64,000 bases of DNA from positions 2,201-66,200 of the forward strand of contig CAKUNS010000006.1 of NCBI GenBank assembly GCA_934668515.1, read 5' to 3'. Each line of letters starts with the position of its first letter. The stretch's first letter is position 1. Shown in pieces: positions 1 to 64,000 of this stretch. A program made the position numbers and the translations under genes. The notes beneath the pieces are model-generated. The model made no database searches and was not told the DNA's origin. It saw only the letters and a program-made list of their open reading frames with translations. Source of the DNA: an uncultured Eggerthellaceae bacterium (lineage in GTDB: Bacteria; Actinomycetota; Coriobacteriia; Coriobacteriales; Eggerthellaceae).

Positions 1-539
1 TTTATAATTTGCCGTTCAACTTCATTGTATTCACCCTAGGTGCATGGCTTATTGCATCAGACAATGCGACGGGCGTAAAAGTGCGCATGCGTCCGCGCGA
101 CCTGGTTAACCCTTGCAACATCGCTTCCGTCATCAGCATTGGTCTTGCGTTTGCGGGAGTGCATGGCGTGCCCGTCCTAGGCGATGCTTTAGCGACTATC
201 GGCAACTTCACTACACCGGCTACGCTTCTGATCGTCGGTTCTTCGCTTGCCAACCTGCCTGCTAAACAGCTGCTTGGCGGTCCGAAGTTGTTCGCGGCAT
301 CTATGGTCAGGCTCGTGGTCACGCCAATCGTGATTTTCTTCCTAATGCAAAACTTCGCAAGCGATCTTATGCTTGCCGTGCTTGTGGTCCTTGCGGCCAT
401 GCCGGTTGCCACAAACGGCACCATGCTTTGTTATCAGTATCACGGTGATGCCGTCAGTATGGCTCAGGGAACCTTTGTCACCACGGTGTTCTCGCTGGTT
501 ACCATCCCTCTGCTTATCACGCTTTCCGGTTTGCTGTAG
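1..539 (+). CDS. AEC-family (auxin efflux carrier / malate permease-like) membrane transporter, C-terminal part; the 5' end lies outside the window
   Basis: The frame is open to the window edge upstream of track ORF 9..539. The protein is strongly hydrophobic and multi-helical, with an AEC-type C-terminal half (..VVLAAMPVATNGTMLCYQY..). Confidence 0.6.
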   Translation, partial: YNLPFNFIVFTLGAWLIASDNATGVKVRMRPRDLVNPCNIASVISIGLAFAGVHGVPVLGDALATIGNFTTPATLLIVGSSLANLPAKQLLGGPKLFAASMVRLVVTPIVIFFLMQNFASDLMLAVLVVLAAMPVATNGTMLCYQYHGDAVSMAQGTFVTTVFSLVTIPLLITLSGLL

Positions 540-679
540 AGCCGCATGGCGTGGCGCTGAGTCGCTCTACCGTTGTGCTTCTGATGGAAGTAAGTCATCA
601 GGTGGGGTGTGCTGGTACCATTTCTTAGGAAATTGTTGCTCGAAGGAGCACGAACCAACGAACATCGGGGTACATACCT

Positions 680-1672
680 ATGGTTATCATTGAAGCACTG
701 AAAGCGCTTGTCTTCGGCATTGTCGAGGGCATCACCGAATGGCTGCCGGTTTCGTCGACCGGTCATATGATGCTGCTGAATGCATTCATGCCGCTTGATG
801 TTTCTGCATCGTTTTACGACACCTTCCTAGTTGTCATCCAGCTTGGTGCCATCATGGCCGTCATTTGCCTGTTCTTCCACAAACTTAACCCGTTCTCTCC
901 GCGCAAGAACGCCGCGCAGAAGAAGACAACGTGGGGCATTTGGGCAAAGGTCGTTGTTGGCTCGATTCCTGCAGCTATCGTCGGCTTGTTGCTTGATGAC
1001 TGGATGGAAGAGCACATCATGAACGATCCGAACCTTTCGTACGTGGTTGTTTCTTGTGCGCTTGTCGTTTACGGCATCATCTTCATTGTTTTGGAACATC
1101 GCAACAGGCGTCTTATCGAGGAAGCCTCTCAGCCCCGTGGCCTTCACGCTCGCGGCGTTGCGAAGTCTGATGCGGCGGGGCAGGCGCAGAAGGGACGTGC
1201 TCTTGATATTGGCGGCTATAACGCCGACGACGAGTACGATGCCTCTTGCGCAATTGCCAAAGTTTGCAACTTCGATCAGCTTTCCTACGGCAAAGCGTTC
1301 GCTATCGGCATCTTCCAAAGCCTGGCTATCATTCCCGGCACCTCGCGCTCGGGTTCCATCATCATCGGTTCGCTTCTATTGGGTACCTCGCGCACGGTGG
1401 CAACTGAATTCGCCTTTTTCTTGGCCATTCCCATCATGTTCGGCTGGAGCGTTCTGAAGCTCTTGCGCCACGGCTTGGCTTACACCGCCACCGAGTGGAT
1501 GATCTTCGGTGTCGGCATTGTGACTGCGTTCTTGGTATCCATCGTCTCCATCAAATTCTTGATCGGCTACATTAAGAAGAACGACTTCACCGCCTTCGGC
1601 ATTTACCGCATCGTCGTCGGCTTGCTCGTTCTGATCTTCTTTGGTCAGTTCGTCAATCATATTTTCTTCTAA
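680..1672 (+). CDS. uppP: Undecaprenyl-diphosphate phosphatase (BacA/UppP), with an unusual internal insertion
   Basis: The N-terminus EGITEWLPVSSTGHM and the later motif IIPGTSRSG are the two conserved UppP signatures. The ATG is at 680. The protein is 330 aa, where the family is usually about 270-280 aa. Confidence 0.9.
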   Translation: MVIIEALKALVFGIVEGITEWLPVSSTGHMMLLNAFMPLDVSASFYDTFLVVIQLGAIMAVICLFFHKLNPFSPRKNAAQKKTTWGIWAKVVVGSIPAAIVGLLLDDWMEEHIMNDPNLSYVVVSCALVVYGIIFIVLEHRNRRLIEEASQPRGLHARGVAKSDAAGQAQKGRALDIGGYNADDEYDASCAIAKVCNFDQLSYGKAFAIGIFQSLAIIPGTSRSGSIIIGSLLLGTSRTVATEFAFFLAIPIMFGWSVLKLLRHGLAYTATEWMIFGVGIVTAFLVSIVSIKFLIGYIKKNDFTAFGIYRIVVGLLVLIFFGQFVNHIFF

Positions 1673-1687
1673 GGGAAGGAAGCTTAC

Positions 1688-1993
1688 ATGACTCAGGCTG
1701 AAACCAACGTCAGTGTTGCGAATCTAGCTTCGATCTATCAGCATCGTGCAGCGATCGATCAGATCGATCGCAAACTCGTTGCGTTGCTGAACGAGCGCGC
1801 AATTCATTCGCTGACCATTCGCAACTTGAAGCCTGGTGCAGGGATGGATTTGTTTGATCCTTCGCGCGAGGACGCCATTTACGAAAAGGTCTGCAATCTT
1901 AATGAGGGCCCGTTGACAGACGGGAACTTAAAAGAGATTTACGCAACGATGCTTAAAGTTATGAAGGAAGCTCCTTCGCTTCCCATGGAATAA
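1688..1993 (+). CDS. Monofunctional chorismate mutase (AroQ / CM type 2 fold)
   Basis: A 101-aa all-helical protein. IDQIDRKLVALLNERA and a later ..REDAIYEKV.. match the CM_2 pattern. A GGAAGGAAG RBS lies upstream. Confidence 0.7.
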   Translation: MTQAETNVSVANLASIYQHRAAIDQIDRKLVALLNERAIHSLTIRNLKPGAGMDLFDPSREDAIYEKVCNLNEGPLTDGNLKEIYATMLKVMKEAPSLPME

Positions 1994-2059
1994 TCAAGGC
2001 GGGGCAGCGCTTGCTGATCTCTTGCGATAGCTGATGCTGCAACATATGTACAACGTTGA

Positions 2060-2091
2060 GCCGGTCGGGAATCCCGATCGGCTTTCTATTT
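2060..2091 (+). terminator. Rho-independent terminator after chorismate mutase
   Basis: GCCGGTCGGG-AAT-CCCGATCGGC forms a 10-bp stem with one G-U pair, followed by TTTCTATTT. Confidence 0.6.
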
Positions 2092-2497
2092 GCTTCAATG
2101 CTTCTTAGGCCTTAACCGAAAGCGTCTCCGATTCAATCGGTTTTGCCTCCAATATCTAGGTTATGCATGACTAACTCTATTAACATTTCTTTGACCAGAG
2201 TAACTTTTCTGTCGTTGCTGAAAGTTTTCTCTTGCCAAGTTCAATGGGCTGCGTATACTGGGCGACAAGTTCAAAATCAAATGCGTTGACGAGGACGAAT
2301 CGAATAAGCCATCTCAAGAGAGTCGGCGGTTGGTGGAAGCCGATGTTGGAAGTTCGACAAGCCCCCTCCGAGCAGTTTAGTTGAACGGTTTGCACGCAGA
2401 TGGACGACCTTCATCGTGCAGCAAAACCAGTAGGCTGAACCGGCGGCCCCGTAATCGGTCCCTAGACGCTTTGTCTAGTCATATCGTTTTCGTGGTC

Positions 2498-2532
2498 CTG
2501 GTGCAGCTTGCTGCAGCAGTTTTTTTGTTTGC
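2498..2532 (+). terminator. Terminator-like hairpin with a T-run inside the ilvD leader (candidate attenuator)
   Basis: CTGGTGCAGC..GCTGCAGCAG forms a stem with one G-G mismatch, followed by TTTTTTTGTTTGC. It sits about 60 nt upstream of the ilvD ATG. Confidence 0.45.
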
Positions 2533-2591
2533 AAAGAGCTTTTTAGGTCTGTCGCCAAAAAGCTCCAGCCAAGAATGGAAGGACGAGCGAT

Positions 2592-4262
2592 ATGAGCTTG
2601 CGAAGCGATGCGGTTCGCGTTGGTGTGCCGCGTGCTCCTCACAGGAGCCTTTTCAAAGCCGATGGTCTGACCGACGAGGAGCTGAAGCGCCCGCTGATCG
2701 CCGTCGTCAATTCCCGCACCGATGTTATTCCCGGTCATAACAACCTCGACAAAATCGCTGACGCAGTGAAGGCCGGCATTTACATGGCTGGTGGAATTCC
2801 GTTCGAGGTGGGCACCATAGGCGTGTGCGATGGCATTGCCATGAACCACGACGGCATGCACTATTCTCTGGTTTCGCGCGAAGTGATTGCCGATTCTGTG
2901 GAATGCTACGTTCAAGGACATGCATTTGACGGTATCGTTTGCATTCCGAACTGCGACAAAATCGTCCCGGGCATGCTTATCGGCGCGCTCCGCGTGAATA
3001 TCCCCACGGTGTTCGTTTCCGGCGGCCCCATGCTTCCGGGCAAGCAGCCCGATGGTTGTGGAACAACCGACTTGAACACTCTGTTCGATGGTGCTGGTCA
3101 GGTTGCTGCAGGCACTATGACCGAAGAGCAGCTTAAGCACTACGAAGACACTGCTTGCCCTTCGTGCGGAAGCTGCTCGGGCTTGTTCACGGCTAACTCC
3201 ATGAATTGCCTCTGCGAGGCATTGGGCATCGCGCTTCCGGGTAATGGAACCGTCCCCGCAGTGTATTCCGAGCGTATACGCCTTGCCAAGCAGGCTGGCA
3301 TGAAGATCATGGAGCTTGTGAACAATGATATCAAGATCGGTGATGTCATTTCCCAGGCAGCTATTCACAACGCCATGGAATGCGATATGGCATTCGGCGG
3401 TTCAACCAATACGGTGCTGCACCTGATCGCCATTTCTCATGCGGCCGGGCATCCCATCACTATGGAAGATTGGGAGGAAGCTTCTAAACGCACGCCGCAT
3501 TTGGTGAAACTTCAGCCTTCCGGCCCACGTCCGCTTATCGATTTGTACGAGGTCGGTGGCGTTCCCGTGGTCATGCACGAGCTTGACAAGCTTGGATTGC
3601 TCGACCACAGTGCCATCACCGTGGTTGGATCATTTGACGAGTACATCAAGGATCACACCAAGCCCGCCGATGGCGAGGTTTGCCGCAAGCATGACAACCC
3701 GCTTTCACCGCAGGGTGCCCTGAAAGTGCTTCACGGCAACATCGCTCCAAAGGGCGGCATCGTCAAGATGTCGGCAGTGGATCCCTCTATGTACAAACAT
3801 ACGGGTCCTGCGCGCGTGTTCGATAGCGAAGAGGATGCATGCCAGGCGATTTTCGGGGGCAAAATCAATCCGGGAGACGTTGTCGTCATTCGTTACGAAG
3901 GTCCCAAAGGCGGTCCTGGAATGCGCGAGATGCTTACGCCTACGTCTGCAATCGTTGGCATGGGTCTTTCCAAGAGTGTGGCGCTTCTTACCGATGGTCG
4001 TTTCTCCGGCGCCTCTAAGGGTCCGTGCGTCGGCCATATCAGCCCCGAAGCCGCAGCGGGCGGCCCCATCGCATTCGTTCACGAGGGTGATTCCATCACG
4101 GTGGACATCAAGGGCGGCATCATCAGCCTGAATATCCCTGATGAAGAACTCGAACAGCGCAAGGCCAACTGGGTCGCCCCTGCTTTGAAGCACAACCATG
4201 GCGTGTTGGCGAAGTACGAGAAACTTGTCAGTTCTGCTGACGAAGGAGCGTATGTGTCATGA
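2592..4262 (+). CDS. ilvD: Dihydroxy-acid dehydratase
   Basis: A full-length 556-aa IlvD/Edd family protein with ..RAPHRSLFKA.., CDGIAMNH and CPSCGSCSGLFTANSMNC (Fe-S ligand region). [11 protein letters not shown] is present. Confidence 0.95.
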   Translation: MSLRSDAVRVGVPRAPHRSLFKADGLTDEELKRPLIAVVNSRTDVIPGHNNLDKIADAVKAGIYMAGGIPFEVGTIGVCDGIAMNHDGMHYSLVSREVIADSVECYVQGHAFDGIVCIPNCDKIVPGMLIGALRVNIPTVFVSGGPMLPGKQPDGCGTTDLNTLFDGAGQVAAGTMTEEQLKHYEDTACPSCGSCSGLFTANSMNCLCEALGIALPGNGTVPAVYSERIRLAKQAGMKIMELVNNDIKIGDVISQAAIHNAMECDMAFGGSTNTVLHLIAISHAAGHPITMEDWEEASKRTPHLVKLQPSGPRPLIDLYEVGGVPVVMHELDKLGLLDHSAITVVGSFDEYIKDHTKPADGEVCRKHDNPLSPQGALKVLHGNIAPKGGIVKMSAVDPSMYKHTGPARVFDSEEDACQAIFGGKINPGDVVVIRYEGPKGGPGMREMLTPTSAIVGMGLSKSVALLTDGRFSGASKGPCVGHISPEAAAGGPIAFVHEGDSITVDIKGGIISLNIPDEELEQRKANWVAPALKHNHGVLAKYEKLVSSADEGAYVS

Positions 4263-6154
4263 GCGAGAAGCAGCGAAATGCTACCACCGAGTCGAAAGCA
4301 TCGATGACCGTTGCCCAGGCCGGCGCCCCCGATGGCCTGGGACGCAAGAATCCCAAACAGGGCATGAAGCTTACCGGTGCCCAGGCGGTCATCGCTTCCC
4401 TCGAAGCCGAGGGCGTCGAAAAGCTGTTTGGTTATCCAGGCGGCCAGGCTATCAAGATCTACGACGCGCTTTACGATTCAAGGCAGATCCATCATATCCT
4501 CGCCCGTCACGAGCAGGCCGCGGTTCATGAAGCGGATGGTTATGCTCGTTCCACTGGCAAGGTGGGTGTCGTGCTGGTAACCAGCGGTCCTGGTGCCACC
4601 AACACGGTTACGGGCATTGCGACTGCGTACATGGATTCGGTTCCGCTGGTGGTTATCACGGGTCAGGTTCCGCGCGCGATGATCGGTACCGATTCCTTCC
4701 AGGAGTGCGATATCGTCGGCATCACCATCCCCATCGTCAAGCACAGCTTCCTGCTGCAAAGCATCGAGGATTTGCCCAAGACCTTTCGCGAGGCGTTCCA
4801 TATCGCTAAAACCGGCCGCCCAGGTCCGGTGCTTATCGACGTCCCGTCCGATCTTGCAAGCCAGGAAATAGTCTTCGATTATCCGGACGATGTGAACATC
4901 CCGTCCTACCGTCCGACTTATCGTGGCAATGCCAAGCAGATTCGCGCTGCGGTTGAAGCCATCAAGAAATCTGAGCGCCCCGTGATGTATGTGGGCGGTG
5001 GCGTTGGTATCTCGGGAGCTTCCGAAGAGGCCGTTGAGCTTTCGCGCATAGCACAGATTCCCGTGGTCACTACGCTTATGGCAAAGGGCGCTGTCCCCGA
5101 GAACTACGAGCTCAACCTTGGCATGGTTGGCATGCATGGTTCCAAGTACGCGAATATGACGCTCAATCAGTCCGATCTCATCATCTGCTGCGGAGCCCGA
5201 TTCTCCGATCGTGTCACCGGCAAGCTCGATGGGTTCGCACCTGATGCGAAGGTTATTCACATCGACATCGACCCTGCCGAGATCGGTAAGAATCGCGAGG
5301 CTCAGATTCCTATCGTGGGCGACTTGAAGGGCGTTTTGGAAGCTATGGTCGCCTCGTTCTCCAAATCAACCGACGCACCCGCTTCCAGCGAATGGGTTCG
5401 CACGGTGCTTTCGTGGCGCGACCGTTACCCGCTGTACGATGCCGGTGTCGGCGACAACCCTGCCGAGATCGTGCCCGAAATCGCCATGCGACAGCTTTCT
5501 GATGCGCTTGATCCTATGAACAGCATTGTGGTAACCGAGGTTGGACAGCACCAGATGTGGGCTGCTCAGATGATCGAGCGAGATGCCCCACGCACGTTCC
5601 TTACTTCGGGCGGTTTGGGCACCATGGGTTTCGGTTTCCCTGCTGCGATTGGCGCGCAGGTGGGCAACCCCGATAAAATGGTCGTTTGTGTTGCGGGCGA
5701 CGGTTCGTTCCAAATGAACAGCCAGGAAATGGCAACGGCGGCTATTAACGGCATTCCCGTCAAGGTTGTCATCGTTGACAATCGCGCGCTCGGCATGGTT
5801 CATCAGTGGCAAAAGCTCTTCTATCACGAGCGCTTCTCGTTCACTGAACTTGCTCCTGTGCCCGATTTCGTGAAGCTTTCTGAAGCATACGGATGGGGTG
5901 GGGAATTGGTTACCGATCCGGCCCAGCTTCCCGCTGCGTATCAGCGCATGCTTGATTTTGATGGCCCGTACTTGCTTGACGTTGCCATCTCACGCGATCA
6001 GAACGTGTTCCCCATGGTTGCTCCCGGCTCTACTTTGGGCGATGTCATGGGCGCTATCGATAGCGAAGCCGACGGCACACGCATCATGGGCACCGAGCCC
6101 GTTGGGAAAGCTGTCGAAGCCGAGCAAGCAACGAAGAAAGGGGAGGATCGATAA
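4259..6154 (+). CDS. ilvB: Acetolactate synthase (acetohydroxy-acid synthase) large catalytic subunit
   Basis: A TPP enzyme with the N-terminal ..LFGYPGGQAIKIYDAL.. and the TPP-binding GDGSFQMNSQE motif. The start overlaps the ilvD stop as ATGA. The N-terminal roughly 35 aa are low complexity, so a later start (MKLTGAQ) is possible. Confidence 0.92.
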   Translation: MSEKQRNATTESKASMTVAQAGAPDGLGRKNPKQGMKLTGAQAVIASLEAEGVEKLFGYPGGQAIKIYDALYDSRQIHHILARHEQAAVHEADGYARSTGKVGVVLVTSGPGATNTVTGIATAYMDSVPLVVITGQVPRAMIGTDSFQECDIVGITIPIVKHSFLLQSIEDLPKTFREAFHIAKTGRPGPVLIDVPSDLASQEIVFDYPDDVNIPSYRPTYRGNAKQIRAAVEAIKKSERPVMYVGGGVGISGASEEAVELSRIAQIPVVTTLMAKGAVPENYELNLGMVGMHGSKYANMTLNQSDLIICCGARFSDRVTGKLDGFAPDAKVIHIDIDPAEIGKNREAQIPIVGDLKGVLEAMVASFSKSTDAPASSEWVRTVLSWRDRYPLYDAGVGDNPAEIVPEIAMRQLSDALDPMNSIVVTEVGQHQMWAAQMIERDAPRTFLTSGGLGTMGFGFPAAIGAQVGNPDKMVVCVAGDGSFQMNSQEMATAAINGIPVKVVIVDNRALGMVHQWQKLFYHERFSFTELAPVPDFVKLSEAYGWGGELVTDPAQLPAAYQRMLDFDGPYLLDVAISRDQNVFPMVAPGSTLGDVMGAIDSEADGTRIMGTEPVGKAVEAEQATKKGEDR

Positions 6155-6648
6155 TGACCGAATCTATTCACATTCTCTCGGTGCTTGTCGAAAATAAGCC
6201 GGGCGTCCTTTCCCGTGTTACCGGCATGATCTCGCGACGCGGCTTCAACATCGATTCGTTGGCGGTAGGTCCTACCGAAGACCCTACGCGCTCTCGTGTG
6301 ACTATCGTTGTATCTGCTGATGAGGTCGCTTACGAGCAAATCACCAAGCAGCTGCATAAACTTGTGAGCGTTCACAAGATCACCGATCTTACCAACGATA
6401 GTGCGATCGAACGCGAACTGGTTCTGTTCAAAGTGAATGCTCCGGCTGATCATCGCAGCGAGATCATCGAAATCGCTAACGTGTTCCGTGCCAATATCGT
6501 TGATGTCGGCCGCTCGTCGTTGACGGTGGAGGCTACCGGTGACGAAAGCAAGCTCAAGGGTATGGAAGATCTGTTCCGCGCATATGGCATCAAGGAGATC
6601 ACCCGAACGGGCAAGATCGCCATGTCGCGTAATTCAAAGGACGTCTAG
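6154..6648 (+). CDS. ilvN: Acetolactate synthase small (regulatory, ACT-domain) subunit
   Basis: 164 aa. HILSVLVENKPGVLSRVTGMISRRGFNIDSLAVG is the typical IlvN/IlvH ACT domain. It overlaps the ilvB stop as TAATG. Confidence 0.9.
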   Translation: MTESIHILSVLVENKPGVLSRVTGMISRRGFNIDSLAVGPTEDPTRSRVTIVVSADEVAYEQITKQLHKLVSVHKITDLTNDSAIERELVLFKVNAPADHRSEIIEIANVFRANIVDVGRSSLTVEATGDESKLKGMEDLFRAYGIKEITRTGKIAMSRNSKDV

Positions 6649-6742
6649 TCCGAAACACGGCACTAGACCCAATCATTTTGGTTTCACCGCCTGGACAGGC
6701 GACGAACATAGGGTTGCAATCCAATAGTCGATCAGAAAGGGA

Positions 6743-7753
6743 ATGAACATGGCTATTGAAATTCTTTACGACAAGGACGTGAACCCCGAGATCATCCAGG
6801 GAAAGAAGATCGCCATCATCGGCTATGGCTCCCAGGGTCATGCCCATGCGCTTAATCTTCACGATTCCGGATGCGACGTTCGCGTTGGCCTTCGCCCCGA
6901 ATCCAAGTCTGCCGAGGAAGCTCGCGAGCATGGTTTGAAGGTCGTCGATATCGATACCGCAGCAGAAGAAGCCAACGTGGTCATGATCCTTATCCCCGAT
7001 GAGATCCAGGCCAAGACGTACGAGGAGCACATTGCGCCGCACCTCCATCCTGGTGACACGCTCGCGTTTGCTCATGGCTTCAACATCCACTATGGCTATA
7101 TCAAGGCTCCTGAAGGCGTCAACGTCATCATGGTTGCCCCTAAGGGCCCGGGTCATATCGTTCGTCGCCAGTACACCGAGGGTTCCGGCGTTCCTGATCT
7201 GTGCTGCGTCTACGAGGATGCTACCGGTGATGCTTGGGATATCGCGCTTTCTTATGGTTGGGCGATCGGCGGCGGCCGCGCTGGCCTTATGAAGGGCACC
7301 TTCGCTCAGGAGACTGAGGAAGACCTCTTCGGCGAGCAGGCGGTTCTTTGCGGTGGCCTGGTTGAGCTGGTCAAGGCTGGTTTTGAAACGCTGACCGAGG
7401 CAGGCTATCCGCCCGAGCTTGCTTACTTCGAGTGCTATCACGAAATGAAGATGATCGTCGACCTTATGTACGAGAGTGGCATCCACTTCATGAATTACTC
7501 TATCTCGAACACTGCAGAGTACGGCGAGTACTATGCTGGCCCCAAAGTCATCAACGATGAGTCCCGCAAGGCCATGAAGCTTATCCTCGAGCGCATCCAG
7601 AACGGTGAGTTCGCCAAGGAGTTCGTTGCTGACTGCAACAACAACCATAAGTGGCTGCTCGAGCAGCGTGAGGCTCTGAACAACCATCTCATCGAGACGA
7701 CCGGTGCTCAGGTTCGCAGCATGTTCACGTGGGTTAAGAAGTCCGAGGACTAG
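6743..7753 (+). CDS. ilvC: Ketol-acid reductoisomerase (class I, NADP)
   Basis: 336 aa, with [17 protein letters not shown] (Rossmann motif) and the conserved KARI C-terminal knotted domain. A GAAAGGGA RBS is present. Confidence 0.95.
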
Positions 7754-7818
7754 TTCGTATCAGCGTCTTAACGACATGATTTAAGTGCACAGTAGTCGCG
7801 ACTGCCTGTGCGCTCACC

Positions 7819-7866
7819 GACGGACCCGCTAGTGCGCTTGTGCTGACGGGTCCGCTTTGTGTTTAA
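7819..7866 (+). terminator. Terminator-like hairpin after ilvC
   Basis: CGGACCCG..(18-nt loop)..CGGGTCCG, followed by CTTTGTGTTT. Confidence 0.5.
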
Positions 7867-7922
7867 TAAGACTGCTGAAATCACTCTGCGGATTCGAGAA
7901 GTCTTAAGGGGCTGGTCCGATC

Positions 7923-9500
7923 ATGTCTAACAAGGTACTGGTAACCGAACGCGTTGACGCAACGTGCATCAACGTTTTGCGTATGCGTGGTTGCGAGGTT
8001 GAAACGCGTCTTGATTTGACCGAGGACGAGCTGGTCTCGTGCATCGACGGTTTCGACGCGATGGTGGTTCGTTCGCATACTCCAGTCACTCGTCGCGTTA
8101 TCGAGGCGGGTAAGTCGCTGAAGGTTATCGGCCGCGCCGGCGTCAGCATCGACAACATTGACGTCACGGCCGCAACCGAGGCTGGGATTATCGTTTGCAA
8201 CGCGCCGACATCCAACATCGTTTCCGCTGCCGAGTTTGCCATGAGCTTGATCTTGGCTTGTGCCCGCAAACTTCCTCAAGCAAATAAGTCCATGCACGAG
8301 GGCAAGTGGGAAACTGCTTTCGATGGTACGGAGCTGTACGAGAAAACGCTCGCTATCGTCGGCCTTGGCCGCGTTGGCGGATTGGTTGCCGAACGCGCAG
8401 CCGCCTTCGGCATGAAAATCGTCGGTTATGACCCTTATTGTAACGCTGATCGCGCGAGTGCCTTGGGCGTCACCCTGTATGAAAACCTGAACGACTTGCT
8501 TCCGCTTGCTGACGTCATCAGCGTTCACCTTCCGCGTACGTCCGAGACTCGTGGCATGTTCGGTCCCAACGAGTTTGCCATTATGAGGGATGACGTCATT
8601 CTGGTGAACGTTGCAAGGGGCGGTATCTTCGACGAAGCCTCGCTGGCCGATTTCGTCGCAGCTGGCAAGATCGGCGCTGTTGGACTGGATGTTCACGATG
8701 AGGAGCCGTGCTTTGAGTCGCCGCTGTATGAGTTCGACAATGTCATTCTCACTCCGCATATCGGAGCAGCTACGTTCGAGGCGCAGCGTCGTGCGGGTGT
8801 TCAGATCGCCAACTATGTCGCTGCTGGCCTTGCAGGTTCGCTTGTTCCCACTGCGGTTAACATGGCTCCTGTTCCGCCCGAGGTCCTTGATGCTGTTGGC
8901 CCTTATGTTCCCGCTTGCCAAATGCTTGGCAGCATGCTTGCGCAGATCAACCCCGCTATTCCGCAAACGCTTAAGTTCACTGCTTCGGGCAACATCGCCG
9001 CTGCCGATACCACCGTTTTGGTTGCAAGCGTTTTAAAGGGTCTGCTTTCTTACAAGAAGGGTGTCACGGTTACGCCCATAAATGCAGAGCAGGTTGCCAA
9101 GAGACACGGCATCGATGTGGTAACCGCATCCGACCCCAACACGCTTGGCTATTTCTCTTCGGTCTCCATTGTTGCTGACGGCATTGAGGCTTCATGCACC
9201 AGGTCTGATCCGGGTCGTCCTGCGCGCATCATCTCGTTATTTGGGTACGACATGGATATCGAGCCGGGTGAGCAGTCGCTCATTTTCGAGTACGGCGATG
9301 CATCCGGCCGCATTGGCGTCATCGGCACTATTTTGGGCCAGCACGACATCAACATCACTACCTTGAGGATCGGTACCCGACCAGACTCTGACAGGGCCGT
9401 TGTCTATATGAACGTTCAGGGCGATGTCACCGACGAGATCATCGGCGAGCTTCGCGAGGCGATCAGCGATCTGAAGAATCTTTGGTACGTAAAGCTGTAA
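7923..9500 (+). CDS. serA: D-3-phosphoglycerate dehydrogenase (long form with C-terminal ASB/ACT domains)
   Basis: 525 aa with a 2-hydroxyacid dehydrogenase core (..LAIVGLGRVGGLVAERA.., ..VARGGI.., ..LTPHIGA..) and a C-terminal regulatory region. Confidence 0.92.
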   Translation: MSNKVLVTERVDATCINVLRMRGCEVETRLDLTEDELVSCIDGFDAMVVRSHTPVTRRVIEAGKSLKVIGRAGVSIDNIDVTAATEAGIIVCNAPTSNIVSAAEFAMSLILACARKLPQANKSMHEGKWETAFDGTELYEKTLAIVGLGRVGGLVAERAAAFGMKIVGYDPYCNADRASALGVTLYENLNDLLPLADVISVHLPRTSETRGMFGPNEFAIMRDDVILVNVARGGIFDEASLADFVAAGKIGAVGLDVHDEEPCFESPLYEFDNVILTPHIGAATFEAQRRAGVQIANYVAAGLAGSLVPTAVNMAPVPPEVLDAVGPYVPACQMLGSMLAQINPAIPQTLKFTASGNIAAADTTVLVASVLKGLLSYKKGVTVTPINAEQVAKRHGIDVVTASDPNTLGYFSSVSIVADGIEASCTRSDPGRPARIISLFGYDMDIEPGEQSLIFEYGDASGRIGVIGTILGQHDINITTLRIGTRPDSDRAVVYMNVQGDVTDEIIGELREAISDLKNLWYVKL

Positions 9501-9525
9501 CCCCTGGGAAACTTTTTTCGGGAAA

Positions 9526-9565
9526 TCGTTCGACTTGTAACGTAATTGAAACGAACGAGTTTTTA
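9526..9565 (+). terminator. Weak terminator-like hairpin downstream of serA
   Basis: TCGTTCG..(19-nt loop)..CGAACGA, followed by GTTTTTAT. Confidence 0.4.
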
Positions 9566-9597
9566 TGCTGCAAGTCGTATGTTGAACGTTGAGGATC

Positions 9598-9635
9598 GGT
9601 TCCACTGTTCAAATAGGCAGTGGAACCTTTTTCTT
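9598..9635 (+). terminator. Strong rho-independent terminator-like hairpin 19 nt upstream of the leuA start
   Basis: GGTTCCACTG-(10-nt loop)-CAGTGGAACC is a perfect 10-bp stem, followed by TTTTTCTT. Confidence 0.7.
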
Positions 9636-9653
9636 ATGGAAAGGAGAGTACGC

Positions 9654-11186
9654 ATGGCGCGCAAAATCAAGATCTTTGACACTACCATGCGCGATGGCGA
9701 GCAATCGCCTGGCGCATCGATGAACACTGACGAGAAACTCGTGGTGACCCGCGAGCTACTGCGTATGAATGTTGACGTCATCGAGGCGGGTTTTCCAATT
9801 TCTTCGCCTGGTGATTTTGAGAGCGTCCGAAAGATCGCTGAGGTCATTGGCGACAACGCTATCGTGTGCGCACTTACCCGTGCCGTTGATAAAGACATCG
9901 AGGTAGCCGCTGACGCTCTCAAGTATGCTAAGCGCCCTCGCATCCATACCGGTCTGGGCGTTTCTCCGTCGCATATGCGCGACAAGCTTCACATCACCGA
10001 AGATCAATGCGTCGAGAAAGCGGCTCACGCGGTTGCCTACGCCAAGCAGTTCGTTGACGACGTTGAGGTTTATGCCGAAGACGCTGGGCGTTCGGATTAC
10101 GACTTTCTTGTTCGTGTGATTCAAGCAGCCGTTGATGCCGGCGCTACTGTTGTCAACATTCCTGATACCACGGGTTATTCATTGCCAAGCGAATTCGGAC
10201 GTCGTATCAAGTACTTGCACGACAATGTTAAGGGCATCGAGAACGTCGACATCTCCGTTCATTGCCATAATGATCTTGGCATGGCTACCGCTCTTGCCAT
10301 TGAGGGCGTCCGTAACGGCGCCACGCAAATCGAGTGCACCATTAACGGTTTGGGTGAGCGCGCCGGCAATACCGCCGTTGAAGAAGTGGTTATGGCCATC
10401 CGCATGCACGAGAAAGAGCTCGACGCCTTCACCGACGTGAACTCTCGTGAATTCGTGAAAGCGAGCCGCTTGATCACCAACATCACTGGAATGAGCGTTC
10501 AGGCTAATAAAGCCATCGTTGGTGCTAACGCGTTCGCGCATTCTTCGGGCATTCATCAGGATGGCGTTTTAAAGAAGCGAGACACGTACGAGATCATCGA
10601 TCCCGAGGATGTTGGAGCTGGCCATTCCAAGATCATCCTTACTGCGCGCAGCGGCCATGCGGCATTGAAGCATCGCTTGGAAGAGCTTGGCTATAACTAC
10701 GAAGGCGAGCAGCTTGATAAGGTCTACGAGGCGTTCCTGAACCTCGCCGACAAGAAGAAGGAAGTCTACGACGAAGATCTCGAGAGCCTTGTCAATGAGC
10801 AGTCGCGTACTGCGAAGGGCATCTACACTCTTAAGAGTCTTCAGGTTAGTTGCGGTTACCCGCTTACGCCTACCGCTACGCTTACCATGGCGGATGCCTT
10901 CGGCAACGTCAAAACAGTTGCCGCGTACGGCACCGGCCCGATTGATGCTGCATTCAAGGCCGTTGACATGATCGTGGATGTCGAAAACGACCTTCAGGAG
11001 TTCTCGGTTCAGTCCGTCAGCCGCGGCATCGATGCCCTGGGTGAGGTCACCGTTCGCCTTGCTGCAGCCGATGGCGAGGTGTTTATCGGACGCGGTTCCG
11101 ACAACGACATCATCGTTTCGTCCACTAAGGCTTACGTTAATGCTCTGAACAGGCTTCTTTCTGTTCATGCTGAACGCAATAAATAA
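9654..11186 (+). CDS. leuA: 2-isopropylmalate synthase
   Basis: [20 protein letters not shown] is the canonical LeuA N-terminus, and HCHNDLGMA and the LeuA dimerisation/regulatory C-terminus follow. I chose the ATG at 9654 (GGAAAGGAGAG RBS) rather than the track start 9546, which would run across the terminator hairpin. Confidence 0.93.
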
Positions 11187-11206
11187 AGATTGGCAACATT
11201 GCAGGG

Positions 11207-11245
11207 AAACGGCCGTCGTAGTGACGGCCGTTTCTGTATTGTTTG
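11207..11245 (+). terminator. Rho-independent terminator after leuA
   Basis: AAACGGCCGTC-GTAGT-GACGGCCGTTT is a perfect 11-bp stem, followed by CTGTATTGTTTG. Confidence 0.7.
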
Positions 11246-11327
11246 TAGTTGCGCTATTTCTGATATAAAATAAGCTCGTTACAAGGCAGCTTGGGTGTGT
11301 TTCCAGCAGCCAAGCTTTTCGATTCGA

Positions 11328-11361
11328 GGAAAGTGGGCATGTCCCGCTTTCTTTTTGTATG
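11328..11361 (+). terminator. Second terminator-like hairpin, in the rimP-nusA-infB leader
   Basis: GAAAGTGGG-CATGT-CCCGCTTTC forms a 9-bp stem with one G-U pair, followed by TTTTTGTATG. It ends about 47 nt upstream of the rimP ATG. Confidence 0.5.
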
Positions 11362-11407
11362 TGCGCCTTGTTGGTGAATGCGGATTAGTTAAAGGAGGGG
11401 ATCGAAC

Positions 11408-11878
11408 ATGTTAAGCGCTAAAGAGCAAGAGCTTTTCGACGCGCTTTCGCCGCGCGCCGATGCCGAGAAAATCGAGATCGTCACCGTCGAGGTGGTCGGG
11501 TCTAAAAAGGCCCCAACCATTAGGGTTTACATTGATACACCCGAAGGTGTGGGCTTCGACGAGCTTTCCGGTGCGCAGGTATGGATCAACGAGATCATGG
11601 ACAAGCTCGATCCTTTTCCTGGTGCCTACACCCTTGAAGTCTCTTCGCCGGGTATCGATCGTCCGCTTCGCACTGCGGCTCATTTCCAGGCTCAGATCGG
11701 GTGCACTGCGGTTATCAAAACCAATAGCGCCATCGATGGTCGCTCGTCTTTCACCGGAACCATCGTTTCGGTAACCGACGAGGCAGTCCAGCTTTCAATC
11801 AACGACGAACAGTTCACTATTCCCCTTGATGCCGTGAAGCGCGCGCATCTTAAGGGCGAGATCGATTTCAACTCTTAG
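11408..11878 (+). CDS. rimP: Ribosome maturation factor RimP
   Basis: 156 aa with the typical ..YTLEVSSPGIDRPL.. motif. An AAAGGAGGGG RBS is present, and the gene sits directly upstream of nusA. Confidence 0.9.
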   Translation: MLSAKEQELFDALSPRADAEKIEIVTVEVVGSKKAPTIRVYIDTPEGVGFDELSGAQVWINEIMDKLDPFPGAYTLEVSSPGIDRPLRTAAHFQAQIGCTAVIKTNSAIDGRSSFTGTIVSVTDEAVQLSINDEQFTIPLDAVKRAHLKGEIDFNS

Positions 11879-11884
11879 GAAAGG

Positions 11885-13102
11885 ATGATCATGGCCACTT
11901 CTGAACTTATTGAAGCCCTGCAGATGCTCGCTCACGAGCGTAAGATCGACGAGTTCTATCTCATCGAGCGTTTGGAGGAGTCTCTGGCGAAAAGCTACCA
12001 GCACATCCTTGACCTTGAGTGGGATGCCCGCGTCACCATCGATCGTGAAACCGGCAAGATCTATGTCTATGAGCTTGTTCCCGTAGGCGAGCCCGACGAG
12101 GAAACCGGCGAGTATTCCGAGTTCGAGGAACGCGACGTCACCCCTGGCGACGTAAGCCGCATTGCTGCACAAAATGCAAAGAGCGTTATCTCCTCCATCG
12201 TCCGCGATGCTGGTCGTCAGTCCATTTACGAAGAGTTCTCTCATCGTATCGGCGATCTGGTCACTGGCACCGTTCTTCAGGGCACGCCCGACTTCACCAT
12301 TATCAAGATCCGCGACGGCGTCGAGGCTGAGCTGCCTCATTACGATAAGACCCGCTCTCCCAAGGAGCTCAACGAGCGTCCTGCCGGCGAGCGTTATCGT
12401 CACAACCAGCGCCTGAAGGTACTTATCATCGACGTTCGCGATCCCTCTTCCGACGAACCTCGTCAGCGCGGCGAACAGTCTCGCCCGCCCATCGTGGTTT
12501 CTCGTACCCACCCCGATTTGATTCGTCGCCTTTTCGAGATCGAAGTCCCCGAGATCTACGACGGTTTGGTTGAAGTCAAGAGCATCGCTCGCGAGCCCGG
12601 TATCCGTTCCAAGGTTGCCGTTCATTCTCGCGAGGCCAACCTTGATCCCGTTGGCGCATGCGTCGGCCCCAAGGGTTCTCGCGTTCGCATGGTTGTCGAG
12701 GAGCTTCACAACGAGCGCGTAGATGTCATTCAGTGGAGCGCCGATCCCGCCCGTTACGTCGCTAATGCTCTTTCACCCGCTAAGGTCACTAGCGTGACCA
12801 TTGATGAAGAGAAGCATTATGCCACGGTCGTGGTCAACGACGATCAGCTTTCCCTGGCTATCGGCAAAGAGGGTCAGAACGCACGTCTTGCTGCTCGCCT
12901 TACCGGTTGGCACATCGACATCAAGAGCACTTCCTTCTTGGGTCAGTCTTTGCTCGAAGACACCGACGATCCCGTTGCCGAGGAGCAAGTCGAGGAGGTA
13001 CCCGAGTTCTGCGCTTTCGAGAACGAGGATGGCACCCGCTGCCGCAATCACGCCCGTCCTGGTAGCCGCTTCTGCGGTATCCACGCGGACATGGAAGAGT
13101 AG
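11885..13102 (+). CDS. nusA: Transcription termination/antitermination factor NusA (no AR1/AR2 repeats; short Cys/His-rich C-terminal tail)
   Basis: It has an N-terminal domain, an S1 domain (..GDLVTGTVLQG..) and KH1/KH2 (..GACVGPKGSRV.., ..SLAIGKEGQNARLAA..). An alternative ATG at 11891 has better RBS spacing. Confidence 0.93.
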   Translation: MIMATSELIEALQMLAHERKIDEFYLIERLEESLAKSYQHILDLEWDARVTIDRETGKIYVYELVPVGEPDEETGEYSEFEERDVTPGDVSRIAAQNAKSVISSIVRDAGRQSIYEEFSHRIGDLVTGTVLQGTPDFTIIKIRDGVEAELPHYDKTRSPKELNERPAGERYRHNQRLKVLIIDVRDPSSDEPRQRGEQSRPPIVVSRTHPDLIRRLFEIEVPEIYDGLVEVKSIAREPGIRSKVAVHSREANLDPVGACVGPKGSRVRMVVEELHNERVDVIQWSADPARYVANALSPAKVTSVTIDEEKHYATVVVNDDQLSLAIGKEGQNARLAARLTGWHIDIKSTSFLGQSLLEDTDDPVAEEQVEEVPEFCAFENEDGTRCRNHARPGSRFCGIHADMEE

Positions 13103-13114
13103 GCGGTTTCAACT

Positions 13115-13405
13115 ATGACCCAGGCAACCGTCACGAAACGGGAGCGCACTTGCATCTCTTGCGGAGCTAAAAGCGATAAGCTTACGCTGATGCGCATCGT
13201 TCGTCGTGCGGACGGCTCTGTTGAATTCGACCCCACGGGTAGGATTCCGGGCCGCGGTGCATATGTTTGCTCCGTCGATTGCCTGACCAAGGCGCTTGCA
13301 AGCAATAAGTTGCAGCGCGCTTTGAAAACCAATGTCACTGACGATGATGCGGAGCGAATCGCGAGTGCTGTTCGATCTGCCGCGATTGAAGCTTCGATCC
13401 GATAG
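13115..13405 (+). CDS. ylxR: YlxR/DUF448 family RNA-binding protein
   Basis: 96 aa with ..RTCISCGAKSDKLTLMRIV.. and ..GRGAYVC.., typical of YlxR. It holds the conserved position between nusA and infB. Confidence 0.8.
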   Translation: MTQATVTKRERTCISCGAKSDKLTLMRIVRRADGSVEFDPTGRIPGRGAYVCSVDCLTKALASNKLQRALKTNVTDDDAERIASAVRSAAIEASIR

Positions 13406-13413
13406 GAGTTTAT

Positions 13414-16167
13414 ATGCCGGGAATGCGCGTACATGAGCTTGCGAAGGAGTACGGTTTGTCCAGCAAGGACATGCTTGACCGCCTTCGCGATATGAAAATC
13501 CCTGCTAAAAGCCACGCCAGCATGCTTGGTGATGCTTACGTGCAGAAAATCCGTAAGGAAATGGGCCCTGCTTCCGTTGAGGGCGACGTTGAGGAAGGCG
13601 TAGCCGTCAACACCGTCGAGGCCGAAGAGCTTGAGGCTAAGAAGAAGGCCGAAGAGGAGGAGCGCGTTCGTCGAGAGGCTGTCGAGAAGGAGCGTGCCCG
13701 CCGCGAGGCCGAGCGCGCAAAGCGCAAGGAAAGCAAGGATGCCGTGAGCGCCGAAGCCGAGCCTAAGAAGCCTGCTCCCTCTTCCGACAGCCCCTTTAAG
13801 AGCCTCGAAGCTCAGATTGCTGACGAGAAAGAACGTGTCCGTCGTGAGCGCGAGGCTGCTGCTGCGCGTGCCCGTGCCGAAGCCCTTGCCAAGGACGTTG
13901 CCAAGAAGCAGGCCGTTGAAGAGGCTATTCGTATGCGCCAAGGTGGTCATAAGGCTGCTGCTCAGGCTGAATCCCGTCCTGCAGCCAAGCCCGCTCCTGC
14001 AGCGCCTGCTGCTAAGAAGTCCCGTGGATTCGATTCGCTTCTTTCGCAGATCGAATCCGAGCAGAAGCGCATTCAAGAGCAGAAGGCGCAGAGCAAAGAG
14101 GCTGGCAAGCGTCAGAATGCCCATAATAACAACAATGGTAAACCTGCCAAGAAGAAGCATCACAACGGCGAGCAGGTAGTCCCTGAGCTTGAGAACGTCG
14201 GTACCGAAGAAGATCGTTACGCAAAGATGGCCGTTCAGGTCGAGAAGCTTCAGCGTGATAAGGTTCTTGCCGAGGCGCGTGCAGCCGTTGCTGCCGCTAC
14301 CACCAACGAGGCCAATACCGGTCGTCGTAAGACGCGCACGGAAAAGCGCGAGGCCGAGGCTCGCGAGAAGGCGCAGCAGCAGGCAATTCAGCATGGCATC
14401 GACCCCAGTCTGGTTCTCGACGAATCTGTCGTCGAAATCCCGCAGGGTGCAACGGTTGCCAAGTTCGCCGAGCTTTTGGGCGTTGGTCCCAACGAGGTTA
14501 TCAAGCGCTTGTTCATGCTTGGCCAGGTTCTGACTCTTACTCAGTCCATGCCTGACGACCTTGTCGAGCTCATTGCTGACGACATGGGTCGCAAGGTCCG
14601 TGTCGTGTCGCCCGAGGAAGAGTACGCCGTTGTTTACAACGACACCGAAGACGACCTGCTTCCGCGTCCACCTGTCGTTACTGTCATGGGCCATGTTGAC
14701 CACGGCAAAACCTCGCTGCTTGACGCGATCCGCAACACCGGCGTTGCCATGGGCGAGGCTGGCGGCATCACTCAGCACATCGGCGCTTCCGTCGTTACCA
14801 TCAACGGTCAGCAGATCACCTTCATCGACACTCCTGGTCACGAGGCATTCACTGCAATGCGCGCTCGTGGTGCTCAGGTTACCGACGTCATCGTCTTGGT
14901 CGTCGCCGCCGACGACGGTGTCATGCCGCAGACCATTGAGGCCGTGAACCATGCTAAGGCCGCAAACGTGCCTATCGTCGTTGCCGTCAACAAGATCGAT
15001 AAGCCCGGTGCGAACCCCGACCGCGTTCGTCAGGAGCTCACCGAGTACGGCGTTGTTCCGGAAGAGTGGGGCGGCACGAACATGTTCGTCGAGGTCTCCG
15101 CTAAGAAGAAGATCAACATCGACGGTTTGCTTGAGACCATCCTGCTTCAGGCCGAGGTTCTCGAGCTTAAGGCAAATCCGAACGCTCTGGCTTCTGGCTT
15201 CGTTATCGAGGCGAATTTGGACAAGGGCCGAGGTCCCGTTGCCACCGTCCTGGTTCAACGCGGCACCCTGCATTCCGGCGATGTCGTCGTTGCGGGCACC
15301 TCGTATGGTCGCGTTCGCGCTTTGATCGATCCGAAGGGCGCTCATGCGTCTCAGGCCAAGCCCGCCGATCCTGTTGAGATCCTTGGTCTGAACAGCGTTC
15401 CCACCGCAGGTGATGAGTTCCGTGTTTTCGAGGACGAGCGCGATGCTCGTAAGCTCGCCGAGGAGCGTGCCTTGCGCGAGCGTCTTGCCGAGCAGACCAA
15501 CAAGTCTCACATGAGCCTGGATGATCTGTTCAGCCGCATCGAAGAGGGCAAGCAGACCGACCTGAACCTTATCGTGAAGGCCGACGTTCAGGGTTCCATC
15601 GAGGCTCTGCGCGATGCTTTCGACAAGATGGATCAATCCGAGGTCCGCATCAACATCGTTCACTCTGCTGTTGGTGGCATCACCGAGACCGACGTCACCC
15701 TTGCTGCTGCATCTGACGCCATCATCATCGGCTTCAATGTTCGTCCTACGGGCAAGTCCAAGCAGCAGGCTGAGAAGGAGAAGGTCGACATCAGGCTTTA
15801 CCGCGTCATCTACCAGGCTATCGAAGACATCAATGCCGCACGAGTCGGCCTGCTGTCTCCCGATATCGTCGAAGAGGACACCGGTACCGCCGAGGTTCGC
15901 GAGCTCTTCCGTGTTCCCAAGGTTGGTGTCATCGCGGGCTGCTACGTTACTGAGGGCGAGATTCATCGTGACGACAAGGTTCGCATCGTCCGTAACGGCA
16001 CGGTTATCTTCGACGGCAAGCTCGGTTCCATGCGTCGTTTCAAAGACGACGTTAAATCGGTCAAGCAGAACTACGAGTGCGGTCTTGGCATCGAGGGCTA
16101 CCAGGATCTCAAGATCGGTGACTTCATTGAAGGCTACGTCGTCAAAGAGGTTGAGCGTACCGAGTAG
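13414..16167 (+). CDS. infB: Translation initiation factor IF-2
   Basis: 917 aa. It has a low-complexity charged N-terminal region, then the G domain ([26 protein letters not shown]) and the conserved C-terminal domains. Confidence 0.95.
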
Positions 16168-16207
16168 TAAAAGGCTTTCGTGCTACCGAGGGCAGTTGCA
16201 TCACATC

Positions 16208-16246
16208 AGACGGGCATCCTGTAAGATAGGGGTGCCCGTCTTTTCG
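16208..16246 (+). terminator. Terminator-like hairpin between infB and rbfA
   Basis: AGACGGGCATCC..(loop)..GGGTGCCCGTCT, followed by TTTCG. Confidence 0.55.
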
Positions 16247-16265
16247 AATGAGATAGGAATCAATC

Positions 16266-16646
16266 ATGAAACAGAACTCTTCGAGCCGCCGTGTTAACGA
16301 GCAGGCACGCCAGGTTATCGCCGAGATCTTGATGTTCGAGGTCTCCGATCCGCGTTTGAGCATGGTCACCATCACCGGCTGCGAGGTTAGCTTTGACCGT
16401 AGCGTGTGCAACGTGTACTACACCGCTGACAAGAAATCGTACAAAGGCGCTCAGGAAGCTTTTGAGAAAGCTTCCGGCCGAATTCGCACGCTGATGGGCA
16501 AGAAGCTCTCGTGGCGTGTTGCCCCCGAGCTTCGCTTCTTCCTTGACGGCAGCGTCGATCAGGCGGAGCGTATTGCCATCGCCATTGCCGCCGAGCGTAA
16601 GCGCAACGAAGGCTCGCCTTCTTCGAACGAGGCGCGTGAGGATTAG
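16266..16646 (+). CDS. rbfA: Ribosome-binding factor A
   Basis: 126 aa with ..DPRLSMVTITGCEVS.D...C.VYY.. and the ..PELRF..D.. RbfA pattern. It holds the conserved position after infB. Confidence 0.9.
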   Translation: MKQNSSSRRVNEQARQVIAEILMFEVSDPRLSMVTITGCEVSFDRSVCNVYYTADKKSYKGAQEAFEKASGRIRTLMGKKLSWRVAPELRFFLDGSVDQAERIAIAIAAERKRNEGSPSSNEARED

Positions 16647-16650
16647 GTCT

Positions 16651-17676
16651 ATGGCAACGACCCCTCAGACTAATTCTACTTTAGAGGATATCGCGCAGGT
16701 CATTCGAGCCAACAACTCGTTTGCCCTGTGCGGTCATGTAAGCCCCGATGGAGATTGCCTTGGCTCTCAGCTGGCGCTGCACCACACCCTAAAGGCTTTG
16801 GGTAAAGAATCCACGCTGCTTCTTGTGCGTGACGATGCCATTGATCAGAAGCTTACATTCATGCCGGGTGCGGACGAATTCGTTCCTGCTCAGCAGGTGT
16901 TGGACAAGTTGCCTGAAACAGGTCGAGCCTTCGATGTGTTCATTGGTTTAGATGTGCCCAAGCGCGATCGCGTCGGCCAAGCGGCTTGCTCGATTCTTGA
17001 CCGTTGTGCTGACTCCGTTACGATCGATCATCATGCTGAACCTACGACCATGGCGAACCATGTTCATGTCCAGCCAGATTCTGCTTCGACCAGCATCATA
17101 GTGTGGTGGCTTTGCAAGCTTCTTCTGAACACGCCGCCTGTTGACTCTGCCGTGTGCGCGTATACGGGCTTGGTCACCGACACGGGCTGTTTCCAGTTTC
17201 AGAACACCAACACCGAAGCGTTCCTTGCTGCGGCCGATCTGGCTGCAGCCGGAGTTAAGCCTTCTGAAGTATCGCGCGAGATCACGCAGAACGAATCTCT
17301 TGCGGCAATGAAGCTTCAATCGCTTGCCATTGAACGCATGATCCTTCTTCAGAACGGGCAAATCGCCCTTTCATGGATCACCGCTGATGACATGCGTGGT
17401 TTAAATGCTCAGAAGGCTGACGCCGATGGCGTGGTTGGCGCACTCAGGTCCATTCGTGGTGTTCGCGTTGCATGTGCATTGCGCGAGCAGGATGGGGAAG
17501 TGCGAGGAAACCTTCGCTCTAAGGACGATTCCGATGTCTCCGTAGTCGCACGTGAGTTCGATGGTGGTGGTCATCGCGGAGCTTCCGGCTTCAAGTTGAA
17601 ACTACCGATGGAAGAAGCCGTTTCTGCAATTGAAGATCGTCTTTCACGATTTGATTTCGATCAGAGGGATGCGTAA
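16651..17676 (+). CDS. nrnA: DHH/DHHA1-family phosphoesterase (NrnA-type oligoribonuclease / pAp phosphatase)
   Basis: It has GHVSPDGDCLGS, ..TIDHH.. and a C-terminal GGGH motif (FDGGGHRGASG). I chose the ATG at 16651, directly after the rbfA stop, rather than track start 16516, which overlaps rbfA. Confidence 0.8.
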   Translation: MATTPQTNSTLEDIAQVIRANNSFALCGHVSPDGDCLGSQLALHHTLKALGKESTLLLVRDDAIDQKLTFMPGADEFVPAQQVLDKLPETGRAFDVFIGLDVPKRDRVGQAACSILDRCADSVTIDHHAEPTTMANHVHVQPDSASTSIIVWWLCKLLLNTPPVDSAVCAYTGLVTDTGCFQFQNTNTEAFLAAADLAAAGVKPSEVSREITQNESLAAMKLQSLAIERMILLQNGQIALSWITADDMRGLNAQKADADGVVGALRSIRGVRVACALREQDGEVRGNLRSKDDSDVSVVAREFDGGGHRGASGFKLKLPMEEAVSAIEDRLSRFDFDQRDA

Positions 17677-18692
17677 TGAAACGTGGTTCATCAGGTCTTT
17701 CACTGATTGTTGGTATCCGCAAACCCGTTGATGTCACTTCTCACGATGTCGTCAACCGCGTTCGTCGCATCATGGGGGAGAAGCGCGTTGGTCATACTGG
17801 TACGCTCGATCCTATGGCTACGGGCGTTTTGCCTATTTGTATAGGCCCTGCTACTAGGCTTGACAAATATATGGTAGGCCACGATAAAACCTATCGTGCC
17901 ACTATCACGTTCGGTTCTCAAACAAATACCGACGATGCAAAAGGCGAGGTTGTGAAACAAGCCTTTGTCCCGACTGAAATTGGCGAGAGGGATTTTGCCT
18001 TAGGTGTTCTTCAGGGATTGGTCGGCGTTCATATGCAGGTGCCTCCTGCGTTTTGCGCGGTAAAGATCAACGGCCAACCTGCCTATAAAAGGATGCGAGC
18101 TGGCGAGGAAGTGGAACTCGAGGCTCGTCAGATCGAGGTCTATTCCGCCGAGCTGGTAAATTTTACTGAGGCTTCTTCCGTGGATGGGTCTCATGATTCG
18201 GTTTCGTGGATCGTGGATTTGTCGGTTTCTAAAGGCACGTTCATTCGTTCTATTGCGCGAGACCTGGGACAGCAACTCGGCACGTGCGCTCACTTGTCCG
18301 GTCTTGCACGTATGAGTGCAGGTGGAATCTCGTTGGACGAGTGCGTTTCATTGGAATCGCTTGAGAATTTAAAAGAATCCGCGGCGCTTGATCCCGTTCG
18401 TGTGCTGGGCTTTCGCTTTGCATATGCCGACAATCGCGCCGATTCCGTCTCCAATGGCGCAGCACTTTCCCCTGATGACGTAACTTTATACGAATCGCTG
18501 GCAAGCGAAGCCGACGATTCGCTTTGCGCATGCTGTGCGACTGAACTTGCGAAGAGTCAAACGCCTCCAGTTGATGGAGAGCTGATTTGCGTTTTGGTAG
18601 AGAACAAATTGAAGGGCGTGTATCGATATGACAGTCGGTATCGCTGTTGGAAATCTGATTGCGTGTTTGCGGTAGGTGTGTCTCGTGGCTGA
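17676..18692 (+). CDS. truB: tRNA pseudouridine(55) synthase
   Basis: It has ..GHTGTLDPMATGVLPICIG.. (catalytic Asp motif). It overlaps the nrnA stop as TAATG. Confidence 0.9.
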   Translation: MKRGSSGLSLIVGIRKPVDVTSHDVVNRVRRIMGEKRVGHTGTLDPMATGVLPICIGPATRLDKYMVGHDKTYRATITFGSQTNTDDAKGEVVKQAFVPTEIGERDFALGVLQGLVGVHMQVPPAFCAVKINGQPAYKRMRAGEEVELEARQIEVYSAELVNFTEASSVDGSHDSVSWIVDLSVSKGTFIRSIARDLGQQLGTCAHLSGLARMSAGGISLDECVSLESLENLKESAALDPVRVLGFRFAYADNRADSVSNGAALSPDDVTLYESLASEADDSLCACCATELAKSQTPPVDGELICVLVENKLKGVYRYDSRYRCWKSDCVFAVGVSRG

Positions 18693-19614
18693 AATTATCT
18701 ATTCGACTGATGACTTTTCAAACCTTGACGTTCTTCAGTCAAGCGTATGCTGTTTCGGCGTGTTCGATGGCGTTCATGTCGGGCATCAGTTTCTTATTCG
18801 CCAAACGATCGATTCCGCATCGCAACAGGGCGTGAGATCTGCGGTGATCACTTTCGACATCGATCCTGATGAGCTTTTCAAGCGCAAGGGATTCGTGAAG
18901 CTCATGAGTAATGAGAAGCGCATCGAAGCACTGGCTGATAGCGGCGTGGATCTTATTGTCGTGCTTCCGTTCTCACGCGAATTCGCCGCCCAGAGTCCTA
19001 CTGAGTTTTTGAACAGCACCTTCAACAGCGGTGTGCCTGTTGAATTGCACGTCGGCTCGGATTTTCGTTTCGGCTGCAAGGCCGCTGGCACGGTTTCGGA
19101 CCTTATCGTTTGGGGCGCTCATCACGATATGCGTGTTGTCGGTCACGACCTCGAAACCGCACTGGGCACGGTTGTGTCTGCTACGCGCATTCGCACGCTC
19201 CTTGAGGATGGCTCCAACATCGGTCAGGTTAACGAGCTTCTTGGTCGTCCATATTGCATGAGCGGCCGCGTTGAGCAAGGGCGCAAAGAAGGCCGCGATA
19301 TGGGATTCCGTACGGCTAATGTTTTCGTTCCGATCAACCTTCGCGCGCTTGCCCCGGGTGTTTTCGGCGCTTATGCATTTGTGGAAGGCCATCGCTATAA
19401 AGCTGCGGTCTCTGTCGGGGTTTCGCCTATGTTCGCCGATGAGACACAGGCGTATTGCGAAGCTCACCTCCTGGACTTCGAAGGCGACATCTACGGCGAT
19501 GTAGTCGATATCGACTTCATCGAATGGCTTCGTCCCATGATGAAATTCTCAAGCGTAGAGGAACTTATCTCCACCGTCATGGGGAACATCGACTGGGTTC
19601 GTAACAACCTTTAG
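18676..19614 (+). CDS. ribF: Bifunctional riboflavin kinase / FMN adenylyltransferase
   Basis: It has ..CFGVFDGVHVGHQ.. in the FAD synthetase domain and a C-terminal riboflavin kinase domain (..GFRTANV.., ..EAHLLDFEGDIYG..). The start is GTG at 18676, with 18685 as an alternative. Confidence 0.9.
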   Translation: MCLVAEIIYSTDDFSNLDVLQSSVCCFGVFDGVHVGHQFLIRQTIDSASQQGVRSAVITFDIDPDELFKRKGFVKLMSNEKRIEALADSGVDLIVVLPFSREFAAQSPTEFLNSTFNSGVPVELHVGSDFRFGCKAAGTVSDLIVWGAHHDMRVVGHDLETALGTVVSATRIRTLLEDGSNIGQVNELLGRPYCMSGRVEQGRKEGRDMGFRTANVFVPINLRALAPGVFGAYAFVEGHRYKAAVSVGVSPMFADETQAYCEAHLLDFEGDIYGDVVDIDFIEWLRPMMKFSSVEELISTVMGNIDWVRNNL

Positions 19615-19795
19615 CTGATACCTTTCATCCGCGTTCCGTTTTAGGTTGATGCTGCTGCATATTTCCGTTTCTAAACCGTTTCAAATAATCTACAATTAGT
19701 TTGTTTGTGTCTCACGCCTTCCGATGCGCGTTTCCGGCTTTGATAACTGGCCGAAAACGCTTATCTAAGGCAGATCGAATACCAAGGAGGTAATC

Positions 19796-21940
19796 GTGAT
19801 TTCGACATCCATCGCATGGATGGCGCCCGTATGCGCAATCATCGGCATGTGCGTCGCGCTTTATCTTGCTCGCTGGGTCCTTGCGCAGGATCCCGGTTCG
19901 GACAAGATGAACTCTATTTCCATTAAGATTCAGACCGGCGCTGCCGCCTTCCTGAAGAGCGAGTACAAGATGCTCGCGGTCTTCGTGGTTGTTGTCGCTG
20001 TTCTGATGGCCGTGGCTCTTTCGCCCTGGACCGCTCTTGCGTTCATCACTGGCGGCATTCTTTCCGCTTGCGCAGGTTATGCAGGCATGTTCGTCGCCAC
20101 ACGTGCCAACACCCGTACCACCCATGCTGCCGAGACTTCCGTTGCTGCCGCTCTTAAGGTCAGCTTTCGTTCCGGCCTGACCATGGGCCTGTGCGTTGCT
20201 TCCTTCGCTTTGTTCGGCCTTTCCCTTTGGCTTATCGCGATGGTCTTCAGCAACGTCACCAGCATCAACGTGACGGGCGCCATTATCGATCTCATCCACA
20301 CCAACGTCGGTATGGTCGAGGGCTTTGCAACCGGCGCTTCCGCAGTTGCTCTCTTCGCTCGTGTTGGCGGCGGCATTTACACCAAGGCTGCTGACGTCGG
20401 AGCCGACCTGGTTGGTAAGGTTGAGGCTGGCATCCCCGAGGACGACCCCCGCAACCCCGCAACCATCGCCGACAACGTTGGCGACAACGTCGGCGACGTC
20501 GCTGGCATGGGCGCCGACCTGTTTGAGTCCTACACCGGCTCCATCATCTCGCCGACCATTCTTGCTATCACCATGGCTTCGCTTGGCTACTTCATGGGCG
20601 TTGACATTCTTTGGTCCATCTTGGTTCCGGTCATGATTGCTGCTTGCGGCATCATCACTTCGGTCATCGGCCTTACTGCAGTTCGCACTTCTGAGAACGC
20701 TGACAGCGCCGCTTTGTCCAAGGCCCTCAATCGTGGCACTTATCTCGCCGCTATCATCGAGATCGTTGCTATCTTCGTTATCTTCTTCGCATGGCAGAAC
20801 CAGACCGCTGCAGGCAACCAGCCGCTGTGGCTTTTCGGCTCCGTTGTGTGCGGCCTTGTCGCGGGCCTTGCAATTGGCAAGGTTACCGAGTATTACACCT
20901 CTGATTCTTACAAGCCGGTCAAGAAGATCGCCGAGGATTCCGAGACGGGTGCTGCAACCAACATCATTCAGGGTATTTCCACGGGCTTCATGTCCACCGT
21001 TATCCCGATCATCTTGATCGCCGCCGCCATCATTGCTGCGTACTCGTTCGGCAACCTTGCATTCCCGAACGCCCATGGCGAGATCGCTGTTGGTTTGTTC
21101 GGTGTTGCACTTGCCGCTACCGGCATGCTCTCCAACACTGCAATCACCATTGGTGTTGACGCTTACGGCCCTGTCGCCGACAACGCTGGCGGCATTGCCG
21201 AGATGGCTCTTCTGCCTGAAGAGATCCGTGATCGTACCGATTCGCTTGACTCCGTTGGCAACACCACCGCTGCTATCGCCAAGGGTTTCGCCATCGCTTC
21301 TGCTGGCTTGTCCGCCATCTCGCTTTTCGTGTCCTATCAGGTCACCATGCATCATGCATTCCCGAACTTCAGCCTGACCTTGAACGATCCGATGATCATC
21401 GCGGGCCTGTTCGTGGGTGCTATGGTTCCGTTTATGTTCGCTGCTCTGACCATGGGTGCTGTTTCCGAGGCGGCCCACGCGATGGTTGAAGAGGTTCGTC
21501 GTCAGTTCCGTGAGATCCCTGGAATCATGGAATACAAGAACGAGCCCGAGTACGATAATTGCGTTGCGATCTCGACTCAGTCTGCTTTGAAGAAGATGCT
21601 TCTTCCTGGCACCTTGGCATTGATCGTCCCCATCGTTATCGGCTGCATCAGCCCTGCGATGCTTGGTGGTTTCCTGGCTGGCGCCGTTGCAACCGGTATG
21701 CTTCTTGCCATCTTCATGTCCAACGCCGGTGGCGCTTGGGACAACGCTAAGAAGTACATTGAGGGTGGCAATCACGGCGGCAAGGGATCTGAAGCCCATC
21801 GTGCTGCTGTTGTTGGCGATACCGTTGGCGACCCCTTCAAGGACACCTCCGGTCCGTCCATGAACATCCTCATCAACCTGATGACGATGGTTTCGCTGAC
21901 CTTCTCGCCGCTGTTCATCGCCATTCAGACGATGCTCTAA
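19796..21940 (+). CDS. hppA: Membrane-integral pyrophosphate-energised cation pump (K+-dependent type M-PPase)
   Basis: 714 aa and polytopic, with ..DNVGDNVGDVAGMGADLFESY.. and ..GNTTAAIAKGFAI.. motifs. The GTG start follows an AAGGAGG RBS. Confidence 0.93.
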   Translation: MISTSIAWMAPVCAIIGMCVALYLARWVLAQDPGSDKMNSISIKIQTGAAAFLKSEYKMLAVFVVVVAVLMAVALSPWTALAFITGGILSACAGYAGMFVATRANTRTTHAAETSVAAALKVSFRSGLTMGLCVASFALFGLSLWLIAMVFSNVTSINVTGAIIDLIHTNVGMVEGFATGASAVALFARVGGGIYTKAADVGADLVGKVEAGIPEDDPRNPATIADNVGDNVGDVAGMGADLFESYTGSIISPTILAITMASLGYFMGVDILWSILVPVMIAACGIITSVIGLTAVRTSENADSAALSKALNRGTYLAAIIEIVAIFVIFFAWQNQTAAGNQPLWLFGSVVCGLVAGLAIGKVTEYYTSDSYKPVKKIAEDSETGAATNIIQGISTGFMSTVIPIILIAAAIIAAYSFGNLAFPNAHGEIAVGLFGVALAATGMLSNTAITIGVDAYGPVADNAGGIAEMALLPEEIRDRTDSLDSVGNTTAAIAKGFAIASAGLSAISLFVSYQVTMHHAFPNFSLTLNDPMIIAGLFVGAMVPFMFAALTMGAVSEAAHAMVEEVRRQFREIPGIMEYKNEPEYDNCVAISTQSALKKMLLPGTLALIVPIVIGCISPAMLGGFLAGAVATGMLLAIFMSNAGGAWDNAKKYIEGGNHGGKGSEAHRAAVVGDTVGDPFKDTSGPSMNILINLMTMVSLTFSPLFIAIQTML

Positions 21941-21967
21941 GTTGCGAAGCAGCTTAATTGCTAACAA

Positions 21968-21999
21968 GGGCCGCGCAGTGCGCGGCCCTTGTTTTTTTT
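21968..21999. terminator. Strong hairpin terminator between the convergent genes hppA (+) and yfcE-like (-)
   Basis: GGGCCGCGC-AGT-GCGCGGCCC is followed by TTGTTTTTTTT on the + strand. On the - strand it is followed only by a weak TTGTTAG stretch. Confidence 0.8.
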
Positions 22000-22052
22000 C
22001 ATTCAGATGCGTACGGTATTACGCCTTGATTCCCTTTGATGTCGGCAGACCC

Positions 22053-22643
22053 TTACAGCGAAATCGATTTCAACGTATGCCCGTCAAGGTCTAAAAGAGA
22101 TATCGCGCCGTTGTCATAGAAAGCAACGCTGGCAATACCGTCCTTCGGAATACTCGGACTGCCAGGGTTAAGCAAAGTGATGGATGATCCGTTTGGTGTT
22201 TCCGCATATTCAAGTCGCTTTTTATGCGTGTGGCCGCTTGCGAAAATGGTGCCGGCTGGCAGATGGGGGAGAGACTCTTCGGTTTGGTTCGGGCGGTGTC
22301 CATGCGTCAAGAAGAACATAAAGCCATCGAGCTCGATTTGCGAATACTCGGCCATGATGGGGAATTCCAGAACCATTTGATCGACCTCGGCGTCACAGTT
22401 ACCGCGGATAGCGGTGATTACTTCAGCGTTCTTATTCAGCATGGCGATAACCTCTTTAGGCGCATAACCTTCGGGGAGATCGTTTCGTGGTCCGTGATAT
22501 AAGATATCCCCCAAGATAATCAACCTATTGCAGTTATTGGCTTTAAAAAGGTCGAGCACCTGTGCAGTTGCAATTGCGGACCCGTGGAGGTCGGATGCGA
22601 AGAGTGCTTTCAAATCTGTGTCCTTTCTACCAACGCCAGCCAT
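22053..22643 (-). CDS. YfcE / MJ0936-family metallophosphoesterase (phosphodiesterase)
   Basis: It has ..LFASDLHGS.., ..LGDILYHGPRN.., ..RGNCD.., ..LTHGH.. and ..SGHTH.., the calcineurin-like metallophosphoesterase motifs in YfcE order. It overlaps the upstream HD gene by 17 nt. Confidence 0.8.
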   Translation of the reverse strand: MAGVGRKDTDLKALFASDLHGSAIATAQVLDLFKANNCNRLIILGDILYHGPRNDLPEGYAPKEVIAMLNKNAEVITAIRGNCDAEVDQMVLEFPIMAEYSQIELDGFMFFLTHGHRPNQTEESLPHLPAGTIFASGHTHKKRLEYAETPNGSSITLLNPGSPSIPKDGIASVAFYDNGAISLLDLDGHTLKSISL

Positions 22644-23844
22644 AGCGCTTCATATGAAGCGTAGTGGTGGCTTGCGGGAACATGAGCGCATGAAGCGAAA
22701 GAAAATAACTGTCCGTCATTGACGAAATGAAGTCGACTACCACTTGATCGGGGTCTTCTTGCAGATATGCCTCTCGTGTTATCGAATTCGACCTTTCAGC
22801 AAGCTTATCTATATGATGACGGTAGATAAGCGACGATTCATCCTCACGCGCAAGATCGTCGATGCAGCGCTCATATACTTCTTCGAACATCACAGCAACG
22901 ATGTTCTTATCGTCGGCAACCATGCCTTCTTTCAAATAAATCAGCTCGTAGTTCTGCTTCTTCGCATTAACGATGTCGACAAATGCCTTCTCACTCATCG
23001 AAAGCTTTTCATGCCCGAGGCTATTGTTGACGATATCTACCGTAAGGTTGTTGATGATGCGAGCATTATCAACTCCGATGTAATTCGATTCGAACACATC
23101 AAGTGAATTGATGGCGCCTATAGTAAGTGCGTCTTGGCGGTCTTTACCAAGATACGCGATCATGTCGCTGACGCGAACGACGCAACCTTCGAGTGTGCTG
23201 GGACGCAGCGTTGCGATGGACGATTCCTCGTTGGTGCAGGCTTCAACAAGATGGTCGAGTTGATCGAAGGACGCGGTGGTTCCAAGTGTTAACTCTTGCT
23301 GAGCGAATTCGCCATTGTGGCAAAGGGCTCCGTCAAGTGTTTGCAGCGAGATGTTTCGACGGTAAAGCTTGTCCATGACGCGTACCGATTGCACGTTATG
23401 ATTGAAATATCTCCCTGTACGTCGGTGCAGGCATTCGTTCAGGAATCGCTCGCCTGCGTGTCCGAAAGGTGTGTGCCCTAAATCGTGACCAAGAGCGATT
23501 GCCTCGATGAGGTCGGTATTCAATCCCAGCAACGAACCGATATTACGTGCGATATTCGATACAAGTTGAACATGCAGACCGCGACGGCAGATGTCGTCGT
23601 TTTCGATCAGGCTGAAAACTTGCGTTTTGTCGGCATAGCGATTGTAAGCGGGTATGTTCAGGATCTTGTCTACATCACGCCGAAACGCCGGCCTTCCAAT
23701 GGTGCCGTTATCGTGAGGGTTCTCTTCGCGTCGCGTGATGTCTTCATCTTTGAACGCGAACGGACTCATGACGTGCTGTTCGCGGTTCTTCGCAATTTGA
23801 CGTTCGATACTGGGCTCAAGTTCGAGATAAGGGATTGATGACAT
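22627..23844 (-). CDS. HD-domain dNTP/dGTP triphosphohydrolase-like protein
   Basis: 405 aa with ..RRGLHVQLVSNIARNIG.. and ..ALGHDLGHTPFGHAGE.. (HD motif of the dGTPase-like family). It diverges from dnaG. Confidence 0.8.
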   Translation of the reverse strand: MSSIPYLELEPSIERQIAKNREQHVMSPFAFKDEDITRREENPHDNGTIGRPAFRRDVDKILNIPAYNRYADKTQVFSLIENDDICRRGLHVQLVSNIARNIGSLLGLNTDLIEAIALGHDLGHTPFGHAGERFLNECLHRRTGRYFNHNVQSVRVMDKLYRRNISLQTLDGALCHNGEFAQQELTLGTTASFDQLDHLVEACTNEESSIATLRPSTLEGCVVRVSDMIAYLGKDRQDALTIGAINSLDVFESNYIGVDNARIINNLTVDIVNNSLGHEKLSMSEKAFVDIVNAKKQNYELIYLKEGMVADDKNIVAVMFEEVYERCIDDLAREDESSLIYRHHIDKLAERSNSITREAYLQEDPDQVVVDFISSMTDSYFLSLHALMFPQATTTLHMKRYGWRW

Positions 23845-23971
23845 GGTCTTTGCTTCCTCTTTTCGACTACTGCATTTTATCAGCTATCGATCGAACCAGA
23901 GGGACTGCAATACGTGCGCATGGTAACATGATCACGTTTTCAGCATCGAGACGTTTCAGGGGAATCCAAGC

Positions 23972-25858
23972 ATGGCCGGCGGCATTTCAGACGAGGATAT
24001 TCAAAAAGTTCGCGATGCCACCGACATCGTCGCATTGTTCTCTGAATATACCCCGGTAAAGCAACGTGGTCGCGATTACTGGTGTTGTTGCCCCTTCCAT
24101 CAAGAAAAAACGCCTTCGTGTAAACTTGACCCCTCAACTCAGCTTTGGCATTGTTTCGGCTGTGGTGAGGGCGGCGATATTTTCTCGTTCGTGATGAAGC
24201 ACGACGGGGTTTCATTTCCCGATGCCGTGCGCACCCTTGCCCAGCGAGCCCATATCGAAATTTCGTCTAACGAACGCGGTCGAGGCGTCTCGCAATCGAA
24301 GCGCGCCCTGCTTCAAGAGATTTGCCAGGAGTCTGCCAGCTTCTTCCATACTCAGCTGATGAGAGATCCGTCTCCTCAGGCGGCTACTGCCCGCGAATAC
24401 CTTTCGGGACGTGGTCTTGGCGGTTCTGTCCCTAATGATTGGAACCTCGGTTTCGCTCCCGGCAACCAAAAGCTGGTCAATCATCTTAGAGGCAAGGGCT
24501 TCCAGTTCAACGATATGGTCGAAGCGAACGTCGCTGTTTCCAGAAACGGGCGTTACCAAGATCGTTTTTATAACCGTGTTATGTTTCCCATTCGCGATCC
24601 TCAAGGTGACGTCATCGCTTTCGGCGGTCGCGTAATTGGCACGGGCGAGCCAAAATATTTGAACTCGCAGGAAACGCCGTTATTTCACAAGTCGCGCGTG
24701 CTCTACGGCTTGGATAAAGCAAAGGCATCGCTCACTTCAACAGGCATTGCTCTGATCACCGAGGGATACACTGACGTTATCGCCCTGCATGAAAGCGGTA
24801 TCACGAATGCCGTTGCAACGCTTGGCACGTCACTGACCATGAATCATATTCGATTGATTTCGCGTTATGCTCAGCACAAGATCGTTTACCTGTTCGACGG
24901 AGATGCCGCAGGTCAAAAGGCAGCAGATAGGGCGTTGCAGTTCATAGACGAAAGCATGACCCCCGAAGCCGGTCGAAGCAAAATCGAGCTATGCGCTGTC
25001 ACGCTTCCCGACAATCAAGACCCAGCCGAATATATGGCTTCTCATTCCGCCGACGATCTCCGTCAGCTCGTGAATGACGCCAAGCCTCTTATTGAATATG
25101 GCATCGAGCGCCGCCTTGCAAAGCACGATTTGTCTTCAGCGGAGGGACGAACCGCAGCGCTTACTGACGCGCTTTCCATCCTTGCGCCTATCAAGAACTC
25201 CCTGTTGGCAAAGGATTACGCTGTTCAAATCGCCGGTCGCGTCCGAGCGAGGGAAGATGATGTCCTCACCCGACTTTCACAGCTTAAAGCGCCGCGCAGG
25301 TTCGATGAGGATGACGCTCCCCAAAGAGGGTTGCGTGGCTCACTTCCCTCGCAGCAGGTCACTCCCAAGGCCCCCACTCATCCAAGCTTGTCTTCTGCCG
25401 AGGTGAATCGCCGTCGGTTCGAGGGAGAGTTGCTAGGGTTATGCGCTCAAAACCCGCTTCTTGCCCTCGCTCATGCCGATTCGCTTGCTCAGACGCAATG
25501 GCACGAGGACATTCACTCTCGTTTGGCTTCTGCCTTGCTTGATGCGCTTGCGGCAAACCCCGCCATCACCCCCGCCGAGCTTGTCTCGCGCATCTCCACC
25601 GATATTCCTTTGGCTTCGCGCATTCTAACCACATCGCGCAGTGCTTCCGATGACGAAGAGACGATGGCGACGTATCTCGTTGAAGAGCTTTCAATCGGTG
25701 ATATGGAGGATTCCATCAGCCAATTGCGCATGACCTTGTCTGCTAATGACGGTCTTGACGCCGAAGAGCGGGAAATCCTGTTCCAAAGCATCGTCAGCAT
25801 GCAGAAAACATTGACTGACAAGAAGCGTGCACATAAGGCTCCCGTGTTTTACGAATAA
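23972..25858 (+). CDS. dnaG: DNA primase
   Basis: It has a zinc-ribbon (CCCPFHQEKTPSCKLD...WHCFGCGEGGD) and a TOPRIM domain (..ITEGYTDVIAL.., ..LFDGDAAGQKAA..). Confidence 0.93.
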   Translation: MAGGISDEDIQKVRDATDIVALFSEYTPVKQRGRDYWCCCPFHQEKTPSCKLDPSTQLWHCFGCGEGGDIFSFVMKHDGVSFPDAVRTLAQRAHIEISSNERGRGVSQSKRALLQEICQESASFFHTQLMRDPSPQAATAREYLSGRGLGGSVPNDWNLGFAPGNQKLVNHLRGKGFQFNDMVEANVAVSRNGRYQDRFYNRVMFPIRDPQGDVIAFGGRVIGTGEPKYLNSQETPLFHKSRVLYGLDKAKASLTSTGIALITEGYTDVIALHESGITNAVATLGTSLTMNHIRLISRYAQHKIVYLFDGDAAGQKAADRALQFIDESMTPEAGRSKIELCAVTLPDNQDPAEYMASHSADDLRQLVNDAKPLIEYGIERRLAKHDLSSAEGRTAALTDALSILAPIKNSLLAKDYAVQIAGRVRAREDDVLTRLSQLKAPRRFDEDDAPQRGLRGSLPSQQVTPKAPTHPSLSSAEVNRRRFEGELLGLCAQNPLLALAHADSLAQTQWHEDIHSRLASALLDALAANPAITPAELVSRISTDIPLASRILTTSRSASDDEETMATYLVEELSIGDMEDSISQLRMTLSANDGLDAEEREILFQSIVSMQKTLTDKKRAHKAPVFYE

Positions 25859-25991
25859 GCTGTTATCAGCCTTTCATGAAGTGCGATTGCCTTGTGGGGC
25901 GGGCAACCGTTATGGGGTTATAATTTTCTGGCCTTCAACGGGCGATATTTGATAAATTCGAGATGTTCTCGACTATAGATGGGATATTAGC

Positions 25992-26522
25992 GTGATCAAG
26001 ATCGTGCAGTCGCCGGATCCGCTGCTCAATCAGGTTTGCGAGCCGTGCGACCCTAAAAAGGACAAGACCCTTAAGCGTCTTTCCAAGCAGATGGCCAACA
26101 TCATGTACAAGAACAACGGCGTCGGCCTTGCCGCTCCTCAGGTTGGCGTGCTTAAGCGCATTATCGTCGTTGATTGCGACTGGGACGAAGAAACGCGCGA
26201 TCCCATCGTTCTTCTCAATCCGGAAATCGTAGAAATCAAAGGCGAACCCATCACCGATGGCGAAGGTTGTCTTTCTATTCCTGGAATCACCGTTCCTATT
26301 ACGCGTCAACCTTGGGTTCGCGTTCGCTATCTCGATCTTGAGGGCGAGTTGTGGGAGATCGAAAGCGATGGTCTGCTTGGCAGGTGCCTACAGCATGAGA
26401 TCGACCATCTGAACGGCAAGACGCTGTTCGAGAGCTGCTCGCCGACCGATCGCATCGCTGCTGTTACCGAGTACGAGAACGCAATTGCCGCTGGTGCTAA
26501 ACCCGGCGATACGTCCATCTAG
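25992..26522 (+). CDS. def: Peptide deformylase
   Basis: It has the motifs GVGLAAPQ, EGCLSIPG and QHEIDHLNG. The start is GTG. Confidence 0.93.
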   Translation: MIKIVQSPDPLLNQVCEPCDPKKDKTLKRLSKQMANIMYKNNGVGLAAPQVGVLKRIIVVDCDWDEETRDPIVLLNPEIVEIKGEPITDGEGCLSIPGITVPITRQPWVRVRYLDLEGELWEIESDGLLGRCLQHEIDHLNGKTLFESCSPTDRIAAVTEYENAIAAGAKPGDTSI

Positions 26523-26531
26523 GCGGCTTCG

Positions 26532-27482
26532 ATGAAGATCCTGTTCATGGGCACGCCTGATATCGCAGCAAACGTGTTGTCGGTATTGGCGGATTCAAAA
26601 CACGAGGTTCTCGGTGTTTTCACTCGTCCCGATTCCGTATCGGGCCGTGGAAAGAAACTTCTCCCGTCTCCAGTTAAAGCAGTCGCGCTCGAGCACGGGT
26701 TTCCCGTCAACGAGTTCAAGTCTTTCAAGGACGGTTCTGCTTTCGAGCGAATCAAAGAGCTCAATCCTGATGCTATCTGCGTTGTGGCTTATGGTGCGCT
26801 TTTGCCCGAAGAGGTTTTGGGATTCCCGCGTTTCGGAAGCATCAACGTTCATGCTTCGCTTCTTCCGCGTTGGCGCGGCGCTGCTCCTATAGAACGCTGC
26901 ATCCTTGAGGGCGATGTTGAAACGGGCGTAAGCATTATGCAAATGGAAGCCGGTCTTGACACCGGTCCCTATTGCGTGCAGCGTGTCGTCTCGGTCGGTG
27001 AGAAGTATCATGCGGAACTCTCGCGCGATCTTGCCGAAGTCGGAGCAGAAGCATTGGTTTTTGCACTCGACCAAATCGAGGCAGGTACCGCCAAATGGAG
27101 CGTTCAGGATGATGCGCTCTCTAATTACGCTGCAAAAATCGACAAACACGAGCTTTATCTCGATCCTTCTGACGATGCCGAAACCATATGCAGGAAGGTA
27201 CGCGCTTCAAGCGATGCCCATCCTTCTCATGCAGTCATTGAAGGTCGTAAGGTGACTGTTTTGGCGTGCGAGATTGCTTCTGTCGAAGACGCACAGTATT
27301 TCGAGGGTCTTCAGTCTGGTCGGGCCGTATTCAGGACAAAGAAGCTGTTCCTCATGACCGGTACCGGCGCGGTTCGGGTTACCGTGCTCAAACCTGAGGG
27401 AAAGAAAGAAATGGATGCCCTGTCGTTCTGCGCAGGGATTCAAGGTGCTAAGAACAAAATCATGACTTGGGGGGCTATGTAA
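26532..27482 (+). CDS. fmt: Methionyl-tRNA formyltransferase
   Basis: It has ..ILFMGTPD.., ..SINVHASLLPRWRGAAPI.. and the C-terminal Fmt domain. It follows def, as is typical. Confidence 0.93.
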   Translation: MKILFMGTPDIAANVLSVLADSKHEVLGVFTRPDSVSGRGKKLLPSPVKAVALEHGFPVNEFKSFKDGSAFERIKELNPDAICVVAYGALLPEEVLGFPRFGSINVHASLLPRWRGAAPIERCILEGDVETGVSIMQMEAGLDTGPYCVQRVVSVGEKYHAELSRDLAEVGAEALVFALDQIEAGTAKWSVQDDALSNYAAKIDKHELYLDPSDDAETICRKVRASSDAHPSHAVIEGRKVTVLACEIASVEDAQYFEGLQSGRAVFRTKKLFLMTGTGAVRVTVLKPEGKKEMDALSFCAGIQGAKNKIMTWGAM

Positions 27483-29644
27483 TGGCTGATCAGCCAAAGA
27501 GCAATTACGACGGCAAGAAGAGCGGCGGATACTCGTCCAATCGCGGCCATGGAGGTGGCAAACCTGACGGCTACAAGGGTGGCGCAGGCAAAGGCGGCTA
27601 CAAAGGTGGCTCCGGTAAGTCCGGCGGCTACAAGGGCCATGGCGATTCCAAGGGCCGTCCTTATGGAAAGCGTGATGGTGAGTCACGTGATCGCCGCGAT
27701 GATCATCGCGGCGGTTCCGACTTCAAGAAAGGTTACAAGAAGCCTTACGAGCGCGACGATAGGCGCGGCGGAAAATTCGACGGCAAGAAGCGTGACGACA
27801 AGTTCGGCGGTAAACGCGACGGCAAATTCGAAGGCAGGCGCGACGACAAGTTCAACGACCGCAAGCGCAATGATAGATTCGATCATAAGCGTGACGATAA
27901 ATTCGACCGTAAAGGCAAGGGCGGTAACGGTCGCGATTTCAGCAAGTCCGATCGCGATGCCAAGTTCGGCGACAAGCCCCGTTCCTCCGGCCCGCGCGGT
28001 AATGGTAAGCCCGCTTTCAAGCCTCAGGACAACAAGGCCAAGCGCGTTTACAAGAACAAGAAAGCGTTCGATCAGCAGAAGGTAGCCGCCATTATGGGCA
28101 CCGATGCTGCTCCTTATAGGGGTGAGCTTGACCCGAAGAGGGGAGAGCGCTCCAATATCGCTCCGGGCAGGAAAACCCGCGAACTTCGCGAGATCGCTCA
28201 GGATGAAGAGCGCATGAGGGACGAGGAAGTCCGTCGTGAGCGCGAGAAGCTCGATGATGAGACCCTGCCTATGGAGAAGCGCTTCTATAAAAACGAGGCT
28301 AGCCCGGCACGTCTTGCCGCTCTTGATGTGACCCGTGCTGTCCGTAAGCGCAACGCCTATGCTCACGACCTCATCGAAAGCCGCATCGATACCTCTGGGA
28401 TGTCTCAAGCCGATCGCGCATTCGCTACGTTGCTCGTTCTTGGCGTTGTCAGCACCAGCGGCACTCTTGACGAGATCATCAACCGCGGCATGCGCAAGCC
28501 CACCGATGCCTTCGACGATGTTCGCGACGCGCTGCGTATCTCCACGTATGAGATCATCTTCCTGGGCAAAACCCCGCATGCTGCTCTCGACCAGGGCGTC
28601 GAACTCGTTCGTGCGGTTTCCCCCAGTGCTTCTGGCCTGGGCAATGCCATCCTTCACCGCATTCTCGAGATGAAGGATTCGTTTCCCTTCGGTGATCCGA
28701 ACCACGACATCGAAGCGCTTGCTCGCGTATATGCCTTCCCCGTATGGCTTGCTCGCAAGTTGGTTGAGGATCTTGGCGCGAAGGAAGCGGCTATGTTCAT
28801 GCGCGCTTCGAACGACCCTGCTCCGCTGTTCATTTCTGTGAATTCGCTTAAGACGACTGACGCCGATGTAGCCCGCGTGTTCGAGGCTGCAGGCGCCACG
28901 CTTCGTCCGGCACTCATCGATGAGAAGGAAATCGTCGGTTGCTATCATGTGTCCGACCCGCGTGCCATCGCTGACGAAAACGTCCGTACTTTGTTCGACG
29001 AAGGAAAGATCCTCGTCAGCGATGCTGCAGCTCAGGCGGTCGCAGGCGCTTTGTTCGATAACGCCACGCCCTCAACTGTTCTTGAAGTTGGCGCTGGCCG
29101 TGGTACGAAGACGGTCCTTATCCAGAGCGATGCTCAACGAATCATGGGTCATCAGGTTGAGCTCACCTCGCTTGATCTTCACGAGTTCAAGGTAAAACTG
29201 CTCGAGAAGCGCGCAGCCGATTACGATGTGCAGTTGAAGCAAGCGGTTTGCGGCAATGCAACCAGGCTTGACACGGTTCTGCCTTATGAGACTTATCAAA
29301 CCGTGTTCATCGACGCCCCGTGTTCGGGTCTTGGCACTCTTAGGCGCCACCCCGAGATCCGTTGGCGCGTTAAGCCTGCTCATATCCAAGAGCTCGCCGA
29401 CACCGGACTCGCGATGCTTCGTAGCGCCGCATCCCATGTTGAGATGGGCGGCCAGTTGGTTTACGCCACGTGCACCGTCGCCTATGCCGAGAACTATGGT
29501 GTAGTAAAACGCTTCCTTGAGGAGACGGAAGAGGGCAGGGATTTCCGCCTTGCGCCCATCGATGGCAAGCCGTGCTTCTCATCGCAGCTGACCGTCGGTT
29601 CGCCCGATGCGCATTTTGCTGCAAAATTCATCAAAGTGAAATGA
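27482..29644 (+). CDS. rsmB: 16S rRNA (cytosine-C5)-methyltransferase RsmB/Sun-like, with a 273-aa low-complexity basic N-terminal extension
   Basis: The C-terminal 450 aa comprise a NusB-like domain and a methyltransferase core (..DAPCSGLGTLRRHPEIRW.., ..LVYATCT..). I chose the ATG at 27482 (TAATG overlap with the fmt stop). The track start 27467 is a TTG. Confidence 0.85.
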   Translation: MADQPKSNYDGKKSGGYSSNRGHGGGKPDGYKGGAGKGGYKGGSGKSGGYKGHGDSKGRPYGKRDGESRDRRDDHRGGSDFKKGYKKPYERDDRRGGKFDGKKRDDKFGGKRDGKFEGRRDDKFNDRKRNDRFDHKRDDKFDRKGKGGNGRDFSKSDRDAKFGDKPRSSGPRGNGKPAFKPQDNKAKRVYKNKKAFDQQKVAAIMGTDAAPYRGELDPKRGERSNIAPGRKTRELREIAQDEERMRDEEVRREREKLDDETLPMEKRFYKNEASPARLAALDVTRAVRKRNAYAHDLIESRIDTSGMSQADRAFATLLVLGVVSTSGTLDEIINRGMRKPTDAFDDVRDALRISTYEIIFLGKTPHAALDQGVELVRAVSPSASGLGNAILHRILEMKDSFPFGDPNHDIEALARVYAFPVWLARKLVEDLGAKEAAMFMRASNDPAPLFISVNSLKTTDADVARVFEAAGATLRPALIDEKEIVGCYHVSDPRAIADENVRTLFDEGKILVSDAAAQAVAGALFDNATPSTVLEVGAGRGTKTVLIQSDAQRIMGHQVELTSLDLHEFKVKLLEKRAADYDVQLKQAVCGNATRLDTVLPYETYQTVFIDAPCSGLGTLRRHPEIRWRVKPAHIQELADTGLAMLRSAASHVEMGGQLVYATCTVAYAENYGVVKRFLEETEEGRDFRLAPIDGKPCFSSQLTVGSPDAHFAAKFIKVK
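27569..27915 (+). repeat. In-frame degenerate tandem coding repeats (GGYKG units, then R-D-D-K-F units) within the rsmB 5' region
   Basis: GGCTACAA(G/A)GG recurs three times in 27569-27640. (C/G)GACGA(C/T)AA(G/A)TTC recurs in 27770-27915, encoding ..RDDKFGGKRDGKFEGRRDDKFNDRKRNDRFDHKRDDKFDRK... Confidence 0.7.
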
Positions 29645-29649
29645 TGATC

Positions 29650-29702
29650 AACCCCTCCTCTGCTATGTTTAACTAATATTCAGAGGTGGGGTTCTTATTT
29701 TA
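29650..29702 (+). terminator. Hairpin terminator after rsmB
   Basis: AACCCCTCCTCTG..(18-nt loop)..CAGAGGTGGGGTT forms a 13-bp stem with one mismatch, followed by CTTATTTTA. Confidence 0.6.
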
Positions 29703-29712
29703 GGAGACTTCA

Positions 29713-30297
29713 ATGGAGCCAGATTACAAAGAAGTAGCCAATCGCATTAAGTCGCTGCGTGAGGACATGGACCTAACCTTGCAGGAGATGGCCGACGCTA
29801 CCGGCCGAACCATCGAGGAGTATGCGGCTCAGGAATCAGGCGAAAGTGATCTCTCGTTCACGTTCCTATACAAATGCGCTGCAAAACTCGGCGTCGACCC
29901 CATAGAGCTGCTCAGCGGCGAAACCCCGCATCTAACGGGCTACTCCCTTGTTCGAGCAGGCGAGGGTCTTTCTGTTAAAAGACGCGAAGGGTTCGAGTAC
30001 CTCCATAAGGCACCTTACCTTAATAACAAACTCTGTGAACCATTCGTCGTTACGGCTCCCTACATTGAAGAGGAGCAGGACAAGCCTATCCATCAGTCCT
30101 TCCATAAGGGACAGGAGTTCGACTATATCATTTCGGGTCGCATGCGTTTCGCTTATGATAACCATATCGAGGAACTTGGGCCTGGCGACACTCTTCTATA
30201 CGATTCCGCTCGTGCTCATGGAATGATCGCTATTGGCGGCGAGCCGTGCGTATTCGTTGCAATCGTCATGTACCCGGACGGTCGTCAGATTATCTAG
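29713..30297 (+). CDS. XRE-family HTH transcriptional regulator with a C-terminal cupin (ligand-sensing) domain
   Basis: It has an N-terminal HTH_3 (..IKSLREDMDLTLQEMADATGRTIEEYAAQESG..) and a C-terminal cupin_2 (..GQEFDYIISGRMRF....LGPGDTLLYDSARAHGM..). A TAGGAGA RBS is present. Confidence 0.85.
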   Translation: MEPDYKEVANRIKSLREDMDLTLQEMADATGRTIEEYAAQESGESDLSFTFLYKCAAKLGVDPIELLSGETPHLTGYSLVRAGEGLSVKRREGFEYLHKAPYLNNKLCEPFVVTAPYIEEEQDKPIHQSFHKGQEFDYIISGRMRFAYDNHIEELGPGDTLLYDSARAHGMIAIGGEPCVFVAIVMYPDGRQII

Positions 30298-30401
30298 GCG
30301 CTGCGCAATCGACTCTTGGGTAATCCCCAAGCAGCAGCGTGCCTGCGGCGCAGTCGCCTTACGACACTAGATAATCCGATACCTTCAGTAAGGAAGACGA
30401 T

Positions 30402-32177
30402 ATGAGAAACCTGCATAAAAGGTATGTCGAAGAGGCATACGATAGTAAAGGCGTGCTTAGCGACTTCAAAGTAAACATCCCGGAAGACTTCAATTTCGGG
30501 TACGACGTCGTTGATGACATCGCGGTAAACGATCCCGACCGTCGTGCTATGGTATGGCGCAATCCCGAAGGCGAAGAGCACCTCTTCACTTTCGCGGATA
30601 TGAAGAAGTGGTCCGACAAAACCGCTAATTACTTTGCAGAACATGGCATTGGCAAGGGCGATTACGTTATGGTCATCCTTCGCCGTCACTATCAGTTCTG
30701 GTTTGTGGCTACTGCCTTGGCCAAACTTGGCGCGGTCATGGTTCCTGCGACGTTTATGTTGAAGGAGCACGACCTTGTTTATCGCCTGAACGGCGCATCC
30801 ATCAAAGCAGTTGTTTGCACCACGGTAGGCGACATCGCCCAGATCGTTGACAACGTCGTTGCAGAATGCCCGACCGTTGAGAATCTCTTCCTGGTGAACG
30901 GCGCTGGCGGTGGTTTGAGCCCTCAAGACGAAAATGGCAACTGGATCCTTCCGGAAGGCGGGCTTGTTGGCCCGGTTCTTTCTGGCGAACAGGGCATTTG
31001 CGCTGCCGCTGTTCAGCGCGAGGGCTGGCATGACTTCAACACCGGCGTCCGTCATGCGTCGGATGAATTCGAACACGTGAACACACTTGCTGCCGACCCT
31101 ATGCTCATGTATTTCTCCAGCGGCACTTCGGGCAACCCAAAGATGGTTTTGCACAATTCCACCTACGCAGTCGCCCATTTGGTTACCGCAAAACACTGGC
31201 ATAACGTCGATCCCGAAGGTTTGCATTTCACTATTGCCGACACCGGCTGGGGCAAGGCTGTCTGGGGCAAGTTCTATGGCCAATGGCTCATGGAGGCATG
31301 TGTTTTCACGTACGATTACGATCGTTTCCATGCGGGCGAGCTATTGTCGCTTATCAGCCAATATAGCATCACCACGCTTTGCTGCCCGCCCACCATGTAT
31401 CGTCTGTTCATGCAGGAGGGCGTCGAGAAGTACGACCTTTCCACGCTTAAGTACTCCACTACTGCCGGAGAAGCATTGAATCCCGACATCTTCGATTACT
31501 GGAAGGAGCACACCGGCCTGGTTATTTATGAGGGCTTCGGACAGACCGAAACGCCCTTGACCGTAGCCAATCTGGTTAATTCAACTCCGCGTTCCGGCTC
31601 GATGGGCAAGCCTTCGCCGCTTTACGAGGTCGAGATCCAGCGTGCCGACGGTTCTCGCTGCAATACCGGCGAGACGGGTGAGATCTGCATCAAGATCGAT
31701 CCTCGGCCTGCAGGCATCATGATGTGTTACTACCGAAACGAAGAGCGTACCGCAGCTGCGATGCATGACGGTTGGTACCATACCGGCGACACCGCTTGGG
31801 TCGATGAGGATGGTTACTTCTGGTATGTCGGTCGAAATGACGACGTCATCAAGTCGAGCGGCTATCGTATCGGGCCATTCGAAATCGAAAGCGTCTTGCT
31901 TGAGCATGAGGCTGTTCGCGAGTGCGCCGTTACTGGTGTTCCCGACCCAGTCCGTGGCAAAGCCGTCAAAGCTACCATCGTGTTGCAAGACGGCATTCAT
32001 GGCTCCGAGATGCTTACGAAAGAGCTTCAAACCTGGGTTAAGCACAAAACCGCTCCGTACAAGTACCCGCGCATCATCGAGTATGTCGAAGAACTTCCCA
32101 AAACTGTCAACGGCAAGATCCGTCGAGTCGCCATTCGTGAGAACGATGCCAAGAAGGGCATCGACGGTTTGGTCTAA
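30402..32177 (+). CDS. AMP-forming acyl-CoA synthetase/ligase (medium-chain acyl-CoA synthetase-like; substrate unknown)
   Basis: 591 aa with the AMP-binding signature ..MYFSSGTSGNPKMV.., and with ..YEGFGQTE.., ..YHTGDTAWVDEDGYFWYVGRNDDVIKSSGYRIGPFEIE.. and the C-terminal ..PKTVNGKIRR... Confidence 0.88.
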   Translation: MRNLHKRYVEEAYDSKGVLSDFKVNIPEDFNFGYDVVDDIAVNDPDRRAMVWRNPEGEEHLFTFADMKKWSDKTANYFAEHGIGKGDYVMVILRRHYQFWFVATALAKLGAVMVPATFMLKEHDLVYRLNGASIKAVVCTTVGDIAQIVDNVVAECPTVENLFLVNGAGGGLSPQDENGNWILPEGGLVGPVLSGEQGICAAAVQREGWHDFNTGVRHASDEFEHVNTLAADPMLMYFSSGTSGNPKMVLHNSTYAVAHLVTAKHWHNVDPEGLHFTIADTGWGKAVWGKFYGQWLMEACVFTYDYDRFHAGELLSLISQYSITTLCCPPTMYRLFMQEGVEKYDLSTLKYSTTAGEALNPDIFDYWKEHTGLVIYEGFGQTETPLTVANLVNSTPRSGSMGKPSPLYEVEIQRADGSRCNTGETGEICIKIDPRPAGIMMCYYRNEERTAAAMHDGWYHTGDTAWVDEDGYFWYVGRNDDVIKSSGYRIGPFEIESVLLEHEAVRECAVTGVPDPVRGKAVKATIVLQDGIHGSEMLTKELQTWVKHKTAPYKYPRIIEYVEELPKTVNGKIRRVAIRENDAKKGIDGLV

Positions 32178-32947
32178 TGGGTTCGCTCGTTCAAAGCCTG
32201 CGCGACTCGATCGCGCAGGTAACCGTGATCTGCGGGCATTACGGAGTAGGGAAAACCAACTTCAGCGTCAATCTGGCTTGCGACCTTGCCGACATTGGCA
32301 AGCACGTGACCCTAATCGACCTCGATATCGTGAATCCCTATTTTCGAGCCTCCGAACAGCGAAAGCTTCTCGAAGCCCATGGCATAACTTTGATCGCGCC
32401 GGTTTTCGCTGAGGCTGGTTCGAGTCTGGATGTGCCAAGTCTTCGGGGATCGATCACTTCTGCCGTGCAAGATGCATGGCAGAAGGTCGACGAAGGTCGT
32501 GTGGTGCTCATCGACGCTGGCGGCGACGATGTGGGTGCAACTGCTTTAGGCAGGTTTTCCGAAGTTGTGAAGCTTGGTGACTATGCGATGCTTTACTTGG
32601 TGAACGCCTGTCGTTTTGACACTCAGCAAGCTTCTGAGGCGGTCGAAATGCTCTCGCAAATTCAAAACGCATGTGGCTTGAAAGCAACCGCCATCGTCGA
32701 CAGCGCGCATCTCAAAGATGAAACTTCGATTGACCTGCTGTGCGATGCGTTTGATTTAGCCTCTCAGGTTTCGCAAATCACTCAGCTACCGCTTGCATGT
32801 AAAACGGTAAAGCGCGAGTTTGCTTCCGACTTTCAACGTGCGCTTGACGATAGAATCGAACATACGAAAGAAGGATCAGGGCCGGATGTTCCTTCCCGCG
32901 ATTTCGTTTATCCGGTCAGTATTTACGTGAAGAACCCCTGGGAATAG
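32177..32947 (+). CDS. Uncharacterised SIMIBI-class (MinD/ParA/CooC-like) P-loop NTPase with an atypical Walker A
   Basis: 256 aa. The Walker A is VICGHYGVGKTN, ..TLIDLD.. follows, and the Walker B-like motif is ..VVLIDAGGDD... The start overlaps the ligase stop as TAATG. No specific family is recognisable by eye. Confidence 0.6.
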   Translation: MGSLVQSLRDSIAQVTVICGHYGVGKTNFSVNLACDLADIGKHVTLIDLDIVNPYFRASEQRKLLEAHGITLIAPVFAEAGSSLDVPSLRGSITSAVQDAWQKVDEGRVVLIDAGGDDVGATALGRFSEVVKLGDYAMLYLVNACRFDTQQASEAVEMLSQIQNACGLKATAIVDSAHLKDETSIDLLCDAFDLASQVSQITQLPLACKTVKREFASDFQRALDDRIEHTKEGSGPDVPSRDFVYPVSIYVKNPWE

Positions 32948-32974
32948 GGTTTCTTAGATAGAAGAGGGGGATCT

Positions 32975-33181
32975 ATGGCGAGAATGATCGTCGATGAGTT
33001 CTTCTGCAAAGGCTGCGGTCTTTGCGTCGATGCTTGTCCGTTGGGCATCGTTGAGCTCGACAATGAACGGATCACCGACAAGGGTTACCATCCCGCGCAT
33101 TGCATCGATCAGTCGAAATGCGTCGGCTGCGTTTCATGCGCATTGATGTGCCCCGATGTTGCAATCACGGTCGAGAGGTGA
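32975..33181 (+). CDS. 2x[4Fe-4S] ferredoxin-type delta subunit of 2-oxoacid:ferredoxin oxidoreductase
   Basis: 68 aa with two CxxCxxCxxxCP motifs ([12 protein letters not shown] and [12 protein letters not shown]). An AGAGGGGGA RBS is present. Confidence 0.85.
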
Positions 33182-33186
33182 TTCAC

Positions 33187-34251
33187 ATGTCCGAAAAAGT
33201 CTTGATGAAGGGCAACGAGGCTCTTGCGGAAAGCGCCATTCGCGCAGGATGCAAGTTCTTCTTCGGTTACCCCATCACCCCGCAAACCGAGCTTGCTGCA
33301 TACATGGCAAAGCGCATGCCCAAAGAGGGCGGCACGTACCTGCAGGCTGAAAGCGAAGTTGCGGCCATCAACATGGTTTACGGCGCATCTGCCGCAGGCG
33401 CCCGCGTAATGACCTCGTCTTCCTCTCCGGGAATCTCGTTGAAGAGCGAAGGCATTTCATATATGGCAGGCGCCGATCTTCCCGGGGTCATCATCAACGT
33501 TGAGCGTGGCGGCCCAGGTCTTGGCTCCATTCAGCCTTCCCAGTCCGACTACTGGCAGGCAACCAAGGCGCTTGGTCATGGTGACTTCCAGCTGCTAGTG
33601 TTCGCGCCTTCCACTGTTCAGGAAATGGCTGATCTCGTTTATTATGCGTTTGACGCAGCAGACAAGTACCGCATGCCTGCAATGATCCTTGCTGACGGCA
33701 TGCTTGGTCAGATGATGGAACCCGTTGTTCTTCCCGAGCGCATCGAGTCGCTTCCTGAGAAGCCCTGGGCAACCACCGGCCACAAGAACGCTCGTCCTCA
33801 CAACGTGGCGAATTCGCTGTACCTTACGGCGGAGGAGCTTGAGCGTCTGAATTTCGAGCGTTTTGAACGCTACAAGACTATCAAGGAAACCGAGCAGCGC
33901 GCCGAGACGTTCATGTGCGACGACGCCGAGATCGTTCTCGTCGCTTTCGGTGCTTCGGCGCGAATCGCACGCAGCGCTGTTAGGACTGCCCGCGAAAAGG
34001 GAATCAAAGCCGGCCTTGTCCGTCCTATCACGTTGTGGCCGTTCCCGGTCGACGCCATTCGCGCAACGCTGCCTACGGCTAAGACCTACCTCTCGGTTGA
34101 GATGAACATGGGTCAGATGGTCGAAGACATTCGTTTGGCTGTGAACGGGGAAGCTCCAGTTGAATTCTATGGCCGCACCGGTGGTGTAATCCCCACGCCG
34201 ATTGAGGTTTTGGCAAAGATTGAAGAGATCAATGAAAGGACGGGTGAGTAA
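33187..34251 (+). CDS. 2-oxoacid:ferredoxin oxidoreductase alpha subunit (VorB/KorA/PorA-like)
   Basis: The N-terminus ..LMKGNEALAESAIRAGCKFFFGYPITPQTE.. is typical of OFOR domain I. I chose the ATG at 33187, 5 nt after the ferredoxin stop, rather than track start 33100. Confidence 0.88.
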   Translation: MSEKVLMKGNEALAESAIRAGCKFFFGYPITPQTELAAYMAKRMPKEGGTYLQAESEVAAINMVYGASAAGARVMTSSSSPGISLKSEGISYMAGADLPGVIINVERGGPGLGSIQPSQSDYWQATKALGHGDFQLLVFAPSTVQEMADLVYYAFDAADKYRMPAMILADGMLGQMMEPVVLPERIESLPEKPWATTGHKNARPHNVANSLYLTAEELERLNFERFERYKTIKETEQRAETFMCDDAEIVLVAFGASARIARSAVRTAREKGIKAGLVRPITLWPFPVDAIRATLPTAKTYLSVEMNMGQMVEDIRLAVNGEAPVEFYGRTGGVIPTPIEVLAKIEEINERTGE

Positions 34252-34252
34252 C

Positions 34253-35086
34253 ATGGCGAATGAAACCGGCAACATCGTTTTCCAGCGCCCGCATTCCCTG
34301 CTGCCCGTCGTGACCAATTTCTGCCCTGGCTGCACTCACGGTATCGTTATGCGCCTGGTTGCCGAAAGCATCGACGAGCTTGACATCGAGGGTTCCACGA
34401 TTGGAATCGCGCCCGTCGGTTGCTCTGTCATGGCATACGATTTCTTCGGTTGTGACATGGTTGAAGCCGCTCACGGTCGTGCACCGGCGGTTGCAACGGG
34501 TGTCAAACGCGTTAATCCCGACAATATCGTTTTCGCTTATCAGGGCGACGGCGACCTTGCCAGCATCGGAATGGCTGAAACCATTCACGCGGCTACGCGC
34601 GGCGAGAATATCACCGTTATCTTCATCAATAACGCCATCTACGGCATGACCGGCGGCCAGATGGCTCCGACAAGCCTTCCCAACCAGGTCACGCAAACTT
34701 CGCCCTATGGTCGCGACGTCAATACCGCAGGCTATCCGGTTCGCGTATGCGAGTTACTGAGCTCTCTTGACGGCCCGGCATATCTCGAGCGTGTCTGCGT
34801 GGACTCCTCGAAGAACGTGCGCAACGCCAAACGCGCCATCAAGAAGGCCTTCCAGAACCAGGTCGACGGCGTGGGCTATTCGCTCATCGAAGTTGTTTCC
34901 ACGTGCCCGACCAACTGGGGCATGACTCCGCAAAAGGCTTTCGAGTGGATGCGCGAGAACATGCTTCCGTATTATCCGCTGGGCGTCTATCGCGACGTTG
35001 TAGCCGATGGTTACGCAAACGCCCGCGAAGCCGCTGGGGCACGTGCTGCAGATTGCCCGATCGCATGCAAGAAAGACGGTGAGTAG
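34253..35086 (+). CDS. 2-oxoacid:ferredoxin oxidoreductase beta (TPP-binding) subunit
   Basis: It has ..FCPGCTHG.. and the TPP-binding ..YQGDGDLASIG....NNAIYGMTGGQ.. region. The ATG at 34253 lies 1 nt after the alpha stop. Confidence 0.88.
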   Translation: MANETGNIVFQRPHSLLPVVTNFCPGCTHGIVMRLVAESIDELDIEGSTIGIAPVGCSVMAYDFFGCDMVEAAHGRAPAVATGVKRVNPDNIVFAYQGDGDLASIGMAETIHAATRGENITVIFINNAIYGMTGGQMAPTSLPNQVTQTSPYGRDVNTAGYPVRVCELLSSLDGPAYLERVCVDSSKNVRNAKRAIKKAFQNQVDGVGYSLIEVVSTCPTNWGMTPQKAFEWMRENMLPYYPLGVYRDVVADGYANAREAAGARAADCPIACKKDGE

Positions 35087-35087
35087 C

Positions 35088-35624
35088 ATGTCCAACGAAA
35101 TGAAATTCGTACTTGCGGGTTTCGGCGGTCAGGGCATCCTCTTCGCCGGTAAAGTTATCGCTTATGTCGGTTTGCTTGACAACCGCGAGCTCTCTTGGCT
35201 GCCTTCCTACGGTCCTGAGATGCGCGGCGGCACTGCCAACTGCAGCGTTACCTTGTCGGATGAGCCCATTGGCTCTCCGCTGATCCTCGATCCGAATGTC
35301 TTGGTTGCCATGAACCAGCCGTCGCTTGATAAGTTCGAAGACGCGGTTGTTCCCGGTGGTTCGATCTTCGTCGATTCGTCTTTGGTCAACAGGCTTCCGA
35401 GCCGTGAAGACGTGAATGTCTTTGCTATTCCTGCAACCAGCATTGCCGAAGAGCAGGGGATCAAAGGTCTTGGAAACATCGTCATGATCGGCAAGCTGTT
35501 CAAGGAAACCGCATTTTGCGACAAGGAGACCCTCGAGGCAGCTATTCGCAAAGTCGTGCCTGCGCGTAAGGCTAACATGATTGATGCGAACCTTAAGGCT
35601 GTCGATCTGGGCGCATCGCTCTAA
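35088..35624 (+). CDS. 2-oxoacid:ferredoxin oxidoreductase gamma subunit
   Basis: It has ..LAGFGGQGILFAGK.. and ..PSYGPEMRGGTANC.., the OFOR gamma signature. The ATG at 35088 lies 1 nt after the beta stop. Confidence 0.85.
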   Translation: MSNEMKFVLAGFGGQGILFAGKVIAYVGLLDNRELSWLPSYGPEMRGGTANCSVTLSDEPIGSPLILDPNVLVAMNQPSLDKFEDAVVPGGSIFVDSSLVNRLPSREDVNVFAIPATSIAEEQGIKGLGNIVMIGKLFKETAFCDKETLEAAIRKVVPARKANMIDANLKAVDLGASL

Positions 35625-35661
35625 TTGCTCCGTTTGAACGGTTGCTTTAACTATCGAAAAA

Positions 35662-35689
35662 GGCGCTCCATTGCGGAGCGCCTTTTTGG
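35662..35689 (+). terminator. Rho-independent terminator after the oxidoreductase genes
   Basis: GGCGCTCC-ATTGC-GGAGCGCC is a perfect 8-bp GC-rich stem, followed by TTTTTGG. Confidence 0.8.
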
Positions 35690-35745
35690 TTCAATCGCAA
35701 TCGTCTTCGGCATGGATGCAGCCTTGTTGAATCATTTCCTTTAAG

Positions 35746-36075
35746 CTACCAGTGCTCAATCGCGATAGTCAGGTACTTATTCGAAACGGCTTCACGGCAA
35801 CATACTGCCGCAAATCGCTCTACGTGATCAAGCCCAATATGGCGACTATCGATTTCGAGCCTGACTCTAACGGGATGCGTTATAGAGGAGAGCTCATCGG
35901 CAAGTGCTGAGAGATTCCCTCCATAATACGACGGGAAATTCAGTTGATTCGAGAGCGACTGGTGCATTTCCTCTATCGTGTCGAGGTCCGCTCCTTTCAA
36001 AACCGCAAGCGACGCACCATGGGAAACGCACGTCCCGTAATCATGCTCATTGCACGGATTGTTGCCGATGATCAT
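35746..36075 (-). CDS. Barstar-family ribonuclease inhibitor (immunity protein)
   Basis: ..LNFPSYYGGNLSALADEL.. aligns with the barstar helix ..LALPEYYGENLDALWDCL.. (Asp39-equivalent retained). The ATG at 36075 overlaps the barnase stop as TGATG. Confidence 0.75.
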   Translation of the reverse strand: MIIGNNPCNEHDYGTCVSHGASLAVLKGADLDTIEEMHQSLSNQLNFPSYYGGNLSALADELSSITHPVRVRLEIDSRHIGLDHVERFAAVCCREAVSNKYLTIAIEHW

Positions 36076-36584
36076 CAATACAGCCTTTCAAAAGTGCGGT
36101 AGTGGTCTTGAGTGTAATAAATCAAGCCATCGTTTGAGAAGACGATGCGTTTCGCACCTCGATGTCCACCGTGATAGTCGATGTCGCATTCGGTCCAAAT
36201 GCGCCCATCTTTGTCGGGCAACAGGCCGTCATCGTTGTGGAATCGACTTCCGCTAATGCTTTTACCAGGGCAAACATCTTGTAAATTTCCATCTTGCGCA
36301 TCCCATCCAGCATCTCGCGCTTTCGTCTTAGATATGAAGTTGGATGGGAGGTGACCGTACTCGTTAATATACGCTGCGACTTCATCCTTGCTGGTGTAGT
36401 GCCCGTCTTCCTGAATCGCAATGCTGCTGATTTGAATGCTTGCTGAGGTTTCGTGCTCTTCGCTGTGATAAATGGAAACGCCATGCGAGCAGCTAATTAG
36501 CATGATTGGCAAAAGAGCAAGCAGTGCGATTGAGAACAAGCGCATAAGCTTCCCTATGAATGATGTCGACTTGTTCTGGCTCAT
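36075..36584 (-). CDS. Barnase-family extracellular guanyl-specific ribonuclease with a lipoprotein-type signal peptide
   Basis: ..LPSNFISKTKARDAGW...GNLQDVCPGKSISGSRF...GRIWTECDIDY..GHRGAKRIVFS.DGLIYYTQDHYRTF.. is collinear with barnase, including the Glu73, Arg83, Arg87 and His102 equivalents. The N-terminus MSQNKSTSFIGKLMRLFSIALLALLPIMLISC ends in a lipobox (L-I-S-C). I chose the ATG at 36584, preceded by AAGGAG. Confidence 0.85.
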   Translation of the reverse strand: MSQNKSTSFIGKLMRLFSIALLALLPIMLISCSHGVSIYHSEEHETSASIQISSIAIQEDGHYTSKDEVAAYINEYGHLPSNFISKTKARDAGWDAQDGNLQDVCPGKSISGSRFHNDDGLLPDKDGRIWTECDIDYHGGHRGAKRIVFSNDGLIYYTQDHYRTFERLY

Positions 36585-36722
36585 GCTTCTCCTTGCTAGG
36601 ATCATTACCCGTCGTCGGAGAACAATAGCAGATCAGATCCTGTCACGACATCTGATCGTTCATTGGGGGATTCCGCTTCAAACCGGCAGCGCTTCTATTC
36701 TGTTACGAAGCCTGATTCGCAA

Positions 36723-36751
36723 TTGCATTCAAGGTTATCTACTCGTATATT
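36723..36751 (+). promoter_or_regulatory. Candidate sigma-70-type promoter of the pyr operon
   Basis: TTGCAT, a 17-nt spacer, then TATATT. It would place the transcript start just before the PyrR-binding-loop-like sequence. Confidence 0.45.
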
Positions 36752-36760
36752 TATATACGT

Positions 36761-36856
36761 CCTTTAAGACGGTACAGAGAGACCGGCAAGGCAATGCAGC
36801 GTGGCAATATCACGCCACCTGTTATATAAGCCTTTGCCCTGCGAAGGCATTTTTTA
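36761..36856 (+). promoter_or_regulatory. PyrR-binding loop plus antiterminator/terminator (pyr attenuator)
   Basis: CCUUUAAGAC-GGUACAGAGAGACC-GGCAAGG resembles the PyrR binding-loop architecture (CCUUUAA..CAGAGAG..AAGG). GGCAAGGC (36785-36792) can pair with GCCTTTGCC (36830-36838). GCCTT..AAGGC followed by ATTTTTTA forms a weak terminator. Confidence 0.55.
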
Positions 36857-36913
36857 TGTCTGGCAGGGTAGCGGTGTCTTTCTGTTCGTGCACGTAACCA
36901 AGGAGTGGTGTGT

Positions 36914-37504
36914 ATGGCAGAAGACGGTCAGACAATCAAGAATGTCTGCATGGATGCAGACGACATCGAAAGGGCTGTCACTCGCATAGCCCATCAAATT
37001 CTTGAGCGCAATCACGGCGCTCAGAACCTCGCGTTGGTTGGAATCGTCACGCGCGGTGATCTTCTTGCGAAACGTCTCGCAGATAAGATCTTCGAGATCG
37101 AGGGCGTTCGGATTCCCCTCGGAAGGCTTGACATCAGCTTTTATCGCGACGATTTTGCAACCCATCTTTCCCCTGAAGTTCTTTCAACGCAAATCGATTT
37201 CGACATCGACGGCCTTGACGTCGTTCTGGTTGACGATGTGCTGTTCACCGGTCGCACGATCCGCAGCGCTCTCGACGCTCTTATGGATATCGGTCGTCCC
37301 CAAGCCGTCCAGCTTGCTGTTCTCATTGATCGCGGTCATCGCGAACTTCCCATTCGCGCTGATTTCGTCGGAAAGAACGTCCCTTCGGCTTCCACTGAGA
37401 ACGTGCGCTTGTTTTTGGAAGAAGTTGACGGACGAACCGAAGTGGAGATTCTCTCTGTCGAACCTGGCGAACGTATCGGATCAGCCCCGTTGGGAGGCGA
37501 GTGA
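36914..37504 (+). CDS. pyrR: Bifunctional pyrimidine operon attenuation regulator / uracil phosphoribosyltransferase
   Basis: It has ..[18 protein letters not shown].. and the PRPP-binding motif ..[18 protein letters not shown]... I chose the ATG at 36914, 9 nt after AAGGAG. The track start 36905 is a GTG. Confidence 0.92.
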
Positions 37505-37506
37505 CC

Positions 37507-38451
37507 ATGGTATTCAACCACAAGCTCATGCTTGATTTGCACGACTATTCCGCAGAAGACATCATGACGATCCTGCATACCGCTGATCGTTTTCGTGAGG
37601 TCAACGAGCGTCGCATCAAGAAGGTGCCAACGCTTAAGGGCTACACGGTCGTCAACATGTTCAACGAGCCCTCGACGCGCACCCGTTCTTCTTTTGAGAT
37701 GGCCGAGAAGCGCATGAGCTGCGATACGCTGAACTTCGGTGGTTCCAATAACTCTACCGTTAAAGGCGAAAGCTTGGTCGACACCGTCAAGACGCTGTGC
37801 TCTTACAAGATCGACCTCATTGTTGTGCGCGACAAACATGCAGGTGCACCCCGTAAAATCGCCGATGTTTCCGGCGTTCCCGTAATCGATGCGGGCGACG
37901 GCAAGCATCAGCATCCCACCCAGGCGCTGCTAGATCTTTACACCATCTGGAAAAGGAAAGGCGCTTTCGAGGGCCTTAAAGTTGGCATCATCGGCGACAT
38001 CTCGCATTCCCGCGTATGCGGCTCGCTCGTTCCCGCACTGAAGAAGATGGGCTGCTCGGTCACGCTCATCGCCCCGCAGACGCTTCTTCCTGCACGACCT
38101 GATGTTCTCGGCGCCGATGAGGTGACCACCGATCTCGAGGGTGCTCTTCCAGAGCTTGACGTTGTCTACATGCTGCGCATTCAAACCGAACGTCTTGAGG
38201 ACGCGCCGTACCCCAGCTTGCGTGAGTACAGCATGCTGTACGGCCTTAACGAGAAGCGTTCGCGCCTTTTGAAGCCCGATGCCATGGTCTGTCATCCCGG
38301 TCCCGTCAATCGCGGTGTTGAGCTTGACAGTTTCATGGTTGACCACCCCAACTTCTCCGTCATCACCGATCAAGTGTATTCGGGCATCTTGGTTCGTATG
38401 GCTTCTTTGTATCTGCTACTTGGAGGGAGCGACGATGGCCTTACTGCTTAA
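37507..38451 (+). CDS. pyrB: Aspartate carbamoyltransferase catalytic subunit
   Basis: It has ..FNEPSTRTRSSFE.. and ..HQHPTQALLD... The ATG at 37507 lies 9 nt after GGGAGG. The GTG at 37501 is an alternative. Confidence 0.93.
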   Translation: MVFNHKLMLDLHDYSAEDIMTILHTADRFREVNERRIKKVPTLKGYTVVNMFNEPSTRTRSSFEMAEKRMSCDTLNFGGSNNSTVKGESLVDTVKTLCSYKIDLIVVRDKHAGAPRKIADVSGVPVIDAGDGKHQHPTQALLDLYTIWKRKGAFEGLKVGIIGDISHSRVCGSLVPALKKMGCSVTLIAPQTLLPARPDVLGADEVTTDLEGALPELDVVYMLRIQTERLEDAPYPSLREYSMLYGLNEKRSRLLKPDAMVCHPGPVNRGVELDSFMVDHPNFSVITDQVYSGILVRMASLYLLLGGSDDGLTA

Positions 38452-39775
38452 AAACGTTCTTGCGATCGATCCTCAGGTTTCGCTACACGAGGCGTGTGAC
38501 ATTCTGATCGAGGACGGACGCATCGCGAAAGTGGGGAAGGACCTTCCTTCTCAGGCAAACGACGAAGTCCGCGATCTGGGTGGTAAGGTCTGCCTCCCTG
38601 GTTTGGTTGACATTCATGTTCACTTCCGCGATCCCGGCCTTGAATATAAAGAAGACATCGAGACAGGCTCTCGCGCTGCAGCGCATGGCGGCTTCACCGA
38701 TGTTTGCTGCATGCCGAACACCGATCCTGTCACCGACAACGCAATGGTAGTCGAATACATCAGGTCGCGAGCACGAGACCTTGGCAAATGCCGCGTGCAT
38801 GTGTCCGGCGCCTGCACCAAAGGCCTGAAAGGCGAGGCTTTGGCCGAGATGGGCGATATGGTTGCCCATGGTTGCGTGGCCTTCACCGATGACGGTCGAG
38901 GCGTTCAAGATTCCGGTATGATGCGCCGCGTCATGGACTACGCCGTACAGTTCGGAAAGATCGTCATGAGCCATTGCCAAGACGAGGGCTTGGTAGATAA
39001 AGGCCAGGTCAACGAAGGCGTTGCCTCAACCCGTCTTGCCATTCAGGGTTGGCCAGGTGCCGGTGAGGAAATCCAAATCCATCGCGACATCGAGATCAGC
39101 CGGCTCACGGGTTGCCCGATTCACATCCAGCATCTTACTACGGCACATGGCATAGAGATCGTCCGCCGCGCCAAGGCCGATGGCGTCAAGGTTACCTGCG
39201 AGGTCACGCCTCATCACTTGTTCCTTACCGAAGATGACATCACCGAGGCATACGAAACTTCCCTCAAGGTGAATCCGCCGTTGCGCACCAAAGAGGATTC
39301 GCAAGCTTTGGTTGACGCCATCCTCGACGGCACCGTCGACTGCATCGTCACCGATCATGCGCCGCATGCCGATCACGAGAAGGATCGTGAATTCGAGCTC
39401 GCGCCTTTCGGCATGACGGGCCTTGAGACTTCGCTTGCTTCAGTCGTCGATGGCTTGGTGAATCCGGGTATCATCACCTGGGAGCGTCTTGTCGAGCTTA
39501 TGTGCGTCAATCCGCGCACGTTGCTTGGCATCCCTTCGGTTAAGATCGAGGAAGGTTCTTCCGCCGACCTCACCATCATCGACCCTGAAAAGCAGTGGAC
39601 CGTCGTTGCCGACGATTTCGAATCGAAGGCAAACAACAGCGGTTTTATCAGCCGTACTTTCAGGGGTCGCGCCACCGATGTGTACGTTGGCGGCATTCCC
39701 ACTATGATCGACGGTTCGGTTACGGACGGCCATCAAGATATTCAATTTCGCGACTACGCGTTCAATCAGGATTAA
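38435..39775 (+). CDS. pyrC: Dihydroorotase
   Basis: It has ..PGLVDIHVHFRDPG.. and ..VTDHAPH... The ATG at 38435 has a GGAGGGA RBS and overlaps the pyrB end by 17 nt. The track start 38279 lies inside pyrB. Confidence 0.9.
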   Translation: MALLLKNVLAIDPQVSLHEACDILIEDGRIAKVGKDLPSQANDEVRDLGGKVCLPGLVDIHVHFRDPGLEYKEDIETGSRAAAHGGFTDVCCMPNTDPVTDNAMVVEYIRSRARDLGKCRVHVSGACTKGLKGEALAEMGDMVAHGCVAFTDDGRGVQDSGMMRRVMDYAVQFGKIVMSHCQDEGLVDKGQVNEGVASTRLAIQGWPGAGEEIQIHRDIEISRLTGCPIHIQHLTTAHGIEIVRRAKADGVKVTCEVTPHHLFLTEDDITEAYETSLKVNPPLRTKEDSQALVDAILDGTVDCIVTDHAPHADHEKDREFELAPFGMTGLETSLASVVDGLVNPGIITWERLVELMCVNPRTLLGIPSVKIEEGSSADLTIIDPEKQWTVVADDFESKANNSGFISRTFRGRATDVYVGGIPTMIDGSVTDGHQDIQFRDYAFNQD

Positions 39776-39790
39776 GGAAGTGAGGAACCA

Positions 39791-41182
39791 GTGAGCGAAC
39801 TTTCTCAGACGCTGTTCCAGAACACGTCCAAACCTCAGGCAGTGCCAGCGGCCGTGGCTCTCGAAGACGGAACTGTCTTCCACGGTACCGCTTGCGGCGC
39901 CAAGGGCGAGGCATTCGGCGAGATCTGCTTCAACACCTCGTTGGAGGGTTATCTCGAGGTAATCACCGACCCTTCGTACGCCGGCCAGATCATCACCATG
40001 ACGTACCCGCAAATCGGCAATTATGGCGTGAACGACCAGGATGCCCAGTCGGCAAAACCCGCGCTGCGCGGCTTGGTCGTTCGCGATATGTGCACGGTTC
40101 CCTCGAACTGGCGCTCCACCAAAACGCTCCCCGAGTTCCTTGAGGAGCACGGCATCGTTGCCATCGAAGATATCGACACTCGCGCTCTGGTCCGCCATGT
40201 GCGCGATAACGGCGCCATGAAAGCCGTTATCTCAACTGAGGATGCTGACGACGCACGTTTGGTTCAAAAGGCAAAGGACAGCCAGTCCATTGTCGGCGTG
40301 AACCTTGTCGAAACCGTTTCATGCCCTGCGCCCTTCAAGATGAGCGTCGATGAGCTTCCCAAGTCCAAGGCTTTCGCGCTTACCGAAGCCCCCGAAGTTC
40401 GTTACAACGTTGTTGCCTACGATTGCGGCGCAAAGCAGTCCATCCTCGAAGGCTTGGTTCGCGTTGGTTGCAACCTTACGGTTGTGCCTTGGAACACCTC
40501 CGCCGAAGAGGTTCTTGCGATGAATCCTGACGGAGTCTTCCTGTCTAACGGCCCCGGCGACCCCGAAGCCGTCGAAGAGACCTATAACCAAGTGCAGAAT
40601 CTTCTGGGCAAGGTTCCCGTATTCGGCATTTGCCTTGGTCACCAGATGATCTCCAAGGCTTGCGGAGCAAATATCTCCAAGCTCAAGTTCGGTCATCGCG
40701 GCGGCAACCATCCGGTTGAGAACCTTCTTACCGGTCGCGTTGAGATCACCGCGCAAAATCATGGTTTCAATCTCGATTTCGATTCCTTGGGTCAGCTCAT
40801 TCCCGAAGAGTCGGGTGGCGAGACCGAACATCATACCGACCTTCGCTATTGGGTCGAAAAGAAGATTGCTCCTGTGGTCAAGAACGATCGCTACGGCCGC
40901 ATCCGTCTCACCCATGTCAACCTCAACGACGGCACCGCTGAGGGCATCGCACTGCTCGATATCCCTGCGTTCTCCGTTCAGTACCACCCTGAAGCAAACC
41001 CTGGTCCCACCGATGCCCATTACCTGTTCACGGCGTTCACGCGTTTGATGGACGGCGATCAGGCATACCTGGACATCGATATCGCCAAGGATCGTCTTGA
41101 CGGTTGGACGTTTGATCAAACTGCAACGAATGATGAAGCAGAAGAGCATTCTGCCAGCACCAAGGAGGTTCAGAATGCCTAA
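39791..41182 (+). CDS. carA: Carbamoyl-phosphate synthase small (glutamine amidotransferase) subunit
   Basis: It has ..[31 protein letters not shown].. and the GATase triad region ..FGICLGHQ.. ..VQYHPEA... It starts at GTG and is 463 aa with an internal insertion and a C-terminal tail. Confidence 0.92.
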
Positions 41183-44100
41183 GCGCACCGACATCGAATC
41201 CATTCTCGTCATTGGCTCGGGTCCTATCGTCATCGGTCAGGCTTGCGAGTTCGACTATTCCGGCGCGCAGGCATGCAAGGTCCTTCGCGAAGAGGGCTAT
41301 CGCGTCATTCTGGTTAACTCGAACCCAGCAACCATCATGACCGACCCCGGTTTGGCTGACCGTACCTACGTCGAACCCATCACGCGTGAGTTCGTCGAGA
41401 AGATCATCGAGAAGGAGCGCCCTGATGCGCTGCTTCCGACTCTTGGCGGCCAAACCGGTCTGAATACTGCTGTCGAGCTTGCTGAAGCTGGCATTCTTGA
41501 AAAGTACGATGTCGAGATGATCGGTTGCGACCTTGCTGCGATTCAGCGCGGTGAAGACCGTAAGCTCTTCAACGACTGCATGGAAGAGCTTGGCATTGAA
41601 ACCGCTCGCAGCGGTTACGCATACTCCGTCGAAGATGCTCTTGGCATCGTCGCCGAGCTTGGCTACCCGGTCGTCCTGCGTCCCTCCTTCACCCTGGGCG
41701 GTGCAGGCGGCGGCATCGCCCACACTGAAGAGGAGCTTAAGCTTATCGTTTCCCAGGGCATCGAGCTGTCCCCAGCTAGCGAGGTTCTCGTCGAAGAGAG
41801 CATCGAGGGCTGGAAAGAGTTCGAAATGGAGGTCATGCGCGATAAGGCCGGCAATGGCATCATCGTTTGCTCTATCGAGAACTTCGACCCCATGGGCGTT
41901 CACACTGGCGACTCCATCACCGTCGCGCCTGCTCAGACGCTATCCGACGTTGAATATCAGCGCATGCGCGTGGCATCTTTGGCCATTCTCGAGAAGATCG
42001 GCGTTGAGACCGGCGGTTCGAACGTTCAGTTCGCCATCAACCCCGAGAACGGCCGCATGGTCGTCATCGAGATGAACCCTCGTGTTTCGCGTTCCTCGGC
42101 CCTGGCTTCCAAGGCAACCGGCTTCCCGATTGCCAAAGCGGCAGCTCGCCTTGCTGTAGGCTACACTCTTGACGAAATCGTCAACGACATCACCAAGGCA
42201 ACCCCTGCCTGCTTCGAGCCTTCCATCGACTACTGCGTCGTCAAGGTTCCGCGCTTTGCATTCGAGAAGTTCAAGGACACCGACGACACGCTTTCCACTC
42301 GCATGAAGGCCGTCGGTGAAATCATGTCCATCGGTCGCACTTTCGAAGAAGCGCTCGGCAAGGCCATGCGTTCCCTCGAGAACGGTCGAGGTGGTTTCGG
42401 TGGCGACGGCAAGGGTCAAAAGCTCCCAAAGGAAGACTTCGAGCCGTTGCTTGCCCGTCCCACAGCTGATCGTATCTACTATCTTGCCGATGCTCTTCGC
42501 GCAGGCTGGACTGTTGACGAGATCTGCGCTGTTACCAAAATCGATCGCTTCTTCGTGGGCAGAATGCACGATATGATTGCCGTCCAGACCGCGCTTTCCA
42601 AGATCCCGTTCGATTCGCTTGATGCCGATACCATGCGCGTTGCAAAATCGTACGGCATCTCCGATATCGAGATCGCTCATCTCTGCGGTTCTGACGAGCT
42701 TGCCGTTCGCGCAAAGCGTAAAGAACTTGGCGTCATCCCGTCTTTCAAGACGGTAGACACCTGCGCTGCCGAGTTCCCCAGCAAGACTGCTTATCACTAC
42801 AAAACCTACGATGCCGCCGAAACCGAGATCACCCGCGGTGACAAGAAGCGCATCATGATCTTGGGTGCCGGCCCCAATCGCATTGGCCAAGGCATCGAGT
42901 TCGACTACTGCTGCGTTCATGCAAGCTATGCTCTTGCTGAAGAGGGTTATGAGACCATCATGGTCAACTGCAACCCTGAAACCGTGTCTACCGACTACGA
43001 TACCTCGGACAAACTGTACTTCGAACCGCTCACGTACGAAGACGTCATGGACATCATCGACGTCGAGGAGCCTGATGGCGTTATCGTCACGCTTGGCGGT
43101 CAGACCCCGCTTAAGCTGGCTAAGCCGCTTGAGGATGCAGGCGTTCCCATCTTGGGCACCCAACCTGAGGCTATCGACCTCGCCGAGGACCGCGACCGCT
43201 TTGCCGCGGTTCTTGATGAGCTTCATATTACGTATCCGGCTTCCGGCGAGGCGTCCACGTTCGAAGAAGCCGTGCGCGTTGCCGACCAGATCGGCTTCCC
43301 GTTGCTCGTTCGCCCCAGCTATGTTCTTGGCGGACGCGGCATGGCCATCGTTTACGATGGCGCTCAACTTGAGAAGTACATGGGTGAGGCTGCAAAGATC
43401 TCTCCGGATCATCCCGTATACCTCGACCGTTTCCTCGAGGCCGCAGTAGAGGTCGACCTCGACTGCATTTCCGATGGCGAGCAGGTTTACATCGGCGGCG
43501 TTTTGGAACACATTGAGGAAGCGGGCATCCACTCCGGTGACTCCGCTTGCTGCATCCCGCCGTTTGCCCTGTCCGACTCTCTTGTCATGAGGCTTCGCGC
43601 CATTGCTCGCGACCTCGCTCTGCGTCTGGGCGTCAAGGGCCTCCTGAACATCCAGTTCGGCGTGAAGGATTCCACCATCTACGTCATTGAAGCTAATCCG
43701 CGCGCAAGCCGCACCGTGCCGTTCGTCTCCAAGGCAACCGGCGTCGCTCTCGCAAAAGCAGCAGCAAGGATCATGGCGGGCGAGAAGATCGCTGACTTGA
43801 ACCTTCCGGCCGACGATCGTCGCCTCGATCGCTACTCCGTCAAGGAAGCAGTCATGCCCTTCGGTCGCTTCCCAGGCTCCGACGTCGTCCTTGGACCTGA
43901 GATGAAGTCCACCGGTGAGGTTATGGGCATCGCCAACAACTTCCCGGCTGCTTACGCCAAGACCGAGCTGGCCATCGATTACGATCTACCTAAGATCGGC
44001 ACTGTTTTTGTTAGCGTTGCCGACCGCGACAAGCGCAACATCGTGCCTATCGCACGCGATTTTAGCCGCCTTGGCTTCAAGGTCGTAGCGACGTCCGGCA

Positions 44101-44414
44101 CCGAGCGCGCGCTTACCGCAGCTGGCGTTCCGTGCGAGCGCGTGCTTAAGGTTCGCGAGACCCAAAGCAACCCCGATGCCGGCCGCAGCATTCTCGACAT
44201 GATCGCAAACGGTGAGATCGACCTCATGATCAACACCCCGTTTGGTCATGAGACACGCGGCGACGGCTACGAGCTGCGCCTTGCTGCCGTTTGCCACGGC
44301 GTGCCATATGCCACGACTCTTTCCGGTGCCCAGGCTTTGGCTCAGGCGATGGAAGTCGTTCGCGCCACGGGTCTGAACATCGTCGCTTTGCAAGACTTCG
44401 ACCAATGGGCATAG
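41175..44414 (+). CDS. carB: Carbamoyl-phosphate synthase large subunit
   Basis: [30 protein letters not shown] is the canonical CarB N-terminus. It has a duplicated ATP-grasp and an MGS-like C-terminus. The ATG at 41175 follows AAGGAGG. Confidence 0.95.
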
Positions 44415-44424
44415 GAGGAACCCG

Positions 44425-45234
44425 ATGACTGGATTGGCCAACGAGCAAACCAAGATGCTCTCCAATGAAATGGTGGGGCCGCGCCTGTACCTCATGCGCG
44501 TCGAGTCCCCACTGATCTGCTCGGCGATTCTTCCGGGTCAGTTCGTTCATATGCGCATCCCAGGCATGTCCGACCATGTGCTTCGCCGCCCGTTCTCGGT
44601 ATATGCATGGGACACTGAGACCGGTGTCATGGACATTCTTTATCAGGTGGTCGGTTACGGAACCGACCACCTTGCCCAGCTTCAACCTGGCGATCGCCTT
44701 GCAAACGACATCGAAATTATCGGACCCATTGGAAACGCATGGGCTCCTTCAAAGGACTCTGCTGGGTTCCAGCCAGCTAAATCACTGATCGTCGGTGGCG
44801 GAGCCGGCGCTCCTGCCGTTTTCATGCTCGCCAAACAGCTTCATGAAGCAGGAAAGCAAGTCGATGTTGTTTTGGGCGCCGCCACTAAGGACGCCCTTGT
44901 CTGCATGGAGCGCTATCAGCAGCTTCTTGGCGAAGAGCACGTCTTCGTCGCTACCGACGACGGCTCTTTTGGGCGAGCCGGCTTCTGCACTTCACTTGTT
45001 GAGGAGCGCTTGGCCGAAGGGTATGACTATGTTGCAACCTGCGGTCCGAATCCGCTTATGCACATCGTCGCAGACCTTGCTCAAAAGGCCGGCGCATTCT
45101 GCGAGGTTTCTACTGAGCGAAAGATGGCATGTGGCGTAGGCGCATGCCTGTCCTGCGTTGTCGACACCACCGAAGGAAAGAAGCGCTCCTGCGTAGACGG
45201 CCCGATCTTCGATTCGAAGAAGGTGATCTGGTAA
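44425..45234 (+). CDS. pyrK: Dihydroorotate dehydrogenase (type 1B) electron-transfer subunit
   Basis: It has an FAD/NAD-binding ferredoxin-reductase fold (..RRPFSV..) and a C-terminal 2Fe-2S motif (..CGVGACLSCV....C..GP..). Confidence 0.9.
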   Translation: MTGLANEQTKMLSNEMVGPRLYLMRVESPLICSAILPGQFVHMRIPGMSDHVLRRPFSVYAWDTETGVMDILYQVVGYGTDHLAQLQPGDRLANDIEIIGPIGNAWAPSKDSAGFQPAKSLIVGGGAGAPAVFMLAKQLHEAGKQVDVVLGAATKDALVCMERYQQLLGEEHVFVATDDGSFGRAGFCTSLVEERLAEGYDYVATCGPNPLMHIVADLAQKAGAFCEVSTERKMACGVGACLSCVVDTTEGKKRSCVDGPIFDSKKVIW

Positions 45235-46196
45235 TGACGATTGAAGCTTGCCCACTTGCACCAGCTGCTATCCCCATGAACACGCAGGTGAATCTTTCAG
45301 TAAACCTTGGCGGGCTTGAGATGAAGAATCCCGTCACGGTTGCTTCGGGCACGTTTGCAGCAGGTCTTGAGTACTCCGATTTCGTTGACGTCAGCGCTCT
45401 TGGCGCGGTTACGACGAAGGGCGTCTCACTGAACGGCTGGGAGGGCAACGCCTCTCCGCGCATCGCCGAAACGCCGAGCGGCATGCTCAACTCAATCGGT
45501 CTTCAAAACCCTGGCGTTACCCATTTGAAGGAATTCGAGCTTCCTTGGCTTGCCAAGGTTGGTGCCACAACCATCGTCAATGTCTCGGGTCATAGCTTTC
45601 AGGAATACGTTGACGTCATCGAGGCTCTTGAAGATGTTGACAGCGTTGGCGCTTATGAGGTCAACATCTCTTGCCCCAATGTTGATGCAGGCGGCTTGAA
45701 CATGGGCACCAACACGGATAGCGTTTCGCATGTTGTAGGCTTATGCCGTGCGGCAACAAAAAAGCCGCTTATCGTGAAGCTCACACCTAACGTCACCGAT
45801 ATCACCGAGATTGCCAAAGCGTCAGTTGCTGCAGGCGCCGATGCACTCTCCATGATCAACACACTGACAGGCATGGCGATTGACGCAGAATCGCAGCGCC
45901 CGCTTTTAGCGCGCGTGATAGGCGGTCTTTCCGGGCCGGCTGTGAAACCCGTCGCCCTTCGCTGTGTCTGGGAAACCAGCCGTGCGGTTGACGTTCCTAT
46001 TCTTGGCATGGGCGGCATCACCAATGGTCAGGATGCCATCGAGTTCATCTTGGCAGGAGCCACTGCTGTCGCTGTTGGAACTTCCAATTTCATGGATCCC
46101 GCAAGCACCGTTAAGGTCATCAACGGTATCATCGACTATTGCGAACGCCATGGCGTTAAGGACATCAACGAACTGAGAGGTGCATTGAAATGCTAG
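45234..46196 (+). CDS. pyrD: Dihydroorotate dehydrogenase (type 1B) catalytic subunit
   Basis: It has ..LEMKNPVTVASGTF.., ..NSIGLQNPG.., ..NISCPN.. and ..GGLSGPAVKPVAL... The ATG at 45234 overlaps the pyrK stop as TAATG. Confidence 0.92.
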   Translation: MTIEACPLAPAAIPMNTQVNLSVNLGGLEMKNPVTVASGTFAAGLEYSDFVDVSALGAVTTKGVSLNGWEGNASPRIAETPSGMLNSIGLQNPGVTHLKEFELPWLAKVGATTIVNVSGHSFQEYVDVIEALEDVDSVGAYEVNISCPNVDAGGLNMGTNTDSVSHVVGLCRAATKKPLIVKLTPNVTDITEIAKASVAAGADALSMINTLTGMAIDAESQRPLLARVIGGLSGPAVKPVALRCVWETSRAVDVPILGMGGITNGQDAIEFILAGATAVAVGTSNFMDPASTVKVINGIIDYCERHGVKDINELRGALKC

Positions 46197-46924
46197 GTTC
46201 TTTCAACGACGTACCCGCACGCGATCGAATCATCGTCGCACTTGACTGCCCCGCTGATCAGGCAATGCGCCTTGCAGACCAACTTTCAGGACGCGCAAAG
46301 TGGCTCAAAATCGGTATGACGCTGTATTACGCATGCGGTCCTACCATCATCCATGCAATGAAGAAGCTCGGATTCAATGTCTTTTTGGATCTGAAGCTTC
46401 ACGATATCCCACACCAGATTCGCGGCGCAGCCGCTTCTGCTGCTCGCGAGGGTGCGGATATGATCACCATGCACACGCTTGGCGGCAAGCAGATGTTGGT
46501 GGCCGGCCAGGAGGGCGTCGCCGAGGTGTGCCAGTCTGAAGGCCGCGAGAACACCATCACGCTTGGCATCACCGTTCTTACCAGCATGGACAACGAGGCT
46601 CTTGCTCAGGTGGGCATCTCGCGTACAGCCGCCGAGCAGGTTGACTTGCTTGCTAATGTGGCGAAGGAGTCCGGCATCTCCGGCGTCGTGGCATCCCCTC
46701 AGGAGGCCTCTATGCTTCGCAAGATCCTTGGTCCCGACGCCTACATCGTCACCCCTGGCGTTAGGCCCAAGGGTTCCGATAAGGGCGATCAGAGCCGTAT
46801 CGCAACTCCTGCCGAGGCGTTTGCCGCAGGCGCTTCCCATATCGTCATCGGTCGCCCGATTACCCAGGCCGACGATCCTGCAGCTGCATTCGATGCCATC
46901 GCCGCAGAGCTCGACGCACTGTAA
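46190..46924 (+). CDS. pyrF: Orotidine 5'-phosphate decarboxylase
   Basis: It has ..IIVALD.., ..FLDLKLHDIP.. and ..IVIGRPI... Confidence 0.92.
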   Translation: MLGSFNDVPARDRIIVALDCPADQAMRLADQLSGRAKWLKIGMTLYYACGPTIIHAMKKLGFNVFLDLKLHDIPHQIRGAAASAAREGADMITMHTLGGKQMLVAGQEGVAEVCQSEGRENTITLGITVLTSMDNEALAQVGISRTAAEQVDLLANVAKESGISGVVASPQEASMLRKILGPDAYIVTPGVRPKGSDKGDQSRIATPAEAFAAGASHIVIGRPITQADDPAAAFDAIAAELDAL

Positions 46925-46948
46925 ACAAACAAAAGCGCATCTTACCTA

Positions 46949-46990
46949 GAATCCCCGTATCAGCAGGTCTGAGCGGGGATTCTTGTGTGC
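46949..46990 (+). terminator. Possible terminator after pyrF
   Basis: GAATCCCCG..(16-nt loop)..CGGGGATTC, with only a weak T-tail (TTGTGTG). Confidence 0.4.
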
Positions 46991-47108
46991 GCGTGTTGAA
47001 ATTTTCGACAAAGCGGGAGAGCGCTATTGCGATTATGCTAAATTGACCAAGTCGAATCACCGCTCTTCAAGCGGTCATTCATCTAGATTGATTTTAAAGG
47101 AGCATTAC

Positions 47109-47417
47109 ATGGCAATTCCTCAACTTAGCGCTGAAGAGCGCAAGGCTGCCCTTGAAAAGGCCAAAGCTGCTCGTATCAAGCGTGCAGAGGTTCGCGATCA
47201 GCTTAAGAGCGGCGAGCTCTCCGTTAAAGACGTTCTTGCTCAGAAAGACGACCCCGTTGTCGGTCGTATGAAGGTTTCCACCCTTATCGAGACTCTGCCT
47301 GGTTATGGCAAAGCCAAGTCCGAGAAAATCATGAGCGAGCTCCAGATCGCCGAAAGCCGTCGTCTTCGCGGTCTTGGCGCCCGTCAGGAAGCCGCCCTCC
47401 TCGAGCGTTTGAGCTAG
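47109..47417 (+). CDS. mihF: Actinobacterial-type integration host factor (mIHF)
   Basis: MAIPQLSAEERKAALEKAKAAR....RMKVSTLIETLPGYGKAKSEKIMSELQIAESRRLRGLG.RQ..ALLE closely parallels mycobacterial mIHF. The ATG at 47109 follows AAAGGAG, and the gene sits upstream of gmk-rpoZ. Confidence 0.85.
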   Translation: MAIPQLSAEERKAALEKAKAARIKRAEVRDQLKSGELSVKDVLAQKDDPVVGRMKVSTLIETLPGYGKAKSEKIMSELQIAESRRLRGLGARQEAALLERLS

Positions 47418-47422
47418 TCTCT

Positions 47423-47995
47423 ATGCGACACGGAAATCTATTCGTGATATCCGGGCCATCAGGTGCTGGCAAAGGCACGCTGGTGGCTCGTCTTTTGAAA
47501 GCGGTTCCCGATTCCTGGGTTTCCATATCTGCAACCACGCGAGAACCTCGCGTGGGCGAGATCGACGGTGTTCACTATCATTTCATTTCGCGCAATGAGT
47601 TCGATACGCTCGCTGCCAATGGAGGATTGCTTGAATGGGCAACTTATTCAGGCAACAGCTACGGAACTCCGCGTGCATCCGTCGAGGAGCACATCGCTAA
47701 AGGCGACCAGGTGATTTTGGAAATCGAGGTCCAAGGGGCTATGCAGGTAAAGGAATGCATGCCCGAAGCTCATTTGATTTTCATCGAACCGCCTTCTATG
47801 AAAATTCTCGAAGAGCGTCTGAGGGGCAGGGGAACCGACTCGGAGGAGTCCATTCTGAAGCGCTTGGCCACCGCAGAGGTAGAGCTTTCGCGCAAGATGG
47901 AGTATGATATCCGTTTAGTGAATGACGACCTTGATCGAGCAACCGACGAACTGGTTGCTTATGTTAACGATTTCGCAGAAGGAATACGAGGTTAG
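47423..47995 (+). CDS. gmk: Guanylate kinase
   Basis: It has the P-loop ..ISGPSGAGKGTL.. and ..TTREPRVGEIDGVHYHF... Confidence 0.93.
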   Translation: MRHGNLFVISGPSGAGKGTLVARLLKAVPDSWVSISATTREPRVGEIDGVHYHFISRNEFDTLAANGGLLEWATYSGNSYGTPRASVEEHIAKGDQVILEIEVQGAMQVKECMPEAHLIFIEPPSMKILEERLRGRGTDSEESILKRLATAEVELSRKMEYDIRLVNDDLDRATDELVAYVNDFAEGIRG

Positions 47996-48000
47996 TAAAG

Positions 48001-48261
48001 ATGACTTTGATCGAACCCAAAATGGATAAGCTCCTTGATGAAACCGATAACGATCGTTTTCTTTTGTGCTCGCTCGCTTCCAAGCGCGCACATGACATCA
48101 ACGACATGATGCGTGGTCAGCGTGATCGCGCTATTCAGCTTCAGACCGCTGTCGACATCGCTCGCGCTTCTAAGAAGAAGCCCCTGAGCATTGCTTTCGC
48201 AGAGATCGCTCGTGGCGACGTCTCTTACGATCCCGAGTCCATCGACGTTAAGAATCACTAA
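48001..48261 (+). CDS. rpoZ: DNA-directed RNA polymerase omega subunit
   Basis: 86 aa with ..NDRFLLCSLASKRAHDIN... It holds the conserved position after gmk. Confidence 0.85.
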   Translation: MTLIEPKMDKLLDETDNDRFLLCSLASKRAHDINDMMRGQRDRAIQLQTAVDIARASKKKPLSIAFAEIARGDVSYDPESIDVKNH

Positions 48262-48267
48262 AATCGC

Positions 48268-49554
48268 ATGTCAGAGCATCATCAACGAATTTGTCTCGTT
48301 CATTATCACGAGATCGGCCTGAAGGGTCATAACCGTTCGAAATTCGAGATGCGTCTGTCTAAGAATATCGAGGCGCTCCTTGAGGGTTATCCGGTGGTCA
48401 CCATCCATCGAATCTCGGGGCGCCTCGTCGTGTTCCTGAAAGAAGGAACCGATCTTCAGACGGCACTCGAAGTTTCCAACGCCATGCTTGGCGTCCCTGG
48501 TGTTGCACGCATTTCCTGCGGCTATAAATGCGAACGCATTCTTGATGTGATGTGCAATGTGGCCATTAGCGCGCTTTCCGAAGTCGAAGATTTCACCTCA
48601 TTCAAGGTGAACGCGCGGCGCAACCACACCGACTTCCAAACCAACTCCATGGAAATGAACCAGATCGTCGGTTCTGCTCTGTGCGAGGCGTTCCCCGATA
48701 AAAAGGTGAAGATGAAGAACCCCGATGTCACCGTTGGCGTCGAGGTGGTTCAAAATGCAGTCTTCATCTATGCTCGCAGCGAACGCGGCATCGGTGGCTT
48801 GCCCGTTGGCAGCTCGGGTAGGGTAGTCTCCTTGCTTTCCGGAGGTATCGACTCTCCTGTAGCCCTCTGGCGCATCGCTCGTCGCGGTGCCATCTGCATT
48901 GGTGTTCACTTCAGCGGACGCCCTCAAACGTCTGACGCAAGCGAATACCAGGTTGACGACATTGCTCGCGTTCTCGAGAAAACCGGCTGCATTGCCAGGG
49001 TTTACGTTGTGCCCTTCGGCGATTATCAGCGTGAGATCTCACTAAAAGTTCCACCTGCACTGCGTATCATCATGTACCGCCGCCTTATGTTCAGGGTTGC
49101 TGAGGAAATCGCACGTCGCGAGCATGCTGGCGCGCTCGTTACCGGTGAAAGTTTGGGGCAGGTTGCATCGCAGACGCTCGACAACATCATGGCAACCAAT
49201 GTTGTTGTAAGCCTCCCCGTTTTCAGGCCTCTTATTGGTACCGACAAACTCGAGATCATCGAGGATGCACAGAAGCTTGGCACATTCGAAATCTCTTCTC
49301 AGGATGCTCCTGATTGTTGCACTTTGTTCATGCCTCGAAATCCCGAGACCCATGCGAACTTGCAGGACGTTGAAGAAGCCGAAAAAGTTCTGCCCATTGA
49401 CGAATGGGTAAGCGTTATTGCAGATTCTGCCGAGGTCCACGATTATGCATGCCCATCTTACAAGCGCAAGCGTACTAAGACGGATCAAAGCAACCATGAT
49501 GAAGGTAACGCCTCAAGCGTAGAATGCCCTGAAAGGTTAACCATCCGGTCTTAA
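48268..49554 (+). CDS. thiI: tRNA 4-thiouridine(8) synthase / tRNA uracil 4-sulfurtransferase (no rhodanese domain)
   Basis: It has ..VHYHEIGLKGHNR.., a THUMP region and the PP-loop ..LLSGGIDSPVA... Confidence 0.9.
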   Translation: MSEHHQRICLVHYHEIGLKGHNRSKFEMRLSKNIEALLEGYPVVTIHRISGRLVVFLKEGTDLQTALEVSNAMLGVPGVARISCGYKCERILDVMCNVAISALSEVEDFTSFKVNARRNHTDFQTNSMEMNQIVGSALCEAFPDKKVKMKNPDVTVGVEVVQNAVFIYARSERGIGGLPVGSSGRVVSLLSGGIDSPVALWRIARRGAICIGVHFSGRPQTSDASEYQVDDIARVLEKTGCIARVYVVPFGDYQREISLKVPPALRIIMYRRLMFRVAEEIARREHAGALVTGESLGQVASQTLDNIMATNVVVSLPVFRPLIGTDKLEIIEDAQKLGTFEISSQDAPDCCTLFMPRNPETHANLQDVEEAEKVLPIDEWVSVIADSAEVHDYACPSYKRKRTKTDQSNHDEGNASSVECPERLTIRS

Positions 49555-49593
49555 GTTCAATGGCTTGTAACGACTAAACCTTTATATCGATTC

Positions 49594-49630
49594 AAATGGG
49601 GCGCGATTAGAATCGCGCCCCATTTTTTAT
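49594..49630 (+). terminator. Rho-independent terminator after thiI
   Basis: AAATGGGGCGCGA-TTAGAA-TCGCGCCCCATTT, followed by TTTAT. Confidence 0.8.
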
Positions 49631-49743
49631 TGCAACTTATTTCAATTCGTGTTGCTTCACCGATTGTTTTACGTAAACAGCTGTTGGATTCAGGTTATAT
49701 GGTTGTCAGATCTTCCAACTAGCCTCTTATCAAAAAGGAGGCA

Positions 49744-50436
49744 ATGATGGATTTTCACAACAAGCTTGAACTTGAAGACGTCAAGTCTTTTCTTACGCGC
49801 TTATGGCAACAAAAGAAGATGTCGATTGTCTCTTTCGGAATCGCTGTTGTTGTCATTCTCGGTGCCATGCTATTCGCGTTCGCACCAAGCAAGGACAATC
49901 AGTTGCACATCATGTCCACCGAAGAGCAGAAGTTAAACACAGAGGGCTCTTACAGCGACTCCTTAACCGAGGCTGCCCCGGAACGCACGATATTCGTCCA
50001 TGTTGCAGGCTCCGTTTCAGCTCCAGGATTGTATGAACTCGATGAAGGGGCTCGTGTAAATGACGCGATTAATATAGCCGGATGGTTTACAGATGAAGCC
50101 GATCAAACATCTTTGAATCTTGCTCGCACCCTAACTGATGGTGAGCAATTATTCGTACCCTCTAAAACCGGCGAGAGCAGCTCAGTAGCATCAAACGCAT
50201 CTATCAGCTTCGGTTCGAATTCGAACACATCTGGAACGGCCCCGAAAATCAATGTGAATCGCGCTAGCGAAGACGACCTGCAATCGATACCTGGAGTAGG
50301 CCCATCTTTGGCCGCGAAAATAATAAAAGACCGAGAAAACAATGGACCCTTCGCTTCCGTCGATGACCTTACTCGAGTTTCAGGCATTGGCGAAAAGAAG
50401 CTTGATTCCATGCGTGATTCCATCACCATCGGGTGA
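49744..50436 (+). CDS. comEA: ComEA-family DNA receptor (N-terminal membrane anchor, SLBB region, C-terminal tandem helix-hairpin-helix)
   Basis: ..INVNRASEDDLQSIPGVGPSLAAKIIKDRENNGPFASVDDLTRVSGIGEKKL.. is the ComEA HhH motif. An AGGAGG RBS is present, and 49747 is an alternative start. Confidence 0.8.
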   Translation: MMDFHNKLELEDVKSFLTRLWQQKKMSIVSFGIAVVVILGAMLFAFAPSKDNQLHIMSTEEQKLNTEGSYSDSLTEAAPERTIFVHVAGSVSAPGLYELDEGARVNDAINIAGWFTDEADQTSLNLARTLTDGEQLFVPSKTGESSSVASNASISFGSNSNTSGTAPKINVNRASEDDLQSIPGVGPSLAAKIIKDRENNGPFASVDDLTRVSGIGEKKLDSMRDSITIG

Positions 50437-50443
50437 ATCTTAG

Positions 50444-52807
50444 ATGAACGGTCATTGTCGCACTCGGGAAGTGCCCATCAGGCCGCTGCCGCCCCGGTTG
50501 TTTCTCTGTGGGTTGGTCTTTTGGGGAACAACTGCATTACTGATTATCACGCTTCGAACAGCAGAGCTGCCCTCACCGTTATTCCTTCAGGCTCTTTGCG
50601 CGGCGTGTTTGGTTGCGGCGGTTTTCTTCGTTGTAATGCAAAAGAGGCGCAGTAGTTTATGGCGCTTAATAATTTGCTTCTGTTTCCTTGGCATCGTTTT
50701 CGGGGTAGCACATGCAACAAGCATGACGTCAATTTCAAGCGAGCTGACGGCTTCAGCCATTACTGAAGGTACGCTCACTCTTAAAGAAGATGCTCGGGAG
50801 GGCCGATTCGGGAACCAGGCATTGTGCGATCTGGTCACATCAGATGGGAATCGCTATCGAGTATTAGCTCAATTCCCTCAATGGGTCGAGACTGATTGCG
50901 GTTTCCACTTTGGCGACTCATTCCAGGCTCACTTTAAAATCATCGATCCAGCCTTTAGCAAGTCTGATTCATGTTGGAAAAGGGGAGCAGTCGCGAAACT
51001 TCAGGTTGTCTCTTTTAAGCCGTCTGACCATATATCGCCATTTGATGGACTCTACACAATCAGAAACAACGCCATCAATACTTTTGAGAATTATTCCTCT
51101 CAGGAAGTTGAAAACGATTCCATTGCGCTTATGGAAGGTCTATCCTGCGGGTACCGTGTTCGGCTATTCGACAGCGATTTGTACTCATCCATCAAGCGTG
51201 ACGGTTTGGCTCATCTTGTTGCCATCTCTGGAGCTCACCTCGCAACAGTAACGACGATTATGATGGCTGGTCTCAATGCGATCAAGCTTCAACGTAAACT
51301 GGTTGTCTTCCTATTATCATCGGTCATCATTGCATATCTCGCCCTTTCGGCTTTTCCCATATCCGCAGTCAGATCGGCAATTATGAGCATCGTCGGAATC
51401 GCATCGGTTGTAAGTTCGCGTCGTTCTTCCTCGTTGAACTCCCTAGGGTTATGCATCATAGCCATTGTTTTATCTGACCCTGCAAGCTCACTATCGATTT
51501 CGCTGCTGCTGTCCTATGCGTCAACCGCCGGCATAGTCTTCTTTGCAAGCTATTTTCAATACGTTATAGACGCGATACTGCTCCCGCTTCCTCGATTTTT
51601 AAAAGAGACCCTGTCTTTAACTATTGCGGCAAATATCATCTGTATGCCCATTTCAGTTGCATTGTTCTCGCAACTCCCACTTGTGAGCGTTTTCGCAAAC
51701 ATGATCACCGCGCCCCTGTTCCCGGTTCTATGCGTTGCTTCGCTGGCTGTAGGCCTATCGGCAACTGTATTGCCATCAGCATTCGCGCCTCTTCTGACAA
51801 TCGCGATTCCCGTTTTCAACCTGTTCATTCGCATTGTTGAATTCGTCGCATCGATCCCTTACTCAAGCATTCCATTATCAATGCCTACTTGGGTGGGATT
51901 TTCCGTTTCACTTCTATCCTGTATTCTTCTTTGGATTACCTGGCCACACATTAAAGGCGGGTTATTAGCATTCTCGGTTTCAGTCTTCATGCTAATAGTT
52001 AGTGTTTCTCTTGGCATATTGACCGCTACTACGGGCACGAGGATCGTCATGCTTGATGTAGGGCAGGGCGACGCGATCTTATTGCAAAGTGAAGGTCGAA
52101 ATTTACTTATAGATACCGGCAATCAGGATTCAATGCTTCGAGAGGCACTCGCTAGAAATATGGTTTTCAAGCTTGACGGGGTCGTAATCAGCCACGCCGA
52201 CGACGACCACTACGGATCGCTATCTTCCTTAGCTTCCTATATTACTGTTGATCGCGTTTTGCTTGCTAGCGACACCGCTAATTGCCCGTGTGATTCATGC
52301 GAACAATTGCTGCAAAGCGCCGAAGCATGTTCACCCGAAATCGCGTATATGAAAATCGACGACAGAATTGAATTCGGAGACTTCTCGCTAAAGGTTGTCT
52401 GGCCGAGCGAATTCACAGACGAAGGGGGTAACACCGACAGCCTCTGCCTCGTTGCCGAAGCAGACGTGAACGACGACGGCATAGTCGATGCCTTGGCACT
52501 GTTCACGGGAGATGCGGAAATACAGAACCTCGAGGCAATCGCGAAGAAGGAGGATCTTTACGCCATCGACATCCTGAAGGTTCCTCACCATGGCTCAAAA
52601 ACAGGCACGAATGACAAAATCGCAACTCGACTTCAGCCGATAATTTCTTTGGTGAGTTGTGGTTCAAACAATAGATACGGCCATCCTCACAAGGAGGTAG
52701 TTGCGGCATTAACCGAAGCGGGTTCAACGATATATCGGACAGACGATCACGGGGACGTTTCATGCAAAATCGAAACAGACAGGTTGCTGATCACTACTCA
52801 AAGGTAG
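50444..52807 (+). CDS. comEC: DNA internalisation-related competence protein ComEC/Rec2 (polytopic channel plus C-terminal metallo-beta-lactamase domain)
   Basis: 787 aa. The central competence domain has ..GLAHLVAISGAHL... The C-terminal MBL region has ..MLDVGQGDAILL.., ..ISHADDDHYG.. and ..VPHHGS... Confidence 0.88.
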   Translation: MNGHCRTREVPIRPLPPRLFLCGLVFWGTTALLIITLRTAELPSPLFLQALCAACLVAAVFFVVMQKRRSSLWRLIICFCFLGIVFGVAHATSMTSISSELTASAITEGTLTLKEDAREGRFGNQALCDLVTSDGNRYRVLAQFPQWVETDCGFHFGDSFQAHFKIIDPAFSKSDSCWKRGAVAKLQVVSFKPSDHISPFDGLYTIRNNAINTFENYSSQEVENDSIALMEGLSCGYRVRLFDSDLYSSIKRDGLAHLVAISGAHLATVTTIMMAGLNAIKLQRKLVVFLLSSVIIAYLALSAFPISAVRSAIMSIVGIASVVSSRRSSSLNSLGLCIIAIVLSDPASSLSISLLLSYASTAGIVFFASYFQYVIDAILLPLPRFLKETLSLTIAANIICMPISVALFSQLPLVSVFANMITAPLFPVLCVASLAVGLSATVLPSAFAPLLTIAIPVFNLFIRIVEFVASIPYSSIPLSMPTWVGFSVSLLSCILLWITWPHIKGGLLAFSVSVFMLIVSVSLGILTATTGTRIVMLDVGQGDAILLQSEGRNLLIDTGNQDSMLREALARNMVFKLDGVVISHADDDHYGSLSSLASYITVDRVLLASDTANCPCDSCEQLLQSAEACSPEIAYMKIDDRIEFGDFSLKVVWPSEFTDEGGNTDSLCLVAEADVNDDGIVDALALFTGDAEIQNLEAIAKKEDLYAIDILKVPHHGSKTGTNDKIATRLQPIISLVSCGSNNRYGHPHKEVVAALTEAGSTIYRTDDHGDVSCKIETDRLLITTQR

Positions 52808-52816
52808 AATTTCTAT

Positions 52817-53785
52817 ATGGCAATTGATGGATTCATAAACGCATATCTTGCGGTTGGCGCGGACACACTGAAAAGACAGCGTGTAATCGAGCGTTTGCGC
52901 TCACGACTCGAAAAATTCGGTGACATTTCATTCAATAACGATGTCTTTCAAGGCGATAACGCTGATGGCACCGAGATAGTTGCCGCTTGCAATACGCTAC
53001 CGTTTGCCAGCGAAGTCAGACTCGTAGAGGTTCGCGATGCCGACAAATTGTCAAAAGCATCAACGGAAGCGCTTATCTCGTATCTGAGCGCTCCCTGCGA
53101 ATCAACCATCTTGATGCTTTCGGCCGAGAAGCTAGCTAAAAGCACACGCCTGTACAAAGCAGTTGCAAACCTTGGGAAGAATGCGATCATCGATTGCACG
53201 CCCATGAAAAAGCAGGAGCTCGCTAGCTCGCTTCGCTCCATGGCGGTCTCCCATGGTTTTACTATGACCCCAGGCGCTTGCGAAAAACTGCTCGAACTGG
53301 TTGGCGAAGATACGGTTCGCATTGACACCGAACTTAAGAAACTTGCTCTAGCCCACAACGGTAACGACCCTGTCACCGATAGCGAGGTTGCATCGCTGGT
53401 GGCCAGGACGAGTGAAGCGAAGCCGTGGGACCTTGTTGACGCTTTTGCAGCACGCAACCTTGCCCGGTGTTTCCATCTGCTTCCTCAACTTTCGCAGTCG
53501 TCTCCATTCTTCTTGCTTGCGCAATGTCAAACTCGTCTACGCGAGCTTCTTTGCACCAAAGCGCTCGAGCGACAGGGGAGAGCCCGCGATCTTGCAAGCG
53601 TTCTTGGGGTACCACCTTGGAAGGTAAAAAACCATGTACGCTGGGCTCGTACTTTTAGCGAGCAGCAACTGATCGAAGCGCTCATCTCGTCTCGCGACGC
53701 AGAAATGAAGATGAAAAGCGGTGCTGACCAGGTAAAGGTTTTCCAGGACTGGATGTGCGCTTCTATCGCACGTCGCATCCATTAA
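52817..53785 (+). CDS. holA: DNA polymerase III delta subunit
   Basis: 322 aa. It follows comEC, and the HolA-type N-terminal clamp-loader fold pattern is present (..LPFASEVRLVEVRDADKL..). Confidence 0.85.
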   Translation: MAIDGFINAYLAVGADTLKRQRVIERLRSRLEKFGDISFNNDVFQGDNADGTEIVAACNTLPFASEVRLVEVRDADKLSKASTEALISYLSAPCESTILMLSAEKLAKSTRLYKAVANLGKNAIIDCTPMKKQELASSLRSMAVSHGFTMTPGACEKLLELVGEDTVRIDTELKKLALAHNGNDPVTDSEVASLVARTSEAKPWDLVDAFAARNLARCFHLLPQLSQSSPFFLLAQCQTRLRELLCTKALERQGRARDLASVLGVPPWKVKNHVRWARTFSEQQLIEALISSRDAEMKMKSGADQVKVFQDWMCASIARRIH

Positions 53786-53815
53786 GCACACCTTATCCTT
53801 AACGATCGCATTGAA

Positions 53816-53852
53816 GCTAGGAGGCCGTCGATTCGTTCGACGGCCTCCTAGC
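53816..53852 (+). terminator. Long perfect hairpin after holA
   Basis: GCTAGGAGGCCGTCGA-TTCGT-TCGACGGCCTCCTAGC is a perfect 16-bp stem. The tail (TTGCTCGG) is poor. Confidence 0.55.
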
Positions 53853-53865
53853 TTGCTCGGCTGAC

Positions 53866-53900
53866 AAAAGAGAAGCGCCCCTGAGGTGGGACGCTTCTCT
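53866..53900 (-). terminator. Rho-independent terminator of rpsT (minus strand)
   Basis: On the minus strand, AGAGAAGCG..CGCTTCTCT is followed by TTTTG. It sits 40 nt after the rpsT stop. Confidence 0.6.
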
Positions 53901-53939
53901 TCTTGATATGCGGATGAACCCGTAGGTTCAAGAAAAAGC

Positions 53940-54431
53940 TTATTCAGCAGCTTCCTCGGTAGCAGCCTCAGCCTCTGCGGCAGCGGCGGCAGCCTTCTTC
54001 TCAGCAGCTGCCTTCTCGGCCTTCTGCTGCTCCTTGACGCGCTTCTGCTTCTCGACAGCAGCGGCAGCGTAAGCTTCCTTGCGGGCAGCCTTAGCGGCAG
54101 CCTTCTTGGAGCCGGTAGCCTCCTGCTTCTTAGCCTCGGGCTTCACATAAGCAGTGCGAACCTCATCGGTGACGATGGTGTTTGCAAGCTTCATAACGCC
54201 GCTCTTACGATTAGCGGCCTGGTTCTTGTGGATAACGCCCTTGGAAGCTGCCTTGTCGAGCAGACGGCAGGCGGCAAGTGCAGATGCGTATGCTTCTTCG
54301 GCATTGCCAGCAGCGACTGCTTCGCGGACGCGACGAATGCCGGTTTTCAGTTCAGACTTGACAGCGCGATTACGCATACGAGATTTCTCGTTGGTGATGA
54401 TGCGCTTCTTTTGACTCTTGATGTTTGCCAC
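53940..54431 (-). CDS. rpsT: 30S ribosomal protein S20 with a 77-aa Ala/Lys/Glu-rich C-terminal extension
   Basis: (V)[29 protein letters not shown].. is the canonical S20 N-terminus. The GTG at 54431 follows a GGAGGA RBS. The longer track ORF (to 54668) has no homology-like N-terminal sequence. Confidence 0.9.
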
Positions 54432-54638
54432 TCTTATCCTCCGTTGTAATATCTTGTTTCCAAACGAAAACCTGTAGATTTTAACATACAATACCAGCAT
54501 AAATGCAACTTGGCTTGGTAAAATAATCCGTACAGCACAAAACACGGATGATCCATGCCGATAATCGCACTGATTGCGGCATTGCATTACGCTGCAAACA
54601 CTATAGACCATATACGTCACGTAATGAAAGATGACTGA

Positions 54639-56465
54639 ATGAGCCAGAAGAACGCCATATCTGAGCACGATCCTTCGCGGATCAGGAACTTTTCAATCAT
54701 TGCGCACATCGATCATGGTAAATCCACGCTCTCCGATCGTATCCTCGAACAAACCGGCGCCGTGTCCGAACGAGACATGCGCGCACAGCTTCTAGATAGC
54801 ATGGACATCGAACGCGAACGTGGAATCACCATCAAAAGCCAAGCCGTTCGCGTCACGTATACCGCCGATGATGGCGAAACGTATGAGTTCAATCTCATCG
54901 ACACACCGGGTCACGTCGACTTCACGTACGAGGTAAGCCGCTCGCTTGCCGCATGCGACGGCGCCGTCCTGGTAGTCGACGCTACGCAGGGCGTCGAGGC
55001 CCAAACCGTTGCTAATGCCATGATGGCAATGAACGCCAATCTCGAAATCGTCCCGCTCATCAACAAAATCGATCTTCCCTCCGCCGAACCGGAACGCGTC
55101 AAAGCGGAAATCGAAGACGGTTTGGCCATCCCAGCCGAAGATGCGGTCCTTTGCTCTGCGAAAACGGGGGTGGGCGTTCACGACCTTCTTGAAGCCGTTG
55201 TGTACAACATTCCTGCGCCTCAGGGCAACGGAGACGCACCTCTCAGGGCCCTTATCTTCGACTCCTATTTCGACTCATATCGCGGCGTCATCGCCTTCGT
55301 GCGAATCGTCGATGGCAGCGTTCGCAAGGGCGATCAAATCATCATGATGGCAACAGGCACCAACGCCCTTGTCGAGGAAGTTGGCGCTCGCACGCCGAAG
55401 GAACAGCAACTTGACAGCCTGAACTACGGCGATGTCGGCTATATCGTCACTGGTTTGAAGGATGTTTCCGAAGTCAAGGTGGGCGACACCATCACCCTTA
55501 AATCACAGCCAGCAGATAAAGCTCTGCCCGGCTATCGCGACGTCAAGCCAATGGTATTTACCGGTTTGTACCCCATCGACTCAGATCAGTACGAGCAGCT
55601 GAAAGACGCCCTCGAAAAGCTGTCCCTCAATGATCCTGCCCTGATCTGGGAGCCAGAAACTTCTCACGCACTCGGATTCGGATTCCGAGTCGGATTCTTG
55701 GGCCTTTTGCACATGGAGGTCATCGAAGAGCGCCTCGAGCGCGAATTCGGCCTTAACCTGTTGTGCACGGCGCCCTCGGTCGAGTATCACGTCTTCAAAA
55801 CGAACAGGGAGATGATCTCCCTTCACTCGCCGCAAGAAATGCCCGATCCGGCCGAGATCGATCACGTCGAGGAGCCGTATCTCAAAGCTAAGATCCTTGT
55901 TCCGCCCGATTACGTCGGTGCTGTCATGGACCTGACCGTTTCGCGTCGCGGCACGTTCGTCACTATGAACTATTTGTCGCAGAACACAGTCGAAATGGTC
56001 TGGGAGATTCCCCTTAGCGAACTTATCATGGACTACTTCGACAAATTGAAGTCCAGCACCCGCGGCTATGCTTCGCTCGATTACGAATTCGACGGCTATA
56101 AACCTTCTCAGTTGGTGAAGCTCGACATCCTGCTTTCCGGCAAACCCGTCGATGCGCTTTCCTTCATCATTCACAAGGACAAGGCATACGAGCGCGGAAA
56201 AGTCCTAGCGCAGAAGCTCAAAGACATCATTCCGCGTCAGATGTTCGAGGTGCCCATCCAAGCAGCTGTTGGCGGTCGAATCCTTGCCCGCGAAACCGTC
56301 AAAGCGAAGCGCAAGGACGTTTTGGCCAAGTGCTACGGTGGCGATATCAGCCGCAAGCGCAAGCTTCTTGAAAATCAGAAGGACGGTAAGAAGCGCATGA
56401 AGAGCATCGGCAACGTCGATGTGCCCCAAGAAGCATTCATGGCCATCTTGAAGGTTGACGACTGA
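54639..56465 (+). CDS. lepA: Translation elongation factor 4
   Basis: ..[20 protein letters not shown].., DTPGHVDF and NKIDL are present, along with the LepA-specific C-terminal domain (..[29 protein letters not shown]). Confidence 0.95.
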
Positions 56466-56517
56466 TAAATCTTGACGCCTTTCAGCATCAAACGACACAA
56501 CGGAGAAACGACCAGCA

Positions 56518-56706
56518 ATGAGGAACGAAGAAGAAAACTGGCTTGAAGACGCCTTCAACGAAAAGAAGGATCAGGAATTCAATGATGCCCACATGGGCGG
56601 ATCTTCAAAGCTTCTTGTCGGCATCGGCTGCCTTGGCGCCGTCATCCTGACTGTCATCTTCTTCGTTTCCAGCCTGGGTCTCCTCAGCGCTATTTCCGCT
56701 GCATAG
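56518..56706 (+). CDS. Small hypothetical membrane protein (acidic N-terminus plus one transmembrane helix)
   Basis: 62 aa. A GGAGA lies 11 nt upstream of the ATG. The C-terminal half LLVGIGCLGAVILTVIFFVSSLGLLSAI is a clear TM helix. No recognisable family. Confidence 0.4.
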   Translation: MRNEEENWLEDAFNEKKDQEFNDAHMGGSSKLLVGIGCLGAVILTVIFFVSSLGLLSAISAA

Positions 56707-56717
56707 AGAGGTCCGTT

Positions 56718-57701
56718 TTGAGCGATCAGTCCATTGCCAGCATGCGTTCTCTGTTGAATCAGCGCGGTGTTCTTCTTGCGCCTCTCGCTGGCGTGAGCGA
56801 TTTGGTGTTTCGCCAGATCAACCGCGAACACAAAGCCGATCTCACCTACACCGAAATGGTTTCTGCAAAGGGGCTCTCGTACGCAAACGAGAAGACCCGT
56901 CATCTTTTAGATCTCGCCGAAAACGAGGACATTGTCGCTGTTCAGGTTTTTGGACACGAACCCGAGGTCATCGCACGAGAAGCCGTCTGGATCGAAGAGC
57001 AGCTTCAAGACAGGCTGGCCTATATCGACATCAACATGGGTTGCCCAGCGCGAAAAATCGTGTCGAAAGGCGATGGCTCGGCCTTGATGAAAACGCCAGA
57101 ACTTGCCTCTCGAATCGTCGAAAGCGTCTCTCAAGCGATCAACCATCCCGTCACGGTCAAATTCCGACGTGGATACAACACCGACGACGAAACCTGCGTC
57201 GAATTCGCCAAGCGCATGGAACAGTCAGGCGCGGCAGCTTGCGCTGTTCACGGGCGCTTCGCCATGCAGATGTACAGCGGGCACGCGGATTGGGACGCCA
57301 TCCGCAGGGTAGTGGACGCTGTGAACATCCCTGTTATTGGAAACGGCGACATCACGTCGGGGCAAGATGCTCTGAACATGCTCGGTGAAACCGGCTGTGC
57401 CGCCATCATGATCGGGCGAGCTGCCCAGGGAAACCCGTGGATTTTCGAAGAAGTGAAGGCCGCCAAAGAAAGGGTCGCCTGGAACCCACCTAGCGCAACC
57501 GAGCGAATTCAGCTTGCCAAGCGCCACGCCGAGTTAATGTCCCATCTTCCCGGTAAACCGCTTTCGCGCATGCGCAAGCACGCCATGTGGTATGTTGCGG
57601 GTCTCCCCGGAGCCTCCATCGCACGTGGCAAATTCAACCTGTGCAACACACTAGACGACTTCAATGCCGTATTCGACGAACTGCTTGCTTACGAGAACTA
57701 G
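56718..57701 (+). CDS. dus: tRNA-dihydrouridine synthase
   Basis: It has ..LAPLAGVSDLVFR.., ..IDINMGCPARKI.. and ..VTVKFRRG.. Dus motifs. The start is TTG at 56718, with the ATG at 56742 as an alternative. Confidence 0.88.
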   Translation: MSDQSIASMRSLLNQRGVLLAPLAGVSDLVFRQINREHKADLTYTEMVSAKGLSYANEKTRHLLDLAENEDIVAVQVFGHEPEVIAREAVWIEEQLQDRLAYIDINMGCPARKIVSKGDGSALMKTPELASRIVESVSQAINHPVTVKFRRGYNTDDETCVEFAKRMEQSGAAACAVHGRFAMQMYSGHADWDAIRRVVDAVNIPVIGNGDITSGQDALNMLGETGCAAIMIGRAAQGNPWIFEEVKAAKERVAWNPPSATERIQLAKRHAELMSHLPGKPLSRMRKHAMWYVAGLPGASIARGKFNLCNTLDDFNAVFDELLAYEN

Positions 57702-57709
57702 GAAACAAC

Positions 57710-58822
57710 ATGCCTCATGATCCTTATGGCGCGATGTACGTTCACATACCCTTCTGCAAAAGCCGTTGCGCTTATTGCGACTTCGCAACTGAAGCCATCC
57801 CGAACGATTCCAAGGTGATCGACGAGTACATCGAGAGTCTGGTCGTCGACATAAGGCGTCAATCAAAGGCCGACGAACTCGGCTCGATCAAAACCATCTA
57901 CATTGGCGGGGGCACGCCTTCCTACATCGGGCTTTCCCGCCTTTCCAGCCTGCTATATGCCATCTCGCTTTCGGTCATCACAACGCGCCCAGATATGGAA
58001 TGGTCCATGGAGGCGAACCCCGAAAGCGTCGACGAACGTCTGATCAGGGATATCTGGGCTATGGGGGTCAATCGTCTTTCGATCGGGGTGCAAAGCTTCG
58101 ACGACGACGTGCTTTCATTTTTGGGAAGGGCCCATGATGTCGCTATGGCCAAACAGGCAGTAAAAACCGCGCAAAGTCGATTCACGAATATCAGCGTCGA
58201 TCTGATGTGCGGCATTCCGGGGCAATCGGACGAATCGTTTGCTGATAGCGTGAAAACAGCAATCGAACTAGGCGTTACCCATGTTAGCATCTACCCGCTC
58301 ACCATCGAAGAACACACCCCGTTCTACCGTGACGTGATGGCAGGCCGCATTCCCGAACCCGACGACGATGTTGAAGCTCGGCATATGAAAATAGCTCAGA
58401 GCATCCTTTCCGAGGCTGGCTTCGCTCGTTACGAGGTTGCGAGTTATGCCAAACCGGGCTATGAATGCAAGCACAACATCGCCTATTGGACTGGCGTGCC
58501 TTATATCGGATTCGGTAGAAGCGCCGCTACTATGACCCAAAACGATGAACGCCGCATGCGCATGACCGACGGCGTCGTTACCGACGATCTCAGCCGCCCT
58601 GAACGAGAATCCGAGGATCTCATGCTTGGCATGCGTATGACGCGTGGCATTTCTCATGAACAGATCGAACAGGCAAAACTCTACCTTAATGGCGTAGAAC
58701 AAGCCTTTGCCAAGCTGCAAGACGAGGGGCTGGTGACCCGCACCGACGAGGGCTTTGCGCCAACCGAGAAAGGCTGGCTTTGCGGCAACGAGCTTTACGG
58801 CGAGCTGTTTTCACTTGCCTAG
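57710..58822 (+). CDS. hemW: Radical SAM family heme chaperone HemW (oxygen-independent coproporphyrinogen-III oxidase-like)
   Basis: It has ..YVHIPFCKSRCAYCDF.. (CxxxCxxC) and an HemN_C-like C-terminus. I chose the ATG at 57710 rather than track start 57587, which lies inside dus. Confidence 0.88.
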   Translation: MPHDPYGAMYVHIPFCKSRCAYCDFATEAIPNDSKVIDEYIESLVVDIRRQSKADELGSIKTIYIGGGTPSYIGLSRLSSLLYAISLSVITTRPDMEWSMEANPESVDERLIRDIWAMGVNRLSIGVQSFDDDVLSFLGRAHDVAMAKQAVKTAQSRFTNISVDLMCGIPGQSDESFADSVKTAIELGVTHVSIYPLTIEEHTPFYRDVMAGRIPEPDDDVEARHMKIAQSILSEAGFARYEVASYAKPGYECKHNIAYWTGVPYIGFGRSAATMTQNDERRMRMTDGVVTDDLSRPERESEDLMLGMRMTRGISHEQIEQAKLYLNGVEQAFAKLQDEGLVTRTDEGFAPTEKGWLCGNELYGELFSLA

Positions 58823-58899
58823 CAAATCCGTTGTCACCGCACGCGAAAAGTGCCGTTAGGTAACGGTTCGGTGCAAATAGCGTTTTGAAACTGACTGGC

Positions 58900-58940
58900 T
58901 TAGCACTCTCGCATCCATACTGCTAGAATACGAGTGCTGT
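58900..58940 (+). promoter_or_regulatory. CIRCE-like HrcA operator overlapping a candidate promoter
   Basis: A perfect left arm TTAGCACTC (58900-58908) is present. After the canonical 9-nt spacer comes only TACTGCTAG (6/9 match). A near-perfect right arm GAGTGCT lies 23 nt from the left arm. TTAGCA-18 nt-TAGAAT reads as a -35/-10 pair. Confidence 0.5.
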
Positions 58941-58986
58941 TCTTATAACCGATCAGCAGATTCGTAAACATATCGAACAGGGAAGG

Positions 58987-60006
58987 GTGATGGCAGTGCT
59001 ATCCGATCGTCGCCAGCGTGTTCTTTCTGCGCTGATCGAAGAGTACGTGGAACGTGCATTGCCCGTCGGCTCTAGAACCCTTACCGAGCGCTATCAGCTT
59101 GGGGTAAGTCCCGCTACGGTTCGCAATGAGCTTTCGGCCCTCGAGGAACAGGGATACATTTCGCAGCCTCACACCTCTTCGGGTCGTATTCCCACCGATT
59201 TCGGCTATCGCGCGTTCGTGGACGAACTTATCTCTTCGGGCGTGGTGCAAGATGACGAACGCTCCAGGGCGGCCGTCACACACCTTAGGAACAGCGCACG
59301 CGAACTCGATGACCTGATGGAGCAAACTTCGGCAGCTCTTTCGCATCTTACCGACTGCCTTTCCATTGTTCTTGCTCCGGTAATTGAAGAGCGCAAAGTG
59401 CGCCAAATCACCCTGATCTCGCTTGATGCGCATCACGCGGTTATCGTTATCGTCACCAAATCGGGAGATGTCCTCAATCGTAAAATCGACTTCAAAGACG
59501 AAGTTTCCGCCGATGAATTGTCACGTGTTCAAAGGCTGTTGAACAACGCGTTCTGCGCGCGCTCAAGCGAAACCGGCCGCATTTCCGATATTGCAACGCT
59601 TCTAAAACGCGACGCTGCGGGTGATCCGCTTACAGCGCTTGTCATCGACGAGATCCTCGACTGCCTGAACGATTCGGACTCGAATCATTCCCATCGCTTG
59701 GGAATGTCCTCGCTTATGAAGAAACCCGAGTTCAGTCGGTCGGAATCCCTTCTTCCGGTAATTCAGGCGTTCGACGACGACACGGTTCTTCTCGAACTCA
59801 TGGAATGCTCCACCGATGATATGCCCATCGTCAAAATCGGCACCGAGAACAACTCGAAGCTTCTTTCGGGTGTCTCGATTGTCGCCAGCCGTTACGGTCG
59901 CGGCGAGAACGAGGGAGTAGTCGCCGTCATCGGACCAACCAGAATGGATTACTCACGGGCGCTTAAGGCCGTCCATATGGCCAGCTCGGCCCTTGATGAA
60001 GACTAA
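58987..60006 (+). CDS. hrcA: Heat-inducible transcription repressor HrcA
   Basis: It has ..RRQRVLSALIEEYVERALPVGSRTLTERYQLGVSPATVRNELSALEEQGYISQPHTSSGRIPT... The start is GTG at 58987 or ATG at 58990. Confidence 0.92.
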   Translation: MMAVLSDRRQRVLSALIEEYVERALPVGSRTLTERYQLGVSPATVRNELSALEEQGYISQPHTSSGRIPTDFGYRAFVDELISSGVVQDDERSRAAVTHLRNSARELDDLMEQTSAALSHLTDCLSIVLAPVIEERKVRQITLISLDAHHAVIVIVTKSGDVLNRKIDFKDEVSADELSRVQRLLNNAFCARSSETGRISDIATLLKRDAAGDPLTALVIDEILDCLNDSDSNHSHRLGMSSLMKKPEFSRSESLLPVIQAFDDDTVLLELMECSTDDMPIVKIGTENNSKLLSGVSIVASRYGRGENEGVVAVIGPTRMDYSRALKAVHMASSALDED

Positions 60007-60057
60007 GGCCGACCGCATATTGCAGGTTCGGATGAGAACTGAAAGGTAACGACTTCA

Positions 60058-61197
60058 ATGGCAAAAGATCTCTATGAAGTGCTCGGTGTTTCCCGCGATG
60101 CAACTGAAGACGAGATTAAAAAGGCGTTTCGACGCCAAGCTCGCAAACTCCACCCCGACGTGAACAAGGCTGAAGACGCCGAAGATCAGTTCAAGGAACT
60201 TAACGAAGCCTACGACGTGCTCTCTGACGCCAACAAACGTGCTGCATACGATCGATTCGGCACGATTCCCGGCGCGGCAAGCGGGCAGGGTCCGTTCGGC
60301 GGCAGCGGTTACGTCGACTTCGACGACATCTTCGGCGGGTTCGGAGGAATGGGCGACATCTTCAGCAGCTTCTTCGGCGGCGGGGCAGCCGGCGGCGCCC
60401 GCGTTCGTCAAGATGGTCGCGATATGGGCGTTGGCCTGCGCATTTCTCTTGAAGAAGCCGCGAGCGGCGTTAAGAAGGAAATCATCTACGATCGACTGGC
60501 GCCGTGCCCCGAATGCGGCGGCAATGGCCTAGGCGAAAACGGGCATGAAGCCACCTGTCCCGATTGCCACGGCACCGGTCGCGTCGTTACCGTCCAGCGC
60601 ACTTTCTTGGGCGACATGCAATCAACTTCCACATGCAAGCACTGCGGAGGCACCGGCAAGATCATCGAGAATGCGTGCCCCGAGTGCGAGGGTCAGGGAC
60701 GCGTCCCCGATCGTCAGCGTGTTACCGTCGAGGTCCCTGCTGGTATCAGGGATGCCCAGCAACTTCGCGTTACCGGATTCGGTGAAGCAGGCGTTCGCGG
60801 TGCCGCCACCGGCGATCTTATCGTCACGTGCCGCATCCAGCCGCATGAGTTCTTCGAGCGCGACGGGGACAACCTTCACGCTCGTGCCAACGTCTCCATG
60901 GTTCAAGCTGCTCTTGGATGCGAGGTTGAGATTGACGGCATCCTGCCCGACGAGAAAGTCAAGGTCCGCATCCCCGAGGGATGCCAGAACGATCAGGTCG
61001 TTCGCGTTAAAAACGTAGGAATGCCGCGCTTCAAGTCTTCCAACCGCGGTGACCTTTACGTTCATGTTTCGGTCGAAATCCCTAGGAAGCTGAATAAGAA
61101 ACAGCGCGAGATCCTCGAATCGCTTGCGCGAGAGCTTGGCGAAGACGTTTCTTCATCGCGCAATCCGCTTCAAAAATTGCGCGACGCGCTTAGTTAG
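60058..61197 (+). CDS. dnaJ: Molecular chaperone DnaJ
   Basis: It has a J domain (..[33 protein letters not shown]..), a G/F region and four CxxCxG zinc motifs. Confidence 0.95.
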
Positions 61198-61262
61198 CGT
61201 AAGGTATTGAATCAACTCAAAAACACAGCCAACACGAAAGCCCCAATAGAAAGGCACCTTTA

Positions 61263-61847
61263 ATGGCATCTGAGAACGTAAAGAAGACCACGCTTCGCCT
61301 TGTCGTCGGCCCCTGCGATGCAGAGCCGCTGCTTACCTGCGTGAAAGGCGTGACCGAGCTTGGCTTTGATTCCATGACGGTTTACCTTACCGCCCCCGAA
61401 ACCGAAGTGTACGACGCCCTCAAGCCCTACGCCAGCATCCTCGAGAAGGGCGCCTCCCTTGATGCCAAGGACTGCAACCGCGAGGATATCCCTAAGGTTG
61501 CTTTCGTTGACTCTCTTGCCAGCGCCGTCACCCGCGATGGCAAGCCTGATGTATGCCTCATCTTCTCCGAAAAGTCCACCGAGTTCGCACCTATTCAGGA
61601 TGCGGTAGCAAGCGCCGTTGCCGCTTATAGCGAGGCCGGTAAAACCGTTCCCTTCAATTGCACCATCGTTATCGGTCCCGCAAGCGGTATCGCCGACTTC
61701 GATATCGACGTTGTGAAATCCGTTTGCCCGAACGTCGGCGTGGGTTCGTTCTCCAACATCGTTGCAAGCGTTGATATCGCCGCAGTTGCCGGCTGTGCAA
61801 TCGCTAGCTACGAGGTTAATGCGGCGTTTGAAAAAGCAAACGCTTAA
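61263..61847 (+). CDS. Hypothetical protein; possible divergent RsmE-like SPOUT-domain protein lacking the PUA domain
   Basis: 194 aa at the position where rsmE normally follows dnaJ. ..VKGVTELGFDSMTVYL.. and ..IVIGPASGIADFDIDVV....VGVGSFSNIV.. loosely parallel the RsmE ..ATELGV..I.P.. and ..IGPEGGF...E......VSLG..ILR.. motifs. The by-eye similarity is weak. Confidence 0.4.
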   Translation: MASENVKKTTLRLVVGPCDAEPLLTCVKGVTELGFDSMTVYLTAPETEVYDALKPYASILEKGASLDAKDCNREDIPKVAFVDSLASAVTRDGKPDVCLIFSEKSTEFAPIQDAVASAVAAYSEAGKTVPFNCTIVIGPASGIADFDIDVVKSVCPNVGVGSFSNIVASVDIAAVAGCAIASYEVNAAFEKANA

Positions 61848-61857
61848 CTTTGCATCA

Positions 61858-63129
61858 ATGAAGTTCCAAGTAGTAAACCTGGGCTGCAAGGTCAACCGAG
61901 TCGAGTCGGATGACGTTGCAGCCTGCTTTCTTTCACAAGGTCTCGAACCCGCTTCGTCACACGACGCAGACGTCGTCTTCGTAAACACCTGCACCGTTAC
62001 GGGAGAAGCCGATAAGAAAGCACGCAAAGCCGTTCGCCATGCTCTCAACAGCCATCCGAATGCTCGTGTGGTCGTATCAGGATGCGCCTCGGCCATTGAC
62101 CCAGGAAAATTCCAAGAGATGGACCCTGCTCGCGTGGATGTTATAGGCCGCGCAGAGCTTGTCGGTTTCGTTCAAGACCTCGTGGCTCGATCAACGACGT
62201 CGAACTCGGAACCGGCCAATATCAAAAGCGATGACGCAGATCGCCTTCGTATCGGCGAAGGGTTCAACACACGAGTCAACATCAAAGTGCAAGACGGTTG
62301 CGATAATGCCTGCACGTACTGCATTGTTCATGTAGCTCGAGGCAAAGCCACCAGCCGAAACTTCAACGAAGTGGTATCCGAGTGCGTGCGTTATGCGCAA
62401 AACGGTTCGCGGGAAATCGTTCTTGCGGGAATCAATCTTGGGTCTTATAACCACGAAAGCCGAATGCTCCCCGAGTTGCTGAAAGAGCTTCTGTTCAAAA
62501 CCGCTGATTTGCCCGACGCCGCTTCACCGGTTCGATTCCGCATCTCAAGCATCGAACCGGAATGCATCGATGAAAAGCTCCTTCAGGTCATTGCGACTGC
62601 CAATGGCAGGGTCTGTCGTCATCTGCACCTTCCGCTTCAGGCAGGAAGCTCCAAAGTGCTTCGGGAAATGGCAAGACGCTATTCCGCCGATCAATTCAAG
62701 CAACTTGTCGATACCATCTACCGCTTCGTTCCAACGATGTCTTTAAGCACTGACATCATCGTCGGATTCCCTGGCGAAACAGACAACGAATTCCAAGAAA
62801 CGCTTGACCTTGCCGCCGCATGCCGATTCTCGAAGATCCATGTGTTCCCTTACTCCATGAGAGAGGGGACACCCGCAGCAAAAAGACCTGATCAGGTCCC
62901 CGCTGAAGTCAAGCAAAAGCGTGCTACAAGACTGCGTGGGCTCTCCGACGAACTGGCTCTAGTTGATTTCGAACATCGTGTGGGAACTTACGAATCGGTC
63001 ATCATCGAGCCAGACTTCGCCTTGACGGAAAGCTATCATGAAATAGAACGACCCGCGATCGGCGCAGTTGGAGACCTGGTTTCGCTTAAGCTTGAATCCA
63101 ACATGCTTCGATCCCAGCAATCAGAGTAG
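61858..63129 (+). CDS. mtaB: tRNA (t6A37) methylthiotransferase MtaB (radical SAM MiaB/RimO family)
   Basis: It has an N-terminal UPF0004 domain (..VVNLGCKVNRVESD.., ..VNTCTVT..), a radical SAM motif CDNACTYCIV and a TRAM-like C-terminus. I chose the ATG at 61858. Confidence 0.88.
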   Translation: MKFQVVNLGCKVNRVESDDVAACFLSQGLEPASSHDADVVFVNTCTVTGEADKKARKAVRHALNSHPNARVVVSGCASAIDPGKFQEMDPARVDVIGRAELVGFVQDLVARSTTSNSEPANIKSDDADRLRIGEGFNTRVNIKVQDGCDNACTYCIVHVARGKATSRNFNEVVSECVRYAQNGSREIVLAGINLGSYNHESRMLPELLKELLFKTADLPDAASPVRFRISSIEPECIDEKLLQVIATANGRVCRHLHLPLQAGSSKVLREMARRYSADQFKQLVDTIYRFVPTMSLSTDIIVGFPGETDNEFQETLDLAAACRFSKIHVFPYSMREGTPAAKRPDQVPAEVKQKRATRLRGLSDELALVDFEHRVGTYESVIIEPDFALTESYHEIERPAIGAVGDLVSLKLESNMLRSQQSE

Positions 63130-63138
63130 GGGGATGGC

Positions 63139-63606
63139 ATGGAAATCACCATCAATGCCGACTACCGCGAAGACGCACTCAAGAACGTGCCCGTAGAAAA
63201 CCTCGCGACGTTTGTCATCTCGAGCGAGAACAAGCCCGAATCGACGGAGGTCTCTATCAACTTCGTCGACAACGACTCAATCAAAACGCTCAACAACGAC
63301 TATCGAGGTGTCGACCTGATCACAGACGTTCTTTCTTTCGAGTGCGACGGCATAGAAGACGAAGGATTCGCATGCCCCGAATTCGAAGTGTATGAACTTG
63401 GCGATATCGTCATCGCACCCGATGTCGCTGAAGCGCAGGCACGGGAATTCGGGACGTCTTTCGAAGATGAAGTTAGCCTCCTCATCGTCCATGGTCTTCT
63501 GCATTTGTGTGGATACGACCACATGGAGGAAGACGAAGCCGAGATCATGGAAGGCAAGGAGCGCGCATTGCTGAGCTCCTTTTACGGCAGGCCATTCGCC
63601 CGCTAG
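63139..63606 (+). CDS. ybeY: rRNA maturation endoribonuclease YbeY
   Basis: It has the zinc motif ..HGLLHLCGYDH... Confidence 0.92.
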   Translation: MEITINADYREDALKNVPVENLATFVISSENKPESTEVSINFVDNDSIKTLNNDYRGVDLITDVLSFECDGIEDEGFACPEFEVYELGDIVIAPDVAEAQAREFGTSFEDEVSLLIVHGLLHLCGYDHMEEDEAEIMEGKERALLSSFYGRPFAR

Positions 63607-63618
63607 ACTGGTACGACG

Positions 63619-64000
63619 ATGAAGATAGACGACCAAAACGAAGACAAGCATTACGTCCGAGAGAGCGGCAGCAACGACCGATCGGATTATTCGTTAGCAA
63701 AGGCATTCAAAAACGCAGGCGCAGGAATCGCCTACGCGATGAAAACCCAACGCAACGTAAGAATCGATCTCGTATTCGCCGTAATCGCACTAGCTTTGGG
63801 CTTTATCCTGAAGATCAGCGTCACGCAATGGGCTGTCGTTTGTCTTTGCATTGGTTCGGTAATCGGCATGGAATGCGTGAACACAGCCATTGAGTCAGTT
63901 GTCGACCTTGTTTCGCCCGAGTACCATATCCTCGCCAAACACGCTAAAGATTGTGCTGCAGGGGCCGTTTATCTAGTCGCAATCGCATCGGCAGCCGTCG
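63619..64000 (+). CDS. dgkA: Prokaryotic diacylglycerol/undecaprenol kinase family protein, N-terminal part (3' end outside the window)
   Basis: This frame is absent from the ORF track because it has no stop inside the window. My translation gives MKIDDQNEDKHY...AFKNAGAGIAYAMKTQRNVRIDL...ECVNTAIESVVDLVSPEYHILAKHAKDCAAGAV.., which matches the DgkA motif E..N(T/S)AIE..VD...E.H...K.AKD..A.AV. Confidence 0.8.
   Translation, partial: MKIDDQNEDKHYVRESGSNDRSDYSLAKAFKNAGAGIAYAMKTQRNVRIDLVFAVIALALGFILKISVTQWAVVCLCIGSVIGMECVNTAIESVVDLVSPEYHILAKHAKDCAAGAVYLVAIASAAV

What the first reader, a model, noticed from the sequence alone, without database searches (positions are those of the whole stretch)
29713..35624. 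Self-contained module: cupin-sensor regulator, AMP-forming acyl-CoA ligase, orphan NTPase and a four-subunit 2-oxoacid:ferredoxin oxidoreductase
Seven co-directional genes are bracketed by hairpin terminators at 29650-29702 and 35662-35689. After the ligase the genes are packed very tightly: a TAATG overlap at 32177, then gaps of 27, 5, 1 and 1 nt. This argues for one transcript with translational coupling. AMP-forming ligases drive acid to acyl-CoA essentially irreversibly, and OFORs are reversible. Read together, the genes look like a carboxylic-acid activation plus reductive-carboxylation route (acid to acyl-CoA to 2-oxoacid to amino acid). That physiology is known from rumen and gut anaerobes for branched-chain and aryl acids. 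I am not aware that a dedicated gene module with its own cupin-type sensor and an NTPase has been defined for it. I cannot infer the substrate from the sequence. The same window also encodes the de novo ilv/leu pathway, so this would be a salvage or alternative route.
Basis: partly seen in the sequence, partly recalled or inferred. Interest (0 to 1): 0.7.

Follow-up and report, generated by a model that had tools for sequence, protein, structure and literature searches.

The report
Branched-acid salvage operon with helper NTPase
This is a real seven-gene operon of a gut Coriobacteriia bacterium that most likely turns short branched-chain fatty acids into amino-acid precursors using a CoA ligase and a ferredoxin-dependent 2-oxoacid enzyme. 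The chemistry is old; what has apparently not been described is the gene kit, its uncharacterised NTPase partner and its swappable sensor-plus-ligase cassettes.

Summary
Seven co-directional genes (29713-35624) lie between two strong hairpins, with the stated TAATG overlap and gaps of 27, 5, 1 and 1 nt.

- **Ligase.** It is not an acetyl-CoA synthetase. It is a close homologue (E 6e-191) of Methanosarcina MacsMa, a 2-methylbutyrate-preferring ligase, and keeps all six of its acyl-pocket residues.
- **Oxidoreductase.** The alpha subunit passes NCBI's curated VorB (2-oxoisovalerate) cut-off and fails the Kor, Por and Ior cut-offs.
- **Core block.** NTPase-delta-alpha-beta was found in 59 of 61 informative genome loci: Coriobacteriia, Clostridia (including Ruminococcus flavefaciens) and Methanomassiliicoccales.
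- **Cassettes.** One to three regulator+ligase cassettes attach to this core.
- **Methanogens.** A 91% MacsMa orthologue sits in a regulator-ligase-VOR locus. In Methanothrix the ligase is fused to the ferredoxin (delta) subunit.

These organisms neither ferment amino acids nor make fatty-acid lipids. That supports the anabolic route: acid to acyl-CoA to 2-oxoacid.

Direction, exact substrate and the NTPase's role remain inferred. The main rival is supply of branched acyl-CoA primers for lipids. A hairpin between regulator and ligase makes a single seven-gene transcript doubtful. I rate this a new variant of a known kind.

The parts
29650..29702 (+). Hairpin plus T-run ending the upstream fmt-rsmB genes. 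It lies 10 nt before the regulator start codon.
   Evidence: Fold -23.5 kcal/mol, z -3.2, 0 of 200 shuffles as stable. Sequence. In 98-99% identical contigs a change in the 5' arm turns a T:T mismatch into an A:T pair.
29713..30297 (+). Transcription regulator, 194 aa: N-terminal XRE-type helix-turn-helix and C-terminal cupin (putative ligand sensor).
   Evidence: Pfam HTH_3/HTH_19 (residues 10-70) and Cupin_2 (128-184). Best structure 1Y9Q, an HTH_3 family regulator, E 1.7e-6. Always paired with a ligase gene in related loci.
30298..30352 (+). GC-rich hairpin directly after the regulator stop codon. Candidate terminator or attenuator between the regulator and the ligase operon.
   Evidence: Spacer fold -35.5 kcal/mol, z -2.6. 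Hairpins at the same place with unrelated sequences in most Eggerthellaceae loci that have a long spacer; z mostly -2 to -5, weak (z -0.4 to -1.6) in four of them. Absent where the spacer is 20-50 nt (L006, L007, L010, L016, L072).
30402..32177 (+). AMP-forming short/medium branched-chain acyl-CoA synthetase of the Macs/MbcS type, 591 aa.
   Evidence: AMP-binding + AMP-binding_C. 3ETC MacsMa E 6.3e-191. Best NCBIfam model MbcS, 469 bits, below the cut-off of 850. Pocket residues WWKWCG identical to MacsMa.
32177..32947 (+). Stand-alone P-loop NTPase (SIMIBI class) of an uncharacterised family, 256 aa. Its start overlaps the ligase stop by one base.
   Evidence: Only the N-terminal ~40 residues match CbiA/ParA models. 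AlphaFold2 pLDDT 83; best folds are SRP GTPases, MinD and HypB at TM ~0.5. No invariant Cys. 690 cluster representatives at E<=1e-30, all single-domain among the best 150. Followed by delta, alpha and beta in 59 of 61 loci.
32975..33181 (+). OFOR delta subunit, 68 aa, a 2x[4Fe-4S] ferredoxin.
   Evidence: Fer4 family hits. Two CxxCxxCxxxCP motifs in the translation.
33187..34251 (+). OFOR alpha subunit, 354 aa, VorB type.
   Evidence: POR_N + PFOR_II. NF005507 VorB 550.8 bits against a cut-off of 399; all Kor, Oor, Por and Ior models below their cut-offs.
34253..35086 (+). OFOR beta subunit, 277 aa, binding thiamine diphosphate and a [4Fe-4S] cluster.
   Evidence: TPP_enzyme_C. GDGD...NN motif and Cys ligands (CPGC, GCS, TCP) readable in the translation.
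35088..35624 (+). OFOR gamma subunit, 178 aa.
   Evidence: Pfam POR, E 4e-36.
35657..35689 (.). Bidirectional intrinsic terminator (A-run, 13-bp GC-rich stem, T-run). It is shared with the convergent barstar/barnase genes.
   Evidence: Fold z -4.5, 0 of 200 shuffles as stable. Sequence. Convergent genes.

Best explanation
This is a native operon for using short branched-chain carboxylic acids from the gut. The likely substrates are 2-methylbutyrate, isobutyrate and isovalerate.

Proposed mechanism:
1. The XRE-cupin regulator senses the acid or its CoA ester and controls expression.
2. The Macs-type ligase spends ATP (to AMP + PPi) to make the acyl-CoA.
3. The four-subunit VorB-type 2-oxoacid:ferredoxin oxidoreductase uses reduced ferredoxin and CO2 to carboxylate the acyl-CoA to the matching 2-oxoacid.
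4. Housekeeping aminotransferases convert the 2-oxoacid to isoleucine, valine or leucine, which spares the de novo ilv/leu pathway.
5. The NTPase is a dedicated accessory protein of this oxidoreductase clade. I favour a role in assembly or cofactor loading, or as a regulatory partner.

Shown: gene content, tight coupling, family assignments, conservation, cassette modularity and the methanogen counterparts. Inferred: direction of flux, exact acids, the regulator's ligand and the NTPase's role.
For: **Ligase**
- It is 55-60% identical to MacsMa, with all six acyl-pocket residues kept.
- MacsMa completes the reaction with 2-methylbutyrate (PMC10455477).
- The best NCBIfam model is MbcS, whose preferred substrates are isobutyrate and 2-methylbutyrate (PMC13584741).

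**Oxidoreductase**
- Alpha passes the curated VorB cut-off.

**Coupling and conservation**
- The ligase stop overlaps the NTPase start, and the following gaps are 27, 5, 1 and 1 nt.
- The NTPase-delta-alpha-beta core is found in 59 of 61 loci, with alpha 64-86% identical across Coriobacteriia, Clostridia and Methanomassiliicoccales.
- Regulator+ligase cassettes of three types attach to the core in one to three copies, and regulator divergence tracks ligase divergence.

**Methanogen counterparts**
- A 91% MacsMa orthologue lies in a regulator-ligase-delta-alpha-(beta-gamma) locus.
- In Methanothrix the ligase carries the delta ferredoxin domain at its C-terminus.

**Pathway logic**
- Catabolic VOR clusters carry phosphotransacylase plus kinase or ADP-forming ligases instead. 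AMP-forming ligases next to an OFOR have been read as biosynthetic (PMC13285125).
Against: - OFORs are reversible, and sequence does not give direction.
- VOR-type four-subunit enzymes act oxidatively in C. sporogenes, C. difficile and C. thermocellum (PMC13285125, PMC13011478).
- Some VOR-like enzymes prefer aromatic 2-oxoacids (bioRxiv 10.64898/2026.01.29.702580).
- The ligase misses the MbcS equivalog cut-off (469 against 850), and beta, gamma and delta pass no curated cut-off.
- The same window encodes de novo ilv/leu genes, so the route is not needed for prototrophy.
- Twenty Clostridia loci have the NTPase-OFOR core with no ligase nearby.
- No aminotransferase or transporter is linked to the module.
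Confidence: 0.55

Rival explanations
1. Supply of branched acyl-CoA primers for lipids. The oxidoreductase works oxidatively as a ferredoxin-dependent stand-in for the branched-chain 2-oxoacid dehydrogenase (2-oxoacid to acyl-CoA). The ligase scavenges external acids. Both routes converge on branched acyl-CoA used as primers for iso- and anteiso-fatty acids.
For: - C. thermocellum Pfor4, a four-subunit delta/alpha/beta/gamma enzyme, is required for branched fatty acid synthesis and replaces Bkd (PMC13011478).
- S. aureus MbcS, the best NCBIfam match of the ligase, feeds exogenous branched acids into this pool, and mbcS is discussed together with the bkd locus (PMC13584741).
- Loss of B. fragilis kor2AEBG is rescued by phospholipids or oleate (PMC11304471). 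Linking that to primer supply is my inference.
- From memory, not tested: several Eggerthellaceae are rich in anteiso-C15:0, whose primer is 2-methylbutyryl-CoA.
Against: - The same module, with up to three ligase cassettes, occurs in Methanomassiliicoccales, and a three-subunit version occurs in Methanosarcinales. Archaea have isoprenoid ether lipids (established knowledge).
- The ligase-delta fusion in Methanothrix suggests consecutive steps rather than parallel ones.
- Placing two alternative routes to the same product in one translationally coupled operon is less economical than placing two consecutive steps there.
Confidence: 0.2
2. Same mechanism (acid to acyl-CoA to 2-oxoacid) but a different substrate class. 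Candidates are aryl-acetates giving aromatic amino acids, propionate giving 2-oxobutyrate, or succinate/acetate giving 2-oxoglutarate/pyruvate.
For: - VOR-like enzymes with aromatic preference exist (HpdDEFG, PMC13285125; two Blautia enzymes, bioRxiv 10.64898/2026.01.29.702580).
- C. sporogenes VOR is broad and also turns over pyruvate (same preprint).
- B. fragilis Kor2 has been linked to 2-oxoglutarate formation (PMC11304471).
- A third, unrelated ligase type (PRK12583-like, about 25% identical) joins the module in some loci.
Against: - The window ligase has the MacsMa pocket residue for residue.
- MacsMa releases or hydrolyses most non-preferred acyl-adenylates (PMC10455477).
- Alpha fails the Kor, Oor, Por and Ior cut-offs.
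Confidence: 0.13
3. Energy-yielding amino acid oxidation (oxidative Stickland type). Branched 2-oxoacids are oxidised to acyl-CoA, and the ligase runs in reverse (acyl-CoA + AMP + PPi to acid + ATP).
For: VOR has an established catabolic role in Clostridia (PMC13285125; bioRxiv 10.64898/2026.01.29.702580). From memory: AMP-forming acetyl-CoA synthetase is reported to run in reverse in Syntrophus.
Against: - Catabolic VOR clusters use Pta/Ptb plus kinase or ADP-forming ligases (PMC13285125).
- Methanogen counterparts cannot be catabolic.
- The organism carries biosynthetic ilv/leu genes in the same window.
Confidence: 0.06

Closest known systems
MacsMa, the medium-chain acyl-CoA synthetase of Methanosarcina acetivorans (PDB 3ETC), and its genomic module in Methanosarcinales
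   Same: - E 6.3e-191; 55% identity over the C-terminal 380 residues and a strongly conserved N-terminal block.
- Six of six acyl-pocket residues identical.
- Close orthologues sit behind an HTH-cupin regulator and in front of VOR genes.

   Different: - The window ligase has an insertion of about 35 residues (about 160-205).
- The methanogen VOR has fused beta-gamma and no NTPase.
- Regulators are only 34% identical.

Anabolic 2-oxoisovalerate:ferredoxin oxidoreductase (VorABC) of Methanothermobacter
   Same: Alpha belongs to the NCBIfam VorB subfamily. The proposed reaction, acyl-CoA + CO2 + reduced ferredoxin to 2-oxoacid, is the one assigned to that enzyme (PMC3087415).
   Different: The window has four separate subunits plus an NTPase, in a bacterium. 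I made no direct sequence comparison with the Methanothermobacter enzyme. That it is the founding member of the VorB model is from memory.
Catabolic or Bkd-like four-subunit VORs of Clostridia (C. sporogenes CLOSPO_00146-00149, C. thermocellum Pfor4)
   Same: Same delta-alpha-beta-gamma layout and the same broad enzyme class (PMC13011478; bioRxiv 10.64898/2026.01.29.702580).
   Different: Those clusters are described with kinases and phosphotransacylases, or with no ligase, and no NTPase is mentioned. They run oxidatively.
Bacteroides IOR with an adjacent AMP-forming arylacetate-CoA ligase
   Same: Same logic: an AMP-forming ligase next to an OFOR, read as reductive carboxylation for amino acid synthesis (PMC13285125).
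   Different: A different OFOR family (two-subunit IOR), a different ligase family and aromatic substrates. No cupin regulator or NTPase is reported.
S. aureus MbcS
   Same: Best NCBIfam model for the ligase. Its substrates are isobutyrate and 2-methylbutyrate (PMC13584741).
   Different: The score of 469 is below the equivalog cut-off of 850. MbcS serves lipid primer supply in an aerobe that has Bkd, not an OFOR.
SIMIBI maturation NTPases (HypB, UreG, CooC, Mrp/NBP35, NifH, MinD)
   Same: P-loop fold class, stand-alone size, and a gene placed directly before a metalloenzyme operon.
   Different: - TM only about 0.5.
- No signature lysine (GHYGVGKT).
- No conserved Cys or CxxC.
- A family-specific NPYFRAxEQ motif, a DxGGDD motif and a C-terminal NPWE.

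Membership tests
ANL superfamily / Macs-MbcS type short branched-chain acyl-CoA synthetase | AMP-binding N-domain plus AMP-binding_C domain with the core motifs (SSGTSGxPK, GQTE, YxTGD, the hinge region, C-terminal catalytic Lys) | tested here: met
   Pfam hits E 1.5e-52 and 1.3e-22. YFSSGTSGNPK, GFGQTET, YHTGD, GRNDDVIKSSGYRIG and PKTVNGKIRR are readable in the translation.
ANL superfamily / Macs-MbcS type short branched-chain acyl-CoA synthetase | MacsMa acyl-pocket residues W237, W254, K256, W259, C298 and G351 (Gly replacing the Trp that limits Acs to acetate) | tested here: met
   All six are identical in the window ligase. The residue list is recalled from Meng et al. 2010. The residue types at 3ETC chain index minus 23 fit it exactly.
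ANL superfamily / Macs-MbcS type short branched-chain acyl-CoA synthetase | Score above the NCBIfam MbcS equivalog cut-off | tested here: not met
   468.9 bits against 850. It is a relative, not an MbcS equivalog.
ANL superfamily / Macs-MbcS type short branched-chain acyl-CoA synthetase | Activity on 2-methylbutyrate or isobutyrate | not testable with these tools
   Needs an enzyme assay.
Acetyl-CoA synthetase (Acs) | Score above the curated acetate-CoA ligase cut-offs, and Trp before QTETG | tested here: not met
   TIGR02188 243 against 725, NF001208 248 against 657, NF003313 358 against 729. The sequence reads FGQTET, not WWQTETG.
VorB-type four-subunit 2-oxoacid:ferredoxin oxidoreductase | Alpha subunit above the curated VorB subfamily cut-off and below those of Kor, Oor, Por and Ior | tested here: met
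   NF005507 550.8 against 399. NF006412 319 against 411, NF007206 241 against 579, PorA 115 against 550, IOR_alpha 84 against 651.
VorB-type four-subunit 2-oxoacid:ferredoxin oxidoreductase | Complete cofactor set: TPP motif and [4Fe-4S] ligands in beta, two [4Fe-4S] motifs in delta, and a gamma domain | tested here: met
   Pfam domains. GDGD..NN, CPGC/GCS/TCP and 2x CxxCxxCxxxCP are in the translations.
VorB-type four-subunit 2-oxoacid:ferredoxin oxidoreductase | Beta, gamma and delta above a curated equivalog cut-off | tested here: not met
   Best scores: beta 117 against 402, gamma 119 against 235, delta 59 against 125. No specific model exists for these subunits.
VorB-type four-subunit 2-oxoacid:ferredoxin oxidoreductase | Preference for branched-chain 2-oxoacids / acyl-CoAs, and direction of flux | not testable with these tools
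   Needs anaerobic enzyme assays and isotope tracing.
XRE-cupin transcription regulators | N-terminal HTH_3 plus C-terminal Cupin_2 in one polypeptide of about 190 residues | tested here: met
   Full-length match to 1Y9Q (residues 7-189).
XRE-cupin transcription regulators | Ligand and operator | tested here: inconclusive
   I found no conserved operator-like motif in the spacers. The ligand is unknown.
MinD/ParA/Mrp deviant-Walker-A ATPases | Deviant Walker A with signature lysine (xKGGxGK[ST]) | tested here: not met
   The invariant motif is GHYGxGKTN, with His at the signature-Lys position.
Mrp/NBP35 and NifH-type Fe-S NTPases | Conserved Cys ligands (CxxC, or the NifH Cys pair) | tested here: not met
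   No invariant or nearly invariant Cys among 24 diverse members.
SIMIBI-class P-loop NTPase (fold level) | Walker A, a DxxG-like Walker B, and a seven-stranded mostly parallel sheet resembling SRP, MinD and HypB | tested here: met
   pLDDT 83.3, pTM 0.85. Foldseek probability 1.0 to FtsY/Ffh, MinD and HypB, but TM about 0.5.

The most novel reading that the evidence does not exclude
The NTPase is not just a maturation factor. It would be a working fifth component that couples NTP hydrolysis to the oxidoreductase, for example by gating or driving the energetically uphill reductive carboxylation, or by handing the acyl-CoA from ligase to enzyme. That would define an NTP-assisted 2-oxoacid synthase class, spread by gene transfer among gut and rumen Coriobacteriia, Clostridia and Methanomassiliicoccales. 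My evidence does not exclude this:
- The family is uncharacterised.
- It is almost always encoded directly before delta.
- It is translationally coupled to the ligase in the window.
- It lacks the metal- or cluster-binding Cys residues that most of the cluster-carrying and Ni-inserting members of this class (NifH, Mrp/NBP35, CooC, HypB) rely on.
Probability: 0.1. Interest if true: 0.85.

Novelty: new variant of a known kind. Interest (0 to 1): 0.6.

Why it matters
Reductive carboxylation of branched-chain volatile fatty acids has been known physiologically since the 1960s in rumen and gut anaerobes. It also underlies the practice of supplementing ruminant feed with these acids. In the literature I could search, however, the genes were not assigned to a defined module.

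This locus and its relatives provide:
- A recognisable gene kit (sensor, Macs-type ligase, VorB-type oxidoreductase) that can be searched for in genomes to predict which gut, rumen and methanogen species can live off these acids.
- A ligase-ferredoxin fusion that ties the two steps together.
- An uncharacterised NTPase family (about 700 cluster representatives at 50% identity at E<=1e-30) that is almost always encoded next to one oxidoreductase clade, and so gives a clear starting point for finding its function.
- Paired sensor-ligase cassettes that could serve as acid-specific biosensors.

Tried and rejected
1. **Operator or promoter motif in the regulator-ligase spacers.** A GAT[AG]ATC / nATnAT motif seemed to recur, but its position is inconsistent and it is absent from many loci. 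Dropped.
2. **Known RNA elements.** I looked for a T-box, riboswitch or leader. There were none at Rfam gathering scores in the whole window. The only sub-threshold hit near the module was a meaningless one.
3. **Further conserved neighbours.** I looked for an aminotransferase, transporter, ptb/buk or electron-transfer genes around the 80 loci. Only lineage-specific housekeeping genes recur: rsmB, fmt, pyrR/pyrB, spo genes. Genes inserted between the NTPase and delta in a few loci look unrelated: MATE efflux, YitT-like, lipoproteins.
4. **NTPase as an Fe-S carrier or NifH-like electron donor.** Rejected, because there is no conserved Cys.
5. **Domain fusions of the NTPase.** None among the best 150 representatives.
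6. **Papers that could not be read.** The MacsMa papers (PMC2976453, PMC2767475) are not held. The pocket residue list therefore rests on my memory, cross-checked against the sequence.
7. **Eggerthella lenta systems paper.** It attributes acetate use to Ack/Pta and a single-chain PFOR, not to this module.
8. **Literature searches.** Eight searches found no description of the regulator-ligase-NTPase-VOR module. The library covers open-access papers only.

Full report
**1. Observation**

The region 29713-35624 holds seven co-directional ORFs with the predicted domain content:
- an HTH_3 + Cupin_2 regulator
- an AMP-binding ligase
- a P-loop NTPase
- a 68-residue 2x[4Fe-4S] ferredoxin (delta)
- a POR_N/PFOR_II alpha subunit
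- a TPP-binding beta subunit
- a POR gamma subunit

The junctions are as described. There is a TAA/ATG one-base overlap between ligase and NTPase (GGTCTAATGGGT), followed by gaps of 27, 5, 1 and 1 nt. Each downstream start has a purine-rich ribosome-binding site.

Gene calls on four 98-99% identical metagenome contigs use the same start codons.

The two bracketing hairpins are real and far more stable than shuffled sequence (z -3.2 and -4.5; 0 of 200 shuffles in each case). The downstream one has an A-run and a T-run and sits between the gamma gene and a convergent barstar/barnase pair. It probably terminates both.

The module's G+C equals the window's. The claim that ilv/leu genes share the window is correct: ilvD, ilvB, ilvC, serA and leuA lie at 2592-11186.

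**2. Two qualifications on 'one transcript'**

First, the upstream hairpin's T-run ends 10 nt before the regulator start, and no promoter-like site was found there.

Second, the 104-nt regulator-ligase spacer begins with a stable hairpin directly after the stop codon. Most Eggerthellaceae relatives with a long spacer have a hairpin at the same place, though the sequences are unrelated (z mostly -2 to -5; weak, z -0.4 to -1.6, in four loci). Relatives with 20-50-nt spacers have none.

This looks like a terminator or attenuator. The regulator may therefore be its own unit, and ligase-to-gamma the operon proper. By contrast, nothing terminator-like lies between the ligase and the oxidoreductase genes.

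**3. The ligase**

Acetate-CoA ligase models score far below their cut-offs.

The best solved structure is 3ETC, the Methanosarcina acetivorans enzyme MacsMa (E 6.3e-191). Its preferred substrate is 2-methylbutyrate, and it aborts the reaction with most other acids (PMC10455477).

The six residues reported to form its acyl pocket are W237, W254, K256, W259, C298 and G351. I recalled this list from Meng et al. 2010. The residue types at those positions of 3ETC fit it exactly. All six are identical in the window protein. G351 replaces the tryptophan that restricts true acetyl-CoA synthetases to acetate.

The top NCBIfam model is MbcS, the Staphylococcus branched-chain acyl-CoA synthetase that prefers isobutyrate and 2-methylbutyrate (PMC13584741). 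The score is below the equivalog cut-off.

So the ligase is a Macs-type short branched-acyl-CoA synthetase. Its exact preference is untested.

**4. The oxidoreductase**

Alpha scores 551 bits on NCBIfam's VorB subfamily model (cut-off 399). It fails the KorA/OorA, PorA and IOR cut-offs.

Beta has the GDGD...NN thiamine diphosphate motif and cluster cysteines. Delta has two full [4Fe-4S] motifs.

Solved relatives are distant.

Recent work shows that this 'VOR-like' class is broad:
- It includes branched-chain enzymes, the hydroxyphenylpyruvate enzyme HpdDEFG, and enzymes with aromatic preference (PMC13285125; bioRxiv 10.64898/2026.01.29.702580).
- It includes C. thermocellum Pfor4, which replaces the branched-chain 2-oxoacid dehydrogenase for lipid primers (PMC13011478).

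The family name alone therefore fixes neither substrate nor direction.

**5. Comparative genomics of the core**

I scanned one genome per species with an NTPase alignment and mapped all seven proteins onto the 80 loci returned.

Of 61 loci with at least 3 kb downstream of the NTPase:
- 59 have delta, alpha and beta on the same strand
- 56 have delta within 300 nt

The hosts are Eggerthellaceae and other Coriobacteriia (Eggerthella sinensis, Gordonibacter, Adlercreutzia, Rubneribacter, Senegalimassilia), Oscillospiraceae, Lachnospiraceae, Ruminococcus (including R. flavefaciens) and Methanomassiliicoccales archaea.

Alpha is 64-86% identical throughout. That is remarkably high across two domains and suggests gene transfer among gut and rumen anaerobes.

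A more divergent NTPase (39% identical) again precedes delta-alpha-beta-gamma. Flanking genes are otherwise lineage-specific housekeeping genes.

**6. Regulator+ligase cassettes**

- All 21 Coriobacteriia-type loci with enough upstream sequence have the window's regulator+ligase pair directly upstream.
- Thirteen loci carry a second cassette after gamma. In most, the ligase is 44-47% and the regulator about 30% identical to the window's. In two (L007, L010) it is the distant PRK12583-like type, about 25% identical.
- That third cassette type also occurs among the Methanomassiliicoccales cassettes below.
- Methanomassiliicoccales carry one to three cassettes, divergently oriented.
- Twenty Clostridia loci have no ligase nearby.

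Regulator divergence tracks ligase divergence. All Macs-type paralogues keep the six pocket residues but differ at the residues between them (GKAV, AKFG, AKTA/AKNA).

This is the pattern expected for duplicated sensor-enzyme pairs specialised for similar acids that feed one broad oxidoreductase.

**7. The methanogen link**

I searched with the MacsMa sequence and looked up the contigs.

A 91% identical Methanosarcinaceae orthologue lies in this order: HTH-cupin regulator, ligase, delta, alpha, fused beta-gamma (L091/L092). From memory, this is the VorC/VorB/VorA architecture of the Methanothermobacter enzyme. [quoted passage not shown]

In Methanothrix the ligase (630 residues) carries the delta-type 2x[4Fe-4S] domain at its C-terminus. 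It is followed by alpha and beta-gamma and preceded by the same kind of regulator (L089/L090).

Identities to the window proteins are 34% (regulator), 49-50% (ligase, alpha), 46-50% (beta) and 41-42% (gamma).

Methanogens neither ferment amino acids nor build fatty-acid lipids. In them the only sensible flow is acid to acyl-CoA to 2-oxoacid. The fusion argues that ligase and oxidoreductase act consecutively.

It is inference by homology, not proof for the window organism. These methanogen loci have no NTPase.

**8. The NTPase**

- Only its first ~40 residues match generic CbiA/ParA models, and PDB sequence matches are confined to the P-loop.
- The AlphaFold2 model is confident (pLDDT 83, pTM 0.85). 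It resembles SRP GTPases, MinD and ATPase-type HypB only at TM about 0.5.
- Invariant motifs are GHYGxGKTN, DxD(I/V)VNPYFRAxEQR, DxGGDD and a C-terminal NPWE.
- It has no signature lysine and no conserved cysteine. It is therefore neither a MinD/ParA-type ATPase nor an Fe-S carrier or NifH-like electron donor.
- The family is modest in size: 690 representatives at E<=1e-30. The best 150 are all stand-alone proteins.

Its near-obligate position before one oxidoreductase clade points to an accessory role. By analogy with other SIMIBI NTPases, this would be assembly or cofactor loading. A direct mechanistic role is not excluded.

**9. Weighing the explanations**

| Reading | Confidence |
|---|---|
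| Salvage by reductive carboxylation | 0.55 |
| Branched acyl-CoA primer supply for lipids | 0.20 |
| Same mechanism, other substrates | 0.13 |
| Energy-yielding catabolism with the ligase in reverse | 0.06 |

- **Salvage.** Supported by the AMP-forming ligase, the coupling, the cassettes and the methanogen counterparts.
- **Lipid primers.** The oxidoreductase would run oxidatively and the ligase would scavenge. Clostridium, Staphylococcus and Bacteroides data make this plausible. The archaeal modules and the fusion argue against it as the general function. Because the enzyme is reversible, both uses could coexist.
- **Other substrates.** Cannot be excluded without assays.
- **Catabolism.** Unlikely.

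**10. Novelty**

The physiology (Allison and Bryant, from memory), the anabolic VOR, MacsMa and the ligase-next-to-OFOR logic (stated for Bacteroides IOR in PMC13285125) are all known.

Eight full-text searches did not find any of the following described:
- the regulator + Macs-ligase + VOR module as a unit
- its multi-cassette architecture
- the ligase-ferredoxin fusion
- the NTPase family tied to this oxidoreductase clade

I therefore rate it a new variant of a known kind, of moderate to good interest. The NTPase is the most open question.

Noticed in passing
L089 7001-8893 (also L090); protein P0367: A Methanothrix Macs-type acyl-CoA ligase carries a C-terminal 2x[4Fe-4S] ferredoxin (OFOR delta-like) domain. 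It is followed by alpha and fused beta-gamma genes and preceded by an HTH-cupin regulator. About 15 such ~630-residue fusions appear among the best 120 hits.
   Followed up: partly
L091 6287-11883 (also L092): A Methanosarcinaceae orthologue of the characterised MacsMa (91% identical) lies in a regulator-ligase-delta-alpha-(beta-gamma) locus without an NTPase. The biochemically studied ligase thus appears to belong to the same kind of module.
   Followed up: partly
window 30298-30352 and the equivalent spacers of L005, L009, L011, L018, L021, L025, L027, L035: A hairpin starts at or right after the regulator stop codon (TAGGCG...). Most Eggerthellaceae loci with a long spacer have one, although the sequences are unrelated. 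Loci with 20-50-nt spacers lack it.
   Followed up: partly
window 35746-36605 (- strand): A secreted barnase-type ribonuclease (PF00545) and its barstar inhibitor (PF01337) are convergent with the module and share its bidirectional terminator.
   Followed up: partly
window 27467-29644 (+): The RsmB-type 16S rRNA methyltransferase carries an N-terminal extension of about 260 residues, rich in Lys, Arg, Asp and Gly and of low complexity, ahead of its NusB-like domain. Its length varies (687-712 residues) in near-identical contigs.
   Followed up: no
L020 (Hallerella sp.), L072 (Butyrivibrio sp. CAG:318), L080 (Bacteroides salyersiae): These bins carry modules whose proteins are as similar to the window (72-86%) as those of Coriobacteriia. 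L080 shows the identity levels typical of the Methanomassiliicoccales loci. This points to mis-binned contigs or very recent transfer.
   Followed up: no
L068 8001-8678; L049 8001-8708; L088 732-1637: Three NTPase homologues are not followed by oxidoreductase genes. In L049 the regulator-ligase-NTPase genes are followed instead by what look from their sequences like the permease and ATPase of an amino-acid ABC transporter. In L088 the gene follows a Gln-synt_C gene.
   Followed up: partly
window 30402-32177, residues about 160-205: The window-type ligase has an insertion of about 35 residues, rich in Gly and Pro (ENLFLVNGAGGGLSPQDENGNWILPEGG...). MacsMa and the second ligase type (557 residues) lack it.
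   Followed up: no
literature: bioRxiv 10.64898/2026.01.29.702580: Blautia hydrogenotrophica RUMHYD_00549-00553 is cited as a five-locus-tag VOR that is active on branched 2-oxoacids and induced by branched-chain amino acids. The fifth gene might be an NTPase homologue. If so, this enzyme class also works oxidatively.
   Followed up: no
window 2592-11186 (+): A cluster of ilvD, ilvB, (probable ilvN), ilvC, serA and leuA, with a phosphoglycerate dehydrogenase gene embedded between ilvC and leuA.
   Followed up: partly
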